Shown: positions 1 through 41,941 of the stretch, in pieces
Position numbering within the stretch: position 1 is the first letter of the stretch
Layout: each line of letters opens with the position of its first letter
Virus genome (UHGV): UHGV-1354005
Reading direction: 5' to 3' (one strand)
Origin: a virus
Length of the DNA stretch: 41,941 nucleotides
Position numbers and translations under genes: made by a program
Notes under the pieces: model-generated
The model's input: the letters and a program-made list of their open reading frames with translations, nothing else
The model's database searches: none
What the model was told of the DNA's origin: nothing

Positions 1-207
1 AGGACGTTACACCGTATATACGCGCGCGCGAATTTATAAGAGAGGAAAACAAAAACTTTTCTCTCTTCTGTATGACAATTTCAAAAAAAAAAAACATTGA
101 TTACTCTCTCGTTGCTTATTAGTATTGCTACATCGTTAGGAGCTACATGGTGTATTTCCTTCGATGTTTTGCCTTGAATCCAAAACAACCAATAACCAAT
201 AAATAGT

Positions 208-741
208 ATGGAACGAAAAAAAATAAACGGAGAGGAATTTCCGAAAAGCCTGTTGAGCGGATTTATTGCCTTGCTTGACAATAATCCTGTCAAGAGCGCC
301 ATGTTTATGGCTGATTTTGAAGAAATGAATGGTATCGGTTTTGACTTCAATCCTGATTGCAATGTCTGGTATAGAATCAAAGCTAACATTATCGACTCTG
401 TTGACGACTTAAAAGCTTCCGAAAAGGATAAAGTACGTCTTAGGAAGAAGTTTGCAGGTTTGGTCGGAATTCCTGTTTTTCATGTTGGTGAAAACTCTAA
501 ACATAATACGATTATGGTGGCTAGTCTGATGGGAGAAAAACTTCTTGGCTTGGATAAAAAGTACCTCTATAAGATTGAGTCCAAGCCTTACATGAAGAAT
601 CTGAAAAAATCACTCTTCGAGACTATTTCTTGGGACGAATTTATCAAACCTCTTATTTATCTCGTCCGTGGATTTGGGCTTGATAAGTGCTCTAGCTTCC
701 CTAGTATTGAGGCGAAGCGTTCCGATGAAGAAGAAGATTAA
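208..741 (+). CDS. hypothetical protein
   Basis: 177-aa ORF with mixed amino-acid composition. It lies at the end of the rightward gene set and has no recognisable motif. Confidence 0.4.
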   Translation: MERKKINGEEFPKSLLSGFIALLDNNPVKSAMFMADFEEMNGIGFDFNPDCNVWYRIKANIIDSVDDLKASEKDKVRLRKKFAGLVGIPVFHVGENSKHNTIMVASLMGEKLLGLDKKYLYKIESKPYMKNLKKSLFETISWDEFIKPLIYLVRGFGLDKCSSFPSIEAKRSDEEED

Positions 742-1099
742 CCTTGCAGTCTTGAATAACTTTTTAACGTTCCTGAACAATGTTCATGAGCTAACCGAGC
801 GAGGTTGGGTTCATGAGGCAACAGGGACAATGTATAAAAAGTGTTCAAAGCTTTTCGACACATTCAAAGAGTCCTATTCAGGCAATTCCCTAAGCCCCGA
901 TAAAGACATCGTTATGGAGGAGGTTTCCTTAACAGAGACGCCTAGTGATGACGAAGTTCTTGAGGTGCTTAGGGAAGAATGTGACGAGATTTGCGAATAC
1001 CTTTACGATGTAGCCGGACAAGAATCATTTTTAGTTTCACAAGTAGATGAAATTAAAACTGTTTTGAGTCAGCAACTATTTGTTGCTAGGAAGGTGTAG
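668..1099 (+). CDS. hypothetical acidic protein; true start probably the internal Met near 725
   Basis: 143-aa ORF with an acidic C-terminal half (DDEVLEVLREECDE). It overlaps the upstream ORF in another frame. A terminator follows it. Confidence 0.35.
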   Translation: MDLGLISALASLVLRRSVPMKKKINLAVLNNFLTFLNNVHELTERGWVHEATGTMYKKCSKLFDTFKESYSGNSLSPDKDIVMEEVSLTETPSDDEVLEVLREECDEICEYLYDVAGQESFLVSQVDEIKTVLSQQLFVARKV

Positions 1100-1225
1100 C
1101 AAAACCCTGCCATATGAGTTTATGAGCTAGGGTAAAAATCAATCCAAATCAAACAACTAATCATATAAAAGTAGGAAGTGTGGTATATACCGTAGGTCAA
1201 CCTTCCCGGCTCCCTCGTAAGACCT

Positions 1226-1268
1226 CCGCACTACGGGCGTAAAATGCGTTAGTAGTGCGGAGTTTTTG
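1226..1268 (+). terminator. rho-independent terminator-like hairpin
   Basis: Stem ccgcactac (1226-1234) pairs with gtagtgcgg (1252-1260), followed by a ttttt run. Confidence 0.5.
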
Positions 1269-1284
1269 TTTGTATAGGAAAACA

Positions 1285-1677
1285 ATGAATGTTATTTGTC
1301 CATGTATGAAGACAACTTACACGTTCGAAGCGCTAGTAGAGGCTGTTGCTGTTCAGGCTGGGTTAGATACTAGTGTTCCCGAAGACCACACCAAGGCGTG
1401 TGAGCTTGCCACATGGATGCTTGACGAAGGATATTCTTCTATCGTCCTGACTCATGCGGCAGAGTTTGCAGAGGAAAAGGGTGTTCCTGCCAAATGGATT
1501 GCCCTTGTCAGCGCCATCATTGGTGCTGTTATTGCCTTTTTCTGCACTACTGGTTGCGCCAACACATCGTTTACTTTGTCTGGTGAACAGGGTGGGCAGA
1601 TTAGCTATAGCGTTGACGAAAACGGGAACCTCATTATCTCCGGCAAGCCTCCTGTCGTCCAAAAACTCAAGAAGTGA
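1285..1677 (+). CDS. small membrane protein (single C-terminal TM helix); lysis-cassette candidate
   Basis: The ORF track starts at a GTG inside the terminator stem. The first ATG at 1285 gives MNVICPCMKTT. A hydrophobic stretch WIALVSAIIGAVIAFFCTTGC suggests a TM helix. Confidence 0.4.
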   Translation: MNVICPCMKTTYTFEALVEAVAVQAGLDTSVPEDHTKACELATWMLDEGYSSIVLTHAAEFAEEKGVPAKWIALVSAIIGAVIAFFCTTGCANTSFTLSGEQGGQISYSVDENGNLIISGKPPVVQKLKK

Positions 1678-1928
1678 CGTTAATGCCGACAACAAAAATT
1701 GCTTCTCTTCTTCAAGTTGTTAAGGATTATAAGGAGATTGTAATCCTGTTCGCTCCTTTGGTGTGTTGCTTCTTTCTGTATCAGGACAACGTAAAAATGC
1801 GGCAGGACATGCTAAAGTTGCAACAAGACCAAGCTCATGCGACATTGAAGATTTCAGAAGCAATGGCTCAACAGGTAGAGCTTATTCGGCGCATTGATTA
1901 TACTGTTACCTCTCTTCAAAACAAATGA
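1674..1928 (+). CDS. small single-TM protein with charged coiled C-terminus (holin/spanin-like candidate)
   Basis: 84 aa. It has a TM-like IVILFAPLVCCFFLY segment and then a charged tail. A 4-nt overlap with the upstream ORF suggests translational coupling. Confidence 0.35.
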   Translation: MTLMPTTKIASLLQVVKDYKEIVILFAPLVCCFFLYQDNVKMRQDMLKLQQDQAHATLKISEAMAQQVELIRRIDYTVTSLQNK

Positions 1929-2431
1929 ATGTCATTATCGCTATCGACAAGCAAGATAAAGTTCTAACTAATATCGCATCAAACCTAGTAGAACTTCTGG
2001 ATAAAGAGCTTCTAAATCCATCTCTGGACATAGTTCCTCTCACAAGGGATGTGAACCTGTTTATGTCTAACAGGTGGGACAATATGAAGGTTGATTTTAT
2101 CTTGCGGTTGCGGACATCATACGTCACTTCTAATCGCAGTACCTATCAGAAAATCGTCTCTTCAAATACTCAAGGGCCTTTTGGTTTCAGGCTTCTTCAT
2201 ACGTCGCTTTCGTTGTTGGAAAAAGAGGGGTGGGGACAATACGGATTCAACCCCTGCACAGAGTTTAAGGGCCTCCCCGGCTGGATTGATTTCATGGATA
2301 TTGAGCTTGCCAATATGGGCGACCCCAAAGATATTGCCGCTATCGGCGACGGAAAGGTTTTTGCTCAAAGCGCCGCTCAATGGATGAACAAGGCCGCAAA
2401 CTGGTTACGGATTGGCAGGAAGAAAAAATAA
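1925..2431 (+). CDS. hypothetical protein
   Basis: 168-aa ORF whose start is coupled (ATGA overlap) to the upstream gene. No recognisable motif. Confidence 0.4.
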   Translation: MNVIIAIDKQDKVLTNIASNLVELLDKELLNPSLDIVPLTRDVNLFMSNRWDNMKVDFILRLRTSYVTSNRSTYQKIVSSNTQGPFGFRLLHTSLSLLEKEGWGQYGFNPCTEFKGLPGWIDFMDIELANMGDPKDIAAIGDGKVFAQSAAQWMNKAANWLRIGRKKK

Positions 2432-2434
2432 CTG

Positions 2435-2788
2435 TCAGCCAAAAAAGAAATCATCTATTTTCTCCAACTCCATTTTAGACAAGGGAGCCTGTTTGTGGTA
2501 AGCGGAAATCCCCGCCCGTCTTGTCCTTCGGGGGTTTATCAGGTTAAGAGGAATACATCTCTTGGTTTTAAAGTCTTTTCTGTATAGCTCTGCCCGGCGT
2601 TGAAAGTGTTTGCTGGCCGCTAAACAAAAGTCCATAGCCTTGATTTTATTCCCCCTCAAAGTGTCCTTGATGAACATGTTAGGCGTATAATGGTATCTCT
2701 TGAGGAGCTTCCTTAGTCTCACTCCTTTAGCATAACCTCCGAGAACGTTATAAAACTGTTTATCGGTAAGCTTGTTTATGTATAGCAT
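2435..2788 (-). CDS. hypothetical basic protein
   Basis: 117 aa and rich in K/R. It is the last gene of the leftward operon. Confidence 0.35.
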   Translation of the reverse strand: MLYINKLTDKQFYNVLGGYAKGVRLRKLLKRYHYTPNMFIKDTLRGNKIKAMDFCLAASKHFQRRAELYRKDFKTKRCIPLNLINPRRTRRAGISAYHKQAPLSKMELEKIDDFFFG

Positions 2789-2793
2789 GCCTA

Positions 2794-3360
2794 TTATGCC
2801 AGCTGGAATTTTTTAGATGCCTCACGCTGGAACTCTGTGTAAGTTTCAGGGTAGCATAAACAATGGCCTAAACGAGAGAGGACGTATGCATCCGCTTCAT
2901 TGTTGTTGGATGTATCTACATCCCAGCGTTTGTAAACATTGGTCATCACCAGCCCTTTCTCTGCAACACCTTTCCCTGTTGCGAATTTTTTCAGGGTAGT
3001 CGGAGGGTAAACCAGAATATTGGACAATCCTGCATCAAACAGGTTTTGTTTCACAACGCCGCCAAGTTCTCCTAGGTGGACGATTTTCCCAAACTGCGAG
3101 AATGCATAATTCTCTATACACACCAGAACTTCGCTAGCGGGCCTGTAGGCCAATATTTGTTCTGCGGCGAGCTTTATATGGTTAGCGAACTCGGAGAGCC
3201 GCATAGGCCCCTTGTGGGGGCTTGTGAGGGTATATCTGTAGCCGTCCAGCTTGATGTCTTGGTAAAGGACGGAAAGCCCTGTTGCTGTCAGGGATAAATC
3301 CAGCCCAACCCAACAACTGAAATCTCTAAAAACGTTGGTGATTACTTTGTTTTTTTCCAT
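2794..3360 (-). CDS. RuvC-like Holliday junction resolvase
   Basis: Three RuvC-family motifs appear in canonical order. They are WVGLDLSLTATG (N-terminal catalytic Asp in the GxDxG..TG context), CIENYAF (catalytic Glu) and NEADAYVLS (C-terminal acidic motif, cf. DAADA). The 188-aa length also fits. Confidence 0.75.
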   Translation of the reverse strand: MEKNKVITNVFRDFSCWVGLDLSLTATGLSVLYQDIKLDGYRYTLTSPHKGPMRLSEFANHIKLAAEQILAYRPASEVLVCIENYAFSQFGKIVHLGELGGVVKQNLFDAGLSNILVYPPTTLKKFATGKGVAEKGLVMTNVYKRWDVDTSNNNEADAYVLSRLGHCLCYPETYTEFQREASKKFQLA

Positions 3361-3602
3361 GATTTTTTCTCTGATACTGGGAATCTGAAATCGACAAGCT
3401 CAAATCGGGAGTCCTTTTGAGTCATCACTATCCCCCCATTGCGGCTTCTTTTCAACACCACAACACCGAACACAGAGTTTTGTTCAAATTCTGTATCTGG
3501 ATTTTTCTGAATTTCGCAAATGGCTTCCGCTGTTGTATGCAAAACCTCTGCTTCTGGCTCTTTTTTCCTAGGAGGTCGCCCCCTTTTAGTTGTCTTTTCC
3601 AT
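3342..3602 (-). CDS. AT-hook DNA-binding protein
   Basis: The N-terminal KRGRPPRKK is a canonical AT-hook (GRP core). The protein is 86 aa. Confidence 0.5.
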   Translation of the reverse strand: MEKTTKRGRPPRKKEPEAEVLHTTAEAICEIQKNPDTEFEQNSVFGVVVLKRSRNGGIVMTQKDSRFELVDFRFPVSEKKSWKKTK

Positions 3603-3996
3603 ATTCTAGTTCTTGTTTTGCCAACCTATACGCCTCACGACCGTCTAGTCCGGGTGTTCTCATTTGGATTCCTACTGCTTTTTCAAGGCGTTTGAGGACA
3701 ATCTTACCTTTTTTGTCTATGATAGCAAGAGGGTCTTTGTAGCCGCTAACGATAAGTATTCTCATGCAAAGGATGATAACGTCTGCACATTCAAACGCCA
3801 TTTCCTTCTTGTTTTTGGCCGAAAGAAGTTCTTCTACCTCTTCCTTGAGATGTTTTTTGAGCTGTGGGACAGTCTCTTTAACCCCTAAAAATTTACTGAA
3901 AACATTACATATTTGTTTGGCTATATTGTACACTCTAACCTTCCTTTCATATTGAAACAAATCCATGCTACGCATTATCTCCTTTCGTATTGCCAA
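3586..3996 (-). CDS. MazG-like nucleotide pyrophosphohydrolase
   Basis: LKEEVEELLSA followed by EMAFECADVIILC matches the all-alpha NTP-PPase ExxE..ExxD metal-binding signature. Confidence 0.6.
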   Translation of the reverse strand: MAIRKEIMRSMDLFQYERKVRVYNIAKQICNVFSKFLGVKETVPQLKKHLKEEVEELLSAKNKKEMAFECADVIILCMRILIVSGYKDPLAIIDKKGKIVLKRLEKAVGIQMRTPGLDGREAYRLAKQELEYGKDN

Positions 3997-4418
3997 CTGG
4001 AAAGCTCTTCCTTGGCTTCACTTGCCTTTTTGTAGGCTTCCTCGGTTCCATAAATTTCAGAGGAAAAGAAGCAAGCAATCGTGCATTCATCGTCTATAGA
4101 TGTAGAGTAAACTTCATATCCTTCAACAACGTCGTTCTCGACATTTTCAGTCCTGTATTTTGCTCGTATTTTATAAAACGAATTTTTCATAATATTTTTT
4201 TTCTTTAGAATTTCTTTTGCTCTATCTATGGCTTCGGAGAGAGACGGATAGAGTTCTAGCTCTTCTTCTACTCTCCAAATATTTCGAAAATCGAGTGATG
4301 TCCACCTATTGATTTTATTTGCATACTTTAAATCTTTTTTTACAGTTACCTTGTAGTGATGATTTGTGCAACCAATAAGCAACACACCATCTTCTACCGA
4401 GTCAATAGTGTATTTCAT
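3975..4418 (-). CDS. hypothetical protein
   Basis: 147-aa ORF in the leftward operon with no motif recognised. Confidence 0.4.
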   Translation of the reverse strand: MKYTIDSVEDGVLLIGCTNHHYKVTVKKDLKYANKINRWTSLDFRNIWRVEEELELYPSLSEAIDRAKEILKKKNIMKNSFYKIRAKYRTENVENDVVEGYEVYSTSIDDECTIACFFSSEIYGTEEAYKKASEAKEELSSWQYERR

Positions 4419-4423
4419 AGTTT

Positions 4424-4777
4424 TTACTCGAAATCACCTTTCATCCAATAGTCAGGAAGATTATTGAAGGCTTTATTATCGGGATTACGCTTGCACCTAG
4501 TACACGAATTGGAGCGCAACCTTAACCACAAATGGGTACAGTTTTGGCAATGTTTTTTAGGTGTTTTGTTTGTAATATTCCTGCATATGCGGCGCCACCT
4601 CCAAGCGTCTTTCAGTACTTCTCCATAGTGCGATTTCTTGTCTCGGTAGGTGTGAAGCACATCCGGGGACAGAGGTATGCCTCTATCTTTCAACAGAGAA
4701 CGTATATAGGTGTGAATAACAACTGTCGTTGCCCATGCCGCACCATATTCCCAAAAAGATTTCTGTTCTTTGTTCAT
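4424..4777 (-). CDS. Cys-rich zinc-finger protein
   Basis: C-terminal CQNC..x..CTRC cluster in a 117-aa protein. Confidence 0.4.
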   Translation of the reverse strand: MNKEQKSFWEYGAAWATTVVIHTYIRSLLKDRGIPLSPDVLHTYRDKKSHYGEVLKDAWRWRRICRNITNKTPKKHCQNCTHLWLRLRSNSCTRCKRNPDNKAFNNLPDYWMKGDFE

Positions 4778-5039
4778 TTTCTTTTCACTTTGTATATGAT
4801 GTATTGGATAAGAATGACAAATAACAACACAATCGCAAGCGAGACAACGAGAATGTCTAATAAATCAACAATTATCATAGATTTTCACCCTTTTCTGGTT
4901 CGTCGTCGTTGCATTCTAAATAAACACGAATAGCCTCTAGGAAGCCTTTATACTTACCCGCAAGATAGAGGTAAAAACCAAAGGAACCAATGAGCGCTAC
5001 AAATACTACAGTCTGTAAAATGTCAAACATGGAGTCCTC

Positions 5040-5420
5040 CTAATATCCTCTTAGTTCTTCAACGTATTTTGTGACGTCTTCTATGTCGCCAAAGTCTTTA
5101 GTGCCTTGCTCAATAGCCTTTTTAAGTCTTTTTTCCAGCTCTTCTTGGGTGATTGTTTTCGGATGATGTGTAACCTTGTTTAAGTTTTTATGCATAACTA
5201 AGGAAGAGACAAGAATATCGGTTGCGAATCTCCTGATTCTTAAAAGAGTTTCTTCCTCCGAGAAACACGGGTCGAGTTGATAACCACACTTAGAACATTT
5301 AGGGATATATGCCTTCTTTCCAAAAGGATAGCCTTGTTTACCAAGGCCAGTACACACGATATCCTTAACAATGAAATACTCGTTATGACATATTGGGCAT
5401 TTTGGATTTTTTACGCTCAT
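5040..5420 (-). CDS. zinc-ribbon protein
   Basis: CPICH ... CSKCGY gives four Cys as two CxxC pairs. The protein is 126 aa. Confidence 0.45.
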   Translation of the reverse strand: MSVKNPKCPICHNEYFIVKDIVCTGLGKQGYPFGKKAYIPKCSKCGYQLDPCFSEEETLLRIRRFATDILVSSLVMHKNLNKVTHHPKTITQEELEKRLKKAIEQGTKDFGDIEDVTKYVEELRGY

Positions 5421-6562
5421 TTTTTAACTATCCTTTCTTTCTGTTTTTTTTCGACGATATAGCTTCCAAAGATTTTATTGAATTGTTCGTTCGATGCTTT
5501 TCTAGACTGCTTCCCGTTCACAATGTTTTGGTGTTTGTGAAAAGCCTCTTCCAGCTTAGAGACTGAAACACTAACGGCTTCCATCATGTCCCCTAGAGGA
5601 ATGACTTGCTGAACCCTAGATAACCCTTCGTTTTTAAAGCTACGAACCGTATTTCCTTCTTTTAAACCAAGGCCGTCAATCTCTTCGCCATTTTTCAGCA
5701 ACTCATAACATGATTCTTCTATCTCTTTGGCCACCTTCGAGGCCAATTTAGCTGTAAAATATAGCTTAGAGCGTTCTTCTGGATTCATTTGTTTCAGCTT
5801 AGAAGAAAAAGCTGTAGCGGGAGTAGTGATTGTTTGCACCACCTCTAACGGCTTTTTGCATTCAGCAAAACCCTTGCAGTACCTGCAATAGCTGTTAGCT
5901 TGAGGTGGAAGGTCCTTTTTGGTGCGTTCGCATATCTCAATGACTTCTTTTTCTGCCTCTTTGATGTCCTCTTCGCTGTACCTCACAATAACAGGATAAG
6001 AAGTCACCAGAGGTTGAACAATGGCACAAGAGACTGATTTTATTTTGCAGTCCTGATAATTCCTTTCGATGTGTTGCTTGCAACATAGGGCCAACCCTCT
6101 AAGCTGGTGGTTTATTTGTGTGGACTCCGGCTCTAAAGGCCCTGTCTTGTAGTCGATAATCAATAAATGAAATCCATCTTCGTCAGACTTGCCTAAAACC
6201 AAGTCGGGCTTACCAGAAAAGAGTGCATTATCCCCATCGAAAAAGAAACACCTTTCCTCCTTCATCAATTCCTCGAACTTGTCTTCTCCCGCCCAAATCG
6301 ACGCAACTTCGGTCACAATTCTTTTGCATGCAAGCATGAGGTTCGTCTCTTCTTCGGTGAGTAGTATGTTTTGGTATGCAAGGTATTGATGAATCCTGTT
6401 GCCTCTTTCAGCCATTTCAGAGGTTGTCTCTACTCCTTCAACGTCATATCTCAATGAGTGCGGACATAACGCAAGACGTGCTAGGCTGGAACATGAAGGC
6501 AATCCTTGTCTTTCCGTATCTTTTGTTTTCATTATTTCTCGTGTATTTTTTTTGTTATTCAT
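5417..6562 (-). CDS. PD-(D/E)xK nuclease of the Cas4/RecB-like family with Fe-S cysteine cluster
   Basis: GKPDLVL and LLIIDYKTG are motifs II and III of the D..(D/E)xK core. QLRGLAL is a QxxxY-like motif. There is an N-terminal Cys, and CRYCKGFAEC supplies three more Cys, the typical Cas4/AddB four-Cys cluster. A C-terminal extension of about 130 aa is of unknown function. Confidence 0.7.
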   Translation of the reverse strand: MNNKKNTREIMKTKDTERQGLPSCSSLARLALCPHSLRYDVEGVETTSEMAERGNRIHQYLAYQNILLTEEETNLMLACKRIVTEVASIWAGEDKFEELMKEERCFFFDGDNALFSGKPDLVLGKSDEDGFHLLIIDYKTGPLEPESTQINHQLRGLALCCKQHIERNYQDCKIKSVSCAIVQPLVTSYPVIVRYSEEDIKEAEKEVIEICERTKKDLPPQANSYCRYCKGFAECKKPLEVVQTITTPATAFSSKLKQMNPEERSKLYFTAKLASKVAKEIEESCYELLKNGEEIDGLGLKEGNTVRSFKNEGLSRVQQVIPLGDMMEAVSVSVSKLEEAFHKHQNIVNGKQSRKASNEQFNKIFGSYIVEKKQKERIVKK

Positions 6563-6782
6563 CTTCTGGCTCCCAATCTACATGCGCCTCAAACTCATAA
6601 TCCATACAATGTAAACAAGGTTGAAGATAATGAGCACGGTTCCAATATTTACAGTTTTCGCAGCTTTTGACAGGTTTTCTTTTTGAAAACTTGCGTGCAA
6701 TTTTAGACAGTAGATGTTTAAGCGTTTTCATTGTTTTCTTTCTTTTTGAATATTGGCGATTCTGGCGACTTGTCTTCTTCAT
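6555..6782 (-). CDS. small zinc-finger protein
   Basis: CENCKYW..x..CLHC in a basic 75-aa protein. Confidence 0.35.
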   Translation of the reverse strand: MKKTSRQNRQYSKRKKTMKTLKHLLSKIARKFSKRKPVKSCENCKYWNRAHYLQPCLHCMDYEFEAHVDWEPEDE

Positions 6783-7572
6783 TGGAGAAAGCTTCGTCTT
6801 TACTTATGGCCCCCGTTTTAATGGCGTTGAAGAGACCAATAAGCATTACGATTTCAGATTCCTTACTAGTCTCAATTTTGTGTTTAAGGTAAGCCTCAAG
6901 CATTTCTTTGGAGACTCCGATTTTGGAAAAGGCTATTACACATCCATTTATTCTTTCAGCAATGGGTGTATCTGTGGCTCTTAGCGTGTTTTGGCAAGCC
7001 TCTGCCGCCTCTTGCCTAATGAAGTCCGGTAATACCGCCCAAATGCACGCCCTGATGCGTCTAGAGGCCATATTAGCGCAAAGTTCATAAATGTCTCTAT
7101 CGGACGTAAGAGGATATCCACCGTCTTTTGTGTCCCTGTGGTGCGGAACAGAAAAGGCTATCTCCCTTCTTATGTTGTTTTCTTTGTCCCAACAGAAAGC
7201 TATACAGTCGGAGCAAACCCTTCCTTTTTCATCTACATGTTCACCTATCTTTCTCCACCCAGCTTCTGCGTTCCCATAAGCGGTAAGGCACGCATTTGCT
7301 AAATGGATTGTCTCTCCTGAAATACTAGAGCCTCCCCTTTTGTATTCGAAGAATGCGGTGTTAGCCAAATGACGGAACGAGCAAAGCTGTCTAATTTTGG
7401 AGGAAACCTCCATCATGTTTCTCGGCATTTGCTTTGCTATATATATAGAGGCAAGCGCCTCTAGCGATTCTTTGTTGGAAAGCACGTTAGCAAGCGGATT
7501 TCCAGCAAGAGGTGCTATCATGGACAAGCCTTCTGCCGGGACTGTGGTCAATTGTTCTTGGGTGTCTGACAT
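6718..7572 (-). CDS. hypothetical protein; possible single-strand annealing protein partner of the nuclease
   Basis: 284 aa, placed immediately upstream of and co-oriented with the Cas4-like exonuclease. That matches the classic exonuclease plus SSAP gene pair. No family motif was recognised. Confidence 0.3.
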   Translation of the reverse strand: MSDTQEQLTTVPAEGLSMIAPLAGNPLANVLSNKESLEALASIYIAKQMPRNMMEVSSKIRQLCSFRHLANTAFFEYKRGGSSISGETIHLANACLTAYGNAEAGWRKIGEHVDEKGRVCSDCIAFCWDKENNIRREIAFSVPHHRDTKDGGYPLTSDRDIYELCANMASRRIRACIWAVLPDFIRQEAAEACQNTLRATDTPIAERINGCVIAFSKIGVSKEMLEAYLKHKIETSKESEIVMLIGLFNAIKTGAISKDEAFSNEEDKSPESPIFKKKENNENA

Positions 7573-7599
7573 GCCCTCATTGTATCTTTTCTCTCACAC

Positions 7600-8046
7600 A
7601 TGGCAATCTTTTTTTATTTTTTTTCTTGTGCATGTCAAAACATGTGGTACAAAAACGACATGACGAAAGCACTACCAACAGAACAATTAGAAGCATTCTC
7701 CAAGTTCGCCAATACTAACGAAGCCCTTTGCAAGCTCATGATGCAACGGGTGGGGTTCAACATCACTCCAATGGTGTGGAATAAGGCTAAATGGATGCCT
7801 ACACAACTTTCCGTAAAGAAGCTCACGAACCTTCGAGCTTTTTATCCAGAAGCATTTGGTTTAGATGATGAACCTAATAAAGATTTTTTGAAATCTCTTT
7901 ATTACCTCCACATTTCAAATAGAACCTTCTCTGGGGAAATTACGCCGCTAATTGAGGACAAGGATTTTATTACCCATATGCCCTATGCTAACTTTGTTTT
8001 ACCCATTGACGATTTCACAAAAAACGCCCTTTCCAAATTCATGTAA
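7600..8046 (+). CDS. hypothetical protein (start probably the later ATG giving MTKALPTEQ)
   Basis: First gene of a short rightward unit, divergent from the leftward operon. Confidence 0.4.
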   Translation: MAIFFYFFSCACQNMWYKNDMTKALPTEQLEAFSKFANTNEALCKLMMQRVGFNITPMVWNKAKWMPTQLSVKKLTNLRAFYPEAFGLDDEPNKDFLKSLYYLHISNRTFSGEITPLIEDKDFITHMPYANFVLPIDDFTKNALSKFM

Positions 8047-8055
8047 AATCAGGAT

Positions 8056-8688
8056 ATGAATCACTATTCCAAGGACTATCCCTTAGAAGAAATGGAACGC
8101 ATTTCGGAACCCAAACTAGCAAAAGACTGCCTGAACTTAGAGAAACTATTGGAAGGATTAGCCAAAATACCGCAAACAACAGAACAGGAAGCGGAGGAAT
8201 GGCGGCGAAAAGAAAAAGAAAAAGAACGCATAGCATCATGGAAAAAACGATTGAGGCAATCCGGCGTGCCTCAAGGGTTTTATGATGCTTGCGTGAATGG
8301 AAAGATCGACAAGAGCCTAATATTTCCAAGCCTGAAAAATTTAAGTAGCGGGTGCTTATTTGTTTGCACCCCGGAAAAAGGTAAAACCTTTTCCGCATGC
8401 GCTTTGATATCGCAGGAATTATGGAATGGCAGGTCAGCTTTTTACTGGAAAGCTCCTGAACTGGAAAGAGAAATGGCCAGTTATAAAAAGGACGTGTGCC
8501 TGATAAATAGAGCGCAATCAACCCAGCTCTTAGTGCTGGACGATTTTGAGGGAGTGCGGATGAGTATGAATTCATCCTCCGATTTTATCGCCTTGCTAAA
8601 AAAAAGAAATGATTCTAATTTTTCAACAATTTTGAATTCAAGAAAACGAACCTTTTTTCTCGAACAGATAGAAGAGGCGGTAAGTTAG
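8056..8688 (+). CDS. DnaC/IstB-like AAA+ ATPase (helicase-loader-like)
   Basis: LFVCTPEKGKTFSA is a P-loop with a GKT core (cf. GPPGTGKTHLA). LLVLDDFEGV is a Walker B motif (cf. LLILDDLG). The protein is 210 aa. Confidence 0.5.
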   Translation: MNHYSKDYPLEEMERISEPKLAKDCLNLEKLLEGLAKIPQTTEQEAEEWRRKEKEKERIASWKKRLRQSGVPQGFYDACVNGKIDKSLIFPSLKNLSSGCLFVCTPEKGKTFSACALISQELWNGRSAFYWKAPELEREMASYKKDVCLINRAQSTQLLVLDDFEGVRMSMNSSSDFIALLKKRNDSNFSTILNSRKRTFFLEQIEEAVS

Positions 8689-8728
8689 TTTGTACTTAAC
8701 CCTTAGAAAACAAAAGTGTAATAAAAAA

Positions 8729-8759
8729 CCCCTGTAGCCTTTATTTTAGGCTACAGGGG
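8729..8759. terminator. bidirectional terminator hairpin between convergent genes
   Basis: cccctgtagcc and ggctacagggg form an 11-bp perfect stem around a tttatttta loop. An A-run lies upstream and a T-rich tract downstream. Confidence 0.5.
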
Positions 8760-8786
8760 TTGAATTTGGTGTATTTTTATGACAAA

Positions 8787-9473
8787 CTATTGAACTCTTT
8801 TTTCGGGTATTAGTTTGCTATTGAATGAGTAGTATTTTTTTGAGTAATTGTAGGTCTTGGAGTATTTAGAATATCCGGCTTTGTGATCATAGTAAATCTC
8901 ATCACCATAAAAAGAGCAGTAACTATATTCTTTTTTTTGATAAGAGTCGTTCGAAAAATAAGCAAATTTGTTTTTATCCGGTCTTTCGAAATTGCCATAA
9001 AACAACATCTTTCCTTTTTTCCAAAAAACAAATTTACTTGAACCTATAACAGAATTGACCATATCATCAATGCCTTCATTTGTTTCCTCGATATCTGTTT
9101 TTCCAAATGCGGGCAAAAACAGATAACGGAAGAACGTTTCACTGTCTGTGAGGTCTCCTTTATTTTTTAGTGATAGAATACCATTGTGGCAAAAATACCA
9201 ATTATCGCCGTTCCACCCATGAACATTTTTTTCTGAAATAGATCCATGAGTTTTGATGCGAGCGTGAAGAAGGACTATATAATCATTAGGGATTTTTTCC
9301 CATGTGGCTACAACCTCCTTTTTCAGAAGAGTTCTAATTAGAAATGCCGGTTTGTTGTCTTCATCCCCTCTTTTAAATCCTAGCAGAAAAAATCCGTCCG
9401 GATTATTTGTTAAGCAATTTTGAAAACGTTGATTGCCGATATCTTTCTTGATCCCGTAAGCAATTATACACAT
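8787..9473 (-). CDS. class-II glutamine amidotransferase-like Ntn hydrolase
   Basis: It starts MCIIAYG, with Cys2 as the N-terminal nucleophile after Met removal (cf. MCGIVG in PurF/GlmS). LLHARIKTHG matches HxRxxTxG. YFCHNGILSLKN matches the HNGxIxN oxyanion-hole motif. Confidence 0.65.
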   Translation of the reverse strand: MCIIAYGIKKDIGNQRFQNCLTNNPDGFFLLGFKRGDEDNKPAFLIRTLLKKEVVATWEKIPNDYIVLLHARIKTHGSISEKNVHGWNGDNWYFCHNGILSLKNKGDLTDSETFFRYLFLPAFGKTDIEETNEGIDDMVNSVIGSSKFVFWKKGKMLFYGNFERPDKNKFAYFSNDSYQKKEYSYCSFYGDEIYYDHKAGYSKYSKTYNYSKKYYSFNSKLIPEKRVQ

Positions 9474-9485
9474 ATTTTTGTTTAT

Positions 9486-9881
9486 TTATTGTTTGTTTGT
9501 TGCGTTTTTGGTGATGATATTTTTGATTCCCTCCATGAGAAAATGAGCTTTATTCTCTTCTTCGGGCGTTTCGTAAAAGATTTTTACGAAAGTATATTGT
9601 TGATATGTGGGATAGGTCATTTTGACTCCGTTTCTAATTAGGTAGTTGATTGTTTCTAGCCTTATTTTGTGAAATAGGTCTTGAGATAGCGGCCTATGAA
9701 AAACATTTGAGAATTCTAGGTTGAGGCTACCTATCAAACCAGAAATAGAGCATTCTAGCTTTATTTGTTGTCGCAACAAAGAGGATCTCTCTTTCTTTTG
9801 CTCTTTCATTGGTTCTTTCTTTTGCTCTTTCATTGGTTCTTTCTTTTGCTCTTTCATTGGTTCTTTCTTTTGCTCTTTCAT
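9486..9881 (-). CDS. hypothetical protein with N-terminal (MKEQKKEP)x4 tandem repeat
   Basis: 131 aa. A 24-bp nucleotide repeat encodes four in-frame Met-initiated octapeptide repeats at the N-terminus. Confidence 0.4.
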   Translation of the reverse strand: MKEQKKEPMKEQKKEPMKEQKKEPMKEQKKERSSLLRQQIKLECSISGLIGSLNLEFSNVFHRPLSQDLFHKIRLETINYLIRNGVKMTYPTYQQYTFVKIFYETPEEENKAHFLMEGIKNIITKNATNKQ

Positions 9882-9889
9882 TGGTTCTT
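9789..9889. repeat. perfect 24-bp tandem repeat, about 4 copies
   Basis: Plus-strand unit ctttcttttgctctttcattggtt repeated head-to-tail. It is read directly from the sequence. Confidence 0.9.
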
Positions 9890-9973
9890 CAAAGACCTAA
9901 TGCGAACATCAGGCTAAAGTAAATCAATAGTCCAAAAATAATTATAATTGTATCGATAATTATTTTTTGAATT

Positions 9974-11230
9974 TTATTTTTTATATTCTTCATATTTTTT
10001 TATAAGTTTTTTTAGCCGTTCGGTTCTAGCGTTCTCCATTAAGTAATTTTGCAAAAATAGTCTAATACTTATTAAATCGCTTTTATATAGATTTTGTGCT
10101 TCCACGGAATATTTGTAAATTTGATAGCAAAAATCTAAAATGGATTTTATAGAGATAGAATCAACAGTTCCTTTGCCACGTCTAAATTCTACGGTCTTAC
10201 TGTTCGTGAAATTTAGTTCGAGATATCTAGTATCGCAATAAGGTTGAAATATTTTTTCCAACCCTAAATCTGATGCCGCATTTGGATGAATGCCGTATTC
10301 CATTAGCCTTTGTATTTGTGGTTCTGCGAGGCAGTAACCACCATTTGTTCTTCCGAAAAGCTCCGTAATAAAATCATACGGAAAACAGTAAAATGCCTTT
10401 TTTAGCAAAACACAAACTTTTTTATTAAAATTAATTTTAGACAAATGTATGTGAAAGCCTGTTTCTGTAGCTTTTTGAGAATAACAAGAAAATCGAGGCA
10501 TGAAATCTTTTGTTAATATGTCAATCCCGCCGCCCTCTCTAATAAGTTCCTCGAAAGGCATAGGGATTGTGGTTATTTCTGTTCCTCCGTTTTCTTCGGA
10601 AAGACTTCCGTCATGTTGCAGGTAGAAGAAATTGGATTTATTCTCAAAAATATATTTATTCCGCGCATATACTTCTAACTCCAACCCTACAAGCGGTTCT
10701 TCTAAGTTGTCGTTGTCAGGACGGGTCCAAACATCCGGGAAATAGTGATAACTTCTTTGTCGTGTTGATACAAAAATCTTTGGAATGTCTGGATGTTCAA
10801 AAACGTCTTTTCTTGAGGTGAGTGTGGGTATGACGTATTCTGTTAGATACTCAATATTGTGCTCATTTAGTTTTTCCCATAAAATATTTTCAACAAAAAA
10901 TTTTAGGATTTTTACATATTCCGGTGAATATGTTTTATATAAAATTAAGTCAGGCGTTAGAATTATTCTGTTTTTCAACCGTTTATTTAATTTAACCATA
11001 TCGGAATTTTTTATTAGTCTGACGTTATTTTTCCTGTAAATACAACCCCTAAATTCTCTTTCTCCGATATATTTCAAGAAAGCGGTTGTTTTTCTTCTGG
11101 ATTTTGACAAGAATTTTGCATCAATATTTTTGTATGATACATCAGAAAATTCTTCTTCAAGAATTTCTTTGTAATTTCCTTTTACAAAAGAGAATAATAT
11201 CTCCAAAGATTTTTTTTCGATTGCGTTCAT
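9974..11230 (-). CDS. glutamine-synthetase-like amidoligase candidate (Amidoligase_2-like)
   Basis: Motifs appear in GS catalytic-domain order. They are GLELEV (ExE metal-binding strand), HDGSLSEENGGTEITT (acidic and Gly-rich nucleotide/metal region) and GFHIHLS (HxH). The protein is 418 aa and sits adjacent to the GAT-II gene. Confidence 0.45.
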   Translation of the reverse strand: MNAIEKKSLEILFSFVKGNYKEILEEEFSDVSYKNIDAKFLSKSRRKTTAFLKYIGEREFRGCIYRKNNVRLIKNSDMVKLNKRLKNRIILTPDLILYKTYSPEYVKILKFFVENILWEKLNEHNIEYLTEYVIPTLTSRKDVFEHPDIPKIFVSTRQRSYHYFPDVWTRPDNDNLEEPLVGLELEVYARNKYIFENKSNFFYLQHDGSLSEENGGTEITTIPMPFEELIREGGGIDILTKDFMPRFSCYSQKATETGFHIHLSKINFNKKVCVLLKKAFYCFPYDFITELFGRTNGGYCLAEPQIQRLMEYGIHPNAASDLGLEKIFQPYCDTRYLELNFTNSKTVEFRRGKGTVDSISIKSILDFCYQIYKYSVEAQNLYKSDLISIRLFLQNYLMENARTERLKKLIKKYEEYKK

Positions 11231-11233
11231 TTT

Positions 11234-11809
11234 TTAAAAAATAATACGGCTATTGTTGTTTTTGTTGTTGATTTCGGAATAAGCTTCCCACAATTCTTCC
11301 ACATGTTGCCTTGAATCATGGAGTTTTAAAAAAAGTTCTTGTGATAAATTCACGAGTATTCCTTTTTTATTAAGATTTATTGCACAATGTCGATAGTATT
11401 TTAGTGCTAAATTCTTATTTGACGTAAAACAACGTGTGTGTGGATAGTCGGATTTTAGGCTAGATCTTCTGTATTCCGGGAAATGCCCTAAAACTTGCTT
11501 TGTTTTGTAATCATACCAGTTTACAGGTTTCACTCCGACAAACAGAAATCCAACAGCAGATCCGCCTCCAGTTTTACGCATAATGGGTAGATAGCCGATT
11601 GTGTTTCCTTTTATTGTGTTAGGTGTTATATATTTTTTTACGATTTCGCCTGTTTTAGTATTTTCTAGAACTAGAAAATATTTAATACTGATTGATTTTT
11701 TTAAATATTCAATAATCTTTTCGTTGTTTTCACATTCTAACATTGTAGATACAAGAGGCGTTCTGTTTCTACAAGTCAAGTATAGTTTGATTATATATGT
11801 TGTATTCAT
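11234..11809 (-). CDS. hypothetical protein (island)
   Basis: 191 aa, AT-rich codon usage, in the same operon. Confidence 0.4.
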   Translation of the reverse strand: MNTTYIIKLYLTCRNRTPLVSTMLECENNEKIIEYLKKSISIKYFLVLENTKTGEIVKKYITPNTIKGNTIGYLPIMRKTGGGSAVGFLFVGVKPVNWYDYKTKQVLGHFPEYRRSSLKSDYPHTRCFTSNKNLALKYYRHCAINLNKKGILVNLSQELFLKLHDSRQHVEELWEAYSEINNKNNNSRIIF

Positions 11810-12242
11810 TTTTTTGTTTTTCTTTTTCTTCTCCTGTTTCTAGGAAAATTTTTAAATCAAGTTCCCTGTTGTTTTTTAACAAACTAAATTTTTGTTTGTT
11901 ATCAACATAATCAATACTTAATGCGAAAGCGTCATTTTTATGATAAACTTCTTTCTTTAATTCTGGAAAGGTGTAAATTGCGAGTTCGTTTTTTATTGTT
12001 TTTGCTAATGATCCGTAAATTAACAACCCTTTAAATTTAACTCCTACAAAATCATTGATGAAAACAAAGCGATTTCCTACCCTAAAAAAAATCAAAGAAT
12101 CTTTTTTTTGGCATTGTAGTCGGAGTGCGTTTTGGATGAATCCAAGATTTCTTCTTTCCTTTTTAGGAACTAGGTATAAAAAGTTTTTCCCTTTTATCAC
12201 CTTTGATACTTTAGATAAAAAACAATCAATATTTTCTTTCAT
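11769..12242 (-). CDS. gamma-glutamyl cyclotransferase (GGCT/AIG2)-like candidate
   Basis: FKGLLIYGSLAK resembles the hhhYGSL/YGTL signature of the GGCT/AIG2/ChaC fold. The motif is not N-terminal, so this call is weak. Confidence 0.3.
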   Translation of the reverse strand: MKENIDCFLSKVSKVIKGKNFLYLVPKKERRNLGFIQNALRLQCQKKDSLIFFRVGNRFVFINDFVGVKFKGLLIYGSLAKTIKNELAIYTFPELKKEVYHKNDAFALSIDYVDNKQKFSLLKNNRELDLKIFLETGEEKEKQKNEYNIYNQTILDL

Positions 12243-12525
12243 TTAGTTCTAACGTTTTAAAGTTAAACCTATATTCTCGATTTTCCTTTAGTGGACATTT
12301 CCGAAAATCGCTAATCAAATCGCCTTCCGGACGTCTTTCTATTCTGAAAATCAATCTCCTAGGGTGTTTGTTGGCGATAAAGACTTCTATGATTGAGCCT
12401 ATTCTCCAATCATCTTTTATCGCCGAAAAAAAACACCGAAGACCGTGATTGAAATTTAGATAGGAGGTAGGGAAGATCCGCCTTTCTTCTTGTGGGTTTT
12501 CAAATTCAAATTGATACACTTTCAT
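12226..12525 (-). CDS. hypothetical protein (island)
   Basis: 99 aa, overlaps neighbouring genes. Confidence 0.35.
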   Translation of the reverse strand: MKVYQFEFENPQEERRIFPTSYLNFNHGLRCFFSAIKDDWRIGSIIEVFIANKHPRRLIFRIERRPEGDLISDFRKCPLKENREYRFNFKTLELNERKY

Positions 12526-12528
12526 TTT

Positions 12529-12858
12529 CTAACGGGAAGAATAATTGATAAGCACTTCTTGCGGCAAAATAACTTTAGATTGAAATGATATTCCAATAAT
12601 CGGCAATATTGTTTTTTCCTCTTTATCAACTCTAAAATTTTTTTTGTTCAGGCGACAAATATATGAAAACTCTTCCAATCCCGCATCGATCAACACGCAT
12701 TTAAGCATTTCTCTTTCAAAAAAGCCACACATTGGCTTTTTTAGCTCATAAATAATTTCATCTTCGATTGTTTCTCTTAGTTTTCTTTTTATATTTATTG
12801 TTGTTTTTTGACTCAAAAAACAACTTAAACATCCATATACATCTTTAATTATTTTCAT
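12529..12858 (-). CDS. hypothetical protein (island)
   Basis: 109 aa, tightly packed with its neighbours. Confidence 0.35.
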   Translation of the reverse strand: MKIIKDVYGCLSCFLSQKTTINIKRKLRETIEDEIIYELKKPMCGFFEREMLKCVLIDAGLEEFSYICRLNKKNFRVDKEEKTILPIIGISFQSKVILPQEVLINYSSR

Positions 12859-13172
12859 TTTATGAATATTTCTTTTTCAGTATTTTTATAAAATTTTGAT
12901 CTTCTTATTTGTTCGGCATAACTATTTCTCATTGAAATAATATCAGATACCGGAAGTTTCATTATTTTTAATTCTTCAATATGTCGAATTTCATTAAATA
13001 TGAATATATTAAAAATTTCTTTTTTGAGCGCCTCTTTTTCAGAATTTTTAAAAATTCCTATAAAAAAAACTTTTTTGTTTTTCAGGGAAACAATGAGAAA
13101 AAAATCATCCATTCCGACACGTTCGTAACACTCTAGCAAATATTCAGTTTTCATGAGACATAGTGTAATCAA
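12855..13172 (-). CDS. hypothetical protein (island)
   Basis: 105 aa, with a 4-nt start/stop overlap downstream. Confidence 0.35.
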   Translation of the reverse strand: MITLCLMKTEYLLECYERVGMDDFFLIVSLKNKKVFFIGIFKNSEKEALKKEIFNIFIFNEIRHIEELKIMKLPVSDIISMRNSYAEQIRRSKFYKNTEKEIFIK

Positions 13173-13521
13173 TAAATTTGAATAATTTTTTGGGAGTTAG
13201 ATAGTTAAGAGGCAATCTACTTAAACAACATTTGTCTTTTCTTCTGCATATAATATCAAGCTCTTCCTGCATTCTTCTTGTTTGGATCTGCACCCATTCT
13301 TTACTTATTCTTTTTTTGTCAAAACATTCACAAGGTGCAAATCCATAATCCATTAGGAAAAAGGTGTGATAATTTTTGACAAAGTAACCTTTCAGATAAA
13401 ACGGCCATAGTTTATTTTTTTTGTTTGCGAAAAAATCGCCCTTAGATTTGGAGAAAAATACGTTTGGAAATATGTAAAAATATTCCGACTCATCATTCAT
13501 GAAAATATAAGGTGTTTTCAT
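13144..13521 (-). CDS. hypothetical protein (island)
   Basis: 125 aa, rich in aromatic residues. Confidence 0.35.
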   Translation of the reverse strand: MKTPYIFMNDESEYFYIFPNVFFSKSKGDFFANKKNKLWPFYLKGYFVKNYHTFFLMDYGFAPCECFDKKRISKEWVQIQTRRMQEELDIICRRKDKCCLSRLPLNYLTPKKLFKFIDYTMSHEN

Positions 13522-13808
13522 CTATTTAACCCCTCTTTTCTCATCTTGTTGACAAGCGAAGAAATCTCTTCCCCTCCTGCAATCACTGAAATTTGCCTCC
13601 CTGTTGCCACAATAGCGCCCCTATTTTCGCCGTCTTCATAAATAAGACTAAACGACATCACTTGTCTTTTACCCACGATTGTTGATAGATAATTCCCGTA
13701 CTCTTCAATAACTTCTTTTTCCGTGTTTAGATTTTTCAAACATCCTAACACAACAACCCTATATTTCGCTTCCATGTTTTTTATTCTTTCATAGCTACTA
13801 TTCATCAA
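13518..13808 (-). CDS. hypothetical protein (island)
   Basis: 96 aa, with a 4-nt overlap. Confidence 0.35.
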   Translation of the reverse strand: MMNSSYERIKNMEAKYRVVVLGCLKNLNTEKEVIEEYGNYLSTIVGKRQVMSFSLIYEDGENRGAIVATGRQISVIAGGEEISSLVNKMRKEGLNR

Positions 13809-14064
13809 AAACTGCGAAACAGTAAAAATAACAAGTTGCCCTTTCTAGCATTTTTGCCTCTTCATCACTGCATCCTGTTTGTGCGTAATCGTTCAAATTG
13901 CCTAGCATGCGTTTCCTTACGTTTTTCAATGTGGGATTCTTAAAATATTCACCGTCATCAAGGTCATCCACCATTTCAAGTGCGTATTTTCTTATCTCTT
14001 TATTTGCTCCCTTTAGTCTTTCATAGAGCAATGCTTGCCTTGTTTTCTCTCTATTGTATCTCAT
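13798..14064 (-). CDS. hypothetical protein (island)
   Basis: 88 aa. Confidence 0.35.
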   Translation of the reverse strand: MRYNREKTRQALLYERLKGANKEIRKYALEMVDDLDDGEYFKNPTLKNVRKRMLGNLNDYAQTGCSDEEAKMLERATCYFYCFAVFDE

Positions 14065-14431
14065 TGTTTTTTTTGTTAAATATAAGTTTTCCTTTAATGC
14101 TAAAAGCCGTTGTATAGTCTCCTCTTTCCGTTTCCTCCAATTCTAGCCCAGCTCCTGCAAAAACTTCCCTTATTATCTCCCTTACCTTCTCTTTCTTTTC
14201 TTCCGATTCTCTATTCGAGTTTCCGAAAAAAAACAACTCTAACGTGTTAGCGTATTCCGTAATTGCGCCGTCTTCTACAAACTCCATAAAGATTTCTTCA
14301 AACCCTCCCACTCTTTCGTTTATCTCTCTTATTGCCTTTCGCTTCAACGGAAATACGTCTAACAACGGATATCTTTCTTCTATCTGCTCTTGTGTTCCTT
14401 TCATGTCTTTACTATATCTTTTTTCTCTCAT
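14051..14431 (-). CDS. hypothetical acidic protein; first gene of the leftward island operon
   Basis: 126 aa and Glu-rich. It is transcribed away from the 1.1-kb control region. Confidence 0.4.
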   Translation of the reverse strand: MREKRYSKDMKGTQEQIEERYPLLDVFPLKRKAIREINERVGGFEEIFMEFVEDGAITEYANTLELFFFGNSNRESEEKKEKVREIIREVFAGAGLELEETERGDYTTAFSIKGKLIFNKKNNEIQ

Positions 14432-14439
14432 TTGTCAAT

Positions 14440-15550
14440 AGCTTTTTATTATTTTTTTTCTCTCATCAACTTCTTTTTTTCTCCTATTCCCCCTCTCTTC
14501 CTTCATACCTTTTTGTCAACCTTTTTCTTCACTTCCTCCTGTCATAACTTTCCGGGGGGGGCTTTAGGGGGGGGGACGTTCCCTCTTCCTCCGTGTTTCT
14601 TCTCCCTCTTTCTCGTTGCGGGGGGTTGTAGGGGTAACGGCTAATCACGTCGAACGGGACTAACCAGCTTGCCCTCCCTCCTCCTAAATCCTCCTCCCTC
14701 CTAGCTGGCAAATGAGTTCATCATTGGATTTTTCGAAAAAAAGGCCATTTCCTGACATTTTGGAGTAAGGCGTTGATAAAGTGTGCGCTTAGGCAAGGCG
14801 AAAAATCTACATGCGAAATGTTGACAAATTTTCAATTTTGTGCATATCCGATTGCCGCGTTGTCAAGCTTGCCTCTAAAAAAGCGGGCAAGGGCGGCTAG
14901 CCTCAAGCATCAAGTTGCGGTTAGTGATCCGCTTGACAAGGGCGATTTTTGCACCGTTATCGGTAAAACGCAACAGTTTTTTTAGTGGAGCGTGCGCTTC
15001 TTGTGTGCAATCTTCGTAACTCATTGATACTCTATCATACTTCGCATAACACACATAATGCAAAGTCGGAAGCCATAGAGGTCAACCTTGAATAACGCAC
15101 TACAAGCCACCTAGCACGCGCCGCCTTTCCCGGATGATATGTGTATCGGCTCACCTCTCAAAAGGCCCGTACAAGCCAACCTCGCAAGCCGTTTTTCGGC
15201 ACAACCGTAAGAATTAGAATAATTATTGCAGTTTTGCCTAGTTTCTCGCATGTTTCGCCGCACGCACGCAGACCAGCATGAGGCAAGGACGACGGCCATG
15301 AGAGGGCGCAACTACCCCTAGGCGCTTGGTGTGTTGCCATGCCATACAGGGGGCGCCGGGGAAAAAGTCGCGGGTGTTTTGCGCTGGACAAAGAAGGTAT
15401 CACGCTGTGTAATAGGAAAAAAAAGAAAAAGAGATAGGAAAAAAGTAAAACGGCCTATAGGGAGAAAACGTGGTTTGTTAGAGAAAAAGAAAAAGGAGTA
15501 AAAAAAAGGTAAAAGGAAAAAATAGTATGTATAAGGAGAAAAAGAAGTTG
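14440..15550. promoter_or_regulatory. divergent control region (early-left and late-right promoters; possible origin or ncRNA)
   Basis: About 1.1 kb with no convincing ORF. It holds a CT-rich tract, G8/G9/G6/G4 runs and inverted repeats gttgtcaagcttg and gcttgacaag. It also includes ttgacaaattttcaattttgtg. Composition switches polarity across this region. Confidence 0.5.
14554..14575 (+). other. G-quadruplex-forming motif (G8-ctttag-G9)
   Basis: The sequence reads ggggggggctttaggggggggg, so four or more GGG tracts with short loops are available. G6 and G4 runs lie at 14620-14634. Confidence 0.5.
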
Positions 15551-15551
15551 A

Positions 15552-16064
15552 TTGGAGAGAAGAAGAGGGAAGAGGAAGAAAGAAAGAATAAATAAGAAAG
15601 AAAGAAGGAGAAGGGAGAAGAAGAGAGAAATGACAGGGAAAGAGCAGATGGAAGAGTTGTGTAAGGAGTTGAGAGAGGAGCTTAGGAGTGGAGTGATAAG
15701 GGGATTGGGAGAGGGGTTGGCGAGGCGAGGGATGAGTCAGGCGATATTCAAGCGGATGGGAGGGCCGGAGGTATGGGCGAGGGTGAGCAAAGGAGGAGTG
15801 AGGAGGGAAGGAGGAGAGGGGAAAAAGGAGGAAGAGGGAGAGTTGAAGAAGGGAGAGCTGTGTGAGTTTTTAAGCAGGGTGATAAGAGGGCGGGAGCTAG
15901 GGATGAGTGGGAAGGAGAAGATGAGTGCGGTGGGGTTGTACATGAGGTTGAAGGGGTGGGACAAGGTGAAGGAGAAGGAGGAAGAGATGGTAGGGGAAGA
16001 GTTGGTAGAGCTGTTAGGAGGGAGTAAAGGAGGAGGAGAGAAGAATGATACGGAGGAGGGTTGA
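15552..16064 (+). CDS. low-complexity E/K/R/G-rich ORF (possibly a highly charged protein, possibly a compositional artefact)
   Basis: 170-aa ORF in near C-free purine-rich DNA. Its amino-acid content is that dictated by GA-rich codons. Confidence 0.25.
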   Translation: MERRRGKRKKERINKKERRRREKKREMTGKEQMEELCKELREELRSGVIRGLGEGLARRGMSQAIFKRMGGPEVWARVSKGGVRREGGEGKKEEEGELKKGELCEFLSRVIRGRELGMSGKEKMSAVGLYMRLKGWDKVKEKEEEMVGEELVELLGGSKGGGEKNDTEEG

Positions 16065-16099
16065 CAGAGGGTATAAGGATGAAATAAAGTAAAGGCGGA

Positions 16100-16807
16100 A
16101 TGAGAAAGAACAGCGAAGGCGAGATAAGAGTGAGGTGTGCGGAGGCGGAGCGAGGATTTCTGGCAGGGGTGAAGGAGATGGTGAAGATGAGGGCAGAGAT
16201 GGGAGTGATGCCGTGGGGGAAGCATGTATTTTATCCAAGGATGTTGCACAAGGCGAGGCCGCAGAAGGTGAGTGATTTTTTAGTAGAAGATGAGAGGTGG
16301 TATTTGAGTGTGAGGGAGGTGGATATGGAGAAATGGGGGGAGAAGCATCATTTATACCGGAGTGCTAGTGGGAAGTATTATTTGGGGTTATTGTTTAAGA
16401 GTACAAAGGCGAGGAGTGTGAGGAGGAAGATAAGCCTTGGGACGCTAGACGAGGAGGTGGCGAAAGAGCGGAGGGAGTTGTTTTATGAGGAGTGGGAAGG
16501 GAAGCATCTGACATGGGCGCAATGTGAGGGAGCGAAGTGGAACATGAAGGTGTCTGGGTGTGCGGTGATAGGGAGCAAGAGTGCGTTGGAGAGGAAGGCG
16601 AGGGAAATGCAGGAGAAGGCGAACCGGGAACAGGCGAAGGCAATATGCAAGGAGTTGGCATTAAAGCGAAAGGCGCAGGTAAAACTGGAAGGATTTAAAA
16701 AGAAGACGGAAGAGATAAAGAGGCGGAGGGTGTTGATGGTAGGAGGGGTAGAGAAAATAGGAGACGCCGTAGTAAGGAGGACGAAGAGAAAAGGAGTGGA
16801 AAGGTGA
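16100..16807 (+). CDS. hypothetical protein
   Basis: 235 aa with more diverse composition (W, Y, H, C, F) despite the purine-rich DNA. Confidence 0.4.
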   Translation: MRKNSEGEIRVRCAEAERGFLAGVKEMVKMRAEMGVMPWGKHVFYPRMLHKARPQKVSDFLVEDERWYLSVREVDMEKWGEKHHLYRSASGKYYLGLLFKSTKARSVRRKISLGTLDEEVAKERRELFYEEWEGKHLTWAQCEGAKWNMKVSGCAVIGSKSALERKAREMQEKANREQAKAICKELALKRKAQVKLEGFKKKTEEIKRRRVLMVGGVEKIGDAVVRRTKRKGVER

Positions 16808-17013
16808 AAGCTATGAAAGAAAAAGAAGTAGGAATAATGGTAAAAGAGAAGAAGGAAGGAGGGTTGGAACTGCATTTGTTTCCGAGCAAGGAGGCAATGG
16901 CAAGGTGGCGAGGTGAGGACAGCGAGCATGACGTGGAGGGGCGATATCAGGAGTGGGTATTGCCAGTAGAGGTATTGGAAGACCTTTGGGCGGCGGCGCA
17001 AGGGGAAGAGTAA
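16804..17013 (+). CDS. hypothetical small acidic protein
   Basis: 69 aa, with a 4-nt overlap to the upstream ORF. Confidence 0.3.
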   Translation: MKAMKEKEVGIMVKEKKEGGLELHLFPSKEAMARWRGEDSEHDVEGRYQEWVLPVEVLEDLWAAAQGEE

Positions 17014-17144
17014 AGTTTTTTTAAACGTCCGGTGCAAGTGGCATCCTCAAATAACAAACAAACAATAGAAGTTGGGTGGAGGCGAGGAGGCGTGGTGCGC
17101 GAACCGCTACGTCCCGGACGGCCTATGCCCAGCAAAGGGAAAGT

Positions 17145-17705
17145 ATGAAAATAATCGTAGATATAGGGCATGCCCGGAAGACAGGGGCGGAAGGGAATGG
17201 GTTGGAAGAGCATGAGGTATCATGCGTAGTAGCGGGCTATCTGGTGGAAGAGTTGGGAAAACTTGGACATGAGGTGCAGGTGTTGGACTTTCCGAGGATG
17301 AGCAATGCGGCAGACTTGAACGAAACGATAAAGGCGGCGAATGCGTCTGGGTACGAGGCAGGAGTATCGTTGCATTGCGACAGCGCAAGTAAAATTGTAG
17401 GAGGCAAGGAGGTATTGAATCCGGAGCCACATGGGGCGCATGTATGCTTTTATCCGAGTAGCGTAAAAGGAGCACGGCTGGCGAGTGCGATAGCAGGTGA
17501 GCTGTGTGTATTGTTGCCGGGGAGGGCAAACAAAGTGCAGGGGCGAGCGAACCTTGCGATATTGAGGAAGACGAAGATGCCGTTTGTATTGTGTGAGTGT
17601 GGATTTATAAGCAACCCGGAGGACGCAGAGGTGATGAGGAGGCGGCCAAAGGAAATAGCGGAAGCAATAGCGAAAGGAGTGGACGCCTATGCGAGAGGAA
17701 AGTGA
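17145..17705 (+). CDS. N-acetylmuramoyl-L-alanine amidase (Amidase_3 family) endolysin
   Basis: From Met 17145: KIIVDIGHARKTGAEG (cf. IxIDAGHGGxDxGA), GVSLHCDS (cf. SIHADA) and FVLCECGFISNPEDAE (cf. EVGFISNPEE). The track start at 17076 is a GTG. Confidence 0.75.
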   Translation: MKIIVDIGHARKTGAEGNGLEEHEVSCVVAGYLVEELGKLGHEVQVLDFPRMSNAADLNETIKAANASGYEAGVSLHCDSASKIVGGKEVLNPEPHGAHVCFYPSSVKGARLASAIAGELCVLLPGRANKVQGRANLAILRKTKMPFVLCECGFISNPEDAEVMRRRPKEIAEAIAKGVDAYARGK

Positions 17706-18099
17706 GGAGGCAATGGACAAAGAGGCAGTAGGAGAGTTTGTTGACAGCATCGTAATGGCCCCCGAAGTGGGAGGTGTTGACGAGAAGGCAGAGGGATTTG
17801 TGTGGGTATTGAGGAGCAAGAACAAGTTTTTGGTAAGGGAGGGGAAGAAGGACAGGAGTGGGCAAAGGTGGAAGCGGAAGCCAGAATACGCTTACATGTA
17901 TTACCGAGGGATGATGGCAGGAGGGGTGCAGAAGGAAGCATCGTGCCTGTTATCGGAGGCGAAAGTGTTTGACCTGCCGTTGCCTAGGAGGAAGTATAAC
18001 ACGGAGGTATGGGACGTTGTGAGGTGCAGGCTAGTTGAGGATGCAGTAGAGGAACCGATATATAGCGAAGCGGAAGCGTTGCTAAAGTTTAACCGTTAG
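17689..18099 (+). CDS. hypothetical protein; positional candidate for terminase small subunit
   Basis: 136 aa, immediately upstream of TerL. No motif recognised. Confidence 0.3.
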   Translation: MREESEEAMDKEAVGEFVDSIVMAPEVGGVDEKAEGFVWVLRSKNKFLVREGKKDRSGQRWKRKPEYAYMYYRGMMAGGVQKEASCLLSEAKVFDLPLPRRKYNTEVWDVVRCRLVEDAVEEPIYSEAEALLKFNR

Positions 18100-18101
18100 T
18101 T

Positions 18102-19682
18102 ATGGAAGTAAGCGAGATAGCCAAGTTGTTGAAAGACCCGATGTGGAGGATATCGCATTTGTATGAGATAAAACTCACGGACGGGAACATCATACCATAC
18201 AAGCCGAGGAAGTTTCAGGAGGAGTTGCACCGGGCGTGTTACTGTGAGGGGAAGCGTCGTTTTTTGATACCAAAGAGTAGGCGTCAGGGGTGTTCTACGG
18301 CGATAGGTGTGATGATGGCAGACATGGCGGCTTTTGAGGAGGGGTGGAAACTGGCGTTGGTGGACAGGACGCTGGGGGACGCAAAGGAAAAGCTGACGGA
18401 CATTGTGAAGGTAGCCTTGGACAGTTTGAAGCGGAAATTGCCGGGGTTGTTTGAGATAAGCTATTTCCAGTCCCGCATCATAGTGAAGATGACAGGGAGG
18501 AGGGCCAGCGAGATAGTTGGCGGTAAATATTTCCGAGGCAGTGGGCTTGGTTTTGCCCACATATCAGAGCTTGGTACCATAGCGACGAGCGAACCGAAGC
18601 GAGCGGCAGAAATAGTAAACGGCACATTCCCGGCGGCCAAGGACGGCTTTATATTCGTGGAGACGACGGTACGAGGCGGGAAGCGAGGGGTATTCTACGA
18701 AAACGTGATGAATGCGTTGAGCGTGCCGGAGGAGGAGCGTGGGGATAAAGATTTCCATGTGGTATTTTTGCCGTGGTGGAGTGACGAGAACAACAAATCG
18801 AAGGGGGGAGAGGCGATAAATGCGGCCACAGAGAGTTATTTTGAGACGCTTAGGAGCAAGAGCGGGATTGTTGTAACCGAGGAGCAAAAGCGTTGGTGGC
18901 AACAGGCCAAGAGGCAACACGGGGTGTCGATGAATGAGGAGTACCCTTCGACCTTGGAAGAGGCTTTTGAGGTTCCGATGGAGGGTGCCATATTGGAGGC
19001 GGTGTTGGACAAGGCAGTACAGGAGGGCGCTTTTCGGAAGTTGGCCTATGACGCGACAAAGCCATGCTATTGCACATGGGACTTGGGCGCGCCGCTAAAC
19101 ACGATTAACCTTGTATTCCAGCTGGACGGCCCCTTCATCAACGTATTGGAGTTGGACAGCGGGTTGCATGCAAGCGAACGTGTGGCAGAGCGTGTAACAA
19201 GGCTCAAAAGCAAATATCCTACATTACAGGCAAACTTCCTTCCGCATGACGGAGGGTACATGACGGACACGGGGATGACACAGGCGCAGATGTGGCAGGA
19301 GGCAGGGTTGCCGGGCATACAGTTGTTACCGAAATCGAAAGACAAATGGATAGGCATCAATTACCTTTTGGGTATGTTTGACCTGTTCCGGTTTGACGTG
19401 GAGGGGACAGGCAGGGCGTATAGCTACTGGTTAAGCTACAGGTGCAAGCCGGAGGTAAGCGAGGGAGGCATATTCAAGAATGAGATTGTGCATGACAATG
19501 CGTCCCATTGGGCAGACCCGTTGAGGTATGTAGCGGAGGCGAAAATGAACAATTTGCTTGTGCAAGGTCCAACAACCCAAGACTATAAGGCAGGAATAAC
19601 ATGTACATTTGGGAAATATCATCGTGAGCGAAACATTGGACATAACTGGCGAGGACGGTTTGAGCGTACTTTCCGAATCTGA
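18102..19682 (+). CDS. terL: terminase large subunit
   Basis: 526 aa. The N-terminal ATPase region has PRKFQEEL and a KSRRQGCST P-loop-like segment. The C-terminal region looks like a nuclease with acidic residues (LPHDGGY, WADPLRY). The portal gene follows, as in the canonical order. Confidence 0.75.
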   Translation: MEVSEIAKLLKDPMWRISHLYEIKLTDGNIIPYKPRKFQEELHRACYCEGKRRFLIPKSRRQGCSTAIGVMMADMAAFEEGWKLALVDRTLGDAKEKLTDIVKVALDSLKRKLPGLFEISYFQSRIIVKMTGRRASEIVGGKYFRGSGLGFAHISELGTIATSEPKRAAEIVNGTFPAAKDGFIFVETTVRGGKRGVFYENVMNALSVPEEERGDKDFHVVFLPWWSDENNKSKGGEAINAATESYFETLRSKSGIVVTEEQKRWWQQAKRQHGVSMNEEYPSTLEEAFEVPMEGAILEAVLDKAVQEGAFRKLAYDATKPCYCTWDLGAPLNTINLVFQLDGPFINVLELDSGLHASERVAERVTRLKSKYPTLQANFLPHDGGYMTDTGMTQAQMWQEAGLPGIQLLPKSKDKWIGINYLLGMFDLFRFDVEGTGRAYSYWLSYRCKPEVSEGGIFKNEIVHDNASHWADPLRYVAEAKMNNLLVQGPTTQDYKAGITCTFGKYHRERNIGHNWRGRFERTFRI

Positions 19683-20067
19683 CAGGGTGTTAAGGAGGGA
19701 CGCAGGGGTGGGATTGAGTGAGGCATGGAAGCTTCACGAGGGAGGCGTGCGCCTCTATACCGGAGGCGGGCTTGTGTTGGGACACTACTACCGCATCGAC
19801 CCGGAGGAGGTTCGTGTGTGGGGCATGGAGTCAGAGTTTCTTCGGACAAGGCATATTTCCGATAGCGCTGTGGACTATGAGGAGGCCAATGGCTTTTTCT
19901 TTTTTTTGGGTATTGGAGACTATGTTGGCTTTTTAAAGCACTTAAAGGCAAGCACACACCTTCAATTTGGTAGTGGACATAGGAGAGGAAAGTTGTATGT
20001 TTACTCACGTAAGGAGTTGGACTTATACATAAAACTTAAACTAAGGAGTAAAAAATGTCAGGAGTAG
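19609..20067 (+). CDS. questionable ORF overlapping the terL 3' end (TTG start; first ATG far downstream)
   Basis: The open frame spans the 370-bp gap between terL and the next gene. Its coding status is uncertain. Confidence 0.2.
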   Translation: MGNIIVSETLDITGEDGLSVLSESDRVLRRDAGVGLSEAWKLHEGGVRLYTGGGLVLGHYYRIDPEEVRVWGMESEFLRTRHISDSAVDYEEANGFFFFLGIGDYVGFLKHLKASTHLQFGSGHRRGKLYVYSRKELDLYIKLKLRSKKCQE

Positions 20068-20351
20068 GAAGTGCAGTAGGAGCAGTAGTAGGAACAATCA
20101 TTGCGCCCGGCGTGGGGACTACAATCGGTGCGGCCTTGGGTGGTGCGGCTGATAGTGTTGCCAGCAAGGGTAAAGGTGAGTCAACCAAGGCACCGGAGGC
20201 CCCCAAACCTGTGAAGACGTATGAGACGCAACAGGAGGCAGTAAGGAGCCAGTCGGAGGCAAACAGGCGCAGGAGTTCTTTCTCAAATACGTTTGTTGCA
20301 TCCAGAGGGATGGGAACAGGCGGCATTGGTAAAAGCTTTTTAGGCCAGTAA
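20055..20351 (+). CDS. small Gly/Ala-rich protein
   Basis: 98 aa with an N-terminal GxGxAxG-rich hydrophobic region. Its stop abuts the portal start. Confidence 0.35.
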   Translation: MSGVGSAVGAVVGTIIAPGVGTTIGAALGGAADSVASKGKGESTKAPEAPKPVKTYETQQEAVRSQSEANRRRSSFSNTFVASRGMGTGGIGKSFLGQ

Positions 20352-20352
20352 T

Positions 20353-21978
20353 ATGTTGTACAACAACCAGAGTCCAAAGCAGAAGAGGGAGCAACTCTAT
20401 TCGTACAGACAGAGATATGTGTCTAACTGGCAACGAGTTGCGGAGTTTGTAGAGCCAGACAGGCGGTTTAACCTGAATGGAGCTGTACAGGAATCCACAC
20501 CTAATAATGAGGGATATATTGACACGACGCTTGAGCGTGCGTTGAGGCTGAACGCAACAGGCCAGCATGAGCTTGTAATGCCCAAGGCTAGTGAGTGGTT
20601 CACCTTTACGCCCTTGGCGAAAGCGGCAGACAGGGAGCTGGTGACAAGCACCATTGACGACGAGTATGCCGAGACTGCAAGGGTTGTGTCCATGTTCATG
20701 AGGAACAGCAACCTGCACACGGCAAGCGAGCTTTTCTTCTGGGACAGGGCGGCTTATGGCATTGGCGCTTTTTGGGCAGAGTGGGACACAAGGAAGCGAG
20801 GCTTTAGCTTTTATTCAATCCCCGTTGGGACATTCATGGTGGACAAAGACAAATTTGGCCGGATGAATATGTTCTGTTGGGACGACTGGATGCGAAACCA
20901 AGACATTGTAGCAACGTTCCCGGAAAAGAATTTGCCTCAAACGGTAAAGGATAAATACATGGCCAACTCCAACAGCCCGGACAACTACCTTGTGTTCCAT
21001 TTGTTGGAGCGAGTGGAGCGCACCGGGGACGAAGGGCTTATTGCCCGTGCGGACGGCAAGGAGTGGGTGCTTCGTTCCGTGTACGACGCAACAGGCGACG
21101 TATTGCTTGAGCAATTCTTCAAGAACTGTCCTGTCATTTGTTGCAACTGTTTTGACTTGCCCAACAGCCCGTATGGGTATGGGTTTGGGAAGGTTTCCTT
21201 GGCAGACCAGATTGAGCTGGTGAATTGCCTGAAAGCGTTGGCAGAGGCGGCCCAGCAGAAGATTTTCCCGCCGATGCTTGTACCCGAAGGCTTCCAAGGG
21301 AACATTGGCTATGGTGCTGGGGAGGTAACAACCTTTAACCCGCTGAACATTCAGGCAAGGCCGTCGCCCCTGTTCCAACAGGCTTCACAAACCTCTGACT
21401 GTCAATGGCAAATTGAGCGGTTCGAGCGTGTCATCAATGAGGCATGTGACGTTAATTTGTTTATGCCGCTGTTGCAGGTGAAGGACCCGCAATACATGAA
21501 GGCCACAGTAGCGCAGATGATTGAGTCTTATTCGGCACGTATCAGCTCTACGGCTTATACGAGGTTGATTGAGCAATTCCTGCAACCCTTGGTGGACTTT
21601 TGCTACAACACGCTGGTGCAACATGGTTATGTCCGTCCTTTGAGGGATTACCATATCCAGTTCTGCACGCCGTTCCAGATTCTTTTGGACAGGCATCAGC
21701 CGACCTTGTTTACGGAGTTCCTGCAAACGGTAGTCATTCCTCTTTCACAAATCGACCCGACCGTTCTGGACTCTGTGAATGCTGACTATATTTTCCGAAG
21801 GAGCATGCTTGATATTGGCCTGTCACCCAAGTACTCTAGGACGGAGGCGAAGGTGGAACAGATGAGGAGAGAACGCCAAGCGGCTCAAGACGAGGCAAAC
21901 CAGATGGCTAATGCCAAGACATTCTCGGAAGTGCAGAAGAATCTTGGAGCGGCCAGCAAAGACATGAATCTGATTTAA
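20353..21978 (+). CDS. portal protein (positional call)
   Basis: 541 aa, directly after terL and before the scaffold and capsid genes. Confidence 0.5.
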   Translation: MLYNNQSPKQKREQLYSYRQRYVSNWQRVAEFVEPDRRFNLNGAVQESTPNNEGYIDTTLERALRLNATGQHELVMPKASEWFTFTPLAKAADRELVTSTIDDEYAETARVVSMFMRNSNLHTASELFFWDRAAYGIGAFWAEWDTRKRGFSFYSIPVGTFMVDKDKFGRMNMFCWDDWMRNQDIVATFPEKNLPQTVKDKYMANSNSPDNYLVFHLLERVERTGDEGLIARADGKEWVLRSVYDATGDVLLEQFFKNCPVICCNCFDLPNSPYGYGFGKVSLADQIELVNCLKALAEAAQQKIFPPMLVPEGFQGNIGYGAGEVTTFNPLNIQARPSPLFQQASQTSDCQWQIERFERVINEACDVNLFMPLLQVKDPQYMKATVAQMIESYSARISSTAYTRLIEQFLQPLVDFCYNTLVQHGYVRPLRDYHIQFCTPFQILLDRHQPTLFTEFLQTVVIPLSQIDPTVLDSVNADYIFRRSMLDIGLSPKYSRTEAKVEQMRRERQAAQDEANQMANAKTFSEVQKNLGAASKDMNLI

Positions 21979-21980
21979 TC

Positions 21981-22253
21981 ATGAAAGCAGACAAAAACAC
22001 GGACGAAGTAGAAATCACCAGCCTTCTTGGGGACACGGTAAGGATTCCCAAGGAGGTGTATGACAAAGCCAAGGAAGTATTGGATTCCGACCCGGACAAA
22101 TACATCCTGTTCGTCCTCAAGGCGATTGCCAGCGGAAGCAGGTACAATCTTCCAGGCGCATTGAAGGCAGGATTCAACGAGAACAAACTCTTCTATATTG
22201 AAGGAATAAACGCACTAATTGAAGTAATCGAAGCATTATATGAGCGAAACTGA
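21981..22253 (+). CDS. hypothetical small protein
   Basis: 90 aa, between the portal and scaffold genes. Confidence 0.35.
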   Translation: MKADKNTDEVEITSLLGDTVRIPKEVYDKAKEVLDSDPDKYILFVLKAIASGSRYNLPGALKAGFNENKLFYIEGINALIEVIEALYERN

Positions 22254-23127
22254 AACCACCCAGCCCGCCGCGCAACAGGCGCAACCTCCGGCTACACAGG
22301 AAACTAAGATGCCGGGAACCATGTCATTGAGCGACCCTTCCTTAACCCAAAAACCTGCCGAGACATTTACTGTTGACAGCATTGTAAACAAAGACGGCAC
22401 GTTTAAGGAAGGGTGGGCCTCTTCTTTTGAGGGAGGCGAGAGCTTGTCCAATAAGTATAACAATATCAATGACTTAATCAAAGGCTTTGTTAATGCCAAC
22501 AAGCTTATTGGTAAAAAGTCGGAACAGGTTACACGCCCCGGAGCCGATGCTACTGACGAGCAGAAGAAGGCATGGCGTGAGCATTTGGGTGTTCCTGAAA
22601 AAGCGGAAGACTACCAAGTCCCTGACGAATACAAAGAGACGGTGGACGCAGAGTCGTTTAAAGAGTTTGCCCAGTTTGCCCATGAGCATAACATCCCTGC
22701 CGACACGATGCAGGAGTTGCTTCGTTTTCAGGAACGGTATGCGGCCAAGCTGAATGAGGCTAATGCCAAGCGAATCGAAGAACAGGCAAAAGAGGCTAAG
22801 AAATACTTCCAAGCGGAGTGGGGAGGCTTGTATGAGCGCAACTTCAACTTGCTCAAGGACGGCCTTGTGAGGGCAGGGATTGACATTGAGTCCCCTGACA
22901 TGGCGGGCGCTCTGAACAATCCCTTCATCCTTTCTGCGTTGTTTGACAAGGTTTCCAGTATGCAGGACGGAACGATGCCCGTCCCCGGCTTCATGAAGGC
23001 TTCTGCGGCTGACGCTAAGGAGCAAATCATGGGGTTGATTAACAAGTATGGCTCGGTAAACCAAATGCCTCATGACGCACGAGAGCTGTACCACAGGCTC
23101 CTTGCGAACAAAAATATCAAATGGTGA
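22240..23127 (+). CDS. scaffolding protein candidate
   Basis: 295 aa, acidic and Q/A/E-rich with predicted coiled coil. It lies between the portal and major capsid genes. Confidence 0.4.
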   Translation: MSETETTQPAAQQAQPPATQETKMPGTMSLSDPSLTQKPAETFTVDSIVNKDGTFKEGWASSFEGGESLSNKYNNINDLIKGFVNANKLIGKKSEQVTRPGADATDEQKKAWREHLGVPEKAEDYQVPDEYKETVDAESFKEFAQFAHEHNIPADTMQELLRFQERYAAKLNEANAKRIEEQAKEAKKYFQAEWGGLYERNFNLLKDGLVRAGIDIESPDMAGALNNPFILSALFDKVSSMQDGTMPVPGFMKASAADAKEQIMGLINKYGSVNQMPHDARELYHRLLANKNIKW

Positions 23128-23231
23128 AGCAAGTTATGCTTGCATGCGCCATGCCGTAAGGGTTTAATAGTCCCTGTGATGGTGTGAGTTTTTTTCTCCG
23201 TATTTTGTCTCACACCAAAAACAAAATGCTA

Positions 23232-23286
23232 ATGCCCGTTGGAGGTTCTTATGTTGTGTTCTTTCCTCCAACGGGCATTTTTTTAT
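23232..23286 (+). terminator. rho-independent terminator
   Basis: atgcccgttggagg pairs with cctccaacgggcat in a 14-bp stem, followed by a T9 run. Confidence 0.55.
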
Positions 23287-23391
23287 TGCAATCTCTCGTC
23301 GTGTGTTGCATACTGCGCTTGCTGTTGTAAAACAGTAGTGTGATTGCATGATTCAATAAGAGCGAAAAGGCGATAACATAGGGATAAATGA

Positions 23392-23424
23392 GGAGGGGGT
23401 ACGTTTGTGCATAGCGTACCCCCT
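23392..23424 (+). other. second hairpin followed by a TAttTTTG -7-like motif (terminator and/or capsid promoter)
   Basis: gagggggtacg pairs with cgtaccccctc. The upstream TTTG and the downstream TATTTTTG are 19 nt apart, the spacing of a Bacteroidetes-type promoter. Confidence 0.4.
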
Positions 23425-23603
23425 CTATTTTTGTTTGCTTTTTCATAAAGTTTATGCATTTGTTTTCTTAAAGGCAACCCGTTTGGACACTTGCTTAATA
23501 CTCATAGTATAAGAGGACAGCCGTCTTCCTCATTAAACAGCCCTACTTTAAGGACACCTGTCGAACCCATTTTGACGGTAAGAATTAAAAGTATAATTAA
23601 ATT

Positions 23604-24596
23604 ATGGCAAATTACGGAAACTTCCAGACGCTTGCTGTAAACGAGTACACGCCCATGATTTATGCGGCTGTTCAGCAGATGCGCTCTAGAACGGAGCGTT
23701 TCATGAGGGTTTACGGCATGAATTCCCGGCAGCGCAGGTTCCAAATCATTGACCCTGTAAGCTCCACTCAAATCACCGACCTGTATGGTGCGACCAACCC
23801 GCAACAGGCCGAGTTCAGACAGCGGTGGCTTAAAACCAAAATCTTCAAGTCCACTCATGAGATTTCCCGCACGGAAATGCAACAGGCAGGGACTATTGAC
23901 TCTCCGCTTCCCCGCATTGTGGACGCAGAGCGCATGGAAATGCAACGTCGCCGTGACTTGGTGGCTGTTGAGGGCCTTATTGGTACTGCGTGGACTGGCG
24001 AGAATGGCGACATCCCCGTTGCCTTCAACGAAGCGGCCAACACGATTCCTGTTGGCTACGTGCAGAGCGGAACCTATACGGCATCCGGCCTGACCTTTGA
24101 CAAGATTGTACGAGCCAAGACTATCTTTGGCATGCGTAACGTGTTGGGGCAGGACGTGGAACGTCAGGATTTGGGTGGCCCTGAAATGGTAATCCTTTGT
24201 ACCCATGAAGAGCTTGCGGCTCTCTACGGCATCAAGGAATTCACGAACATCCTTTACTCCGACCAGCGTCCGATTGCCAGCGGCTACATTGACAACGTGC
24301 TTGGCGTGCGTTTCATTGCGCTGACTGCGGACATGCTTCCGTTCGGTTCCCGTCCGCTTGGTACTGCGGCCGACCCGACCGATGGTCTATCCACGGCGAA
24401 TGTGCGAACCCTCATTGCCTTCACGATGAACTCTGTTGCGTTTGGCGTGCTGGAAGAGCTGTTCGTTCGGATTGAGGAACTTCCGACCAACCAGTATGTA
24501 TGGCAGACGTACTCTGAAATCGCAATGGGTGCGACCCGAATCGAAGACAAGGGCGTGCTAAAGATTGATGTTTCTGGTTCAAGCGGTAATTTCTAA
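23604..24596 (+). CDS. major capsid protein (positional call)
   Basis: 330 aa. It follows the scaffold gene and a long leader that carries terminator and promoter signals. Confidence 0.5.
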   Translation: MANYGNFQTLAVNEYTPMIYAAVQQMRSRTERFMRVYGMNSRQRRFQIIDPVSSTQITDLYGATNPQQAEFRQRWLKTKIFKSTHEISRTEMQQAGTIDSPLPRIVDAERMEMQRRRDLVAVEGLIGTAWTGENGDIPVAFNEAANTIPVGYVQSGTYTASGLTFDKIVRAKTIFGMRNVLGQDVERQDLGGPEMVILCTHEELAALYGIKEFTNILYSDQRPIASGYIDNVLGVRFIALTADMLPFGSRPLGTAADPTDGLSTANVRTLIAFTMNSVAFGVLEELFVRIEELPTNQYVWQTYSEIAMGATRIEDKGVLKIDVSGSSGNF

Positions 24597-24621
24597 TCAA
24601 ACAAAGGAAGGAGTATAATAT

Positions 24622-25161
24622 ATGGCTATTGTAAATTCTTTGGCTAAAACCCAAGTGGAAGCTGGTATGCCGCCCTATTTGAGCGCACAGCTACAGCGTG
24701 GGCAGGTGCTGAAAAAGACTATCGTTTACAAGGCTGGGACTGCGGCAACCGCCGCTTCCTCCACCATTATGGACATCCCTCTTCCTCCGGGAGTAGTGAT
24801 TGATGTCTCCTCGATTGCGTGTACGCATGACGGGATTGGTGCAGGAAATCTCACCTTGGGCCTAGAAGTCCACGATAAGCGTGGGGACAAGGTTAATGAT
24901 GATGGACTTTCTCTTCCAGCACTTACCGTAACCACAACCGCAGGTGAAATCGTTCGGTTTGCTTCAACCACCAATTTTGGAAGCAAGATTCTCTGGGACC
25001 CTGCCCAGTTCTTGGTGGATAATAATGTACTTATCAACGGAACTGCGGCAACATATGCTCTTCTCAAGGAGAAATATGATTTCGTTCTGACTATTACCAA
25101 CTCTGCGGCGATTGCGGCCAACAAGCAGTTTGTAATCGTTATGGACTTAGTTATCCCCTAA
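24622..25161 (+). CDS. virion structural protein (hypothetical)
   Basis: 179 aa and T/A/G-rich, in the structural block. Confidence 0.4.
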   Translation: MAIVNSLAKTQVEAGMPPYLSAQLQRGQVLKKTIVYKAGTAATAASSTIMDIPLPPGVVIDVSSIACTHDGIGAGNLTLGLEVHDKRGDKVNDDGLSLPALTVTTTAGEIVRFASTTNFGSKILWDPAQFLVDNNVLINGTAATYALLKEKYDFVLTITNSAAIAANKQFVIVMDLVIP

Positions 25162-25173
25162 TCTGAAAAAACA

Positions 25174-25830
25174 ATGACTGACCTAGATATTGCTAATTAT
25201 GCCTTGGGGTTGTTAGGCCAATACAAAATCCAAAGCTACCCGGAAACGGGGAAAAAGTCAGTAGAAGGTCAGGCATTAGAGGCATATCTTCCATTCGCTA
25301 TTCAAGATGTCATGATTGATGGCGAATGGAACTTCGCCCGGAAAAGGGTAATCATTGAGCCGTCACCCACAGAGGTGGCGGCCTTTGGTTATCACAATGC
25401 TTTCCCGAAGCCTGACGACTTGGTGACAATCATATCCGTGAATGGAGAGCCTTGGAACATTCAGGCGCAGTTTGTGCAGATAGAGGGAGAGTTTATCTTG
25501 GCAAACGTTGACCAGTTGAGGCTGGTTTACATTGCCGCCCCCACAGACGGGACAACGCTTCAAGGCATACCTGACCAGCTAAAACCGCTCATAGGAATCA
25601 GGTGGGCCTATCTTACGTGTGTGCGCATCACGAACAACATTGAACTCTACAACATGATAGCGGACATGTACCAGAGGGAGTTGCACAGGATGCGGGACAA
25701 CGACTTCATCAACAACACGGGAGGCAGGTTTAACTACCGCAACAAGCTTATGAGCCAGTCCACTTGGGGCCGCTATCCGTTTGGGACGACAGCACCCTAC
25801 CAAGGCTCTTATACCTACATTCCCGATTAA
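25174..25830 (+). CDS. virion structural protein (hypothetical)
   Basis: 218 aa, in the structural block. Confidence 0.4.
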   Translation: MTDLDIANYALGLLGQYKIQSYPETGKKSVEGQALEAYLPFAIQDVMIDGEWNFARKRVIIEPSPTEVAAFGYHNAFPKPDDLVTIISVNGEPWNIQAQFVQIEGEFILANVDQLRLVYIAAPTDGTTLQGIPDQLKPLIGIRWAYLTCVRITNNIELYNMIADMYQRELHRMRDNDFINNTGGRFNYRNKLMSQSTWGRYPFGTTAPYQGSYTYIPD

Positions 25831-25850
25831 ACTAAAAACCTTCCAGACAT

Positions 25851-28800
25851 ATGGCCTCAAATACCCGGCAATTTCAAATGCAACTCAACTTCAACGGTGG
25901 GCAGGTTTCCGAGAACTTCACCCCACGAGTTGACATGCAGAAATACCAGACGAGTTGTTCATTGATGAGGAACTTTATTCCTCGTCAGTTTGGTATGTTA
26001 AAGAGGCGACCGGGTTTTGGTGTGATTGACGCATTCAAGAATCCTTTTCGGATATTGAAGTTCCCTTGCACCAACAACGAGGAATACATTGTTTGCGTCC
26101 ACTCCGACAACAAGTATGAGAGCGGTGGTTGCACTCCCTTCGCAACCATTTACCAATGCGGGTATTTTGGAGACGAGACGAGGAAATGGGAGGTAAATCT
26201 TGAGATAGATTCTGTTTTTCAGGCTGGCATCAACGGATGGACGGCTGATGTTGGCAATGAGAGGCATGGTCGTTTTTGGGACACGGACTTGGAGAAAATC
26301 AAGTATGTCTCCCAAAACGACAAAATGTGGATAGTGCATCCCGACTTCTTCCCGCTGGAATTAACAAGGACAGCCACACAGGCGAAAATGCCTGATATTT
26401 CTATGGCTGACGACCAGTACGTGGTGGAGTTTGACACGTCTTCGCACTTAAACATTTCCACAAAAAACTCTCTTTGCTTTGGCCTGTATGGTGTTGATAA
26501 GCTCAATGCTAAAACGAATCCTTTCCTTACCTTAAACTTCAAGGACAACAAATCTATCAGCTTTGGTTTTAGCGGTAGTGGAAACAACATGAAGTGGGCC
26601 ATTACTGACTCATCCGGTATGGAACATCCCTTGGAGGATATAGAGATTGGCTCTGGACAGGTTGTTGCTTTCTCCGACTTCAATCAAAATATTCCTATCA
26701 ACTGTTATTGTTTCCTGACATGGCGGGGAGGCAAGCTGTATGCCAGCATTGGTTGCAACAATGCTTACGGCACGATAGGTCTTTATGCCTACTCATCATC
26801 CGAGGTAGAGATTGACAGCTCTCTTGGGGCCGTCACCAGTTTTTGCGTTGGTGGGACTCCGGGAGGACAAAACGCCGCCCAAAGCTATGTTTCGTTCAAG
26901 GAGTCGTTTAGTGCTGGAACCGGATATAGTGGCATTGGTATTAAGGTGAATTATGGTCAGGGAGACGTTCCAACCCAAAGCTTCAACAACAATGACAACA
27001 GGAGTTCATTGATAATGGCTCAAATGTTTGGCGACACGTCGAAAGTGTTCGCTGGGAACGATTATAAAATTGAGCATTACAACAATGCCGTTTTCCCGAT
27101 TAAACAGATATATCAGGGCAACGAAAAGATTTATCAGGAAGAAGCTGTTATCGGCTTCAAGCTGACAACAATGGACTTCCTGACTTATCCCAAGAGCGAC
27201 GACTACTATATAAGGGATAAAAGCCAAGGAACTAATCCTGATAGTCCCATGTTTTGTAGGAACCATGAGACATACCCGGATATTCCCTATTACGTCTATG
27301 AGGACACCAGCGTCTCTTTAAACACTATCAACGCTGTTTTTGGGGACAGGTATTTCCTTTCTGATGGTTCCGTCTCGCAATTAACAGGTAACGACGGGAC
27401 TCGAATTGCCGAGTGGTTAAAAGAATATACTCCGGGGGATATTGTTATCGGCTCCTGCCTGATGAACAAAACGGACGGTGTATTGAATGGGAACATATAC
27501 AATTTCTCTACTGGCACCAACGTCGGCATTCCCATTAACTTCTTTAGGATGGCAAACATCGTATGCCGCTACGTTCGAGGCGACTGGACTCTTAGCACAG
27601 TCGCAGAAGTGGCGACAAACAAAGGTGTTCTCGTGAGTTATTTGGAGAATAGCAAGGTCTTTTCAGGCTATCCTTCTGGCGGCGGCTACACAGTCTTCCG
27701 AATCGGCAATGGCTATTTCTCACAGCCGAGGAAGCTTAGCATGTCGGGAAGCAACACTCCGGGCGTATTTGTTGGGCTTGTTTATATTGGTGAGAACGGA
27801 ACTGTATCTACTGATACTGGTGATGCTGGCCAGTCCATTGAGGTTGATAATGGAGGTGGTGTTTATCAGACAGACATTCCCTTTGCCGTGTGGCCTAATC
27901 AAAAGAGGCTTACTTCAACAACGACAGATGCGACGGTATTCCAAAACCTGACAATTATGCCAATGATGTATGCCCCTGTGCTGGATGGCATATTCAAAAC
28001 ATTTAGTTCCTTGTTTGGTCGTGGCAACTACCAGCTGACTCAAACCGATATCAGTAACACCAACTACTATTCGGCCAAGTTTAACGATTTAGTCAAGTGT
28101 GCTTTCTCTGTAGAAAAAGGCTATCCTTCCTGCATAGCGTTGCGTAATGGGCGGCTGATATTGGCTTCAACCAAGGCCCAGCCCCAAACAATATGGGCTT
28201 CCCGTGTTGACAGGTATAATGAGTTCTCTGTGGACGACATGGCGGATTCCGGCTGGGATTTGACGATAGGCGCTAACCAGAGCCAAAAGATTCAATGGTT
28301 GTCTTCCTCTAAGGATTTGATAGTAGGAACAGACATTGGCGAATGGGTGCTGAACGACAGCGACTCAAGCAATCCTGTACCCATTATTAAAGAGCAATCC
28401 AGATGGGGTTCTTCTGTGGCGCAAGGGGAACTGATGACGGAGAGCCTGTTTTTCATCCCTAGAGACAAAAAGGGTGTTATCCAGTCAATCTACTCTTTCC
28501 AGATTGATGGCTACACATCGGAAGATGTGACGATTATGGCATCCGATTTGTTTGATTATGGGATTACTTCTCATTCTATTCAGAAAGACCCTGACCCAAT
28601 CTGGTGGGGTACTACTGGCGACGGAAGGCTTTTAGGGCTTCTGTATAACCGGGTTCAGGACATCAATGGCTGGTTCCAATGCGATATTCAAGGAGCCTTC
28701 ATAAATCAGGTATGCTGTTACAATAACCCGGTAAAAGGCGAAGAAGGATTGATTGTTTCCGTAAAAGGCAAAGGCGAGAACGATTTCGTAAACGCCAATC

Positions 28801-30143
28801 AATACTTCCTCTCTTATATGGAGGACAGCAATCCTTGTGTTGACTTCTTCTCCACAGGGCAGACGAGCGACACAGATGCTCTGGTTTATGGAGGTTTTGT
28901 AAACAATTCATGGAACAACTTCTCCACAGGGCAGACGAGCGACACAGATGCTCTTAACACTCTAATTGTAAATGGCTACTTCAAGGAAAACACAAATAGT
29001 TCGCAACTCACAGTTCAGGCCAAAACCCCTACAACTCAAAGCCTGATATCAAGATTTTCTTTTTCCTTCGATGAGTCTGCTATTTTCAACAATCCGGTCG
29101 CTAGTGGGAGTGATGTTGAGATAGAGTCTTTCCTTTTTGAGAACCAGTACGACCCCTCTCAAGAGGTATTAACCAAAGGGCCGTTCCGTATGTTTGTTTT
29201 CGACGCAGAGACGCAAGAATTCCTTACTTACTCTATCAACTCGATATTGTTGCCTGACGACAAAAATCAGTTGCCAATCCTTGAGTTCAGTTTCTTGGGG
29301 TTGGTGTTGAAGGCAAACCAGAAGATAAGGTGTTACTTCTCTTCGGCATCGGTTCCCTCATGGGAAGGTGCAGAACAGATTTTGCAGTTATCAGTCTTTG
29401 ACGAGGCCGGCCATGATGTGGAATATGGATATTTCCCATACATGGATGTGAGAGTTAAAGCTACTACACCCAAGATAGAGTGGGACGAAACCAAGCCTGT
29501 ATATCTGGACATCATTTCAGCTAACAGGCAAACAACCACAGGCTATTGCTTTGGCGGCAATGAGGTAAATAATAATTATTCTTATTACCAGCAAGCGCCG
29601 GAGGGTGAAGGCTTGTTCTCCCAGAGCCAAATCGTATTTAATGTTAAGTCTGAAATTGAAAACGATATTGGCCAAGCCGGGAACAGCGGATTTATTACTC
29701 CCCCGTCCAGCACCTCATCGACTCTTCCAAACTTTGTTTTTGGGCTTCATATCTTTTCGGAGTTTATTTCAATGCCAATGGGGAATGCCAATAATTATGT
29801 CATTCCTGCGACCACTACGAAGATTAGCCAACTTAGGTATCAAGTATCACGGGATGAGAGCAACGACGTAACTCCTTCATCTTCATTCCTTAGTGATGAC
29901 GGACTGGCTTATGGTGCGCCAAGGATTCAGGCCACAGTTCAGGCATTGGACTATGATGCCCCGATAGCTATGGAAAAGAGCACTTCCATGTCGGTATCAA
30001 CAAACTTGTCTAACGGGAGAGACCATATTGTATTGAGCGGACAAAGCTCTACAGATACAAGACTGTACTTTTCCTTAGATGATGCTAAAAAGGTGAACGT
30101 ATTAGCGGCGTATATTCTGTATGATTCCACTATCATTAGCTGA
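25851..30143 (+). CDS. large structural protein (tail or receptor-binding candidate)
   Basis: 1430 aa, rich in G/S/T/N/Y. It has an internal direct repeat encoding FSTGQTSDTDAL twice. Confidence 0.5.
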   Translation: MASNTRQFQMQLNFNGGQVSENFTPRVDMQKYQTSCSLMRNFIPRQFGMLKRRPGFGVIDAFKNPFRILKFPCTNNEEYIVCVHSDNKYESGGCTPFATIYQCGYFGDETRKWEVNLEIDSVFQAGINGWTADVGNERHGRFWDTDLEKIKYVSQNDKMWIVHPDFFPLELTRTATQAKMPDISMADDQYVVEFDTSSHLNISTKNSLCFGLYGVDKLNAKTNPFLTLNFKDNKSISFGFSGSGNNMKWAITDSSGMEHPLEDIEIGSGQVVAFSDFNQNIPINCYCFLTWRGGKLYASIGCNNAYGTIGLYAYSSSEVEIDSSLGAVTSFCVGGTPGGQNAAQSYVSFKESFSAGTGYSGIGIKVNYGQGDVPTQSFNNNDNRSSLIMAQMFGDTSKVFAGNDYKIEHYNNAVFPIKQIYQGNEKIYQEEAVIGFKLTTMDFLTYPKSDDYYIRDKSQGTNPDSPMFCRNHETYPDIPYYVYEDTSVSLNTINAVFGDRYFLSDGSVSQLTGNDGTRIAEWLKEYTPGDIVIGSCLMNKTDGVLNGNIYNFSTGTNVGIPINFFRMANIVCRYVRGDWTLSTVAEVATNKGVLVSYLENSKVFSGYPSGGGYTVFRIGNGYFSQPRKLSMSGSNTPGVFVGLVYIGENGTVSTDTGDAGQSIEVDNGGGVYQTDIPFAVWPNQKRLTSTTTDATVFQNLTIMPMMYAPVLDGIFKTFSSLFGRGNYQLTQTDISNTNYYSAKFNDLVKCAFSVEKGYPSCIALRNGRLILASTKAQPQTIWASRVDRYNEFSVDDMADSGWDLTIGANQSQKIQWLSSSKDLIVGTDIGEWVLNDSDSSNPVPIIKEQSRWGSSVAQGELMTESLFFIPRDKKGVIQSIYSFQIDGYTSEDVTIMASDLFDYGITSHSIQKDPDPIWWGTTGDGRLLGLLYNRVQDINGWFQCDIQGAFINQVCCYNNPVKGEEGLIVSVKGKGENDFVNANQYFLSYMEDSNPCVDFFSTGQTSDTDALVYGGFVNNSWNNFSTGQTSDTDALNTLIVNGYFKENTNSSQLTVQAKTPTTQSLISRFSFSFDESAIFNNPVASGSDVEIESFLFENQYDPSQEVLTKGPFRMFVFDAETQEFLTYSINSILLPDDKNQLPILEFSFLGLVLKANQKIRCYFSSASVPSWEGAEQILQLSVFDEAGHDVEYGYFPYMDVRVKATTPKIEWDETKPVYLDIISANRQTTTGYCFGGNEVNNNYSYYQQAPEGEGLFSQSQIVFNVKSEIENDIGQAGNSGFITPPSSTSSTLPNFVFGLHIFSEFISMPMGNANNYVIPATTTKISQLRYQVSRDESNDVTPSSSFLSDDGLAYGAPRIQATVQALDYDAPIAMEKSTSMSVSTNLSNGRDHIVLSGQSSTDTRLYFSLDDAKKVNVLAAYILYDSTIIS
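28846..28956 (+). repeat. about 37-bp direct repeat (2 copies, 74 bp apart) inside the 1430-aa gene
   Basis: ttctccacagggcagacgagcgacacagatgctct occurs at 28846-28882 and again at 28920-28956. Confidence 0.7.
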
Positions 30144-31032
30144 CACAGGCGGCCTAACCGCAGATGGTTTGTTGCCGTTGACAGGCTTCCCCTCATGGAT
30201 GTGGGGAAGCGACATTCTTAATGGTCAACTCTGGGGTGGAACAGAAATAGCAGAGCCAGCTTACAACGAAATTTGGACAGACCCTACGACTGGTGTTACG
30301 AATGCGCTCCTACCTTCGTTGACTGGATTGGAGCCAATGAACGGCCTGTATGATATTGATTATCAGATAGGTTATCCTGAAATGCCCCAGCCGCCGACAT
30401 ATAACCCCAACACAAGTTATTTATCATCAACGGCTTCCATAGATACGTCAGCTGGGTTTGAGAAGTCTAGTCCCAACAAAATAGCATGGGATGACACGTT
30501 TGACCCGTTCGGCTTCAACTCTGCGACGCTTAAAGGATTTGGTAGTGTTCTTTCGGATGTGTCGTCTTCCTTGAGCAAGAAGCGGTCATATGCCAACTAT
30601 GTCGCCAGTTATGAGAATCAGGCACAGGCGTTAAGGAATCAAGCCGAGTCGGCATACAGGATTGCCGGAATAAACATGTCTCGCCTTCGAGGGAATCAGG
30701 CGAAATACCTAGCCCAGCAAAGGGTGTCAGCAGTCAGGACAGGCTTCGCCCCGACTTCCGGTTCCATAGGCGCTGTACAACAGGCGACAATGAGCCAGTT
30801 CGAGCAACAAATATCTGATGCTTGGGTGGAAGCGGAACAAAAGAGGCAGAACACAATGTATCAAGCAAGCGTTGCTGATTGGCGGGCAAGCGAAGCCCGG
30901 AAGGCTAGCAAGCGCTCCTCCGGTGGATTCCTTGGCTCGCTACTTGGCTCTGGTGTGGGAGCTTATTTTGGAGGCCCCACCGGAATGGCGATAGGTTCTA
31001 AGATAGGTTCATCCATAGGAGGGTTATTTTAA
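30121..31032 (+). CDS. structural protein with Gly-rich hydrophobic C-terminus
   Basis: 303 aa. The C-terminus reads GGFLGSLLGSGVGAYFGGPTGMAIGSKIGSSIGGLF. The start overlaps the upstream stop by 23 nt. Confidence 0.45.
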   Translation: MIPLSLADTGGLTADGLLPLTGFPSWMWGSDILNGQLWGGTEIAEPAYNEIWTDPTTGVTNALLPSLTGLEPMNGLYDIDYQIGYPEMPQPPTYNPNTSYLSSTASIDTSAGFEKSSPNKIAWDDTFDPFGFNSATLKGFGSVLSDVSSSLSKKRSYANYVASYENQAQALRNQAESAYRIAGINMSRLRGNQAKYLAQQRVSAVRTGFAPTSGSIGAVQQATMSQFEQQISDAWVEAEQKRQNTMYQASVADWRASEARKASKRSSGGFLGSLLGSGVGAYFGGPTGMAIGSKIGSSIGGLF

Positions 31033-31034
31033 TC

Positions 31035-32993
31035 ATGGCGACCAACGATACTAGAGACATAAGACTGGGTGTCAGTAGTGCGAACAAGGAGGGGTTGTTG
31101 CCTTCTCCTTCAAACCGTTATTTGCGCTCCACTTATGATGCGGCCAGATATGTTCCTATTGGAAATGAGTTTGATAAAGAGAGCCGAGTAAAGGAGCTTG
31201 GCGACCTTGGCGAAGGACTCACAATGTGGTCGAAGGCGCAAGCGGAAGTCGAGACAACGAACGACAGTATTCAGTCACGGCGCATGCAAGCAGAGTACAT
31301 GGAAGCTTCCACACAGGTTTTCAATCAGCTTCAAAAAGACCCCAGCACGATGAACAATCCTGCGGTTTGGCTGGATGCCTATACGGAGGAGATGACATCA
31401 AGGGCGGCAGAGATTAACAACAAGTATGCCAAATCGTTTTATGTTGGGCGCAATCAGATGTTGTCCAATGAAAGGCTCAACCTGTTGCTGAAAGAGGAGA
31501 AGAACAAGGTGGGCCTGATGGCGGCAGACAGAATATCAAAGATGGCCGCAGACGAAACTAATGCGGCGTTCAAGATTGCTGTGGCCAACAGGGATTTCGG
31601 GTTGGCTAGGGAGATAAATAAAAGCCCCTACCTAACACCTGCGGAAAAGATGTTGAATGAGAATGGAATTGTTCAAGCCCAGACACAAGACATCATCCAG
31701 CAGGAAACATTGAGGAACCCTTGGGGTGTTCTGGAAGAGGTGAACAGGGATGGTGCTGTACAGCGTCGTGAATTGACCTATGAGCAACAGCAGTACGCAT
31801 TGAACCAAGCGCAGGGCCGGATAAGCATGATTCAAAAGCAATCGTATGACTCTCTCGTACAGAAGTTTTTGTTCAACCCGGAAGAGTTTGAGATGGATGT
31901 CGCCAAAAAGCTATTGGACACAAACCAGCTGACGACCCAGCAATATGTCAACCTCCTCAACATGAAGAAGACCATGAGCGCCAAGGTTGAGCCGACTCCA
32001 ATGCAGTTTGCGGCCATGTCTAATTGGGCAGTCAAGCTTTCAGAGGATTATCACAAAGAGTCGCCAGAGGGACAGGCCAACATCCTCTCCCAAGCTGAAC
32101 GGCTTCTTGAGCGGATGAATTTCAGCACCAGCGACAAGAACTCATTGCTCAAGCTTGTAACACAAAAGATTTCCCCGGAAACGTTCAATCAGGCTGACAA
32201 GTTGGTAGAGAAGTTTTGGGATAACGGCCAACTACCTCTGACCAAGACAGCGGATTACACCGGAACTCAAGGAGGAACTACTCCGATTTATTTGACGGAG
32301 GGAGAGTTTAATACCCAGTTCAAAGAGAGGAAGAACCAGTTTTTCTTAGACAAAAGCAGGACATACCTAGACCCGAAAACGGCAGAAGACAGGTATGCTG
32401 TGATGGAGTATGTGCCTAATGCGGAAAACATTCTAGTGCAAGACCGGGTAAAGAGCGAAGTCCGTTCTGCCTTGTCGGATAGGATAGCAGAATATCGGGC
32501 GCAGAATGGAGGACGAACCCCGAACACGGAAGAGCTTTATACGATGATTTACAACGCCAGAGCAGAAGTCTTTGGTAATCAAAACATTAAAGCTCTTAAT
32601 CCTATTATGGACAACCCTGTTTTCCCGTCAGGACGACAGGAGAATACTGATGAAAGGAAGGCAACTTTTATCCCCAGAGAAAACAAGAAGTTCTCTTTTA
32701 GGACCGCTTCGCCAGTAGTTGATATTCCAGAAGGGGATAAATACATTTGCCTCTCGCCGGACAATGCGTTTGTCACATCGGAAAGGAACCCTCTTCTTGT
32801 ACTCAAACAGGCAGGGCAATATCCGTTAGGCTACGTAACCTTCGACCAATCCTATCTTGAAAAACCTTCGGAAGACCTACAAGATGTTGTGGCAAGGAGG
32901 AATGCAAAAGCTATTGCTGAAAAGGCAGGGCTTGCGGCACAGAGCGAGCAGACGGTTTATTGTGCTTTAATTGCGTACTGGAACAGCTTATAA
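31035..32993 (+). CDS. structural/internal virion protein (hypothetical)
   Basis: 652 aa, Q/E/K-rich with coiled-coil character. Confidence 0.45.
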   Translation: MATNDTRDIRLGVSSANKEGLLPSPSNRYLRSTYDAARYVPIGNEFDKESRVKELGDLGEGLTMWSKAQAEVETTNDSIQSRRMQAEYMEASTQVFNQLQKDPSTMNNPAVWLDAYTEEMTSRAAEINNKYAKSFYVGRNQMLSNERLNLLLKEEKNKVGLMAADRISKMAADETNAAFKIAVANRDFGLAREINKSPYLTPAEKMLNENGIVQAQTQDIIQQETLRNPWGVLEEVNRDGAVQRRELTYEQQQYALNQAQGRISMIQKQSYDSLVQKFLFNPEEFEMDVAKKLLDTNQLTTQQYVNLLNMKKTMSAKVEPTPMQFAAMSNWAVKLSEDYHKESPEGQANILSQAERLLERMNFSTSDKNSLLKLVTQKISPETFNQADKLVEKFWDNGQLPLTKTADYTGTQGGTTPIYLTEGEFNTQFKERKNQFFLDKSRTYLDPKTAEDRYAVMEYVPNAENILVQDRVKSEVRSALSDRIAEYRAQNGGRTPNTEELYTMIYNARAEVFGNQNIKALNPIMDNPVFPSGRQENTDERKATFIPRENKKFSFRTASPVVDIPEGDKYICLSPDNAFVTSERNPLLVLKQAGQYPLGYVTFDQSYLEKPSEDLQDVVARRNAKAIAEKAGLAAQSEQTVYCALIAYWNSL

Positions 32994-35900
32994 AACATTT
33001 ATGCCTGAAACACTAGACCCATTAAACCTAAACCCTTCCTCAACTATTTCGGACGCAATAGGAGGTGAGGCTTTGGAGGAACAGGCTCAACAGCAAATGC
33101 AGGAGCAGGTTTCTAGGGAGGCTCAAGGCATTTCAAATGGTGTGCAGGAAGGAGCTTGGGCCGAAAAGGCATTGAGCAGTAAAAGGAAGCTTCGTGAGGA
33201 CTTGGATGAATACCTCAAACTCCAAGCCACAGCCACACCTGATGACCCCCCAGAGTTTTTGAATGCTCTTGCCGACAGGCGAAACCAGCTAATAAATAGT
33301 GGTATAGACCCGGACTATGAAAAGTATCGGGACAAGATTGACAGGATTCAGGGGAAAATATATGCCATAACCCAAAACATCAATCCCAAGACAGGGTTGT
33401 TTGGTGTTGTCCCCACCGAGGATGTAAAAGACAGTAGGCTTGGGACGCTCCTCACCGCAGAGCAAATAGGCTACTTTAACAGCCTACCTAAAAGCATGCA
33501 GGATGAATTCATCTTTGAAGGGATTGTTGAAACCTTCTTCCCGCAGGGAGGTATGGATAAGGTAACGGCATTGGGATTACTCAAGGAGCATTACCAAACC
33601 GACTCCATGCACGGAGTTGTCAGCAAATACGCTCAAGAGCTTCAAAGGAACAAGGATGAGGAGATAGCATACAATGAAGCCTCTACCAGATTTTTCGATT
33701 CCTTTATAGAAACAGGAGGCGATTACCAGAAAGCAATCGACAGCTTGGAAGGCAATCTAAACCTGTATGCGGAAAACATTTTCAACCAAGAACCTGCGCT
33801 TAAATACATTTACCAGCGTGCGTATAACTCCGTCTCATGGATTAAAGATGAATACATAGAAAGCGGAGAGCTGGATTGGGACAAGATGGCAGACAGGTTG
33901 TTGAAGCTTGGTGAAGGAGAGACGTTCTCTCTAGCCATTCAGATGCTTCCCTACATGTTGCCCAAAGACGACAGGACTTGGCTCACACAAGCCATAGACG
34001 ACACCGCCTCTGATGTCTCCCGCTTTGCTAGGCTCATGGTTGACGGAGGAGGCGATAGCGCCCAAGCAGAACGCCTTGCGTTGGCTATCCAGCAGGAATA
34101 TCGTCAGGGCCGAGACATGCCTACATCGTGGATAGGAAGAGCTTTTAAGGCGGCGACAGACCAAGTTCCGAAGGTGGCGGCAGTAACCGGAAGCTCTCTT
34201 TTGGCTTCACCGGGTGGGCCTGTAGCAATGGCCGCCACAGGAACAGCTGTCGGCTCAATGGTGTATGGTTCAACGGTAGGTCTTGAGGCATATAGGACGA
34301 ATTCTTCTAGGGCAGGAGCATTGACATATGGTGTTACTGTTGGGGCCTTGGAAGGTCTCCTTGAAAACGTAACTCTTGGCGTTGGTGCTTTGGCCTCCAA
34401 AGGTATTAAGGTGGCAGAGGCAGGTAGGAAAATGGCCTCTGTTGCCGGGAAAGTTCCCGCCACCGTAAGAGGTGCGGCGGCTGGTGCTTTGTCTGAATAT
34501 ACCCAAGAAGTCATTGCTGACCCAATTTATGTTGGATTGGAGAATGTAATGCGCTCTGCGGGGTTTGAGCTTACCCAGCAAAACACCCTTAAAAACTGGT
34601 GGGAAACATTGGACTTTACAGCCCCTGAACTCTTGGGGGCTACAGCCATTCTTGGCGGCTCCATTGGTGCTGTTGGGGGCTATCAAGCTAACCACCTCAT
34701 CAACCGAGTAGGAAGAAGCGCTTCGGCTCTTCAAGCTTATGGTGTACCCGAATCGGAAGCTGTGGCTATTGCCGAAATGCCAGACGGCAAGGAGCGCACA
34801 AACAGGCTTATATCGGCCCTTCGCAATAACCGGGTAAGCCCCGACGTGCAAATAACAAACCAGCAAGCGGGGATATTCCTGAACTTTTTAGCTAAGAATG
34901 CAGAGAGGTTTAAGGATGTTGAGCTGATGCCGGAGATATCCGACAACGGGGACGGAACCTTTAATATTGTTGAGAGAGACCCGGTAAGTGGAGCTGAAAA
35001 AGTAACCACAGTAACAGACGAAATCGCAGGGACGTTCATGTCTCAAGCGTTGCAGTCAAATCCGGGATTTATCAGGGCATTAAATATTTTCGCCCAAGAA
35101 GAGATAGAGTCAGGGTTGGGCAAGGAGACGAAGATAAAGAGCTATACTCCTGACGAACTCCGAGCAAAAATCCAATCCACAGAAGACAACAATGCAACTA
35201 TAGCACGACTTAGGGCTTTGGCTGTAATTAACCAAGACCCGGAATTGTTGCAGAGTTTTCGTGATGGGAAAGTAAGTATTGAAGATGTAGCAAATGAGCT
35301 GGAAATTGTATCTGCATATAGAGATGGCACGATTGCTGTTGCGAGGGGTGAAGCGAATCCTCTCAATATTCTGGAAGAAATAATTCACGCCCGTGCAATA
35401 TCCGACTTGGAGAGCGGCGTTATTTCTCGAAGCGTCATTGAAACACAGGTAAGGAATTACTTGGAGTTCTTGGGACGTAGTGCGGAAGAGATAGGGGATT
35501 TGAGCAATGACGTTGTGTTGCAGGAACATTTGGCGAACATGGGGAAGGCTTTGGCAACAACGCCGGAACTGTTTTCCGCAATGCCCGGCAATGTTCAAAC
35601 AATCCTTGAGTGGCAGAAGGACGCTATAGCGGAAGTTGGGAATGTCTTTGCGGAAGGCGCTCTGATAAAAGAGGCCATTGAGCAGGGCATTGTCTCTCCC
35701 GATTTTGTCAAGTGGTCTAAATCTTTGGCGACTATGGCCGAACGTCGTGACGGTCAGGATATGGCAGAGCTTGTCAATGGTGCGACCGGAGAAAGCATTT
35801 TGCCAATGGGCCAGAGCCTTCCTTCCGTGAGGAGGCGTGGGACTATTAATGTAACTCCTTCTGTAAGAACCATTAACGAAGCCATATCAAACATAGTCAA

Positions 35901-38900
35901 TGGCGCATCGGAAAGGTCTATAGGCCAGCTCCACAAATTGCAGAGGAGCATGATAAAGCTTTCGGAAAGGTTTTCTCAAGGGAAGCTGACCGAACGAGGA
36001 CAACAGAAAGCGTTACTGAATTCTGTTCTCTCTATCGCTAATGCAATGGCTTCCGGTAGCCGGAAGTTTATCTCCAACCAACTAGCCGAAAGGCTTGCGA
36101 ACCCCAAGAGCAACGAAGCGTTTAATGCGGACATGAAGACTGCATTGGATGCCACAGTAGCGGCCTTGAACGAAAGAGCGGAGGCGGCGAGCCGGAAGCA
36201 GTTGGAGCGCATTATTCAGGACGAGATAAACAGGAGGGTTGAGCAAGCGGACGCTAAAGCCAAGAAGGATTTCAACAGGGAAATGAAATTCCTCCGGGGT
36301 TTAATCTCCAAGGAAATAAGGAAAGACATCAAGGAGGAAAGAGCGGAGGCGGCGGCAGAGAAGAAGCTTGCCAGTAAGAGCATACAGAGCTTGCGAAGGC
36401 TTGCCGAGAATGCTTTTAAGGACACCAAGGGGCGCTCTCGTTCTTTGGATGCACAAGCCAGAGAGGAGACTATGGATGCCCTTGAGGTTATGGCTATGTC
36501 TCCTTCCGAAGTTGCAACCCAGCTTGAAGTCTTGGATAGCACCATAGACGAGCTTCAAAACCAGCCTGCCACAGAAGAACTTGCTCTGGAACTGGAAAAT
36601 CTGGAAAACCAAAAGAATCTCCTTGAGGTGTTTGGTAGTGCGTTGTATCGGGAGAAGATGCCTAACGGAAGGTATAAGTATGCTCTCAATGCACAGCAAC
36701 TTGCGGAAGCAGTTAAGACATTGAAGGAGCTACAGCGTGAAGGGCGACTCCGCAGGAAAAAGGTTAATGAACGTATTGAGCGCTTCTATAATGATTTTAA
36801 CGCTAAAATCAATGAGCGAGTAGGAGGAGAGAAGAATCGTGATGCCCTTAGAAAAGCCGTAATGGAAAGGGACCAACGGGGGACGGGCTTTTTGGATAGA
36901 ATCTTCACGCAATTCATGAGCCTTCAACAACTCCTCGAAGTGATGTCTTCCATGAAATCCTTTAAGGACATAGGGACATTCTTGCAGAACAACGTCCAAT
37001 TCGCAGAGCAACAGCGAGGGGTAGAAAAAGAAAAGGCTACGTCCAATGCGATTCGCATCATGCGTGGAATGATGGAGATTGCAGGGCAGAACTCTCCAAG
37101 ATATTTTGATGAGCTTTCTACAAAAACTATTCCCTTTATGGGGCATGAGCTAACCAAGTATGGCCTTGTAAAAGTCTATCAGACATTGAGAGAGAAGGAT
37201 GGCTTGGATGTGTTGAGAGAAAACCTTGGAGACAAGGGAATGGATTTCGGCAACTATCGTAAGTACCAACAGGAGTTGGAGGGCTTAAACAAGAGCCTTG
37301 ATGATGGTGCCATTACTTCCGAAGAGTTTGAATCCAAGTTGGAAACCATTGAAGAAGAATACCTTGCGAGGAAGGAAAAAGATATTGCCAAGCTGTTGGA
37401 ATTGCTGGGGCCGGATGGGCTTTACCTTGCTGACGAATTACAGAACCTGTATCGGGAAAAGGGCGAGAAGCTACGGGCGTTCATGGCAGAGAACTATGGC
37501 CAGACGGTTATCCTTGATGACTACTATACGCCCCGCAATATTGCCGCCTATAATACAATGCAAGAAGGGGATATGGATGCTTACAGTAAGGGACACGTCA
37601 CAAGGACGGGCTTGCCCTCTTACGCAAAGCACCGGAACACTCCCTCTTCGGCGGCGCTCTCTCTGGAAATAAACCCTCTTGGGGAATATCTTCGTTATAG
37701 CTCTATCATGGAGGGGTGGATGACAGCTTCGGAACTGGTCAACTTCAACAACCGGGTATGGGCTAATCCCACCACGAACGCCCAGTTGCAGAAATTATTA
37801 GGCCCAGCCAATTTCGAGGCGGCAAACAAAGCCCTGTATTACTTCATCAACGAGGGGCGTGTGTATGCCCAAAAGAGCGTGTTGGCAGAGGTAATGGGGA
37901 AAGTGTTCCAAGTATTGGCTAAGACAAGGATTGCTTTCTCCTTGGCTTCTCTGGTGCGCTCTGGGGCGGCTTTGTTCAACCCTATCGTTGGTAGCAACTT
38001 CTCCATGATGGAAATTATCAAAGGCGTGGCAGAGGTGACAAGCGGGAACTATAAAGGTTTTACCCTTGAAGAGCTTCGTGACTTGGAGGCAATGAAGGAA
38101 CGTAAGTACCGTGGATGGGAAGACCGTGTGCTTGCCGATAAGGCATTAAGCATTCCCCTGAAAAAACAAGCGCAATGGGGATATTGGCAGGAAGCGGGCA
38201 TGAGCGGCCTTATGGCTTTTGACTGGTGGAGCATATCTTTTGTGAACCAGCTGACCTCCCACATGCTTGCTAATCGCGGTTTGTCGCATGAACAGATAAG
38301 ATGGGAGCTTAATAAAAACATCTACCAGACGGCACAGCCTTTATCTACCTCCGCTAAGGCTATCCACTTGATAGGTGGAAGCTCATTTGAGCAAGCCCAG
38401 TTCCTTTTCTTGTCTGACGTGATGAACAAGTTCGGCCTAGTGATGATGCAAGGCAAAAAGGATGTTCCTTTCTGGGAGGCTTTTCAGGGAGCCTTTCGTG
38501 TTTATACTATTGCCGCTCTTGCTAATGGTCTCTTCAACGGCTTGGCTACAGGTTTATTTGGCGACAAAGACAAAGAGGATGACTTCATGAGCAACCTCTT
38601 ATTGACTGCGGCATTGAGTCCTATTGTCTCTGTTCCTATGTTCGGCGGGTTTGCAGAGTGGTGCGCTTCCCTTATTAGCGGTGGTAAGCAATTCAGTCTG
38701 GGACGAGCCGATATGGCTGATTTATCCAAATCAATTCAAGGCTTAGTCAGAAGTATTGTGAAGACGTATGAGACTGTATCGGAAAAATGGGACAAGGAAG
38801 GTGCTTTGACTACCAATGATTACATTGATATGGTTTCCTATGTAGGCAAAAATATTGGGAGTGTCGCATCGGCTACCACAATATTTGGTACTTCTGGGCA

Positions 38901-39165
38901 GAGTATGACCAAAGCTCTAGAGATGGTAGGTGCATTATCAAATGCCCTTTCACAAGCTAAGACGACCACACAGAAATTCCTTCCAGAGTCAGTAAATCCC
39001 CTCTACACCGAAAAAGAAGCTATGAAGGAGAGGGCTAGGCAGATAAGAAGGGAGAAGAAGAAGGCCAAGCAGGAAAACGGCGAAAGGTCAGCAACCTACA
39101 GAAAACTTTCACGGGAATTAAGGCAAATAAACAAACAGTTGAAGATAAGGGGCTGGGAAGACTAG
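32971..39165 (+). CDS. giant 2064-aa virion protein (tape-measure-like or ejection-protein-like)
   Basis: It has a Gly/Ala-rich hydrophobic segment (TGSSLLASPGGPVAMAATGTAVGSMVYGSTVG...), long coiled-coil stretches and a basic C-terminal tail. The true start is probably the ATG near 33001. Confidence 0.5.
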   Translation: MRTGTAYKTFMPETLDPLNLNPSSTISDAIGGEALEEQAQQQMQEQVSREAQGISNGVQEGAWAEKALSSKRKLREDLDEYLKLQATATPDDPPEFLNALADRRNQLINSGIDPDYEKYRDKIDRIQGKIYAITQNINPKTGLFGVVPTEDVKDSRLGTLLTAEQIGYFNSLPKSMQDEFIFEGIVETFFPQGGMDKVTALGLLKEHYQTDSMHGVVSKYAQELQRNKDEEIAYNEASTRFFDSFIETGGDYQKAIDSLEGNLNLYAENIFNQEPALKYIYQRAYNSVSWIKDEYIESGELDWDKMADRLLKLGEGETFSLAIQMLPYMLPKDDRTWLTQAIDDTASDVSRFARLMVDGGGDSAQAERLALAIQQEYRQGRDMPTSWIGRAFKAATDQVPKVAAVTGSSLLASPGGPVAMAATGTAVGSMVYGSTVGLEAYRTNSSRAGALTYGVTVGALEGLLENVTLGVGALASKGIKVAEAGRKMASVAGKVPATVRGAAAGALSEYTQEVIADPIYVGLENVMRSAGFELTQQNTLKNWWETLDFTAPELLGATAILGGSIGAVGGYQANHLINRVGRSASALQAYGVPESEAVAIAEMPDGKERTNRLISALRNNRVSPDVQITNQQAGIFLNFLAKNAERFKDVELMPEISDNGDGTFNIVERDPVSGAEKVTTVTDEIAGTFMSQALQSNPGFIRALNIFAQEEIESGLGKETKIKSYTPDELRAKIQSTEDNNATIARLRALAVINQDPELLQSFRDGKVSIEDVANELEIVSAYRDGTIAVARGEANPLNILEEIIHARAISDLESGVISRSVIETQVRNYLEFLGRSAEEIGDLSNDVVLQEHLANMGKALATTPELFSAMPGNVQTILEWQKDAIAEVGNVFAEGALIKEAIEQGIVSPDFVKWSKSLATMAERRDGQDMAELVNGATGESILPMGQSLPSVRRRGTINVTPSVRTINEAISNIVNGASERSIGQLHKLQRSMIKLSERFSQGKLTERGQQKALLNSVLSIANAMASGSRKFISNQLAERLANPKSNEAFNADMKTALDATVAALNERAEAASRKQLERIIQDEINRRVEQADAKAKKDFNREMKFLRGLISKEIRKDIKEERAEAAAEKKLASKSIQSLRRLAENAFKDTKGRSRSLDAQAREETMDALEVMAMSPSEVATQLEVLDSTIDELQNQPATEELALELENLENQKNLLEVFGSALYREKMPNGRYKYALNAQQLAEAVKTLKELQREGRLRRKKVNERIERFYNDFNAKINERVGGEKNRDALRKAVMERDQRGTGFLDRIFTQFMSLQQLLEVMSSMKSFKDIGTFLQNNVQFAEQQRGVEKEKATSNAIRIMRGMMEIAGQNSPRYFDELSTKTIPFMGHELTKYGLVKVYQTLREKDGLDVLRENLGDKGMDFGNYRKYQQELEGLNKSLDDGAITSEEFESKLETIEEEYLARKEKDIAKLLELLGPDGLYLADELQNLYREKGEKLRAFMAENYGQTVILDDYYTPRNIAAYNTMQEGDMDAYSKGHVTRTGLPSYAKHRNTPSSAALSLEINPLGEYLRYSSIMEGWMTASELVNFNNRVWANPTTNAQLQKLLGPANFEAANKALYYFINEGRVYAQKSVLAEVMGKVFQVLAKTRIAFSLASLVRSGAALFNPIVGSNFSMMEIIKGVAEVTSGNYKGFTLEELRDLEAMKERKYRGWEDRVLADKALSIPLKKQAQWGYWQEAGMSGLMAFDWWSISFVNQLTSHMLANRGLSHEQIRWELNKNIYQTAQPLSTSAKAIHLIGGSSFEQAQFLFLSDVMNKFGLVMMQGKKDVPFWEAFQGAFRVYTIAALANGLFNGLATGLFGDKDKEDDFMSNLLLTAALSPIVSVPMFGGFAEWCASLISGGKQFSLGRADMADLSKSIQGLVRSIVKTYETVSEKWDKEGALTTNDYIDMVSYVGKNIGSVASATTIFGTSGQSMTKALEMVGALSNALSQAKTTTQKFLPESVNPLYTEKEAMKERARQIRREKKKAKQENGERSATYRKLSRELRQINKQLKIRGWED

Positions 39166-39195
39166 TCCCCACCCTCAACCTAACCAATACTAACA

Positions 39196-40047
39196 ATGGC
39201 AACGAAAAAAAAGGTAAAAGCAGTAGAGCCGGAAGTGGTTTCCTCTGTTGAGCCAGAGGTGGCGGCAGTCCCCATGACAATGGCGGCGGCCACACCTCGC
39301 GCCAACGGACAGTCGACCAACGGTTTTGCTAAGGTAGAACAGGGGAAATCCTATGTTCTATCCGTCAATGCCCCTTCTGGTTCGGGAGAAGTCGAACTAT
39401 TGGCGGCAGATAGTGATACACAAAGCGAACCTGACATGTTTTCTCTTCTTTACACGAAAGTGGAGAACTCTATGCAGATTCCCTTTGTGGCTGTTTCTTC
39501 TTGGGTATATGTGCAAGCAGGTAATAGTAACATTAACTGGCTTGTAACACCGGCAAATTTTAGTCTCGCCGTTCCCGGTGTGTCGTCCGGTGGCGGCGAA
39601 AGCTTTGACCCGGAAGCGCCCCAAAAGATTTCAGGTGACTGGCAGTTTACAGGCGAATTAATTAGAACGGTAAAGGCATCCCCAGCGGCCAATGATGTCT
39701 TGAACAAGGCAATGGGGGATAACCTTTATATGACGCTTGATACCGAGCAAGAAGTTCAAGGGGCAAAAAATTTTGAAGGTAATATAAAAATACGAACAAT
39801 CCAGTCAGATATTACCGATAAAGGGCCTACTGTTAAACTGGTAATTTGGACATTCCTATGCAACAACGGGAATATGGTTATATACCAGTACACCACCACC
39901 TCTTTGGTTGGCTTACAAAGTGCTGACACAGGAGGCGGTTTCAATGTGGCTAAAAACGGCCAAGCCACCTGTGAAAACTCTCTTCTGGTAAGGGGGGGGT
40001 ACGACAATAAACTCTTTAAGTGCTACAGGGCCAGCGACTTTCGATAA
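39196..40047 (+). CDS. tail-fibre-like protein, N-terminal part (reading frame disrupted at a G8 tract)
   Basis: 283-aa ORF whose last 17 codons follow a G8 run at 39992-39999. The -1 frame continues as a tail-fibre-like sequence. Confidence 0.5.
   Translation: MATKKKVKAVEPEVVSSVEPEVAAVPMTMAAATPRANGQSTNGFAKVEQGKSYVLSVNAPSGSGEVELLAADSDTQSEPDMFSLLYTKVENSMQIPFVAVSSWVYVQAGNSNINWLVTPANFSLAVPGVSSGGGESFDPEAPQKISGDWQFTGELIRTVKASPAANDVLNKAMGDNLYMTLDTEQEVQGAKNFEGNIKIRTIQSDITDKGPTVKLVIWTFLCNNGNMVIYQYTTTSLVGLQSADTGGGFNVAKNGQATCENSLLVRGGYDNKLFKCYRASDFR
39992..39999 (+). repeat. G8 homopolymer inside coding sequence (frameshift or phase-variation site)
   Basis: Counted directly as aggggggggt. Confidence 0.9.
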
Positions 40048-40078
40048 TACTGTAACTGTTACAGCAGGAAACAAAATT

Positions 40079-40291
40079 TTGAGTTCTGTTATAGCACAGG
40101 ATGATTTGACTGAAACAACGGTTGCTCCTGTAGGAAGTAACGATGCAAGGTATATTCAATTCAAATCCATGACCAAGGCAGAATATAACGCTTTGGAAAC
40201 GAAGAGCAATTCAACCATTTACTTTTTAACCGACCAGAATATGTGGGCTATCGGCGACAAGGAGCTTGTCACGTCTGATATGCCCGCTTAG
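40079..40291 (+). CDS. C-terminal tail-fibre domain, reachable only by a -1 shift at G8 (no ATG; track start is TTG)
   Basis: The frame is open from the G8 tract. It reads GGTTINSLSATGPATFDNTVTVTAGNKILSS..., a typical tail-fibre repeat pattern. Confidence 0.45.
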   Translation: MSSVIAQDDLTETTVAPVGSNDARYIQFKSMTKAEYNALETKSNSTIYFLTDQNMWAIGDKELVTSDMPA

Positions 40292-40296
40292 TTGGT

Positions 40297-40307
40297 GGGG
40301 GGGGGGG
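40297..40307 (+). repeat. G11 homopolymer, intergenic, 5 nt after the TAG stop
   Basis: Counted directly as gttggt followed by G11 and then tga. Confidence 0.9.
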
Positions 40308-40395
40308 TGAATAACTCTCTCTCCACCAGTTACTTACAGAAACAAATGAAGATTTGGGCCAAGTGTCCATACCCAACAACGAAGAAGAAGAATCA

Positions 40396-40824
40396 ATGTA
40401 CATTAGAACTATTCCTTTAGTAGCGGAATCTGGTTATGCTACCAACGACGCTGTACTTCCGGCAGAAGCACCTTCTGGGGTTTATGAAGTTTTAATCCCT
40501 AATTTCGGCGTCCAAAGTACCTATACTATTGTAGCATACAACCAAGGCTCCGGCAATAATCGTCCAGACATTATTAAAACTTTGGAAGACTGTAATCAAC
40601 CTCTGATATATAACGGAGACTACTCTGATTTTTCAGGGTGGAGTTATGAAAACGAAACTGGCGGTTCGACTATAGCTATTCCAGTTGGAGCTAATGTTGT
40701 TCGTTTGAGTTGTTACTTTCAGCACGTTATTGGCGAAGCAACTTCCTTGATTACGGTATCTTGCAATAATGGCTTCACTCAAGGAAACACTATCGGTTCT
40801 ATTGTGGTTCGTCAATTAGCATAA
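40396..40824 (+). CDS. hypothetical protein (fibre-associated?)
   Basis: The frame is open from 40315. The first ATG is at 40396 (MYIRTIPLV...), while the track's TTG start lies at 40354. About 142 aa. Confidence 0.4.
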   Translation: MYIRTIPLVAESGYATNDAVLPAEAPSGVYEVLIPNFGVQSTYTIVAYNQGSGNNRPDIIKTLEDCNQPLIYNGDYSDFSGWSYENETGGSTIAIPVGANVVRLSCYFQHVIGEATSLITVSCNNGFTQGNTIGSIVVRQLA

Positions 40825-40829
40825 CTACT

Positions 40830-41207
40830 ATGATTTTAAGAGCAGTTTTTCAAGAAGTCGGAGAATACGATAAAGCCACTATTTCCCCTATGCAACTGGA
40901 TGATTGGAGATTGCTTTCACCGGAAGACCTCCCAGAACATCTTCAAGAGGTTTGGACTAAACTCAAGGACGAAATGGCTTCATTAAAAGAGGGATGGATT
41001 GTCAACGAGTTTGAAGTCTTCCCTTCTCTAGAGAAACCAGACAAGGAGATTGAGATAAAAGTCACGGCCAGAAACAAAATAAACAATCTTCCTCAACCTC
41101 ATGTTCCTATGAAAATTTTTACTTTTAACGAGATTCCTACTCTTAAAAGAGAAGATAAAGAGGTTATTGAGTTTTTGAGATGGTTTAAAGAAACAAAGCC
41201 AGAATAA
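40830..41207 (+). CDS. hypothetical protein
   Basis: 125 aa and acidic. It is the last rightward ORF before a terminator. Confidence 0.4.
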   Translation: MILRAVFQEVGEYDKATISPMQLDDWRLLSPEDLPEHLQEVWTKLKDEMASLKEGWIVNEFEVFPSLEKPDKEIEIKVTARNKINNLPQPHVPMKIFTFNEIPTLKREDKEVIEFLRWFKETKPE

Positions 41208-41290
41208 AGCTTGACCGATAGAGTCTATTAAGCTATCATCCACCTGTATTCATCAAACAGTGGATGCCATTGCGTTAATGTCACCATTCT

Positions 41291-41341
41291 CCGAGGGCGC
41301 AGGGTTTTTGCTCATGTTTTACCTGCGCCCTCGGTTTTTTT
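41291..41341 (+). terminator. rho-independent terminator
   Basis: ccgagggcgcagg pairs with cctgcgccctcgg in a 13-bp stem, followed by a T7 run. Confidence 0.55.
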
Positions 41342-41941
41342 GTGCCAGTTGAGGTGGGCCTAAAAAAATAACCCTTGTATGACACAATTATAAATCCCTT
41401 ATAATAAGGACATTGTAATAAATCTCCAAGCAATCCTCGCCTTTTTTATGTCAAACTTTAGGCTTGATTTTTTGAGGGGTGTGTCGTTAAAATCTTGTTC
41501 AAGGAACAGGGCGGTTAAGTTGATTGTTTTCCTTTGGCCGCTCCAAGGCTCAATCTCCCTCGTGGTTAGCAACAACCAAGTGTTTAGCAAATAACTTGGT
41601 TCTCTACAAGAAAAGAGTTCGGATATGGCAAGCATATCCTTCATGATTTTTCAAAAGTTTTGATTTACGCCTATCGGCTATGGAGCCAAACAAAGTTGTG
41701 GGCTTGGTTAGAGAAACAAAGGGATTAGAAAATAAATGGTTTTAAAACAGTTCTAATTTGGAACACGTTGGTTAGATAAAGTATGTAAGAATAAACCATT
41801 TAATATTTAATTATCAGTTTTATTCCTTCGTTCGACTAACAGGTTGCATAGAGCGGCTAACAAGAGAGCCAAGTTCGAAGGTGTTAGCGAAACGATAACA
41901 TAGACCACTTCGAAGTTATTAACTACCGTCTCCAACCACAA

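Follow-up and report, generated by a model that had tools for sequence, protein, structure and literature searches.

The stretch of DNA analysed here, referred to as the window, comprises all 41,941 nucleotides of the virus genome UHGV-1354005. Between positions 8787 and 14431 it carries twelve tightly packed leftward ORFs, which confirms the crowded block of twelve genes described in the first-pass annotation. The encoded proteins have 126, 88, 96, 125, 105, 109, 99, 157, 191, 418, 131 and 228 aa, and between neighbouring ORFs there is either an overlap of 4-41 nt or a gap of 3-12 nt, with the single exception of a 92-nt gap. The features of this island and its borders are the following:

8727..8761, minus strand: strong intrinsic terminator with a 14-bp stem (8 GC pairs) followed by TTTTATT, closing the leftward operon
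8787..9473, minus strand: g228 (228 aa), predicted from motifs and profile matches to be a stand-alone class-II (Ntn) glutamine amidotransferase, or glutaminase subunit
9486..9881, minus strand: g131, lineage-specific, with an N-terminal MKEQKKEP tandem repeat, between the amidoligase and glutamine amidotransferase (GATase) genes
9974..11230, minus strand: g418 (418 aa), Amidoligase_2 / glutamine-synthetase-fold carboxylate-amine ligase
11234..11809, minus strand: g191, lineage-restricted, directly upstream of the amidoligase gene
11769..12242, minus strand: g157, lineage-specific, with LIYGSL at residues 74-79, in the middle of the protein
12226..12858, minus strand: g99 and g109, both small and lineage-specific, g99 being the best conserved of the small ORFs
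12855..14431, minus strand: g105, g125, g96, g88 and g126, which make up the part of the operon nearest the promoter and are variable
14432..15551, no strand assigned: non-coding divergent region of ~1.1 kb, presumed control region, with the leftward operon of the island on one side and rightward genes on the other

The block had been judged by eye to be far more AT-rich than its flanks, and measurement bears this out, with a GC content of 0.323 in the island and 0.462 in the remainder of the window (32% vs 46%). GC3 ranges from 0.20 to 0.39 among the island genes and from 0.42 to 0.64 in most flanking genes; the left-arm ORF 3975-4418 also has a low GC3 (0.34). The windowed GC agrees, since 1-kb windows lie at 0.278-0.366 within the island and none located entirely outside it falls below 0.38. 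Together, the overall GC, the GC3 values and the 1-kb windows demonstrate that the contrast in composition is real and large. At the left border, the palindromic stem of the terminator could also be used by the convergent DnaC-like gene, which ends at 8688. At the right border, no supported ORF was found in the divergent region, which displays mirrored pyrimidine-rich and purine-rich tracts. A match to TTGACA-16-TATAGT is located at 14438..14411 on the minus strand, and promoter-like matches in the region as a whole are not above chance. The search of the window for Rfam families and tRNAs gave no matches.

From its composition the island had been taken for an acquired moron. The deviant GC and a terminator are indeed present, but the low-GC cassette occurs in every close relative with a contig spanning the slot and also in the sister clade at 92% in the portal, where its architecture and its low GC are unchanged; it is absent from the clade at 61% in the portal. 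Because the cassette is common to the whole close lineage and to the 92%-portal clade, it is not a recent insertion, and a low GC shared across the lineage is the very observation that the first-pass annotation had named as counting against its reading. Between the sister clades, the ligase has diverged to 43% identity and the glutaminase to 76%. No close relative of the amidoligase or of the portal was found in GTDB representative genomes, and megablast against GenBank phages gave no match. On one database label, the host of this uncultivated phage is possibly Veillonella.

By family and fold, g418 is a glutamine-synthetase-like (GS-like) Amidoligase_2 enzyme, as had been proposed for the 418-aa protein. 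Its catalytic domain spans approximately residues 155-413 and is preceded by ~150 aa at the N terminus that are helical and lineage-specific. Alone, g418 scores 15.3 bits against PF12224 (E=0.018), under the curated cutoff of 22, and PHROG 2443 'amidoligase' matches it at E=3.3e-6. Membership of PF12224 comes via its homologues: residues ~155-413 are shared by 299 distant homologues at E<=1e-3, and 52 of the 60 that were aligned match PF12224 individually at the same threshold (best 3e-13). The alignment displays the invariant patterns E-x-E, D-G-S, E, H-x-H, R and E-F-R, and E184, E186, E218, H260, H262, R294, E348 and R350 are invariant in the 60 g418-family sequences. These residues follow the metal- and phosphate-binding pattern of the GS family, their equivalence to specific GS residues being putative. 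The catalytic domain has a GS-like fold, and its characterised structural neighbours are YbdK/GCL, gamma-glutamyl-methylamide synthetase, 1-naphthylamine GS and PafA. The g418 family profile gave no sequence-level match in the PDB, and tblastn of g418 against GenBank phages gave no match.

The assignment of the 228-aa protein to the class-II glutamine amidotransferases is likewise upheld; as read from its sequence, g228 belongs by family and fold to the class-II/Ntn enzymes. The protein begins with MCIIAYG, so that a Cys directly follows the Met. This MC start was called in 51 of 60 relatives, and in most of the others an MC lies a few codons further in. Across the alignment of the family, C2, R72, T75, H96-N97-G98 and D110 are invariant. 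By reference to PurF-type GAT-II enzymes, we take C2 to be the nucleophile, R72 the binder of the glutamine alpha-carboxylate, N97-G98 the oxyanion hole and D110 the binder of the alpha-amino group. An invariant Asp in this alpha-amino-binding position speaks for glutamine, or a gamma-glutamyl group, in free form as the substrate, and against a peptide-internal residue. Against g228 alone, Pfam GATase_4 reaches E=2.8e-4 and 20.3 bits (curated cutoff 23), and among its relatives GATase_4 is matched by 25/37 and GATase_6 by 12/37 at E<=1e-3. The family profile retrieved GlmS, PurF, 3mdn and 1te5 from the PDB with E values from 3e-8 to 8e-4, and the alignments to 3mdn and GFAT span the same glutamine-binding and oxyanion-hole motifs. 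Taken by themselves, g418 and g228 both score under the Pfam curated cutoffs.

The two genes belong together well beyond this lineage. A g228 homologue is present at 59 of 74 distant viral amidoligase loci, with single-sequence E values down to 1e-30, and in 58 of 60 distant viral pairs the GATase gene is the next one downstream, on the same strand as the amidoligase gene. The median gap between them is 3 nt and overlaps are frequent. Such immediate adjacency suggests translational coupling and equal stoichiometry. The order in the window is the same, amidoligase then GATase on one strand, but 500 nt and one inserted gene lie between them, unlike in nearly all other pairs. Pairs of an amidoligase and a class-II GATase were found in phages of Pseudomonas, Mycobacterium, Arthrobacter, Vibrio and OM43, and also in crAss-like viruses and in a giant virus. 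The evidence supports g418 and g228 as a functionally linked phage gene pair. This pair is not a new combination but a diverged copy of a phage module that has been predicted before and is widely annotated. Among 91 non-redundant neighbours of the distant pairs, neither a recurrent enzyme family nor a third conserved partner was found. Clustering of the neighbours by BLAST brought out a single phage lineage that is over-represented (WhiB, sigma factor, terminase), and not functional partners. An apparent Rosetta-stone fusion (L076:2446-4026) begins with the amidoligase domain, and its GATase part lacks Cys1 as well as profile positions 1-12; a frameshift is the probable cause of this artefact, which was left out of the evidence. 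In agreement with the earlier statement that the pair had not been characterised in a phage, no paper with a biochemical characterisation of an amidoligase-GATase pair was found in the literature.

The first-pass annotation had linked three enzyme families in phages, of which the amidoligase and the GATase hold as a pair; the third, a gamma-glutamyl cyclotransferase (GGCT)-like protein, is absent from the island. No GGCT, AIG2 or ChaC match was found among the island ORFs in Pfam at E<=1, and no GGCT match in PHROGs at E<=0.1 (ORFs other than those of 88 and 126 aa) or in NCBIfam at E<=0.5 (ORFs other than those of 105 and 96 aa). Compared with a genuine phage GGCT, LUZ24 gp22, all ten small-ORF families gave hhalign probabilities of <=1%. 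In the motif scan, the sole GGCT-like string of the island was the mid-protein LIYGSL of g157, whose hhalign probability against LUZ24 gp22 (AIG2/GGCT) is 1.0%. No Pfam match to an ATP-grasp (RimK-like) protein or a second COOH-NH2_lig (PF14395) was found at E<=1 in ten ORFs or at E<=0.1 in the other two, and neither family is among the top families for the 91 neighbours of related pairs. Pfam, PHROGs and NCBIfam indicated no oxidase, methyltransferase or other tailoring enzyme in the island, and none of the ten island ORFs scanned matched a PADLOC anti-phage defence family. For g191, the fold search gave no GGCT-type match; it was considered as a conserved partner and rejected, as deep searches found it in this lineage only and BLASTP against LUZ24 gp17 showed no similarity. 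The repeat number of g131 differs among relatives, giving proteins of 107-140 aa; it has no family match and is absent from distant pairs. While g99 retains 69-72% identity in the sister clade, g105, g125, g96, g88 and g126 are patchy in close relatives (46-89% identity), some being replaced or missing, and other small ORFs fill the promoter-proximal stretch in L112-L115. None of the ten other ORFs has homologues beside distant amidoligase-GATase pairs, and therefore nothing marks them as the substrates or carrier peptides that the small ORFs had been suggested to be. They are lineage-specific early genes without demonstrable link to the pair. The island is the early leftward operon of a tailed phage, and g418 with g228 is its only recognisable functional unit.

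The interpretation preferred here, which is given about an even chance, is that the pair constitutes a two-subunit glutamine-dependent amidotransferase, which would amidate a carboxylate at the expense of glutamine and ATP. The N-terminal Cys of g228 would hydrolyse free L-glutamine and release ammonia. In complex with it, g418 would use ATP to convert a carboxylate, in all likelihood one of the glutamate type, into an activated acyl-phosphate, and would capture the ammonia delivered by g228, or possibly another amine, to yield the amide. The leading candidates for the substrate would be a cell-envelope carboxylate (peptidoglycan stem peptide) or a small metabolite. The absence of a third partner favours this scheme, because a cycle of ligase and hydrolase needs intervening steps whereas a coupled amidotransferase needs two proteins. 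Several points count against it: GAT-II amidotransferases of the classical kind mostly occur as fusions with their synthetase, the genes of the putative subunits are 500 nt apart with the g131 gene between them, both proteins score under the Pfam curated cutoffs when taken singly, and the host is assigned from a single database label. Further, GATase_4 also holds gamma-glutamyl amidohydrolases such as EgtC, so that the match of 25/37 relatives to this family leaves room for a hydrolase role of g228.

That hydrolase role is the core of the leading alternative, which is nevertheless rather unlikely. In it, g418 would gamma-glutamylate an amine (for example an amino acid, or a polyamine such as putrescine or cadaverine), g228 would be an EgtC/PuuD-like gamma-glutamyl amidohydrolase, and a host metabolite would be re-routed or sequestered. 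Every characterised structural neighbour of g418 acts on the gamma-carboxyl of glutamate, GATase_4 is the closest Pfam family to g228, the PDB matches include the stand-alone YafJ-like 3mdn and 1te5, and EgtA/EgtC and PuuA/PuuD are precedents for a ligase paired with a hydrolase. However, two enzymes that make and break one bond would be futile, the 91 neighbours provide no third partner, and the island lacks an oxidase, methyltransferase or other tailoring enzyme. The location of the pair next to replication genes in MEP402 and LUZ24, and here beside the DnaC-like and exonuclease genes, could instead point to the decoration of phage DNA bases (thymidine-type hypermodification) or nucleotides against restriction. 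In some viral contigs amidoligase/amidotransferase genes co-occur with 5-HMUDK and aGPT-Pplase (PMC8989533). This appears improbable, as no match to a hydroxymethylase, a 5-HMUDK-type kinase, aGPT-Pplase or TET/JBP was found in 24 of the larger window ORFs outside the island, and such families are missing from the top 25 for the 91 neighbours of distant pairs. A pupylation-like tagging, with g228 deamidating the C-terminal Gln of a small protein such as g131 and g418 joining the resulting Glu to a target lysine, is very improbable. The C-terminal Q of g131 is kept only among close relatives, its sister-clade homologue ending in ...YGKN; g131 is absent in 58/60 distant pairs; no small ORF of the island accompanies the pair elsewhere; and the invariant alpha-amino-binding Asp of g228 is ill-suited to a peptide-bound Gln. 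Finally, the original model of a recently acquired twelve-gene, three-enzyme system (GAT-II, amidoligase and GGCT) with small ORFs as substrates or carriers has two real enzymes and the precedent of LUZ24-type phages, which combine GGCT, ATP-grasp, GAT-II and amidoligases, but it is scarcely credible for an island that contains no GGCT, ATP-grasp or second ligase, whose small ORFs are lineage-specific and whose cassette is common to the close lineage and its sister clade.

Returning to the coupled amidotransferase, a bolder version of it, which is itself improbable, would make the pair an unrecognised class in which a GS-fold synthetase and a free-standing Ntn glutaminase amidate a host cell-envelope carboxylate early in infection. 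In Veillonella-type peptidoglycan, the D-Glu alpha-carboxyl is reported to bear cadaverine or putrescine in amide linkage, which serves to anchor the outer membrane. If this version were true, amidation at this position would prevent that linkage and remodel the envelope, leading to superinfection exclusion or lysis priming, and the faster divergence of the ligase (43% vs 76%) would reflect changing recognition of substrate or target.

In the early regions of phages, pairs of an Amidoligase_2 protein and a class-II GATase rank among the commoner enzyme-like pairs to be annotated. To these the window adds a diverged branch that goes unnoticed at standard Pfam thresholds, with sister cassettes whose ligase evolves much faster than the glutaminase. 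In this branch there is evidence for a module of two genes that is complete in itself, with neither a GGCT nor an ATP-grasp partner, and this restricts the plausible chemistry to that of a coupled amidotransferase. It also calls for caution in annotation, since an island of twelve genes is not a system of twelve genes and the four residues YGSL are not a GGCT.

Compared with the solved GS-fold ligases YbdK (1tt4), gamma-glutamylcysteine ligases, glutamine synthetases and PafA/Dop, g418 shows 9-15% identity, and we know of no structural match of g418 that has been described with a dedicated glutaminase partner. The chemistry proposed here, in which ammonia from a glutaminase would serve the ATP-dependent amidation of a carboxylate, is that of MurT/GatD (PMC3267633) and of the AsnB-type mDAP amidotransferases. 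MurT and GatD are also two separate co-transcribed proteins, as proposed for the pair in the window. However, the folds are not the same, as MurT belongs to the Mur-ligases and GatD to the class-I (triad) GATases, in contrast to the GS-fold synthetase and class-II Ntn glutaminase predicted here, and the likeness to MurT/GatD and AsnB is one of mechanism only, by analogy, with no homology implied. A richer arrangement is the 'putative peptidoglycan modification module' of LUZ24-type phages (Bruynoghevirus), for which papers citing Iyer et al. (2009) list COOH-NH2_lig, Amidoligase_2, GAT-II, ATP-grasp (RimK) and GGCT (UPF0131). As in the window, an Amidoligase_2 gene is followed by a class-II GATase gene in an early region beside replication genes, and gp19 matches the GATase profile at 1.6e-9, whereas gp18 gave no match to the amidoligase profile at E<=1. 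The window lacks the GGCT, the ATP-grasp and the second ligase of that module, the LUZ24 GATase has 510 aa in contrast to the 228 aa of g228, and g191 occupies the same position as LUZ24 gp17, yet the two are unrelated. The known system most like the window pair is gp06-gp07 (PF12224 + PF13522) of the Methylophilales (OM43) phage MEP402, two genes that have been reported to be auxiliary, with an unknown role (PMC10580990). In the 7.8 kb of MEP402 that were examined, the annotation includes neither a GGCT nor an ATP-grasp partner. The two systems differ in that the MEP402 genes overlap while a repeat-protein gene separates those of the window, in that the MEP402 ligase has 548 aa and another N-terminal region (418 aa in g418), and in that its host and phage family (Zobellviridae) are unrelated to the window phage. 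In tblastn with g228, MEP402 and MEP401 were the sole cultured phages matched (28-31% identity), and gp06 and gp07 match the amidoligase and GATase profiles at 3e-34 and 7e-71, respectively. In both phages the pair consists of two co-directional genes, the amidoligase followed by the GATase, located near replication genes.

The region 8787-14431 (the island) is filled by twelve leftward ORFs with small gaps or overlaps between them. Its main features and borders are listed here, with ORFs named by their length in amino acids.

8761..8727, minus strand: strong terminator closing the leftward operon
8787-9473, minus strand: g228, class-II glutamine amidotransferase (GATase) of 228 aa with a Met-Cys start, predicted
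9486-9881, minus strand: g131, repeat protein of 131 aa between the two enzyme genes
9974-11230, minus strand: g418, glutamine synthetase (GS)-like amidoligase of 418 aa, predicted
14432-15551: non-coding region of 1.1 kb between the island and the rightward genes

The assignment of g418 as a predicted GS-like amidoligase was borne out by family-level evidence. Alone, the protein scored 15.3 bits against Pfam Amidoligase_2, under the cutoff of 22, and matched PHROG 2443 "amidoligase" (3e-6). An exhaustive HMMER search recovered 299 homologues, every one aligning to residues ~155-413, and an alignment of 60 sequences revealed ten invariant positions (E184, E186, D207, S209, E218, H260, H262, R294, E348 and R350), with 52 of the 60 matching PF12224 individually. 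In BFVD, 51 viral proteins were matched, from phages of many hosts, and most of the named ones are annotated as amidoligase. No solved structure was detectable by sequence search, profile included. The N-terminal ~150 residues form a lineage-specific helical region. As for g228, weak but concordant matches came from four libraries: Pfam (GATase_4, 2.8e-4), PHROG ('aminotransferase' family 18128, 1.2e-3), NCBIfam (GlmS) and PDB (3mdn). When the ORFs from 74 distant loci with an amidoligase gene were searched by phmmer, g228 as the sole seed gave matches to 1e-30, and iteration extended them to 60 homologues across 59 of these loci. The residues invariant in a 37-sequence alignment (C2, N24, G27, H70, R72, T75, H96-N97-G98 and D110) correspond, judging from the alignment, to the predicted class-II nucleophile, glutamine-binding and oxyanion set. 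GATase_4 was matched by 25 of the aligned members and GATase_6 by 12, and the profile matched GlmS, PurF and YafJ-like structures (best E 3e-8). The first-pass annotation, which had placed g228 in the class-II amidotransferases, was thereby upheld.

The two genes form a unit. Of 60 g228-like genes, 58 directly follow the amidoligase gene and share its strand, the gap having a median of 3 nt and the genes overlapping or abutting in 21 of 49 pairs. The window is atypical, because the g131 gene separates the two by 500 nt. A 526-aa ORF at L076:2446-4026 joins an amidoligase domain (residues 10-260) to a GATase domain (262-460) whose N-terminal Cys is missing; a frameshift or an assembly error probably produced it, not a true fusion.

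The most economical reading, to which we give about an even chance, is that the pair is a two-subunit glutamine-dependent amidotransferase, in which g228 would supply ammonia to g418 and the ligase would amidate a carboxylate. A rather doubtful alternative is that the two proteins act as a gamma-glutamyl ligase and a matching hydrolase, as in EgtA/EgtC or PuuA/PuuD; it is weakened because forming and breaking one bond without an intervening step would be futile. DNA or nucleotide modification is improbable; no supporting pathway genes were found among the window proteins scanned. Pup-like tagging is more improbable still, the tag feature not being conserved. In g131, the C-terminal Gln is conserved in close relatives only, and its N-terminal tandem array of MKEQKKEP varies in copy number among relatives (107-140 aa), the unit in the sister clade being KEKTNKPM.

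Least credible of all is the original model, in which twelve genes with three enzymes acted together. The proposed third enzyme, a gamma-glutamyl cyclotransferase (GGCT)-like protein, did not survive: no island ORF matched GGACT, AIG2 or ChaC in the Pfam, PHROG and NCBIfam scans run, and when the alignment of each of the ten small-ORF families was compared by hhalign with LUZ24 gp22, a genuine phage GGCT (UPF0131), the probabilities were at most 1%. The sole GGCT-like string, LIYGSL, lies mid-protein in the 157-aa ORF (residues 74-79), whereas gp22 carries VFVYGTL at its N-terminus. Neither GGCT nor ATP-grasp appeared among the top families of 91 non-redundant neighbours of distant amidoligase-GATase pairs. 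Likewise, nothing supports the small ORFs as substrates or carriers, and no homologues of the ten were found near the distant pairs. Five promoter-proximal ORFs occur patchily in close relatives.

The GC content of the island is 32.3% versus 46.2% in the remaining window, and GC3 is 0.20-0.39 in its genes versus 0.42-0.64 in most flanking genes. With the terminator, this contrast confirmed the tightly packed AT-rich block of twelve leftward ORFs. Three GC tiers were apparent: the island (0.32), the replication arm (1-8786; 0.41) and the late/structural region (0.48, GC3 reaching 0.64). The block had been taken for a recently acquired moron, a view contradicted by the presence of the cassette and its low GC throughout close relatives and the sister clade. 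All close relatives (portal at least 97% identical) with contigs spanning the slot have the cassette, with protein identities of 46-98% versus 94-100% for core genes. The sister clade (portal 92% identical) keeps the gene order and low GC (0.26-0.37). Its identity to the window is 76% for g228, 69% for g99, 51% for g131, 49% for g191 and 43% for g418 (9974-11230 against L115:7575-8825; 38% over the first 150 residues and 46% over the catalytic region), compared with 90% for the core gene terL; the ligase evolves unusually fast relative to its partner and terL. In a clade with a 61%-identical portal, the slot is filled by unrelated genes of ordinary GC, and neither amidoligase nor GATase was found. 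Rather than a recent insertion, the block is therefore an old module of this lineage, presumably expressed early, that evolves fast, differs in composition from its surroundings and occupies a slot open to replacement.

The window represents all or most of the genome of a tailed phage, with these further features:

17076-17705: Amidase_3 endolysin
18102-19682: large terminase
20353-21978: portal
23604-24596: major head protein
25851-30143, plus strand: very large tail-region ORF of 1430 aa matching PHROG tail-protein families
32971-39165, plus strand: very large tail-region ORF of 2064 aa

A protease-like protein is also encoded, and the left arm carries a PD-(D/E)XK/DUF2800 exonuclease and a DnaC/IstB-like loader. 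The loader and a 148-aa ORF make up a two-gene rightward wedge (7600-8688, plus strand) between two leftward blocks, which converges with the island at the single palindromic terminator 8727-8761; this could act bidirectionally. On the plus strand, the divergent non-coding region is pyrimidine-rich with G-runs at ~14553-14627 and strongly purine-rich from ~15400. GC skew reaches 0.76 across 15500-17000, where ORFs 15552-16064 and 16100-16807 show an extreme purine bias. Imperfect mirrored inverted repeats spaced 940-1330 nt apart occur in 14432-16100, which could be an origin, packaging site or regulatory region. No DNA-level similarity to any GenBank phage was found; many ~40-41-kb relatives exist in IMG/VR and other metagenome collections. 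The sole host clue is the "Veillonella sp." label of one near-identical NCBI protein. Veillonella has a GC content of about 39%; should it be the host, the late genes would be much richer in GC than their host, and the island much poorer. A search of GTDB representative genomes revealed no prophage relatives, and the window proteins scanned gave no integrase match. A near-identical phage copy, located between 89.6 and 110.9 kb on a contig of 111,781 bp (ENA ERZ28437000 k119_70692), may represent either a prophage or a concatemer of the ~41-kb genome created during assembly.

The amidoligase-GATase pairing is widely annotated in papers, which restate predictions credited to Iyer et al., 2009, and the cell-wall role proposed in the literature is a prediction. 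No experimental study of such a pair was found in the literature, in agreement with the earlier statement that the three-enzyme combination is not known to have been characterised biochemically in any phage. The window contributes a diverged member with local peculiarities: an inserted repeat-protein gene, a ligase N-terminal extension and a ligase evolving faster than the glutaminase. The LUZ24 amidoligase did not match the g418-family profile at E<=1, and its cluster has additional enzymes compared with the pair described here; the closest cultured example is gp06/gp07 of the OM43 phage MEP402.

Follow-up and report, generated by a model that had tools for sequence, protein, structure and literature searches.

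What could remove nearly all cytosine from the sense strand at the start of a phage operon, and why should the loss be graded along it? The question is raised by a stretch of 41,941 nucleotides from an uncultured gut podophage (hereafter the window), in which both main operons begin C-poor and G-rich on the sense strand, with a bias that fades over about 6 kb. A near-absence of C and an excess of purines from about 15420 had been pointed out in an earlier, sequence-only reading, and the effect proved stronger than claimed: the + strand is A39.7 C4.4 G41.8 T14.1 (per cent) at 15400-16100 and A40 C4 G42 T14 at 15406-16100, with a GC skew of 0.84-0.92, and the longest C-free runs in the window measure 164 nt (from 15470), 83 nt (16263) and 69 nt (15789). 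Skew is maximal (0.92) at 15500-15699 in 200-bp windows. Since the baseline outside 12-21.5 kb has a mean of 0.038, an sd of 0.087 and a maximum of 0.25 (500-bp windows), this peak stands some 9-10 sd above that mean, far in excess of ordinary coding bias, as the same reading had held. An assembly artefact was rejected, as independent contigs from IMG/VR, ENA, Logan and NCBI assemblies show the feature as well. No description of a comparable strand asymmetry was found in the searchable literature. The features concerned, with GC skew at third codon positions where it applies, are these:

12500..14431, - strand: genes nearest the promoter of the leftward (early) operon, their coding strand poor in C and rich in purines, with the mirror gradient
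14432..14715, - strand: leader of the leftward operon, a purine-rich RNA interrupted by C8-C10 runs
14716..15313, no strand: non-coding spacer between the divergent operons, of ordinary composition (A26 C24 G25 T25)
15314..15415, + strand: conserved non-coding motif directly upstream of the C-free block
15406..15629, + strand: untranslated purine leader of the rightward (late) operon, nearly C-free
15630..16064, + strand: first late gene, 144 aa, skew 0.90
16100..16807, + strand: second late gene, 235 aa, skew 0.83
16804..17013, + strand: third late gene, 69 aa, skew 0.74
17145..17705, + strand: endolysin, an N-acetylmuramoyl-L-alanine amidase, Amidase_3 (PF01520, E 3.8e-26; phrog_435, E 5e-38), skew 0.58
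17689..18099, + strand: late gene, 136 aa, skew 0.53
18102..19682, + strand: large terminase subunit, terL (phrog_2, phrog_26724), skew 0.35
19609..20067, + strand: conserved small ORF overlapping the end of terL, with homologs after terL in relatives
20055..20351, + strand: small glycine-zipper protein, skew 0.21
20353..21978, + strand: T7-type portal (head-tail connector; PF12236, E 8e-49), skew 0.18

The third-position skew thus falls monotonically along the late genes, the portal being the tail of the gradient and the skew past it about 0. In the block C is exchanged for G and the G+C content is unchanged, in a phage genome that is otherwise a compositional mosaic (G+C 33-50%). On the + strand C and G stand at 9.7 and 41.3% at 16100-17010, 15.3 and 36.6% at 17010-18100, 18.3 and 33.4% at 18100-19700, 22.7 and 27.1% at 19700-25000, and 21.3 and 25.0% (skew about 0.08) at 25000-41941; the whole of 15400-19700 is A30.6 C13.5 G37.2 T18.7, with a skew of 0.47. 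The loss hits synonymous sites, amino-acid-changing sites and the untranslated leader, and the leader, the sole long untranslated part, is the most C-depleted portion. Its C-free runs start at 15406 (45 nt) and 15470, and it holds most of the latter 164-nt run. The 130-nt intergenic stretch at 17014-17144 has an ordinary C content inside the gradient. Four-fold sites of the first late genes hold 0-5% C and 40-62% G, with T itself depleted (4%) in the window clade; arginine codons in the block are AGR over CGN by 31:11 and serine codons AGY over TCN by 19:1, and Pro, His, Gln, Thr and Ala make up 13% of residues in block genes versus 25% elsewhere. The earlier claim of a systematic avoidance of C-containing codons is thereby upheld. 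G runs of at least three are under-represented (z -3 to -6), so that G appears as a dispersed stand-in for C rather than as a structural G-cluster, and no specific motif was enriched in the block. The residual C is depleted after T (odds 0.49-0.65) and enriched after C (1.5), and hence there is no clean YC avoidance. Among 11 close genomes, SNPs at 15405-17100 comprise 10 to C and 11 from C, and rare variants that create C are not in excess; per G site, the block shows 11-fold fewer G-to-C changes than the DNA downstream of it. That the gradient is held at equilibrium is well supported.

The genes involved are in part well known, and the amidase and terminase (four-fold sites of the former: A39 C5 G52 T5) are real genes that keep a strong G-over-C skew, as had been stated beforehand. 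The first late gene (four-fold sites A40 C0 G56 T4) has no Pfam, PHROG or PDB match; its homologs, with 22-38% identity and 10 invariant residues, head the operon in the related phages L017, L022, L020 and L024, and Terminase_2 or Sf6_terminase genes occupy its position in more distant relatives. Judged by position it is possibly the small terminase. The second late gene matched no family in Pfam or PHROGs, and the first three late ORFs are of low complexity and rich in Gly, Glu, Lys and Arg. The small ORF after terL, which probably starts near 19680, has homologs in L017 (11218-11652), L022 (3614-4039) and L028 (11111-11542). In each of the four clades the genes next to the glycine-zipper gene are more skewed than it is.

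The skew sets in within about 100 bp, directly after the conserved motif, and decays exponentially from about 15.35-15.41 kb to zero near 21-22 kb. Its amplitude is near 0.9 and its length constant some 3 kb, and the curve levels off at about 0 (a = 0.91 and lambda = 3.1 kb in the window; a = 0.94 and lambda = 2.6 kb in L017). The ordinary bias previously read from about 19.7 kb onwards does not begin at any boundary there, as the + strand skew amounts to 0.2-0.36 even at 19.5-20.3 kb and does not come down to about 0 before 21.5-22 kb. The divergent minus-strand operon has a mirror gradient of its own, weaker and directed leftwards, where coding-strand C is 10-15% at 12500..14431 and the + strand skew is -0.48 (14001-14500), -0.36 (13501-14000) and -0.27 (12501-13000). 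The opposite polarity noted at 14.44-14.7 kb is present (A13.5 C31 G18 T38 on the + strand at 14440-14720); it is not confined there and continues to about 12.5 kb. The switch of polarity does lie in the divergent control region, as had been proposed. Here a sigma70-like TTGACA-16-TATAGT is found at 14438-14411, the C8-C10 runs of the leftward leader appear as G runs on the + strand at 14548-14625, and this leader does not fold more stably than shuffled sequence. The spacer yielded no Rfam family, no tRNA and no fold that beats shuffles, and the cumulative GC skew minimum falls within it, at 15.1-15.3 kb. The motif at 15314..15415, in the order ACCCCTAGG ... GGGGGCGCCGGGGAAAAAGTCGCGGG ... GCGC ... 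AAGAAGGTA ... GTAATA, lies just upstream of the block, the final C ahead of which is at 15405; it is alignable in the window, L017, L022, L020 and L024, at terL identities down to 48%, and is also visible in L028 (8555-8620). It is probably the late promoter or an activator site, though it may instead be a packaging site. Contig ends of relatives cluster at 14.5-15.8 kb, and their long contigs are permuted.

Comparison with the relatives indicates what the gradient follows. Over 35 genes in four clades, third-position skew declines the farther a gene lies from its operon start (Spearman rho = -0.89, p = 5e-13). Skew in terL is 0.62 in L028 (1.75 kb from the start), 0.63 in L017 (1.96 kb), 0.38 in L022 (2.5 kb) and 0.35 in the window (3.5 kb), and in the portal gene 0.35 (4.0 kb), 0.33 (4.2 kb), 0.17 (4.8 kb) and 0.18 (5.8 kb), respectively. 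The C and G contents per 500 bp of the window and L017 overlay each other despite a difference of 1.5 kb in gene content. That the gradient is set by position and not by the resident gene is thus well supported. The starts of the leftward and rightward gradients are 2.8 kb apart in L017 and 2.1 kb apart in L028, every gradient is unidirectional and follows the transcription of its own operon (C per 500 bp in the leftward block of L017 is 5.8, 9.4, 13.0 and 16.2%), and the minus-strand cassette between them is of ordinary composition (skew -0.10 to +0.17). A 300-nt purine-rich stretch in L028 ends at a hairpin, and we take it to be a separate short transcription unit. The skew of L020 begins within an intergenic region of 635 nt, about 300 nt ahead of the first late gene, and in this sister clade, L020/L024, the bias covers the whole transcribed genome at 0.45-0.55 (four-fold sites A4 C4 G73 T20; G/(A+G) 0.95, C/(C+T) 0.12). 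Relatives at about 35% terL identity show no skew. Distant terL relatives sit in Prosthecobacter genomes, the one hint as to a host. A uniform genome-wide skew in related phages had been named as something that would refute the observation, and L020/L024 do have it; since such a value, 0.45-0.55 along an entire phage, is itself extreme, and the relatives at about 35% have none, we read this clade as extending the phenomenon rather than making it ordinary. Throughout the skewed clades four-fold sites hold 0-6% C and 50-73% G, and the sign of the A/T bias flips, from A40/T4 in the window to A4/T20 in L020. The clades of the window, L022 and L028 lose T along with C (four-fold T 2-16%) and gain A. 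We regard it as well supported that this is a gradient of composition bound to transcription units, in which G replaces sense-strand C from each operon start.

Such an anchoring bears directly on the explanations that have been offered. The proposal that the segment is foreign DNA from a compositionally different source, or reflects the amino-acid composition of odd proteins, draws on the low-complexity first ORFs and the mosaic genome, but it is refuted, and its probability close to negligible, given a smooth gradient through amidase, terL and portal, a bias that is strongest at four-fold sites and in the untranslated leader, and orthologs that shift with distance in four clades whose gene content differs. 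Replication-linked mutation, whether from a bidirectional origin in the 14.7-15.4 kb spacer or as a strand-displacement gradient of the mitochondrial type, would suit the cumulative skew minimum, from which both strands lead away G-rich, and exposure-time gradients are known in mitochondrial genomes. Replication skew, however, is flat along a replichore and here vanishes within 6 kb; the L017 and L028 gradients have starting points separated by 2-3 kb of unskewed DNA and run one way along transcription; skew borders coincide with transcription-unit borders in L020 and L028; the purine pattern of the window clade differs from the expected G+T pattern; and the skew is about 0 in the host DNA around prophage L020. 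The origin-proximal bias suggested at the outset is thus largely refuted and very improbable. Also improbable is that a G-rich non-template strand was selected for R-loops (purine RNA:pyrimidine DNA hybrids) that prime or open replication, as at T4 oriF/oriG or in ColE1 priming, or that keep promoter-proximal DNA open. R-loop formation has a recognised determinant in positive GC skew shortly after a transcription start (PMC3787257), promoter-derived R-loops serve as origins in T4 (PMC3016281), and the scanned ORFs include no recognisable initiator, the recognised ones of possible relevance being a DnaC/IstB-like loader, a PD-(D/E)XK exonuclease and a RuvC-like resolvase. Yet the G clusters that nucleate R-loops are rarer at 15405-17100 than its composition predicts (G3 z -3.1, G4 z -4.4, G5 z -3.8), as they tend to be in L017 and L020 too, there is no enrichment of G-quadruplex motifs, the first 224 nt of the late operon are A-rich with only about 31% G+C, and a 6-kb gradient through essential genes, or a whole L020 genome, far exceeds what an origin needs.

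Evasion of DNA-level defence, a wider form of what the sequence-only reading had suggested, is rather unlikely. A C-free strand would carry no G:C palindromic site and no head-to-head pairs of asymmetric sites, and when exposed would offer no substrate to cytosine-directed deaminases or nucleases; the gradient would then reflect how early or how long a segment is exposed, for instance during T7-like transcription-driven entry before counter-defences act, where 3 kb at about 50 nt/s takes roughly 1 min. The structural module is indeed T7-like, with homologs of internal virion (ejection) proteins, the arbitrary sign of the A/T bias suits asymmetry as such, and 6-bp palindromes at 22-40 kb are at 0.33-0.38 of expectation (z about -10), which indicates strong restriction pressure on this phage. 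Those containing G/C number 1.8 per kb in the first 1.7 kb of the block against a baseline of 4.2, but their density at 17.1-19.7 kb (4.6 per kb) is not below it, the ratio in the L017 block is 0.72-1.1, and L020 combines uniform skew with no avoidance at all (9.5 per kb, ratio 1.04). Avoidance of 6-bp palindromes in this phage is genome-wide, and the block adds little to it beyond composition. Moreover, only one genome end enters first, yet gradients occur in both operons, and the stronger belongs to the presumed late one. Transcription-coupled asymmetric mutation has more in its favour, though we still consider it unlikely: the non-template strand, single-stranded in transcription bubbles and promoter-proximal R-loops, would be damaged while the template is preferentially repaired, eroding sense-strand C, with R-loop length or declining polymerase density giving the exponential decay and G-richness feeding back to favour R-loops. 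This accounts for the anchoring at transcription starts, the one-way direction, the limits at transcription units, the gene independence and the exponential profile; the balanced SNP fluxes and the rarity of G-to-C changes agree with it, and the G+T-rich four-fold pattern of L020/L024 would be expected if an exposed strand were deaminated both C-to-T and A-to-G. Against it, the window, L022 and L028 clades lose both pyrimidines, which requires pyrimidine-to-purine transversions, and we know of no single-strand damage pathway that produces these on the exposed strand; L017 loses C and does not gain T; the A/T bias changes sign between close clades; and DnaB of L020 and L024 (56% identical to each other), on the same strand, between skewed flanks and long resident, is far less skewed than its neighbours. 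Deamination as such was rejected, as it would make T from C, whereas T is not gained and C becomes G.

The reading that survives is a force on the non-template (sense) strand or its RNA copy. The data are best read as selection acting on the sense transcript or the transcribing complex; a by-product of DNA damage such as deamination agrees with them less well, and so do an origin effect and foreign DNA. Tentatively, we propose that what is selected is the removal of Rho-loading (C>G) sites, a best guess at mechanism made with low confidence. Rut sites are C-rich, G-poor 'C>G bubbles' with YC repeats (PMC9160355). Not one 78-nt window with C>G occurs in the first 3.1 kb (the window) or 3.7 kb (L017), and there are essentially none over 12.5 kb in L020/L024, while 27-85% of such windows per kb have C>G in unskewed relatives. 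No RNA or DNA polymerase gene was detected in Pfam and PHROGs scans of most ORFs over 100 aa (several scanned ORFs, including one for a 2064-aa protein, had no match), so that host RNA polymerase probably reads the phage operons of 12 and 26 kb. Promoter-proximal RNA with much G and almost no C would lack every C>G stretch needed for Rho loading, and in the first 1.5 kb nearly all secondary structure would be gone too, including the GC hairpins of intrinsic terminators; the leader has a minimum free energy of -6.9 kcal/mol per 200 nt compared with -50 to -65 downstream. Premature termination near the start would have a polar effect on the entire operon, and it would be likeliest in the 224-nt leader and first cistrons, before close ribosome-polymerase coupling. 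Pressure would thus be strongest at the start and weaker further along, an account of the decay that we also hold with low confidence.

Some observations sit awkwardly with Rho. A pressure scaling with the number of downstream genes predicts a linear fall over 26 kb, and the fall observed is exponential over 6 kb, so that the explanation of the decay is ad hoc. RNA folding energy is at the genome baseline from 17 kb on, where skew is still 0.35-0.5, and hence 'unstructured RNA' cannot explain most of the gradient. The C8-C10 runs in the leftward leader would be ideal Rho-loading sequence, the intergenic stretch at 17014-17144 is not poor in C, YC is not cleanly avoided, and the balanced SNP spectrum fits mutational equilibrium as well as strong selection.

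The closest analog in the literature is provided by the gene transfer agent clusters of alphaproteobacteria, whose GC-skew peaks arise from a preference for G over C in codons and were judged not to stem from deamination; comparable elevation was not seen in phages in that study (PMC9836097). For the phages considered here, Rho or another C-reading factor of RNA surveillance may, at low confidence, be the selective agent, and L020/L024 would then have spread the same solution over their whole transcribed genome.

The window appears, from its gene content and from relatives' contigs of 40.4-41.4 kb, to be the complete genome, about 41 kb long, of a podophage whose genes form two long divergent operons: a leftward (early) operon on the minus strand from about 14.43 to 2.4 kb, and a rightward (late) operon on the plus strand from 15.63 to about 41 kb. 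It encodes an Amidase_3 endolysin, a large terminase (terL) and a structural module of the T7 type that comprises a portal (PF12236), a scaffold or protease-like protein, the major capsid protein, tail tube proteins, a homolog of an internal virion protein (phrog_418, 303 aa) and then proteins of 652 and 2064 aa, neither of which matched a family. The 2064-aa protein (32971-39165, plus strand) sits at the position of a T7 gp16-like internal virion protein and has no PHROG match. Replication and recombination are represented by a PD-(D/E)XK/DUF2800 exonuclease, a RuvC-like resolvase and a DnaC/IstB-like loader. Among the ORFs scanned, several of which matched nothing (the 2064-aa protein is one), neither an RNA polymerase nor a DNA polymerase was detected. 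The G+C content is tri-modal, at about 41% (1-8000), 33% (8000-14440) and 46-50% (15400-41941), with an early region whose AT content greatly exceeds that of the virion module, pointing to a mosaic origin or to differing constraints. Two weak matches close to each other, one to class-II glutamine amidotransferases (GATase_4, E 3e-4) and one to an amidoligase (phrog_2443, E 3e-6), make a pair reminiscent of phage base-hypermodification or peptide-ligase cassettes:

8787-9473 and 9974-11230, minus strand: profile matches to GATase_4 and phrog_2443

At the start of the late operon the plus strand is almost devoid of cytosine. Between 15400 and 16100 it consists of 39.7% A, 4.4% C, 41.8% G and 14.1% T, the GC skew (excess of G over C on the sense strand) reaches 0.92 in 200-bp windows, and one run of 164 nt within the block is free of C, so that the sequence-only reading described this strand correctly. 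Windows of 500 bp over the rest of the genome have a mean skew of 0.038, with a standard deviation of 0.087 and a maximum of 0.25, which places the block about 10 standard deviations above the remainder. The bias takes about 100 bp to set in: the skew climbs from 0.12 (15200-15399) to 0.77 (15400-15599) right after a conserved non-coding motif (ACCCCTAGG ... GGGGGCGCCGGGGAAAAAGTCGCGGG ... GCGC ... AAGAAGGTA ... GTAATA), with the final C, at 15405, directly following that motif, and transcription probably starts there. An untranslated purine leader of 224 nt then precedes the first late gene at 15630. Beyond this the bias fades gradually. The C content is 9.7% at 16.1-17.0 kb, 15.3% at 17.0-18.1 kb, 18.3% at 18.1-19.7 kb and 21-23% farther on, and the skew at third codon positions falls gene by gene through 0.90, 0.83, 0.74, 0.58 (endolysin), 0.53, 0.35 (terL), 0.21 and 0.18 (portal) to 0.06, -0.04 and -0.01. 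The edge that had been placed at 19.7 kb therefore does not exist, the skew reaching zero only at 21.5-22 kb; nor is the opposite polarity confined to 14.44-14.7 kb, where it had been noted, since the minus-strand genes keep it for their first 2 kb. Within the C-poor block there is a 130-nt intergenic stretch of ordinary C content (17014-17144), which includes a G-free CAUCCUCAAAUAACAAACAAACAAUAG tract and is a possible site of internal regulation or processing.

The genes of the block are real and yet systematically avoid codons with C, as had been supposed. Homologs of the first late gene, with ten invariant residues, head the operon in four other clades; only its position suggests a small terminase, no family of that kind having been matched by Pfam, PHROGs or PDB profiles. 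Four-fold degenerate sites in the first late genes are 40% A, 0% C, 56% G and 4% T, against 22% A, 24% C, 21% G and 33% T in the distal late genes, and in the first three late genes codons containing C account for 23% of the total as opposed to 54% distally. Arginine is encoded by AGR and CGN codons in a ratio of 31:11 there versus 125:138 distally, and serine by AGY and TCN codons in a ratio of 19:1 versus 140:302. The pressure against C extends to the protein sequence: the residues P, H, Q, T and A, every codon of which has a C, make up 13% of these three proteins versus 25%, and G, E, K and R together make up 49%, up from 24%. The claim that the asymmetry goes beyond normal coding bias is likewise borne out, as it is strongest in the untranslated leader and at four-fold sites and depends on position in orthologs.

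A nucleotide search of positions 14400-20400 against GenBank phages gave no match, tblastn with terL and portal recovered no cultured relatives but remote ones (terL at most 31% and portal at most 23.5% identical), and a scan of genome contigs with terL confirmed no relative. Relatives were drawn from IMG/VR, Logan, ENA and NCBI assemblies, which contain many. Close relatives (90-100% terL identity) reproduce the profile exactly. More informative are three diverged clades, L022, L028 and L017, whose terL proteins are 70%, 67% and 65% identical to that of the window and in which the number of genes between the conserved motif and terL differs, so that the same gene lies at different distances from the operon start.

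Distance from the late operon start, and GC skew at third codon positions, of two orthologous genes
terL, L028: 1.75 kb, skew 0.62
terL, L017: 1.96 kb, skew 0.63
terL, L022: 2.5 kb, skew 0.38
terL, window: 3.5 kb, skew 0.35
portal, L028: 4.0 kb, skew 0.35
portal, L017: 4.2 kb, skew 0.33
portal, L022: 4.8 kb, skew 0.17
portal, window: 5.8 kb, skew 0.18

Over 35 genes in the four clades, distance and third-position skew are correlated with a Spearman rho of -0.89 (p = 5e-13). In 500-bp bins the C and G percentages of the window and L017 superimpose nearly point for point, with a difference of 0.073 when bins are matched by distance and 0.108 when they are matched by gene, and exponential fits gave an amplitude of 0.91 and a length constant of 3.1 kb for the window and 0.94 and 2.6 kb for L017, both with asymptotes of about 0. 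A foreign origin of the segment, which had also been suggested, does not agree with a gradient that is dependent on position and conserved across clades. A 418-aa early protein and a 419-aa protein of L017 are not homologous and so provide no further test of position. One gene-specific exception to the distance rule is a small glycine-zipper gene just upstream of the portal gene, whose skew lies below that of the adjoining genes in each of the four clades:

window, 20055-20351: glycine-zipper gene
L017, 11633-11917: glycine-zipper gene
L028, 11511-11795: glycine-zipper gene
L022, 4021-4323: glycine-zipper gene

The trait occurs within the lineage in two forms, a ramp and a whole-genome form. 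The latter is seen in a more distant sister clade, L020 and L024 (terL 48-51% identical to the window and 69% to each other), in which a flat skew of 0.4-0.6 extends across more than 12 kb of virion genes and most of the replication genes, and where four-fold sites are 4% A, 4% C, 73% G and 20% T. An old resident of both genomes, the DnaB gene (56% identical between them), is far less skewed than its neighbours on the same strand, in two phages whose divergence is old:

L020, 6890-8739: weakly skewed DnaB gene and the gene preceding it
L024, 341-1687: weakly skewed DnaB gene

Relatives at about 35% terL identity, one of them a Prosthecobacter contig, have no skew, which implies that the trait arose within this lineage. 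Akkermansia or another member of the Verrucomicrobiota is a tentative lead for the host.

The sources of the gradients are transcription units rather than an origin of replication. In the window the cumulative skew has its minimum at 15.1-15.3 kb, and the plus strand is G-rich rightwards and the minus strand G-rich leftwards, a sign switch of the kind expected at an origin with each strand G-rich leading away from it. As the two gradient starts are only 0.7 kb apart there, an origin, a genome end and a pair of promoters are indistinguishable in the window itself. In L017 and L028 the two starts are divided by a minus-strand cassette of ordinary composition (2.8 and 2.1 kb, respectively), every gradient runs one way along its own operon, and the cassette adjoining the late motif is unskewed. 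A replication skew, or the origin-proximal mutational bias put forward earlier, is thus extremely unlikely to be the cause, given two distinct sources that each run one way and are set apart by unskewed DNA. A constant skew per replichore is ruled out by the exponential fall to zero within about 6 kb and by bounds that coincide with transcription units in L020 and L028. In the prophage L020 the bias begins in a 635-nt intergenic region, about 300 nt ahead of the first late gene, and the flanking DNA on the host side has none. In L028 a purine-rich non-coding stretch of 300 nt (6540-6850, plus strand) diverges from the early promoter, and a GC hairpin ends both the stretch and the bias; we take it to be a separate short transcription unit, with the minus-strand cassette lying between it and the late operon, and such an 'orphan' purine leader raises the possibility that the leader RNA does something in its own right.

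The divergent control region of the window holds further features. TTGTCAA/TTGACAA words in both orientations, at 14433, 14513, 14820, 14860 and 14935, look like operator half-sites or overlapping -35 elements. Runs of G8, G9 and G6 on the plus strand at 14548-14625 correspond to C runs in an otherwise purine-rich leftward leader RNA; their role could be to load Rho or to act as an attenuator, or they could be a tract prone to slippage, and they may account for the many contigs of relatives that end at 14.5-15.8 kb. Scans of the window for tRNAs and for Rfam families (at gathering thresholds) gave no hits, and folds of the spacer at 14720-15410 (either strand), the leftward leader and the intergenic stretch at 16990-17150 were no better than those of shuffled sequence.

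The change common to all skewed clades is a swap of C for G at constant G+C content. The A/T bias that goes with it varies: A exceeds T in the window, L022 and L028, T exceeds A in L020 and L024, and L017 shows practically no shift. Deamination of single-stranded DNA (C to T, A to G) is rejected for the window, whose block loses T and gains A; only L020 and L024 have the composition that this process would leave, and L017 loses C without a gain of T. The window clade has lost C and T alike and gained A and G alike, a change that calls for transversions, and this requirement, together with the DnaB exception, makes a regional mutational equilibrium unlikely. Among 11 close genomes the polarised spectrum of SNPs at 15405-17100 comprises 10 changes to C and 11 from C, and G-to-C changes are 11-fold rarer per G site than downstream, results that fit strong selection and equilibrium mutation bias alike. 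The dinucleotide context of residual C (TC depleted, CC enriched) is confounded by codon structure. Asymmetric mutation coupled to transcription is unlikely, having to explain both the transversions of the window clade and the weakly skewed DnaB genes of L020 and L024. Quite probably the feature is a promoter-anchored and position-dependent gradient that runs along transcription, exchanges C for G on the sense strand and is conserved across clades, and for which origin-proximal mutation, deamination or foreign origin does not account.

Several specific targets of selection can be set against this pattern. Predicted RNA folding is weak in the first 0.8 kb (-7 to -13 kcal/mol per 200 nt) and reaches -22 kcal/mol at 16.6 kb, and from 17 kb it is at the genome baseline (-50 to -65) while the skew is still 0.35-0.5, so that unstructured RNA is at most part of the cause and is rejected as the sole one. 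A function of the G-rich non-template strand in forming R-loops would suit a positive skew that starts at the putative transcription start; it is nonetheless very unlikely, as the G clusters that nucleate R-loops and the potential for G-quadruplexes are both depleted. Runs of three, four and five or more G are under-represented in the window block (z of -3.1, -4.4 and -3.8), three-tetrad quadruplex motifs number 1 against 2.3 expected, and in every skewed block G clusters and quadruplexes fall under the expectation from composition (z -3 to -6), which also rejects selection for such clusters in their own right. An array of oriented, Chi-like oligomers was rejected, since only words derived from codons recur (GAAGA, AGGAG, GAAGAG) and no 7-mers are shared across clades; no specific word was enriched or depleted beyond codon effects. 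Avoidance of elemental pause sites (G-10, Y-1, G+1) fails on the arithmetic of composition, the gain of G cancelling the loss of pyrimidines. Evasion of DNA-level defences, ordered by exposure, has in its favour a genome that avoids palindromes strongly. At 22-40 kb 6-bp palindromes occur at 0.33-0.38 of the expectation from composition (z about -10) and 4-bp palindromes at 0.64-0.69; a milder avoidance holds at 2.4-12 kb (z -4.3 to -4.7, with a 6-bp ratio of 0.55-0.69). Restriction pressure on this phage is thus real. The 6-bp ratio is 0.41-0.43 in the window block (z -1.5 to -2.9), 0.72-1.1 in the L017 block and 1.04 in L020. Palindrome avoidance thus does not appear to be what distinguishes the block, which shows no clear extra avoidance, L020 having none at all; the skew adds little to it beyond the first 1.7 kb, and evasion of this kind is unlikely.

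The leading hypothesis, which we hold only tentatively, is that selection keeps Rho, or another factor reading cytosine in single-stranded nucleic acid, from acting on the nascent RNA near the promoter. A rut site is by definition a 'C>G bubble' of about 78 nt, rich in C and poor in G (PMC9160355). The first 78-nt window with C over G appears 3148 nt into the late transcript of the window and 3724 nt into that of L017, and no strong window of this type occurs in the first 5.5 kb of the late transcript. The fraction of such windows per successive kb is 0.00, 0.00, 0.00, 0.09, 0.00 and 0.15, then 0.2-0.6; over 12.5 kb it is 0.00-0.06 in L020 and L024, as opposed to 0.27-0.85 in unskewed relatives. 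For its two operons, 12 and 26 kb long, the phage seemingly relies on host RNA polymerase; exposure would be greatest in the untranslated leader and the earliest cistrons, where termination would also cost most. L020 and L024, with their whole-genome form, would have carried this solution through the entire genome. Counter to the Rho hypothesis are the runs of C8-C10 within the leftward leader, and the explanation that it offers for an exponential decay is ad hoc. In its broadest form, which is possible rather than probable, a podophage lineage with no detected RNA polymerase or recognisable antiterminator would shield its long operons from host transcription surveillance by composition alone. 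The surveillance agent might be Rho or another cytosine-reading RNA or single-strand factor, and the shield would be a near-C-free sense alphabet, which some clades deploy as an exponential ramp anchored at the promoter and others along the entire genome, and which overrides protein sequence.

Strand asymmetry linked to transcription is old as a kind. Szybalski's rule, or 'purine loading', holds that mRNA-synonymous strands are purine-rich, and ordinary coding skew is modest, about uniform per gene or operon and accounted for by codon and amino-acid usage. The sense strand here is likewise rich in purines with G over C, its polarity tracking gene orientation on both sides of the divergent promoter region. 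Unlike that rule, the skew reaches 0.9, amino-acid composition is rewritten, the bias decays exponentially, and in the sister clade G is partnered by T rather than A. The nearest published parallel found is that of alphaproteobacterial gene transfer agent clusters of the RcGTA type, which have GC-skew peaks and G-over-C codons, and for which codon selection was argued and cytosine deamination argued against (PMC9836097). That skew is small (a few hundredths in 10-kb windows, as genome-scale deviations), with no elevation in phages or prophages (PMC9836097). Both cases concern phage-derived structural genes with an excess of G over C in their codons, yet the skew is far stronger here and forms a promoter-anchored gradient, of which PMC9836097 describes none. 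Vertebrate CpG-island promoters and immunoglobulin switch regions form R-loops and are GC-skewed and promoter-proximal (PMC3787257). They share with the present case a positive non-template skew from the transcription start (a putative one here) over about a kilobase or more. They differ in that here G clusters and quadruplex motifs are depleted, the skew is about ten-fold larger and lies in protein-coding DNA, and the comparison is one of sequence only.

In vertebrate mitochondrial genomes a gradient of strand asymmetry arises from time spent single-stranded. As there, G exceeds C at synonymous sites according to position, and L020 and L024 are G+T-rich and A+C-poor; unlike there, the anchors are operon starts, two one-way sources exist, the decay is exponential and not linear, and the window clade is G+A-rich. 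Phages also carry processive antitermination systems at operon starts, such as lambda N/nut and Q/qut and the put RNA of HK022. The analogy would be functional only, in that a cis feature lying just past the early and late promoters, at the positions of nutL/nutR and qut or of putL/putR, would allow host RNA polymerase to transcribe a very long operon; nothing like a nut, qut or put element or factor came to light, and Rfam returned no hit. The protection proposed here would be compositional and kilobases wide, unlike a discrete polymerase-modifying site. T7 has all of its EcoP15I sites in one orientation, and phages avoid palindromes. Strand asymmetry can similarly blunt enzymes that need palindromic or head-to-head sites, and this genome too avoids palindromes; what is altered here is the entire alphabet of one strand and not particular motifs. 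In the literature on GC skew, cytosine depletion, Rho, R-loops and purine loading the pattern is undescribed as far as found, and we found no description in a phage of a skew of about 0.9, of a C-free leader or of an exponential, gene-independent decay from operon starts. The feature is real and reproducible.

The strand asymmetry that replication or transcription leaves behind is usually weak and about uniform, and serves chiefly for guessing where origins lie. In this phage it follows a simple law, an exponential decay from every operon start whichever genes are there, and relatives span the range from none through a gradient to the whole genome. Calls of an 'origin' from cumulative skew would mislead in such phages, low-complexity C-free starts probably break assemblies, with contig ends clustering there, and gene finders and codon-based host predictors would be biased for promoter-proximal genes. 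If the pattern is mutational, it would represent a mutagenic process of a new sort, anchored at promoters and marked by transversions. If it is due to selection, it would be a cheap and general route by which a phage dependent on the host polymerase gets past premature termination or C-directed defence, and position within an operon can then dictate codon and amino-acid usage. Protection by composition alone, if true, would give phages a new counter-strategy encoded in cis, and the evolution of their genes a new constraint that depends on position.

Follow-up and report, generated by a model that had tools for sequence, protein, structure and literature searches.

A gene-free interval between the divergent operons of a human-gut phage may act as a transcription-control region bracketed by G tracts and mirror repeats

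In phage lambda the promoters PRM and PR lie back to back between opposed gene blocks, ~80 bp apart and with palindromic boxes repeated between them, and the cI mRNA made from PRM starts at the A of its AUG. Other described systems resemble parts of the locus reported here. GOLLD and ROOL are RNAs of 600–800 nt that occur in a phage context and hold no ORF, and G tracts of changing length serve as contingency loci, as in the receptor-binding genes of Campylobacter phages. In Bacillus, purine bias as a form of Rho avoidance has been demonstrated experimentally (PMC13323073). The homopurine/homopyrimidine mirror repeat, seen for instance in an element of the c-MYC promoter and in long runs of GAA.TTC, is described in two articles (PMC11667243, PMC12214015) as the defining motif of H-DNA, a structure that stalls polymerases, and mirror symmetry within such a tract is given in the first of these as the sequence requirement for an intramolecular triplex.

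We compared these systems with one interval of a phage genome of about 41–42 kb, which makes up the window (the whole stretch of DNA analysed, 41,941 nucleotides). On the basis of its terminase, endolysin and exonuclease genes this is a tailed human-gut phage, and its relatives were found in ~60 human-gut assemblies. A CRISPR array with an Akkermansia-type repeat carries spacers against this group, evidence from which the host is probably Akkermansia; this array (L006) was the only one to match, none of the spacers of four arrays from Akkermansia metagenome-assembled genomes (n=38) matching the phage. GenBank phages searched by DNA similarity gave no match to the window, and bacterial genomes contained neither a relative of the phage nor a prophage or host-genome copy of its terminase. 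The literature on Akkermansia phage genomes held nothing bearing on 14405–15629, and the proteins encoded on either side of this region matched no known family in Pfam, PHROGs, NCBIfam or PDB sequences.

A preliminary description had placed a non-coding switch, devoid of credible ORFs, between divergent operons at 14440–15550. That reading is supported by our analysis and only its borders needed correction, since the true gene-free interval is slightly larger, spanning 14405–15629 (~1.2 kb) between two divergently transcribed genome halves. It is delimited by two genes:

14402–14404, minus strand: start codon of the first leftward gene (14051–14404), which begins ATGAAAGG in 43 of 43 instances
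15630–16064, plus strand: first rightward gene, 144 aa, rich in E, K, G and R, of no known family

The leftward gene starts at ATG 14404 rather than at an upstream ATG (14431), because one relative (L009) has an in-frame stop after the latter, and the rightward gene starts at ATG 15630 rather than at TTG 15552, because relatives with short leaders do not have the upstream part. Variable sites in the central part of the interval are spread over the three codon phases (53/64/60), giving no codon periodicity, and for each of the longer open frames at least one relative has a disrupting 1-nt indel, located in a run of A or T. An 81-codon frame on the minus strand is interrupted in a distant lineage (lineage B), its third positions not being enriched for variation, and a Pfam search of 14405–15629 returned no matches. 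Periodicity, frame conservation and Pfam thus rule out hidden small genes, and the interval contains no protein-coding gene. The reported flip in strand polarity is equally clear, GC skew passing from −0.21 at 14–15 kb to +0.45 to +0.64 at 15–17 kb. We interpret 14405–15629 as a divergent transcription-control region that acts as DNA and includes non-B-DNA elements, a reading to which we assign roughly even chances. The preliminary description did not mention the leaderless promoter geometry, the nearly C-free leader or the two perfect mirror repeats described below, which are the strongest signals of the region.

Leftward transcription is predicted to begin at the very edge of the interval:

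14411–14438, minus strand: P_L, a predicted sigma-70-type promoter, −35 TTGACA at 14438–14433, 16-nt spacer, −10 TATAGT at 14416–14411

P_L agrees with the sigma-70 consensus at 11 of 12 positions, and exactly 6 nt separate its −10 element from the ATG in 43 of 43 instances. The geometry TTGAC[AT]-16-TAnnnT-6-ATG is kept throughout these instances, which comprise 14 sequence variants from the window's own lineage (lineage A) and lineage B, and the −10 element and the 6-nt stretch vary in sequence while their spacing stays invariant. By the usual rule a 6-nt gap would place +1 on the A of the ATG, and the leftward mRNA is accordingly predicted to be leaderless, starting at the A of AUG as the cI mRNA of lambda does. 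Inspection of the sequence by eye gave no fit to sigma-54-type or Bacteroidetes-type promoter motifs. A strong P_L would serve a small, AT-rich and mosaic set of genes, probably early ones. The likeness to lambda also extends to back-to-back promoters between opposed gene blocks with palindromic boxes repeated between them. However, the promoters of the phage are ~1 kb apart, no repressor, Cro or integrase was recognised in it, and the pattern is the reverse of that in an immunity region, with a mosaic first leftward gene beside a constant control region. A lambda-like immunity or operator region is thus not what we found, the left genes being mosaic, the boxes invariant and the flanking genes without a repressor family or a helix-turn-helix protein; a conserved pairing of repressor and operator, which had been suggested as a check, likewise yielded no cognate regulator among these genes.

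Rightward transcription has a less certain start, followed by a leader of extreme composition:

15385–15413, plus strand: P_R candidate, TGGACA at 15385–15390, 17-nt spacer, TGTAAT at 15408–15413
15421–15629, plus strand: purine-rich, nearly C-free leader of the rightward operon, ~210 nt, 87% purine, 1.9% C

Across 40 haplotypes the P_R region hardly varies, and it is kept in lineage B, there with CATAAT; in a further distant lineage (lineage C) GAAGAAGGGTA..TGTAAG is kept but the −35 element is not. We regard P_R as a candidate only, because its −10 element does not have the consensus A at position 2 (G in lineage A). Its motif is unique. The rightward operon, which holds the lysis, packaging and structural genes, would be driven from here, at the right edge of the conserved core described below. 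Its transcript would then cross a leader that varies in length from 55 to 232 nt among relatives and whose RNA, being nearly C-free, would offer no loading site for Rho, and antisense transcripts, being pyrimidine-rich, should be terminated. The depletion persists in the first rightward genes, whose sense strand has 8% C, and recurs in lineage C, with a GC skew of 0.8. Rho avoidance by the rightward leader, which we infer from this composition, resembles the purine-biased strands described in PMC13323073 in that the sense strands leading away from the switch are strongly purine-rich and C-poor and the antisense strands pyrimidine-rich. The bias in the phage is, however, much more pronounced (the leader has 1.9% C, and GC skew reaches 0.64 and 0.8) and is lost a few kb away from the promoters, and the earlier work concerns Bacillus and its relatives, not Verrucomicrobiota or phages.

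Between the two promoters lies a conserved non-coding core with several internal modules:

14640–15420, no strand assigned: conserved non-coding core, even base composition, 40 distinct haplotypes
14821–14827, no strand assigned: TTGACAA box, after which comes TTTTCAATTTTGTGCAT (invariant, to 14845), with no usable −10 downstream
14850–14947, plus strand: extended inverted repeat followed by ATTTTTG, perfect arms at 14860–14868 and 14931–14939
15009–15061, no strand assigned: Block 1, 53 nt, almost invariant in lineages A and B
15175–15420, no strand assigned: right-hand module, common to lineages A, B and C

The core shows 95% mean column identity and almost no indels across its 40 haplotypes. 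Its nucleotide diversity (pi, 0.03–0.11) compares with 0.2–0.3 plus mosaic gaps in the adjoining left genes, and is roughly double the value for the right-arm genes. What had been described as 700 GC-rich base pairs has 48.9% GC with even base use, a value that stands out as high only when set against the left arm (32% GC). The right half is kept in both more distant lineages (B and C) and is 73% identical to lineage B, against ~69% for the flanking coding DNA, whereas the left half is not recognisable in lineage B. Block 1 contains the palindrome TGATA-CTC-TATCA (15025–15037) and CATAAC/CATAAT boxes, and the coding DNA adjoining it is only ~69% identical between lineages A and B. The right-hand module is made up of CGCAAGCCGTTTTTCGG, an AT-rich 17-mer (15212–15228), CCCCTAGG (15315–15322), a G-rich stretch, GGGGAAAAA and GAAGAAGGTA; it includes a two-allele cassette of equal length (~15203–15320), and in lineage C it amounts to nearly the whole intergenic region of ~480 nt. 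The motif TTGWCAA occurs five times in 508 bp, against ~0.1 expected, and TTTTGTGCAT at the TTGACAA box is kept in lineage B too. Three internal TTGACA boxes were considered as promoters and rejected, because none has a −10 element at 15–19 bp. No core motif recurs elsewhere in the window.

The inverted pair noted in the preliminary description, and called operator-like there, is real, with perfect 9-bp arms TTGTCAAGC (14860–14868) and GCTTGACAA (14931–14939) that extend imperfectly to 14850–14868 and 14931–14947. To meet one 9-bp inverted repeat by chance would not be surprising, but this one is nearly invariant in the 40 haplotypes, its arms never varying and no compensatory changes being seen; it could be a putative plus-strand hairpin or terminator, or a protein site. 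The repeats of the preliminary description, like the G tracts, are kept in relatives, which had been proposed as a check on the region. Taken together, the boxes of the TTGWCAA type, the inverted repeat, Block 1 (53 nt) and the right-hand module of ~250 bp suggest a set of candidate protein sites, which would jointly set the timing of the two operons. The length of the core is a point against this reading, 780 bp being a long stretch for operators.

To the left of the core, between it and P_L, the following elements were found:

14440–14640, no strand assigned: pyrimidine-rich tract (plus-strand letters) upstream of P_L, 83–86% C+T outside the G runs
14554–14575, plus strand: G8-CTTTAG-G9, a G-tract pair of variable length, which forms both a canonical G-quadruplex (G4) motif and a mirror motif with G arms
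14566–14600, plus strand: weak terminator-like hairpin, from a consensus scan only, in which the G run pairs with a downstream CU tract, then a U-rich tail

The tract and the G runs had both been read correctly from the window: C+T reaches 83% at 14405–14553 and 86% at 14576–14619, and the runs are G8 (14554–14561), G9 (14567–14575), G6 (14620–14625) and then G4. The pyrimidine tract is indel-rich between relatives, with pi up to 0.18. The two long runs were found in every relative of lineages A and B, with lengths of 7–10 and 7–12 and several linker variants, and G6 and G4 only in a minority. The G-quadruplex motif proposed earlier therefore holds for the two long runs, which by themselves fit the pattern of four G runs (each at least 3 long) with loops of 1–7 nt and are conserved, and not for the four-tract version. 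This predicted G-quadruplex motif has the top G4Hunter score in the window (2.68) and is one of only two canonical G4 motifs there. As in contingency loci, tract lengths (7–12) differ between otherwise close genomes. The pair is, however, intergenic, 115–140 bp upstream of P_L, and as it lies outside any promoter spacer or reading frame no on/off mechanism is evident. A further G8 tract occurs in the same phage, at a frameshift point within a tail-fibre gene.

Two perfect mirror repeats, one at the left end of the core and one in the leader, complete the inventory:

14673–14701, no strand assigned: MR1, a perfect pyrimidine mirror repeat CCTCCCTCCTCCT-AAA-TCCTCCTCCCTCC (H-motif), 29 nt, 13-nt arms and 3-nt spacer
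15555–15627, no strand assigned: MR2, a homopurine mirror repeat of 73 nt, likewise perfect, with a single central A between arms of 36 nt, ending 2 nt before the ATG

MR1 is bracketed by CCAGCT (14664–14669) and AGCTGG (14703–14708) and has its perfect form in 30 of 40 haplotypes; when windows were shuffled locally, mirror repeats whose arms reached 12 or more numbered 0.14. MR2, in which 4 of the 73 bases are T, has arms (35–38 nt) that are perfect in ~30 of 38 distinct leaders while the adjoining leader varies, the exceptions being three leader variants with single asymmetric changes and five short leaders without MR2. It is missing from these five related variants and is therefore dispensable, and it is also absent from lineages B and C. 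Tandem Repeats Finder detected no tandem array at MR2. Such changes as occur in MR1 and MR2 are few, asymmetric and uncompensated, so the conservation of symmetry rests on invariance and not on covariation. Both MR1 and MR2 are mirror-symmetric homopurine/homopyrimidine tracts, which is the sequence definition of an H-motif, and they share with known H-DNA motifs not only this perfect symmetry but also a location next to promoters, where negative supercoiling arises. Formation of a triplex at either site, and any effect of it, we infer from this symmetry and position.

Several other explanations of the interval were weighed against a control region acting as DNA. The structured RNA suggested in the preliminary description is not supported. 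Rfam gave no match in the whole window at gathering thresholds, the best E-values within 14300–15700 being 0.46 and 0.98 (~23 bits, against thresholds of 95–104), and searches for tRNA and tmRNA found none. The minimum-free-energy z-scores of the core are −0.37 and −0.46 on its two strands; among 243 consensus pairs predicted by RNAalifold 74 are broken and 5 show double changes, and column shuffles gave z between −1.2 and +1.1 in the half common to distant lineages. On these measures a large structured RNA was rejected for both strands, and the core differs from GOLLD and ROOL accordingly, having no Rfam match and no thermodynamic or covariation signal. An RNA helix read from an apparent covariation of GGCTAGCC/GGCAACCC with TTAGTGATCC/TTACTGTTCC was rejected because no register keeps the pairs, linkage being more likely. 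Smaller or less structured RNAs, either a ~100-nt plus-strand hairpin RNA (14850–14947, ending ATTTTTG) or a long, weakly structured one, would account for a core conserved without coding signal, and the consensus fold of the inverted repeat (z of −2.5 on the plus strand, −1.4 on the minus strand) does favour the plus strand, because its G–U pairs become A–C on the other. The 3' part of the hairpin (14931–14953, plus strand) was also flagged as terminator-like, but four such sites were found against 3.0 expected in shuffles, so that their number, 14566–14600 included, is not above chance, and its U run has 5 bases, two of them able to pair within the extended stem. With no credible promoter upstream of the hairpin, and its sequence not kept in lineage B, we consider non-coding RNA a quite unlikely function of the core. 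A replication origin, perhaps primed or activated by transcription into the G-rich, R-loop-prone flanks, also seems unlikely. The cumulative GC-skew minimum at ~15 kb, both arms being G>C on the outward 5'→3' strand, would fit one, as would a conserved, non-coding, indel-free core with an invariant AT-rich 17-mer, the many G4Hunter-positive segments on the non-template strand downstream of P_R and the DnaC-like helicase loader that the phage encodes. The skew (0.4–0.8) is, however, far too large and too local, and we do not read it as a sign of replication because it tracks the orientation of the genes and decays within ~6 kb. No more than 17 bp make up the AT-rich stretch, and the core has no DnaA-box-like repeats or iterons, direct repeats of the iteron type (~17–24 bp) being absent from all of 14405–15629. 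A more typical iteron-like array lies outside the core, at 9790–9973, where a perfect repeat of 24 nt in 4.2 copies (9790–9889) adjoins a 90-bp AT-rich gap.

That the phage DNA has its physical ends, or a packaging site (cos or pac), at the G-tract region is highly improbable. At least ten independent assemblies break there, at ~14500–14650, and in two of them a Nextera adapter is joined immediately to the second G run. G/C-rich cohesive ends are known from several cos phages. Contig ends cluster equally, however, at the 9.8 kb tandem repeat (14 contigs) and in the AG leader, and as all these sites are of low complexity, breakage during assembly fits. The G tracts are crossed without a break in many assemblies, the window among them, one contig (L007/L025) joins up with itself within the leader, and the likely small-terminase gene is 3 kb away, directly before the large-terminase gene; physical ends at the G tracts are thus not supported over assembly breakage. 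It is also very unlikely that the interval is mostly spacer of low function, its composition, G tracts and mirror repeats being by-products of mutation bias and slippage. Indel-rich flanking tracts, the loss of MR2 and much of the leader in some relatives, the unrecognisable left half of the core in lineage B and a core diversity above that of the right-arm genes all point in that direction. Slippage or inversion cannot, however, give rise to a perfect, complex, non-tandem mirror repeat with 36-nt arms, the human genome's long mirror repeats being reported, in PMC12214015, to arise only by tandem-repeat expansion. Neither would spacer DNA explain a core free of indels across 40 haplotypes, or a 53-nt block that stays the same between lineages with 30% divergence in their genes.

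For the preferred reading, a divergent transcription-control region, the bracketing elements can be fitted into the scheme as follows. Divergent transcription from P_L and P_R would generate negative supercoiling, under which the purine/pyrimidine elements on either side (the length-variable G-tract pair, the 29-nt MR1 and the 73-nt MR2 in the leader) may leave B-form, and they would most likely modulate or insulate both promoters. A bolder version, which we think unlikely as a whole, holds that MR2, MR1 and the G-tract pair form a triplex/quadruplex 'supercoil sensor' that leaves B-form under supercoiling from the divergent promoters and either times or insulates early against late transcription or primes R-loop replication on the C-free flanks, its mirror symmetry being under selection. 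Long mirror repeats have been surveyed only in the human genome, where PMC12214015 describes them as expanded tandem repeats, whereas MR2 is complex in sequence and lies in a phage 5' leader. Conservation of a non-tandem mirror repeat, set against this tandem-only origin, would argue that symmetry, and hence triplex DNA, is selected.

Akkermansia is a gut bacterium of medical interest whose phages are scarcely described, and this phage lineage recurs in dozens of human-gut assemblies. Of practical use is that its assemblies break at the G tracts, the purine leader and the 9.8 kb tandem repeat. The region supplies concrete parts, namely a predicted leaderless early promoter, a nearly C-free leader that fits the recent idea of sequence-encoded Rho escape, and a long, complex purine mirror repeat. 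If the supercoil-sensing version were true, it would provide the first description of a functional H-DNA element from the control region of a phage, and selection on symmetry would make MR2 a simple bacterial system for testing the role of H-DNA in vivo.

The interval between the divergent operons of the 41.9-kb window, a tailed-phage genome, is a conserved gene-free control region that extends from 14405 to 15629. Leftward genes (∼2.4 to 14.4 kb) are AT-rich, with 30–33% GC, and rightward genes from 15.6 kb on have about 50% GC; the arm opposite the terminase and endolysin encodes a PD-(D/E)XK/DUF2800 exonuclease, a RuvC-like resolvase and a DnaC-like loader.

Features of the control region and two rightward-arm genes
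14438-14411, minus strand: leftward promoter P_L, −35 TTGACA (14438-14433), 16-nt spacer, −10 TATAGT (14416-14411), then 6 nt and ATGAAAGG
14673-14701: mirror repeat MR1, CCTCCCTCCTCCT-AAA-TCCTCCTCCCTCC, perfect in 30 of 40 haplotypes
15385-15413, plus strand: candidate rightward promoter P_R, TGGACA (15385-15390), 17-nt spacer, TGTAAT (15408-15413)
15555-15627: mirror repeat MR2, 73 nt, purine-rich, 36-nt arms around a single central A, ending 2 nt before the start codon
17076-17705: Amidase_3 endolysin
18102-19682: large terminase, PHROG match

No GenBank phage matched the window at the DNA level, and none of them has a terminase more than 31% identical to that of the window. Relatives comprised 19 IMG/VR contigs and 42 human-gut metagenome contigs, most of the latter 39–42 kb long. 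These include lineage A (terminase 97–100% identical to the window's), lineage B (L009–L011, L041 and L050) and lineage C (L014–L017 and L019; terminase 65% identical). The terminases of L009–L011 are about 91% identical to the window's and the DNA about 70%; L041 and L050 were placed in lineage B by DNA identity (about 74%) in the core, the conserved non-coding stretch 14640-15420. The IMG/VR contig L006, one of the relatives, opens with a pair of CRISPR repeats (GTCGCACTCCGCAAGGAGTGCGTGGATTGAAAC) plus a spacer, followed by phage sequence from window ∼14601, with TTC in the phage just upstream of the junction, and is a chimeric assembly joined through a spacer; at L006:118-216 a CRISPR leader, two type I-C-like repeats and the spacer run into phage. 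Among 185,579 species representatives, only Akkermansia MAGs carry this exact repeat; the first spacer of the array matches other relatives at 100%, and the terminase has no relative in bacterial genomes. The host is therefore probably Akkermansia, and the phage is unlikely to be a resident prophage.

Across 40 distinct haplotypes the core shows 95% identity per column and almost no indels; indels are present in the pyrimidine tract and the purine leader (15421-15629). Nucleotide diversity (π) is 0.03–0.11 in the core, 0.005–0.08 in right-arm genes and 0.2–0.3 in the first leftward genes, which are mosaic with 40–65% gaps. The small AT-rich genes at 12000-14400, downstream of P_L, are mosaic in otherwise 95%-identical genomes while keeping the first codons ATGAAAGG, and may be interchangeable genes with early or anti-defence roles. 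When lineages A and B are compared, the left half of the core aligns only in short islands, among them GGGACnAACCAGyTTGCCC and TTTTGTGCAT; the right half (15008-15420) reaches 73% identity, slightly above the 68–70% of neighbouring coding DNA, and includes a 53-nt block (15009-15061) that is almost invariant. In lineage C the intergenic region is only about 480 nt, largely a recognisable version of window 15175-15420 with a CGCAAGC-T run, an AT-rich stretch, CCCCTAGG, G-rich runs, GGGAGAAAAG and GAAGAAGGGTA..TGTAAG. A ∼119-nt cassette in this right module has two alleles of equal length, about 50% identical, and the occurrence of the lineage-B allele in three lineage-A genomes (L008, L042 and L075) shows exchange between lineages. 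In L004:1-383, where that contig begins, purine-rich coding-like sequence takes the place of the core ahead of the purine leader; either the arrangement differs in this relative or the assembly was misjoined through low-complexity DNA.

The features named in the preliminary description were all found in the sequence, and its view that no credible ORF lies here was borne out. The annotated leftward start, ATG 14431, was rejected because an in-frame stop follows it in L009 and P_L overlies it. The rightward start was set at ATG 15630, since in the short-leader relatives L012 and L006 the core reaches the same ATGACAGG... within 55–59 nt; these relatives also rule out a TTG-initiated coding extension from 15552. 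In alignment A1 (nine lineage-A sequences, the window and eight relatives), the 177 variable core sites split 53/64/60 by phase, revealing no codon periodicity. Open frames of ∼100 codons recur but switch frame among relatives owing to 1-nt indels in A and T runs. The sole frame open throughout lineage A, 81 codons on the minus strand (15158-15403), is interrupted in lineage B and shows no excess of variation at third positions (by the phase counts, 23 of 70 variable sites). Pfam had no match for any of the seven longest ORFs.

The suggestion that the core is a structured RNA was not supported. An Rfam search returned nothing, and folding of the 781-nt core is no more stable than that of shuffled controls (z = −0.37 and −0.46 for the two strands). 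RNAalifold on the 40-sequence alignment gave 243 plus-strand pairs: 114 are variable, 5 carry a double change and 74 fail to pair in at least one sequence; on the minus strand, 12 double changes stand against 83 broken pairs. For the half that lineages A and B have in common, whose divergence lends a column-shuffle test real power, consensus energy lay −1.2 to +1.1 s.d. from column-shuffled alignments. The sole local signal coincides with the inverted repeat already described, a putative operator-like pair (A4 columns 200–330, window ∼14839-14968; z = −2.5 on the plus strand and −1.4 on the minus). Its perfect arms (14860-14868 and 14931-14939) can be lengthened by G-U pairs to span 14850-14947, with ATTTTTG coming next, so that a plus-strand hairpin or terminator is possible. 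However, the arms are almost constant, what few changes occur beyond them disrupt pairing, there is no credible promoter upstream and the lineage B sequence differs there.

An origin had also been proposed for the core, yet a tandem array at 9.8 kb with its AT-rich gap resembles an iteron origin more closely than does any part of the core. This perfect 24-nt × 4.2 repeat (9790-9889; 12-nt sub-period), variable in copy number and unit sequence among relatives, lies at the 5′ end of ORF 9486-9881, adjoins a 90-bp AT-rich gap (to 9973) and represents either repeated coding sequence (MKEQKKEP...) or an origin of iteron-like type. The ends of near-full-length assemblies fall into three clusters: 14 contigs end at this repeat, at least 10 at the G-tract region and a third group in the purine leader, where one contig self-closes. 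As all three are low-complexity, we read them as assembly breaks rather than physical genome ends. A Nextera adapter is fused just after the second G run in two contigs; L039 and L069 (oriented left ends) are public contigs on which the adapter, ..AGATGTGTATAAGAGACAG, was left abutting phage sequence. A second long ORF-free stretch occupies the window ends (41208-41941 and 1-207), with a clear intrinsic terminator (∼41293-41341) and a promoter-like TTGTAT-19-TATAAT (∼41375-41405).

P_L occurs as 14 sequence variants in 43 instances from lineages A and B, with −10 elements TATAGT, TATTAT, TATGAT and TAGAAT and seven versions of the 6-nt stretch, and its 16-nt and 6-nt spacings are constant in all 43. 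By the usual σ70 spacing rule, transcription from P_L would start at the A of AUG, and the mRNA of the first leftward gene is therefore predicted to be leaderless. The P_R motif, which occurs once in the window, is a candidate only: its region is nearly invariant in lineage A and reads CATAAT in lineage B, position 2 of the −10 is not the consensus A, and the −35 is not kept in lineage C. The palindromic heptamer TTGWCAA is found 16 times in the window (9.3 expected), including five copies within 14432-14939 (about 0.1 expected). One of the five is the P_L −35, the copy at 14513-14519 is not conserved, and the three inside the core, conserved and without a −10, are tentatively read as putative protein-binding sites. 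The sense-strand motif GAAGTTGAT flanks the core at 14453-14481, about 30 nt upstream of P_L, and at 15536-15564, about 80 nt before the rightward ATG; its GAAG/GATG variants tend to agree on both sides, although not in all relatives.

Base usage is even in the core (A.26, C.25, G.24, T.25), whereas in 15421-15630 purines make up 87% of bases and C 1.9%. Over the first 1.4 kb of rightward genes C accounts for 8% and G for 43%; in the leftward genes C accounts for 12% of the sense strand. The bias declines across about 6 kb. GC skew is 0.64 in the window's first rightward genes and 0.8 in lineage C, and because the latter comes with little AT skew, the common denominator is avoidance of C in the sense strand. 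C depletion spans window 15630-21000 and L017:8500-12000, where E, K, G and R dominate the encoded proteins. How large and how local the skew is speaks against its having arisen through replication. Where RNA polymerase runs ahead of ribosomes, C-poor, purine-rich coding strands shield transcripts from Rho, and the pyrimidine-rich antisense RNA undergoes termination (2026; PMC13323073). A long, C-free untranslated leader would be protected from Rho and is where such protection would be needed, making Rho avoidance the likely reason for its composition.

By G4Hunter score, G8-N6-G9 ranks first in the window, which contains one other canonical G4 motif. This long G pair, proposed to form a G-quadruplex, is kept in every lineage A and B genome (run lengths 7–10 and 7–12, several linkers), but the additional G6 and G4 runs invoked occur only in a minority. 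Elsewhere, a G8 tract (39992-39999) near the 3′ end of ORF 39196-40047 is a likely slippage or phase-variation point, because the +1 frame stays open for 86 more codons, to 40290; this extension resembles a tail-fibre C-terminus, and a G11 tract (40297-40307) directly follows the stop at 40290.

A mirror-repeat scan returned two perfect repeats, MR1 and MR2, both within the gene-free interval, where 0.14 with arms of at least 12 nt were expected from locally shuffled windows. MR2 is perfect in about 30 of 38 distinct leaders (arms 35–38) although the sequence just upstream varies; single asymmetric changes occur in three leader variants, and five short leaders lack the repeat, so it is dispensable in some relatives. 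MR2 is absent from lineages B and C. Lineage B has a shorter purine mirror repeat with 13-nt arms, GAGAGGAGGAGAG-GCGA-GAGAGGAGGAGAG (L011:5053-5082, L041:2530-2559), about 200 nt downstream of the P_R-like site. According to one account, H-DNA requires mirror symmetry within a purine/pyrimidine tract and stalls RNA and DNA polymerases (PMC11667243); another describes the human genome's long mirror repeats as arising solely from tandem-repeat expansion (PMC12214015). MR2, a candidate H-DNA element, is not a tandem repeat, and its complex, perfect sequence thus points to selection on symmetry. The most interesting content of the control region, unlisted in the preliminary description, is a fixed, predicted leaderless promoter geometry, a cytosine-free leader and perfect mirror repeats.

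Follow-up and report, generated by a model that had tools for sequence, protein, structure and literature searches.

G8 as a probable recurrent slipped-strand OFF allele in a tail-fibre gene of a human-gut phage

A tail-fibre gene of an uncultured, podovirus-like human-gut phage of ~42 kb was found to be interrupted by a run of eight Gs, and comparison of related sequences suggests that this run is probably a real and recurrent OFF allele, generated by slipped-strand addition of one G to a tract of seven (G7 to G8). The DNA examined (hereafter the window, meaning the whole stretch of 41,941 nt) is a complete, wrapping phage genome; a locus assembled from the same strain (L013) crosses from position 41941 to position 1. 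The features in and around the interrupted gene are listed below.

39196–40047, + strand: truncated tail-fibre ORF in the G8 state, 283 aa; an alternative start at GTG 39235 ("VVSS/MVSS") is possible.
39205–39212, + strand: A8 run, codons 4–6 of the ATG-started ORF; A7 in four relatives.
39989–39991, + strand: TAA closing the downstream frame, just 5' of the tract.
39992–39999, + strand: G8 homopolymer; G7 in in-frame relatives, G8 being the +1 frameshift ("OFF") allele.
39998–40291, + strand: out-of-frame fibre C-terminal segment, 97 codons plus TAG; nucleotide-identical to the G7 genomes L001, L032 and L033.
40160–40231, + strand: Pfam PF24243 Phage_tail_C (tail tip domain), FKSMTKAEYNALETKSNSTIYFLT; absent from the G8-state protein, columns invariant among relatives.
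40396–40824, + strand: next gene downstream, 142 aa from ATG 40396 and open from TTG 40354; without a family match.

In the window, the frame of the 283-aa product passes through the tract as ...CENSLLVRGG, continues with YDNKLFKCYRASDFR and stops at TAA 40045–40047, 15 codons past the two Gly codons of the tract, its C-terminus being ...LLVRGGYDNKLFKCYRASDFR followed by the stop. When one G is removed, the fibre ORF becomes 364 aa long (GG-TTINSLSATGPATFDNTVTVTAGNK...) and ends at TAG 40289–40291. The peptide across the junction of this long frame is LLVRGGTTINSL (...LLVRGG-TTINSL...), and the downstream segment, which begins at GGT 39998, contains a TFDNTVTVTAGN motif. Because the TAA at 39989–39991 adjoins the tract, the downstream frame can be joined solely at the G run. 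An earlier note on this DNA had described one gene split by the G8 run, a TAA right before the tract and a long frame opened by one G less, all of which we could confirm; the fused 364-aa protein is indeed present in relatives. Its label of "-1" needs to be corrected, as the G8 mRNA would require a +1 (or -2) ribosomal shift to reach the downstream frame.

A single Pfam family was matched by the fused protein, namely PF24243 "Phage tail tip domain", at aa 322–345 and with 30.0 bits (cut-off 23.7); the matched stretch sits wholly downstream of the G run. A total of 486 relatives of this protein were detected in a large protein database. They share the N-terminal ~150 aa and the C-terminal ~45 aa, with invariant C-terminal columns from I320 to A364, and differ in their central modules, indicating a mosaic organization. 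This combination of a conserved anchor and a swapped middle is the usual layout of tail fibres. The gene is located at the end of the virion module, after tail and internal-virion-like genes. Assignment to the Phage_tail_C fibres is based on the Pfam score above the gathering cut-off, together with position and architecture, and the proposal that the downstream part is a genuine fibre C-terminus is borne out by the Pfam match and by the intact fused relatives. This segment, called the receptor-binding tip in the earlier note, may have such a role. In the G8 state, the last 97 residues are lost, including the invariant C-terminal tip.

Structural comparison was less informative. An AlphaFold2 model of the fibre, built from a 24-sequence alignment, had a mean pLDDT of 31, and the fibre profile gave a single marginal match in PDB (9d93, "tail collar fibers gp4", E = 0.048). 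Only noise was obtained when the C-terminal segment alone was compared with PDB sequences, and a search of PHROGs returned no match for the fibre or for the two genes downstream of it.

The remainder of the genome places this phage far from cultured relatives. Its late module contains the following genes.

18102–19682, + strand: large terminase.
20353–21978, + strand: portal/adaptor.
23604–24596, + strand: major head protein.

The late module on this strand also includes a 1430-aa tail protein and an internal-virion-protein-like gene, and a 2064-aa protein without PHROG or Pfam match directly precedes the fibre gene. The portal is ~23% identical to those of HTVC010P/T7-like podoviruses, and portal and terminase together show only 23–31% identity to cultured phages. 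Searches of GenBank phages with the fibre and the late region, at both the DNA and the protein level, were negative. Related contigs originate from human-gut metagenomes, and the search of GTDB genomes gave no fibre relative and hence no prophage or host clue. A phage DNA polymerase was not found in the genome, only an exonuclease and a RuvC-like resolvase being detected; Rfam and tRNA scans of the window returned nothing.

The intact form of the gene is common. Full-length 364-aa proteins at 97–98% identity form clusters of 259 and 28 member sequences from many gut metagenomes, and G7 with the same 40-nt flanks was observed in six independent genomes: L001 (=L034), L002, L030, L031, L032 and L033. 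The comparison with related phages proposed in the earlier note thus revealed that close relatives mostly have G7 and encode the long fibre directly. G7 is retained in genomes up to ~4% divergent, a range too narrow for much power. In sister fibre variants, the tract codons encode RGA, KGG, KGH or KGD, and the run is shorter or interrupted. The tract is therefore not conserved as a tract in these variants, and selection for the repeat is unsupported.

The G8 state was recovered repeatedly. For the window's own strain, it is present in ENA, JGI and Logan assemblies (L013–L015 and L038); the exact 283-aa product is encoded by ~42-kb contigs in two ENA assemblies and one JGI record, and G8 is likewise read in the Logan assembly of run ERR688589. 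At least nine further runs contain G8 (ERR1857062, ERR11777979, ERR10017651, ERR10017649, ERZ28625354, SRR36242254, ERR4334016, SRR36245284 and ERR4564109); ERR10017649 and ERR10017651 seem to come from a single study. The out-of-frame tail also terminates four proteins from other strains (P0031, P0122, P0124 and P0026), whose DNA has G8; a fifth, P0123, corresponds to the window itself, with the downstream GTG taken as the start. Sampling of G8 genomes was biased, in that some of them were found via a search for truncated products. We carried out a less biased census by using as query the 70-aa "orphan" ORF (40079–40291), which gene callers emit when the fibre is broken. This ORF was detected in 14 contigs. 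The ten that were listed come from ten different samples, and eight of them have G8. Of the other two, one (L044) has AAA+G7, which is likewise a +1 change, on a Lys variant, and one (L042) has G7 with a 1-nt deletion immediately 3' of the run. Cluster sizes and contig counts give a rough estimate for the out-of-frame genomes of perhaps a few per cent of assemblies, which makes them a small minority.

The G8 allele is also distributed over different backgrounds. In a table of positions 39600–40291, it occurs on at least seven haplotypes, one of which (L040) has a divergent recombinant middle block, and the immediate right-hand flanks of G8 exist in three different versions. Over about 1 kb, the G7 genome L001 is separated from L018 and L039 by one SNP and the extra G. 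At least four G7-to-G8 changes are required by parsimony on a neighbour-joining tree built from 2.25 kb surrounding the site. Recombination among co-circulating strains could inflate this number of origins, but it would hardly explain all of the observations together. Indels at 38879 and 41129 in the aligned segments were recognized as artefacts of fixed-length extraction. The site combines an in-frame tract of at least 7 bases, a frame-toggling length polymorphism in near-identical genomes and homoplasy, which are features of contingency loci. Only +1 states were seen at the coding run, where G6, G9 and G10 were all absent from the sequences collected; of a freely hypermutable tract, changes in both length directions might be expected.

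Several observations concern the state of the gene after the shift. The downstream 97 codons are open in every out-of-frame genome read through this segment, a set comprising all of them but L044; the downstream frame is free of stops in all six G8 lineages tested, and the ten further out-of-frame contigs that were listed have exactly the same 70-aa downstream ORF. In the window, L015 and L018, the downstream 294 nt are identical to those of three G7 genomes, suggesting that these frameshift events are recent and in principle reversible. On the other hand, two G8 genomes have acquired a second lesion: in L037, the invariant Trp149 (TGG; window 39640–39642) is changed to amber TAG, and in L039 a complex +1 indel lies near 39393. 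The five G7 genomes checked are all free of such inactivating lesions. Private changes in the 97 codons show a similar trend, with eight nonsynonymous and no synonymous changes in G8 lineages, in which these codons are out of frame, versus five of each in G7 lineages (Fisher P = 0.036). The second lesions and the substitution pattern indicate a relaxation of selection once the gene is off. As for a return from OFF to ON, loss of one G would restore the gene wherever the G8 downstream frame is intact; two OFF genomes are irreversibly lesioned, and no reversion is oriented by the tree. That OFF genomes are a minority and some of them are decaying would be expected of a deleterious or neutral hotspot no less than of an adaptive switch.

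A likely course of events is that slipped-strand mispairing during replication adds one G to G7, a mechanism established at homopolymer contingency loci (PMC10877375; bioRxiv 10.1101/2025.10.21.683753). Host polymerases would probably be responsible for the slippage, as no phage DNA polymerase was found. The extra G halts translation 15 codons past the tract and removes the invariant C-terminal tip, and the truncated fibre would presumably be non-functional. The fibre may then be conditionally dispensable, and the site may work like a contingency locus, mutation turning the fibre ON or OFF. Of the three explanations offered in the earlier note, slipped-strand length variation, though not phase variation in the adaptive and reversible sense, is well supported by the G7/G8 polymorphism in near-identical genomes, the many haplotypes and the second lesions; an error in the consensus sequence and a programmed frameshift are less favoured, as discussed below.

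A different explanation, which we regard as unlikely, is that a single old G8 pseudogene allele has been spread between backgrounds by recombination. These phages are clearly mosaic in the fibre gene, G8 is the only altered length of the run (G6 and G9 were never seen), and some G8 lineages have decayed, all of which would be compatible with an old allele. It is less easily reconciled with the three immediate flank haplotypes of G8, its occurrence on the divergent block of L040 and its presence one SNP away from a G7 genome. The identity of the downstream 294 nt between several G8 genomes and G7 genomes points instead to recent events, two other frameshift variants (L042 and L044) are found at the same spot, and a neighbouring G tract alters its length between genomes that are identical in SNPs.

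It is considerably less probable still that G8 is a homopolymer error of sequencing or assembly, the true sequence being G7 and the fibre intact. Indel errors are classically found at homopolymers, and assemblies do disagree at G runs: the tract that follows the fibre gene is reported as G9 or G11 for apparently the same strain in different assemblies. The coding G8, however, was reproduced by three pipelines for the window's strain and in the at least nine further runs, which come from different studies. Relaxed selection is expected only if G8 is real and inherited, and a consensus error would leave unexplained both the additional nonsense or frameshift lesion in two G8 genomes and the excess of private nonsynonymous changes downstream in G8 lineages. 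In addition, there are 14 A8/T8 runs within ORFs, and the ORFs extend >100 nt beyond the run in all but two of these cases, so that homopolymers are not generally misassembled in this genome. Contig names point to short-read assemblers (MEGAHIT- and SPAdes-style), and the consensus of a 7- or 8-mer is normally reliable in short-read data.

We give the least credence to programmed +1 ribosomal frameshifting or transcriptional slippage, with G8 as the designed state and short and long fibre isoforms as its products: tRNA-Gly could re-pair on the G run without mismatch in the +1 frame, the open downstream frame is enterable at the tract alone, and a G8 message may slip spontaneously into +1 at a low level, but the out-of-frame layout is a minority among close relatives that mostly make the long form directly from G7, the predicted RNA fold of 39960–40030 is not better than shuffles (z = -0.38), the A site has neither a stop codon nor, by eye, an evident slow-decoding codon, and G8 genomes gain upstream lesions as well as downstream nonsynonymous changes, contrary to expectation if the long isoform were still needed from them. 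A conserved out-of-frame layout, a stimulatory element and purifying selection on both parts, by which a programmed frameshift would be recognized, were all absent from the sequences compared.

The background frequency of G runs was assessed as well. In the window, GGGGGGGG has 8 overlapping matches versus 1.47 expected, and 8 matches were reached in 2 of 100 shuffles, so a lone coding G8 is unremarkable in itself. Among Gly-Gly dipeptides in the coding sequence of this genome, only 3 of 67 start with GGG, though GGG accounts for 25% of Gly codons (P = 9e-6). The coding G8 run is an exception to this strong avoidance of G runs elsewhere in the coding sequence. The weight of the coding G8 lies in the comparative data and in this avoidance.

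Runs of at least eight Gs occur only four times in the window, always on the + strand, and C runs do not exceed 6. The three tracts other than the one in the fibre gene are all intergenic and also vary in length among relatives:

14554–14575, + strand: paired G8 and G9 tracts, 5 nt apart; intergenic, between the divergent early (-) and late (+) blocks.
40297–40307, + strand: G11 tract, starting 6 nt past the stop codon of the fibre gene and forming the 5' arm of an RNA hairpin predicted at about 40289–40333.

The pair at 14554–14575 is also found in distant relatives, with lengths of 7–12. The post-fibre tract is G8, G9, G10, G11, G13 or T-interrupted in relatives, and it is G11 in the window versus G9 in L015 and L038, with zero SNPs over 5.7 kb. 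Such fast length change of the other G tracts in this lineage supports the view that the coding tract is a hotspot. The hairpin of which the post-fibre G11 would form the 5' arm has a predicted energy of -26.5 kcal/mol (z = -2.3), and in more distant relatives with a second sequence context the post-fibre tract again lies in a predicted hairpin (z = -3.0). A scan of 38900–41941 for consensus promoters and terminators gave nothing at the coding or the post-fibre tract. A "leaderless promoter" noticed by eye upstream of the early gene at 14431 was discarded, as its supposed -10 box falls within the ORF.

A more speculative and rather doubtful extension is that the lineage may maintain this same-strand poly-G set (the early/late pair, the post-fibre hairpin arm and the in-fibre tract) as a hypermutable system. 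Phage populations in human guts might then continually toggle an accessory fibre ON and OFF, and perhaps tune the expression of neighbouring genes, as bet-hedging against variable host surfaces. If this reading is true, a phage contingency-locus system would be visible directly in human metagenomes, beyond Campylobacter phages and laboratory coliphages.

Similar systems have been described in other phages. In Campylobacter phages of the genus Fletchervirus, receptor-binding-protein genes are summarized as containing hypermutable polyG tracts of G7–11 (Sørensen et al. 2021, Cell Rep 35:109214; via bioRxiv 10.1101/2025.10.21.683753, PMC12823448). The two cases share a G tract in a tail or receptor-binding gene, a frame toggled by tract length and variation between near-identical genomes; they differ in that Fletchervirus has several tracts and our phage a single coding one, and in that ours is an uncultured gut phage known from cross-sample metagenome consensus sequences alone. 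The Fletchervirus tracts are the closest precedent, and the gut-phage tract is a further case of the same kind. In T2 and T4, homopolymers of at least 6 bases within the ORFs of agt and rIIA undergo reversible slippage frameshifts (Gomez, Barrick & Waters 2025, bioRxiv 10.1101/2025.10.21.683753). These loci were established by read-level frequencies and reversion assays, and the same study reported that homopolymer repeats are under-represented in tail-fibre genes and listed polyG tracts in BPP-1 and PB1-like phages as well (bioRxiv 10.1101/2025.10.21.683753). The scarcity of repeats in tail-fibre genes parallels the avoidance of G runs in the coding sequence of our genome; T2 and T4 encode their own polymerase, whereas this phage apparently lacks one. 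In bacteria, polyG/polyC contingency loci in surface genes of Campylobacter, Neisseria and Haemophilus switch surface proteins ON and OFF by slipped-strand mispairing (PMC10877375, PMC8437040). The fibre tract resembles them in being an in-frame homopolymer in a gene for a surface-interaction protein; unlike them, it lies in a viral genome, and sister alleles interrupt it.

Another comparison is offered by the side tail fibre gene (stf) of lambda PaPa. Hendrix and Duda are said to have found in 1992 that this dispensable gene is split into two ORFs by a 1-bp change. That lesion is a one-off mutation of a laboratory lineage; the phage is viable, and relatives keep the intact gene. Both cases involve a single-base frameshift which splits an accessory fibre gene, but in our phage it is found again and again in natural samples, at a homopolymer hotspot. 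The mechanism is already known, and the addition made here is the cross-sample evidence in an uncultured human-gut lineage, together with the accompanying variable G tracts.

If the switch is real and reversible, a phage adsorption protein would be subject to polyG-based ON/OFF variation in wild human-gut populations, and a mechanism known from Campylobacter phages and laboratory experiments with T-even phages would be extended to an uncultured gut lineage that is abundant. How often the OFF state occurs would be measurable across existing public metagenomes, and G7 versus G8 would provide a simple read-level marker for phage–host dynamics within a person. For annotation, the lesson is that a single fibre gene has been called in two pieces, as "hypothetical proteins" of 283 aa and 70 aa.

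A second homopolymer near the start of the fibre gene, the A run at 39205, also differs in length among relatives. It was considered as the cause of all database entries starting with "MVSS", which was rejected, since gene callers sometimes pick the GTG start despite A8. In the four relatives with A7, the ATG frame is closed at once (MATKKR followed by a stop), implying that the fibre starts at the GTG corresponding to 39235 in these genomes.

At 100% identity, contig L013, a metagenomic contig of the window's own strain, runs from position 41941 straight on to position 1. The contigs related to the window are 40–42 kb in length. The window (1–41941) is a complete phage genome, either circularly permuted or terminally redundant. 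Two features in and next to the tail-fibre gene are considered here:

32971–39165, ORF of 2064 aa, immediately upstream of the fibre gene
39205–39212, plus strand, A8 run within codons 4–6 of the fibre ORF

The upstream ORF has no match in PHROG or Pfam. From its position in the genome, the product is presumed to be an internal virion or ejection protein.

The start of the fibre ORF also varies in homopolymer length. The A8 run is shortened to A7 in four related genomes (L016, L019, L031, and L032), and a fifth (L043) has a 1-nt deletion just after the run; any one of these changes ends the frame opened by the ATG (MATKKR*). Among the genomes in which this frame is closed near the A8 run, two carry G7, the in-frame state, at the coding tract, so translation can probably start from the GTG at 39235, the first 13 codons being optional.

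Additional lesions were observed in genomes that carry the frameshifted G8 state. L037 has an amber codon at Trp149 (equivalent to 39640–39642 in the window), and L039 has a complex +1 indel at about 39393. The presence of further inactivating mutations in some G8 genomes suggests that, under certain conditions, the phage can do without this fibre. In some assemblies, represented by the related proteins P0055 and P0109, the fibre is either joined in frame (…VTSD-NIMYTHFAY…) to the downstream gene's homologue or has a large internal deletion reaching that gene; the equivalent region of the window is about 40280–40400. Either genuine deletions or chimeric assemblies could account for these forms.

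Genes of the window avoid G runs. GGG is the first codon in only 3 of the 67 Gly-Gly dipeptides in the coding sequence of the window, versus 25% of Gly codons overall (P = 9e-6). Four G runs of at least 8 nt are present in the window, every one on the plus strand, and no C run longer than 6 nt occurs anywhere in it (1–41941). Three of these G tracts lie outside the fibre ORF:

40297–40307, plus strand, G11 tract beginning 6 nt past the fibre stop codon, in an arm of a predicted RNA hairpin
14554–14561 and 14567–14575, plus strand, intergenic pair of G8 and G9 tracts 5 nt apart

In the predicted hairpin (about 40289–40333), the G11 arm pairs with a CU-rich partner (z = −2.3). Across relatives the tract is G8, G9, G10, G11, G13, or T-interrupted, and G11 versus G9 was seen in genomes with zero SNPs across 5.7 kb. 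The hairpin may act as a 3' stability or terminator-like element in which slippage of the G arm is tolerated. A second sequence context was noted by eye in L004–L012, where the post-fibre tract, about 25 nt upstream of the following gene, is flanked by a C/T-rich stretch and TTTTTTATAAT, the latter approximately 7 nt upstream of that gene's ATG. Given this location, tract length could influence a promoter-like or terminator-like element in these genomes.

The G8/G9 pair is located between the divergent early (minus strand) and late (plus strand) gene blocks, and could be an origin, a G-quadruplex, or a regulatory element. Its position is kept in the distant relatives L022 and L024–L028, with tract lengths of 7–12.
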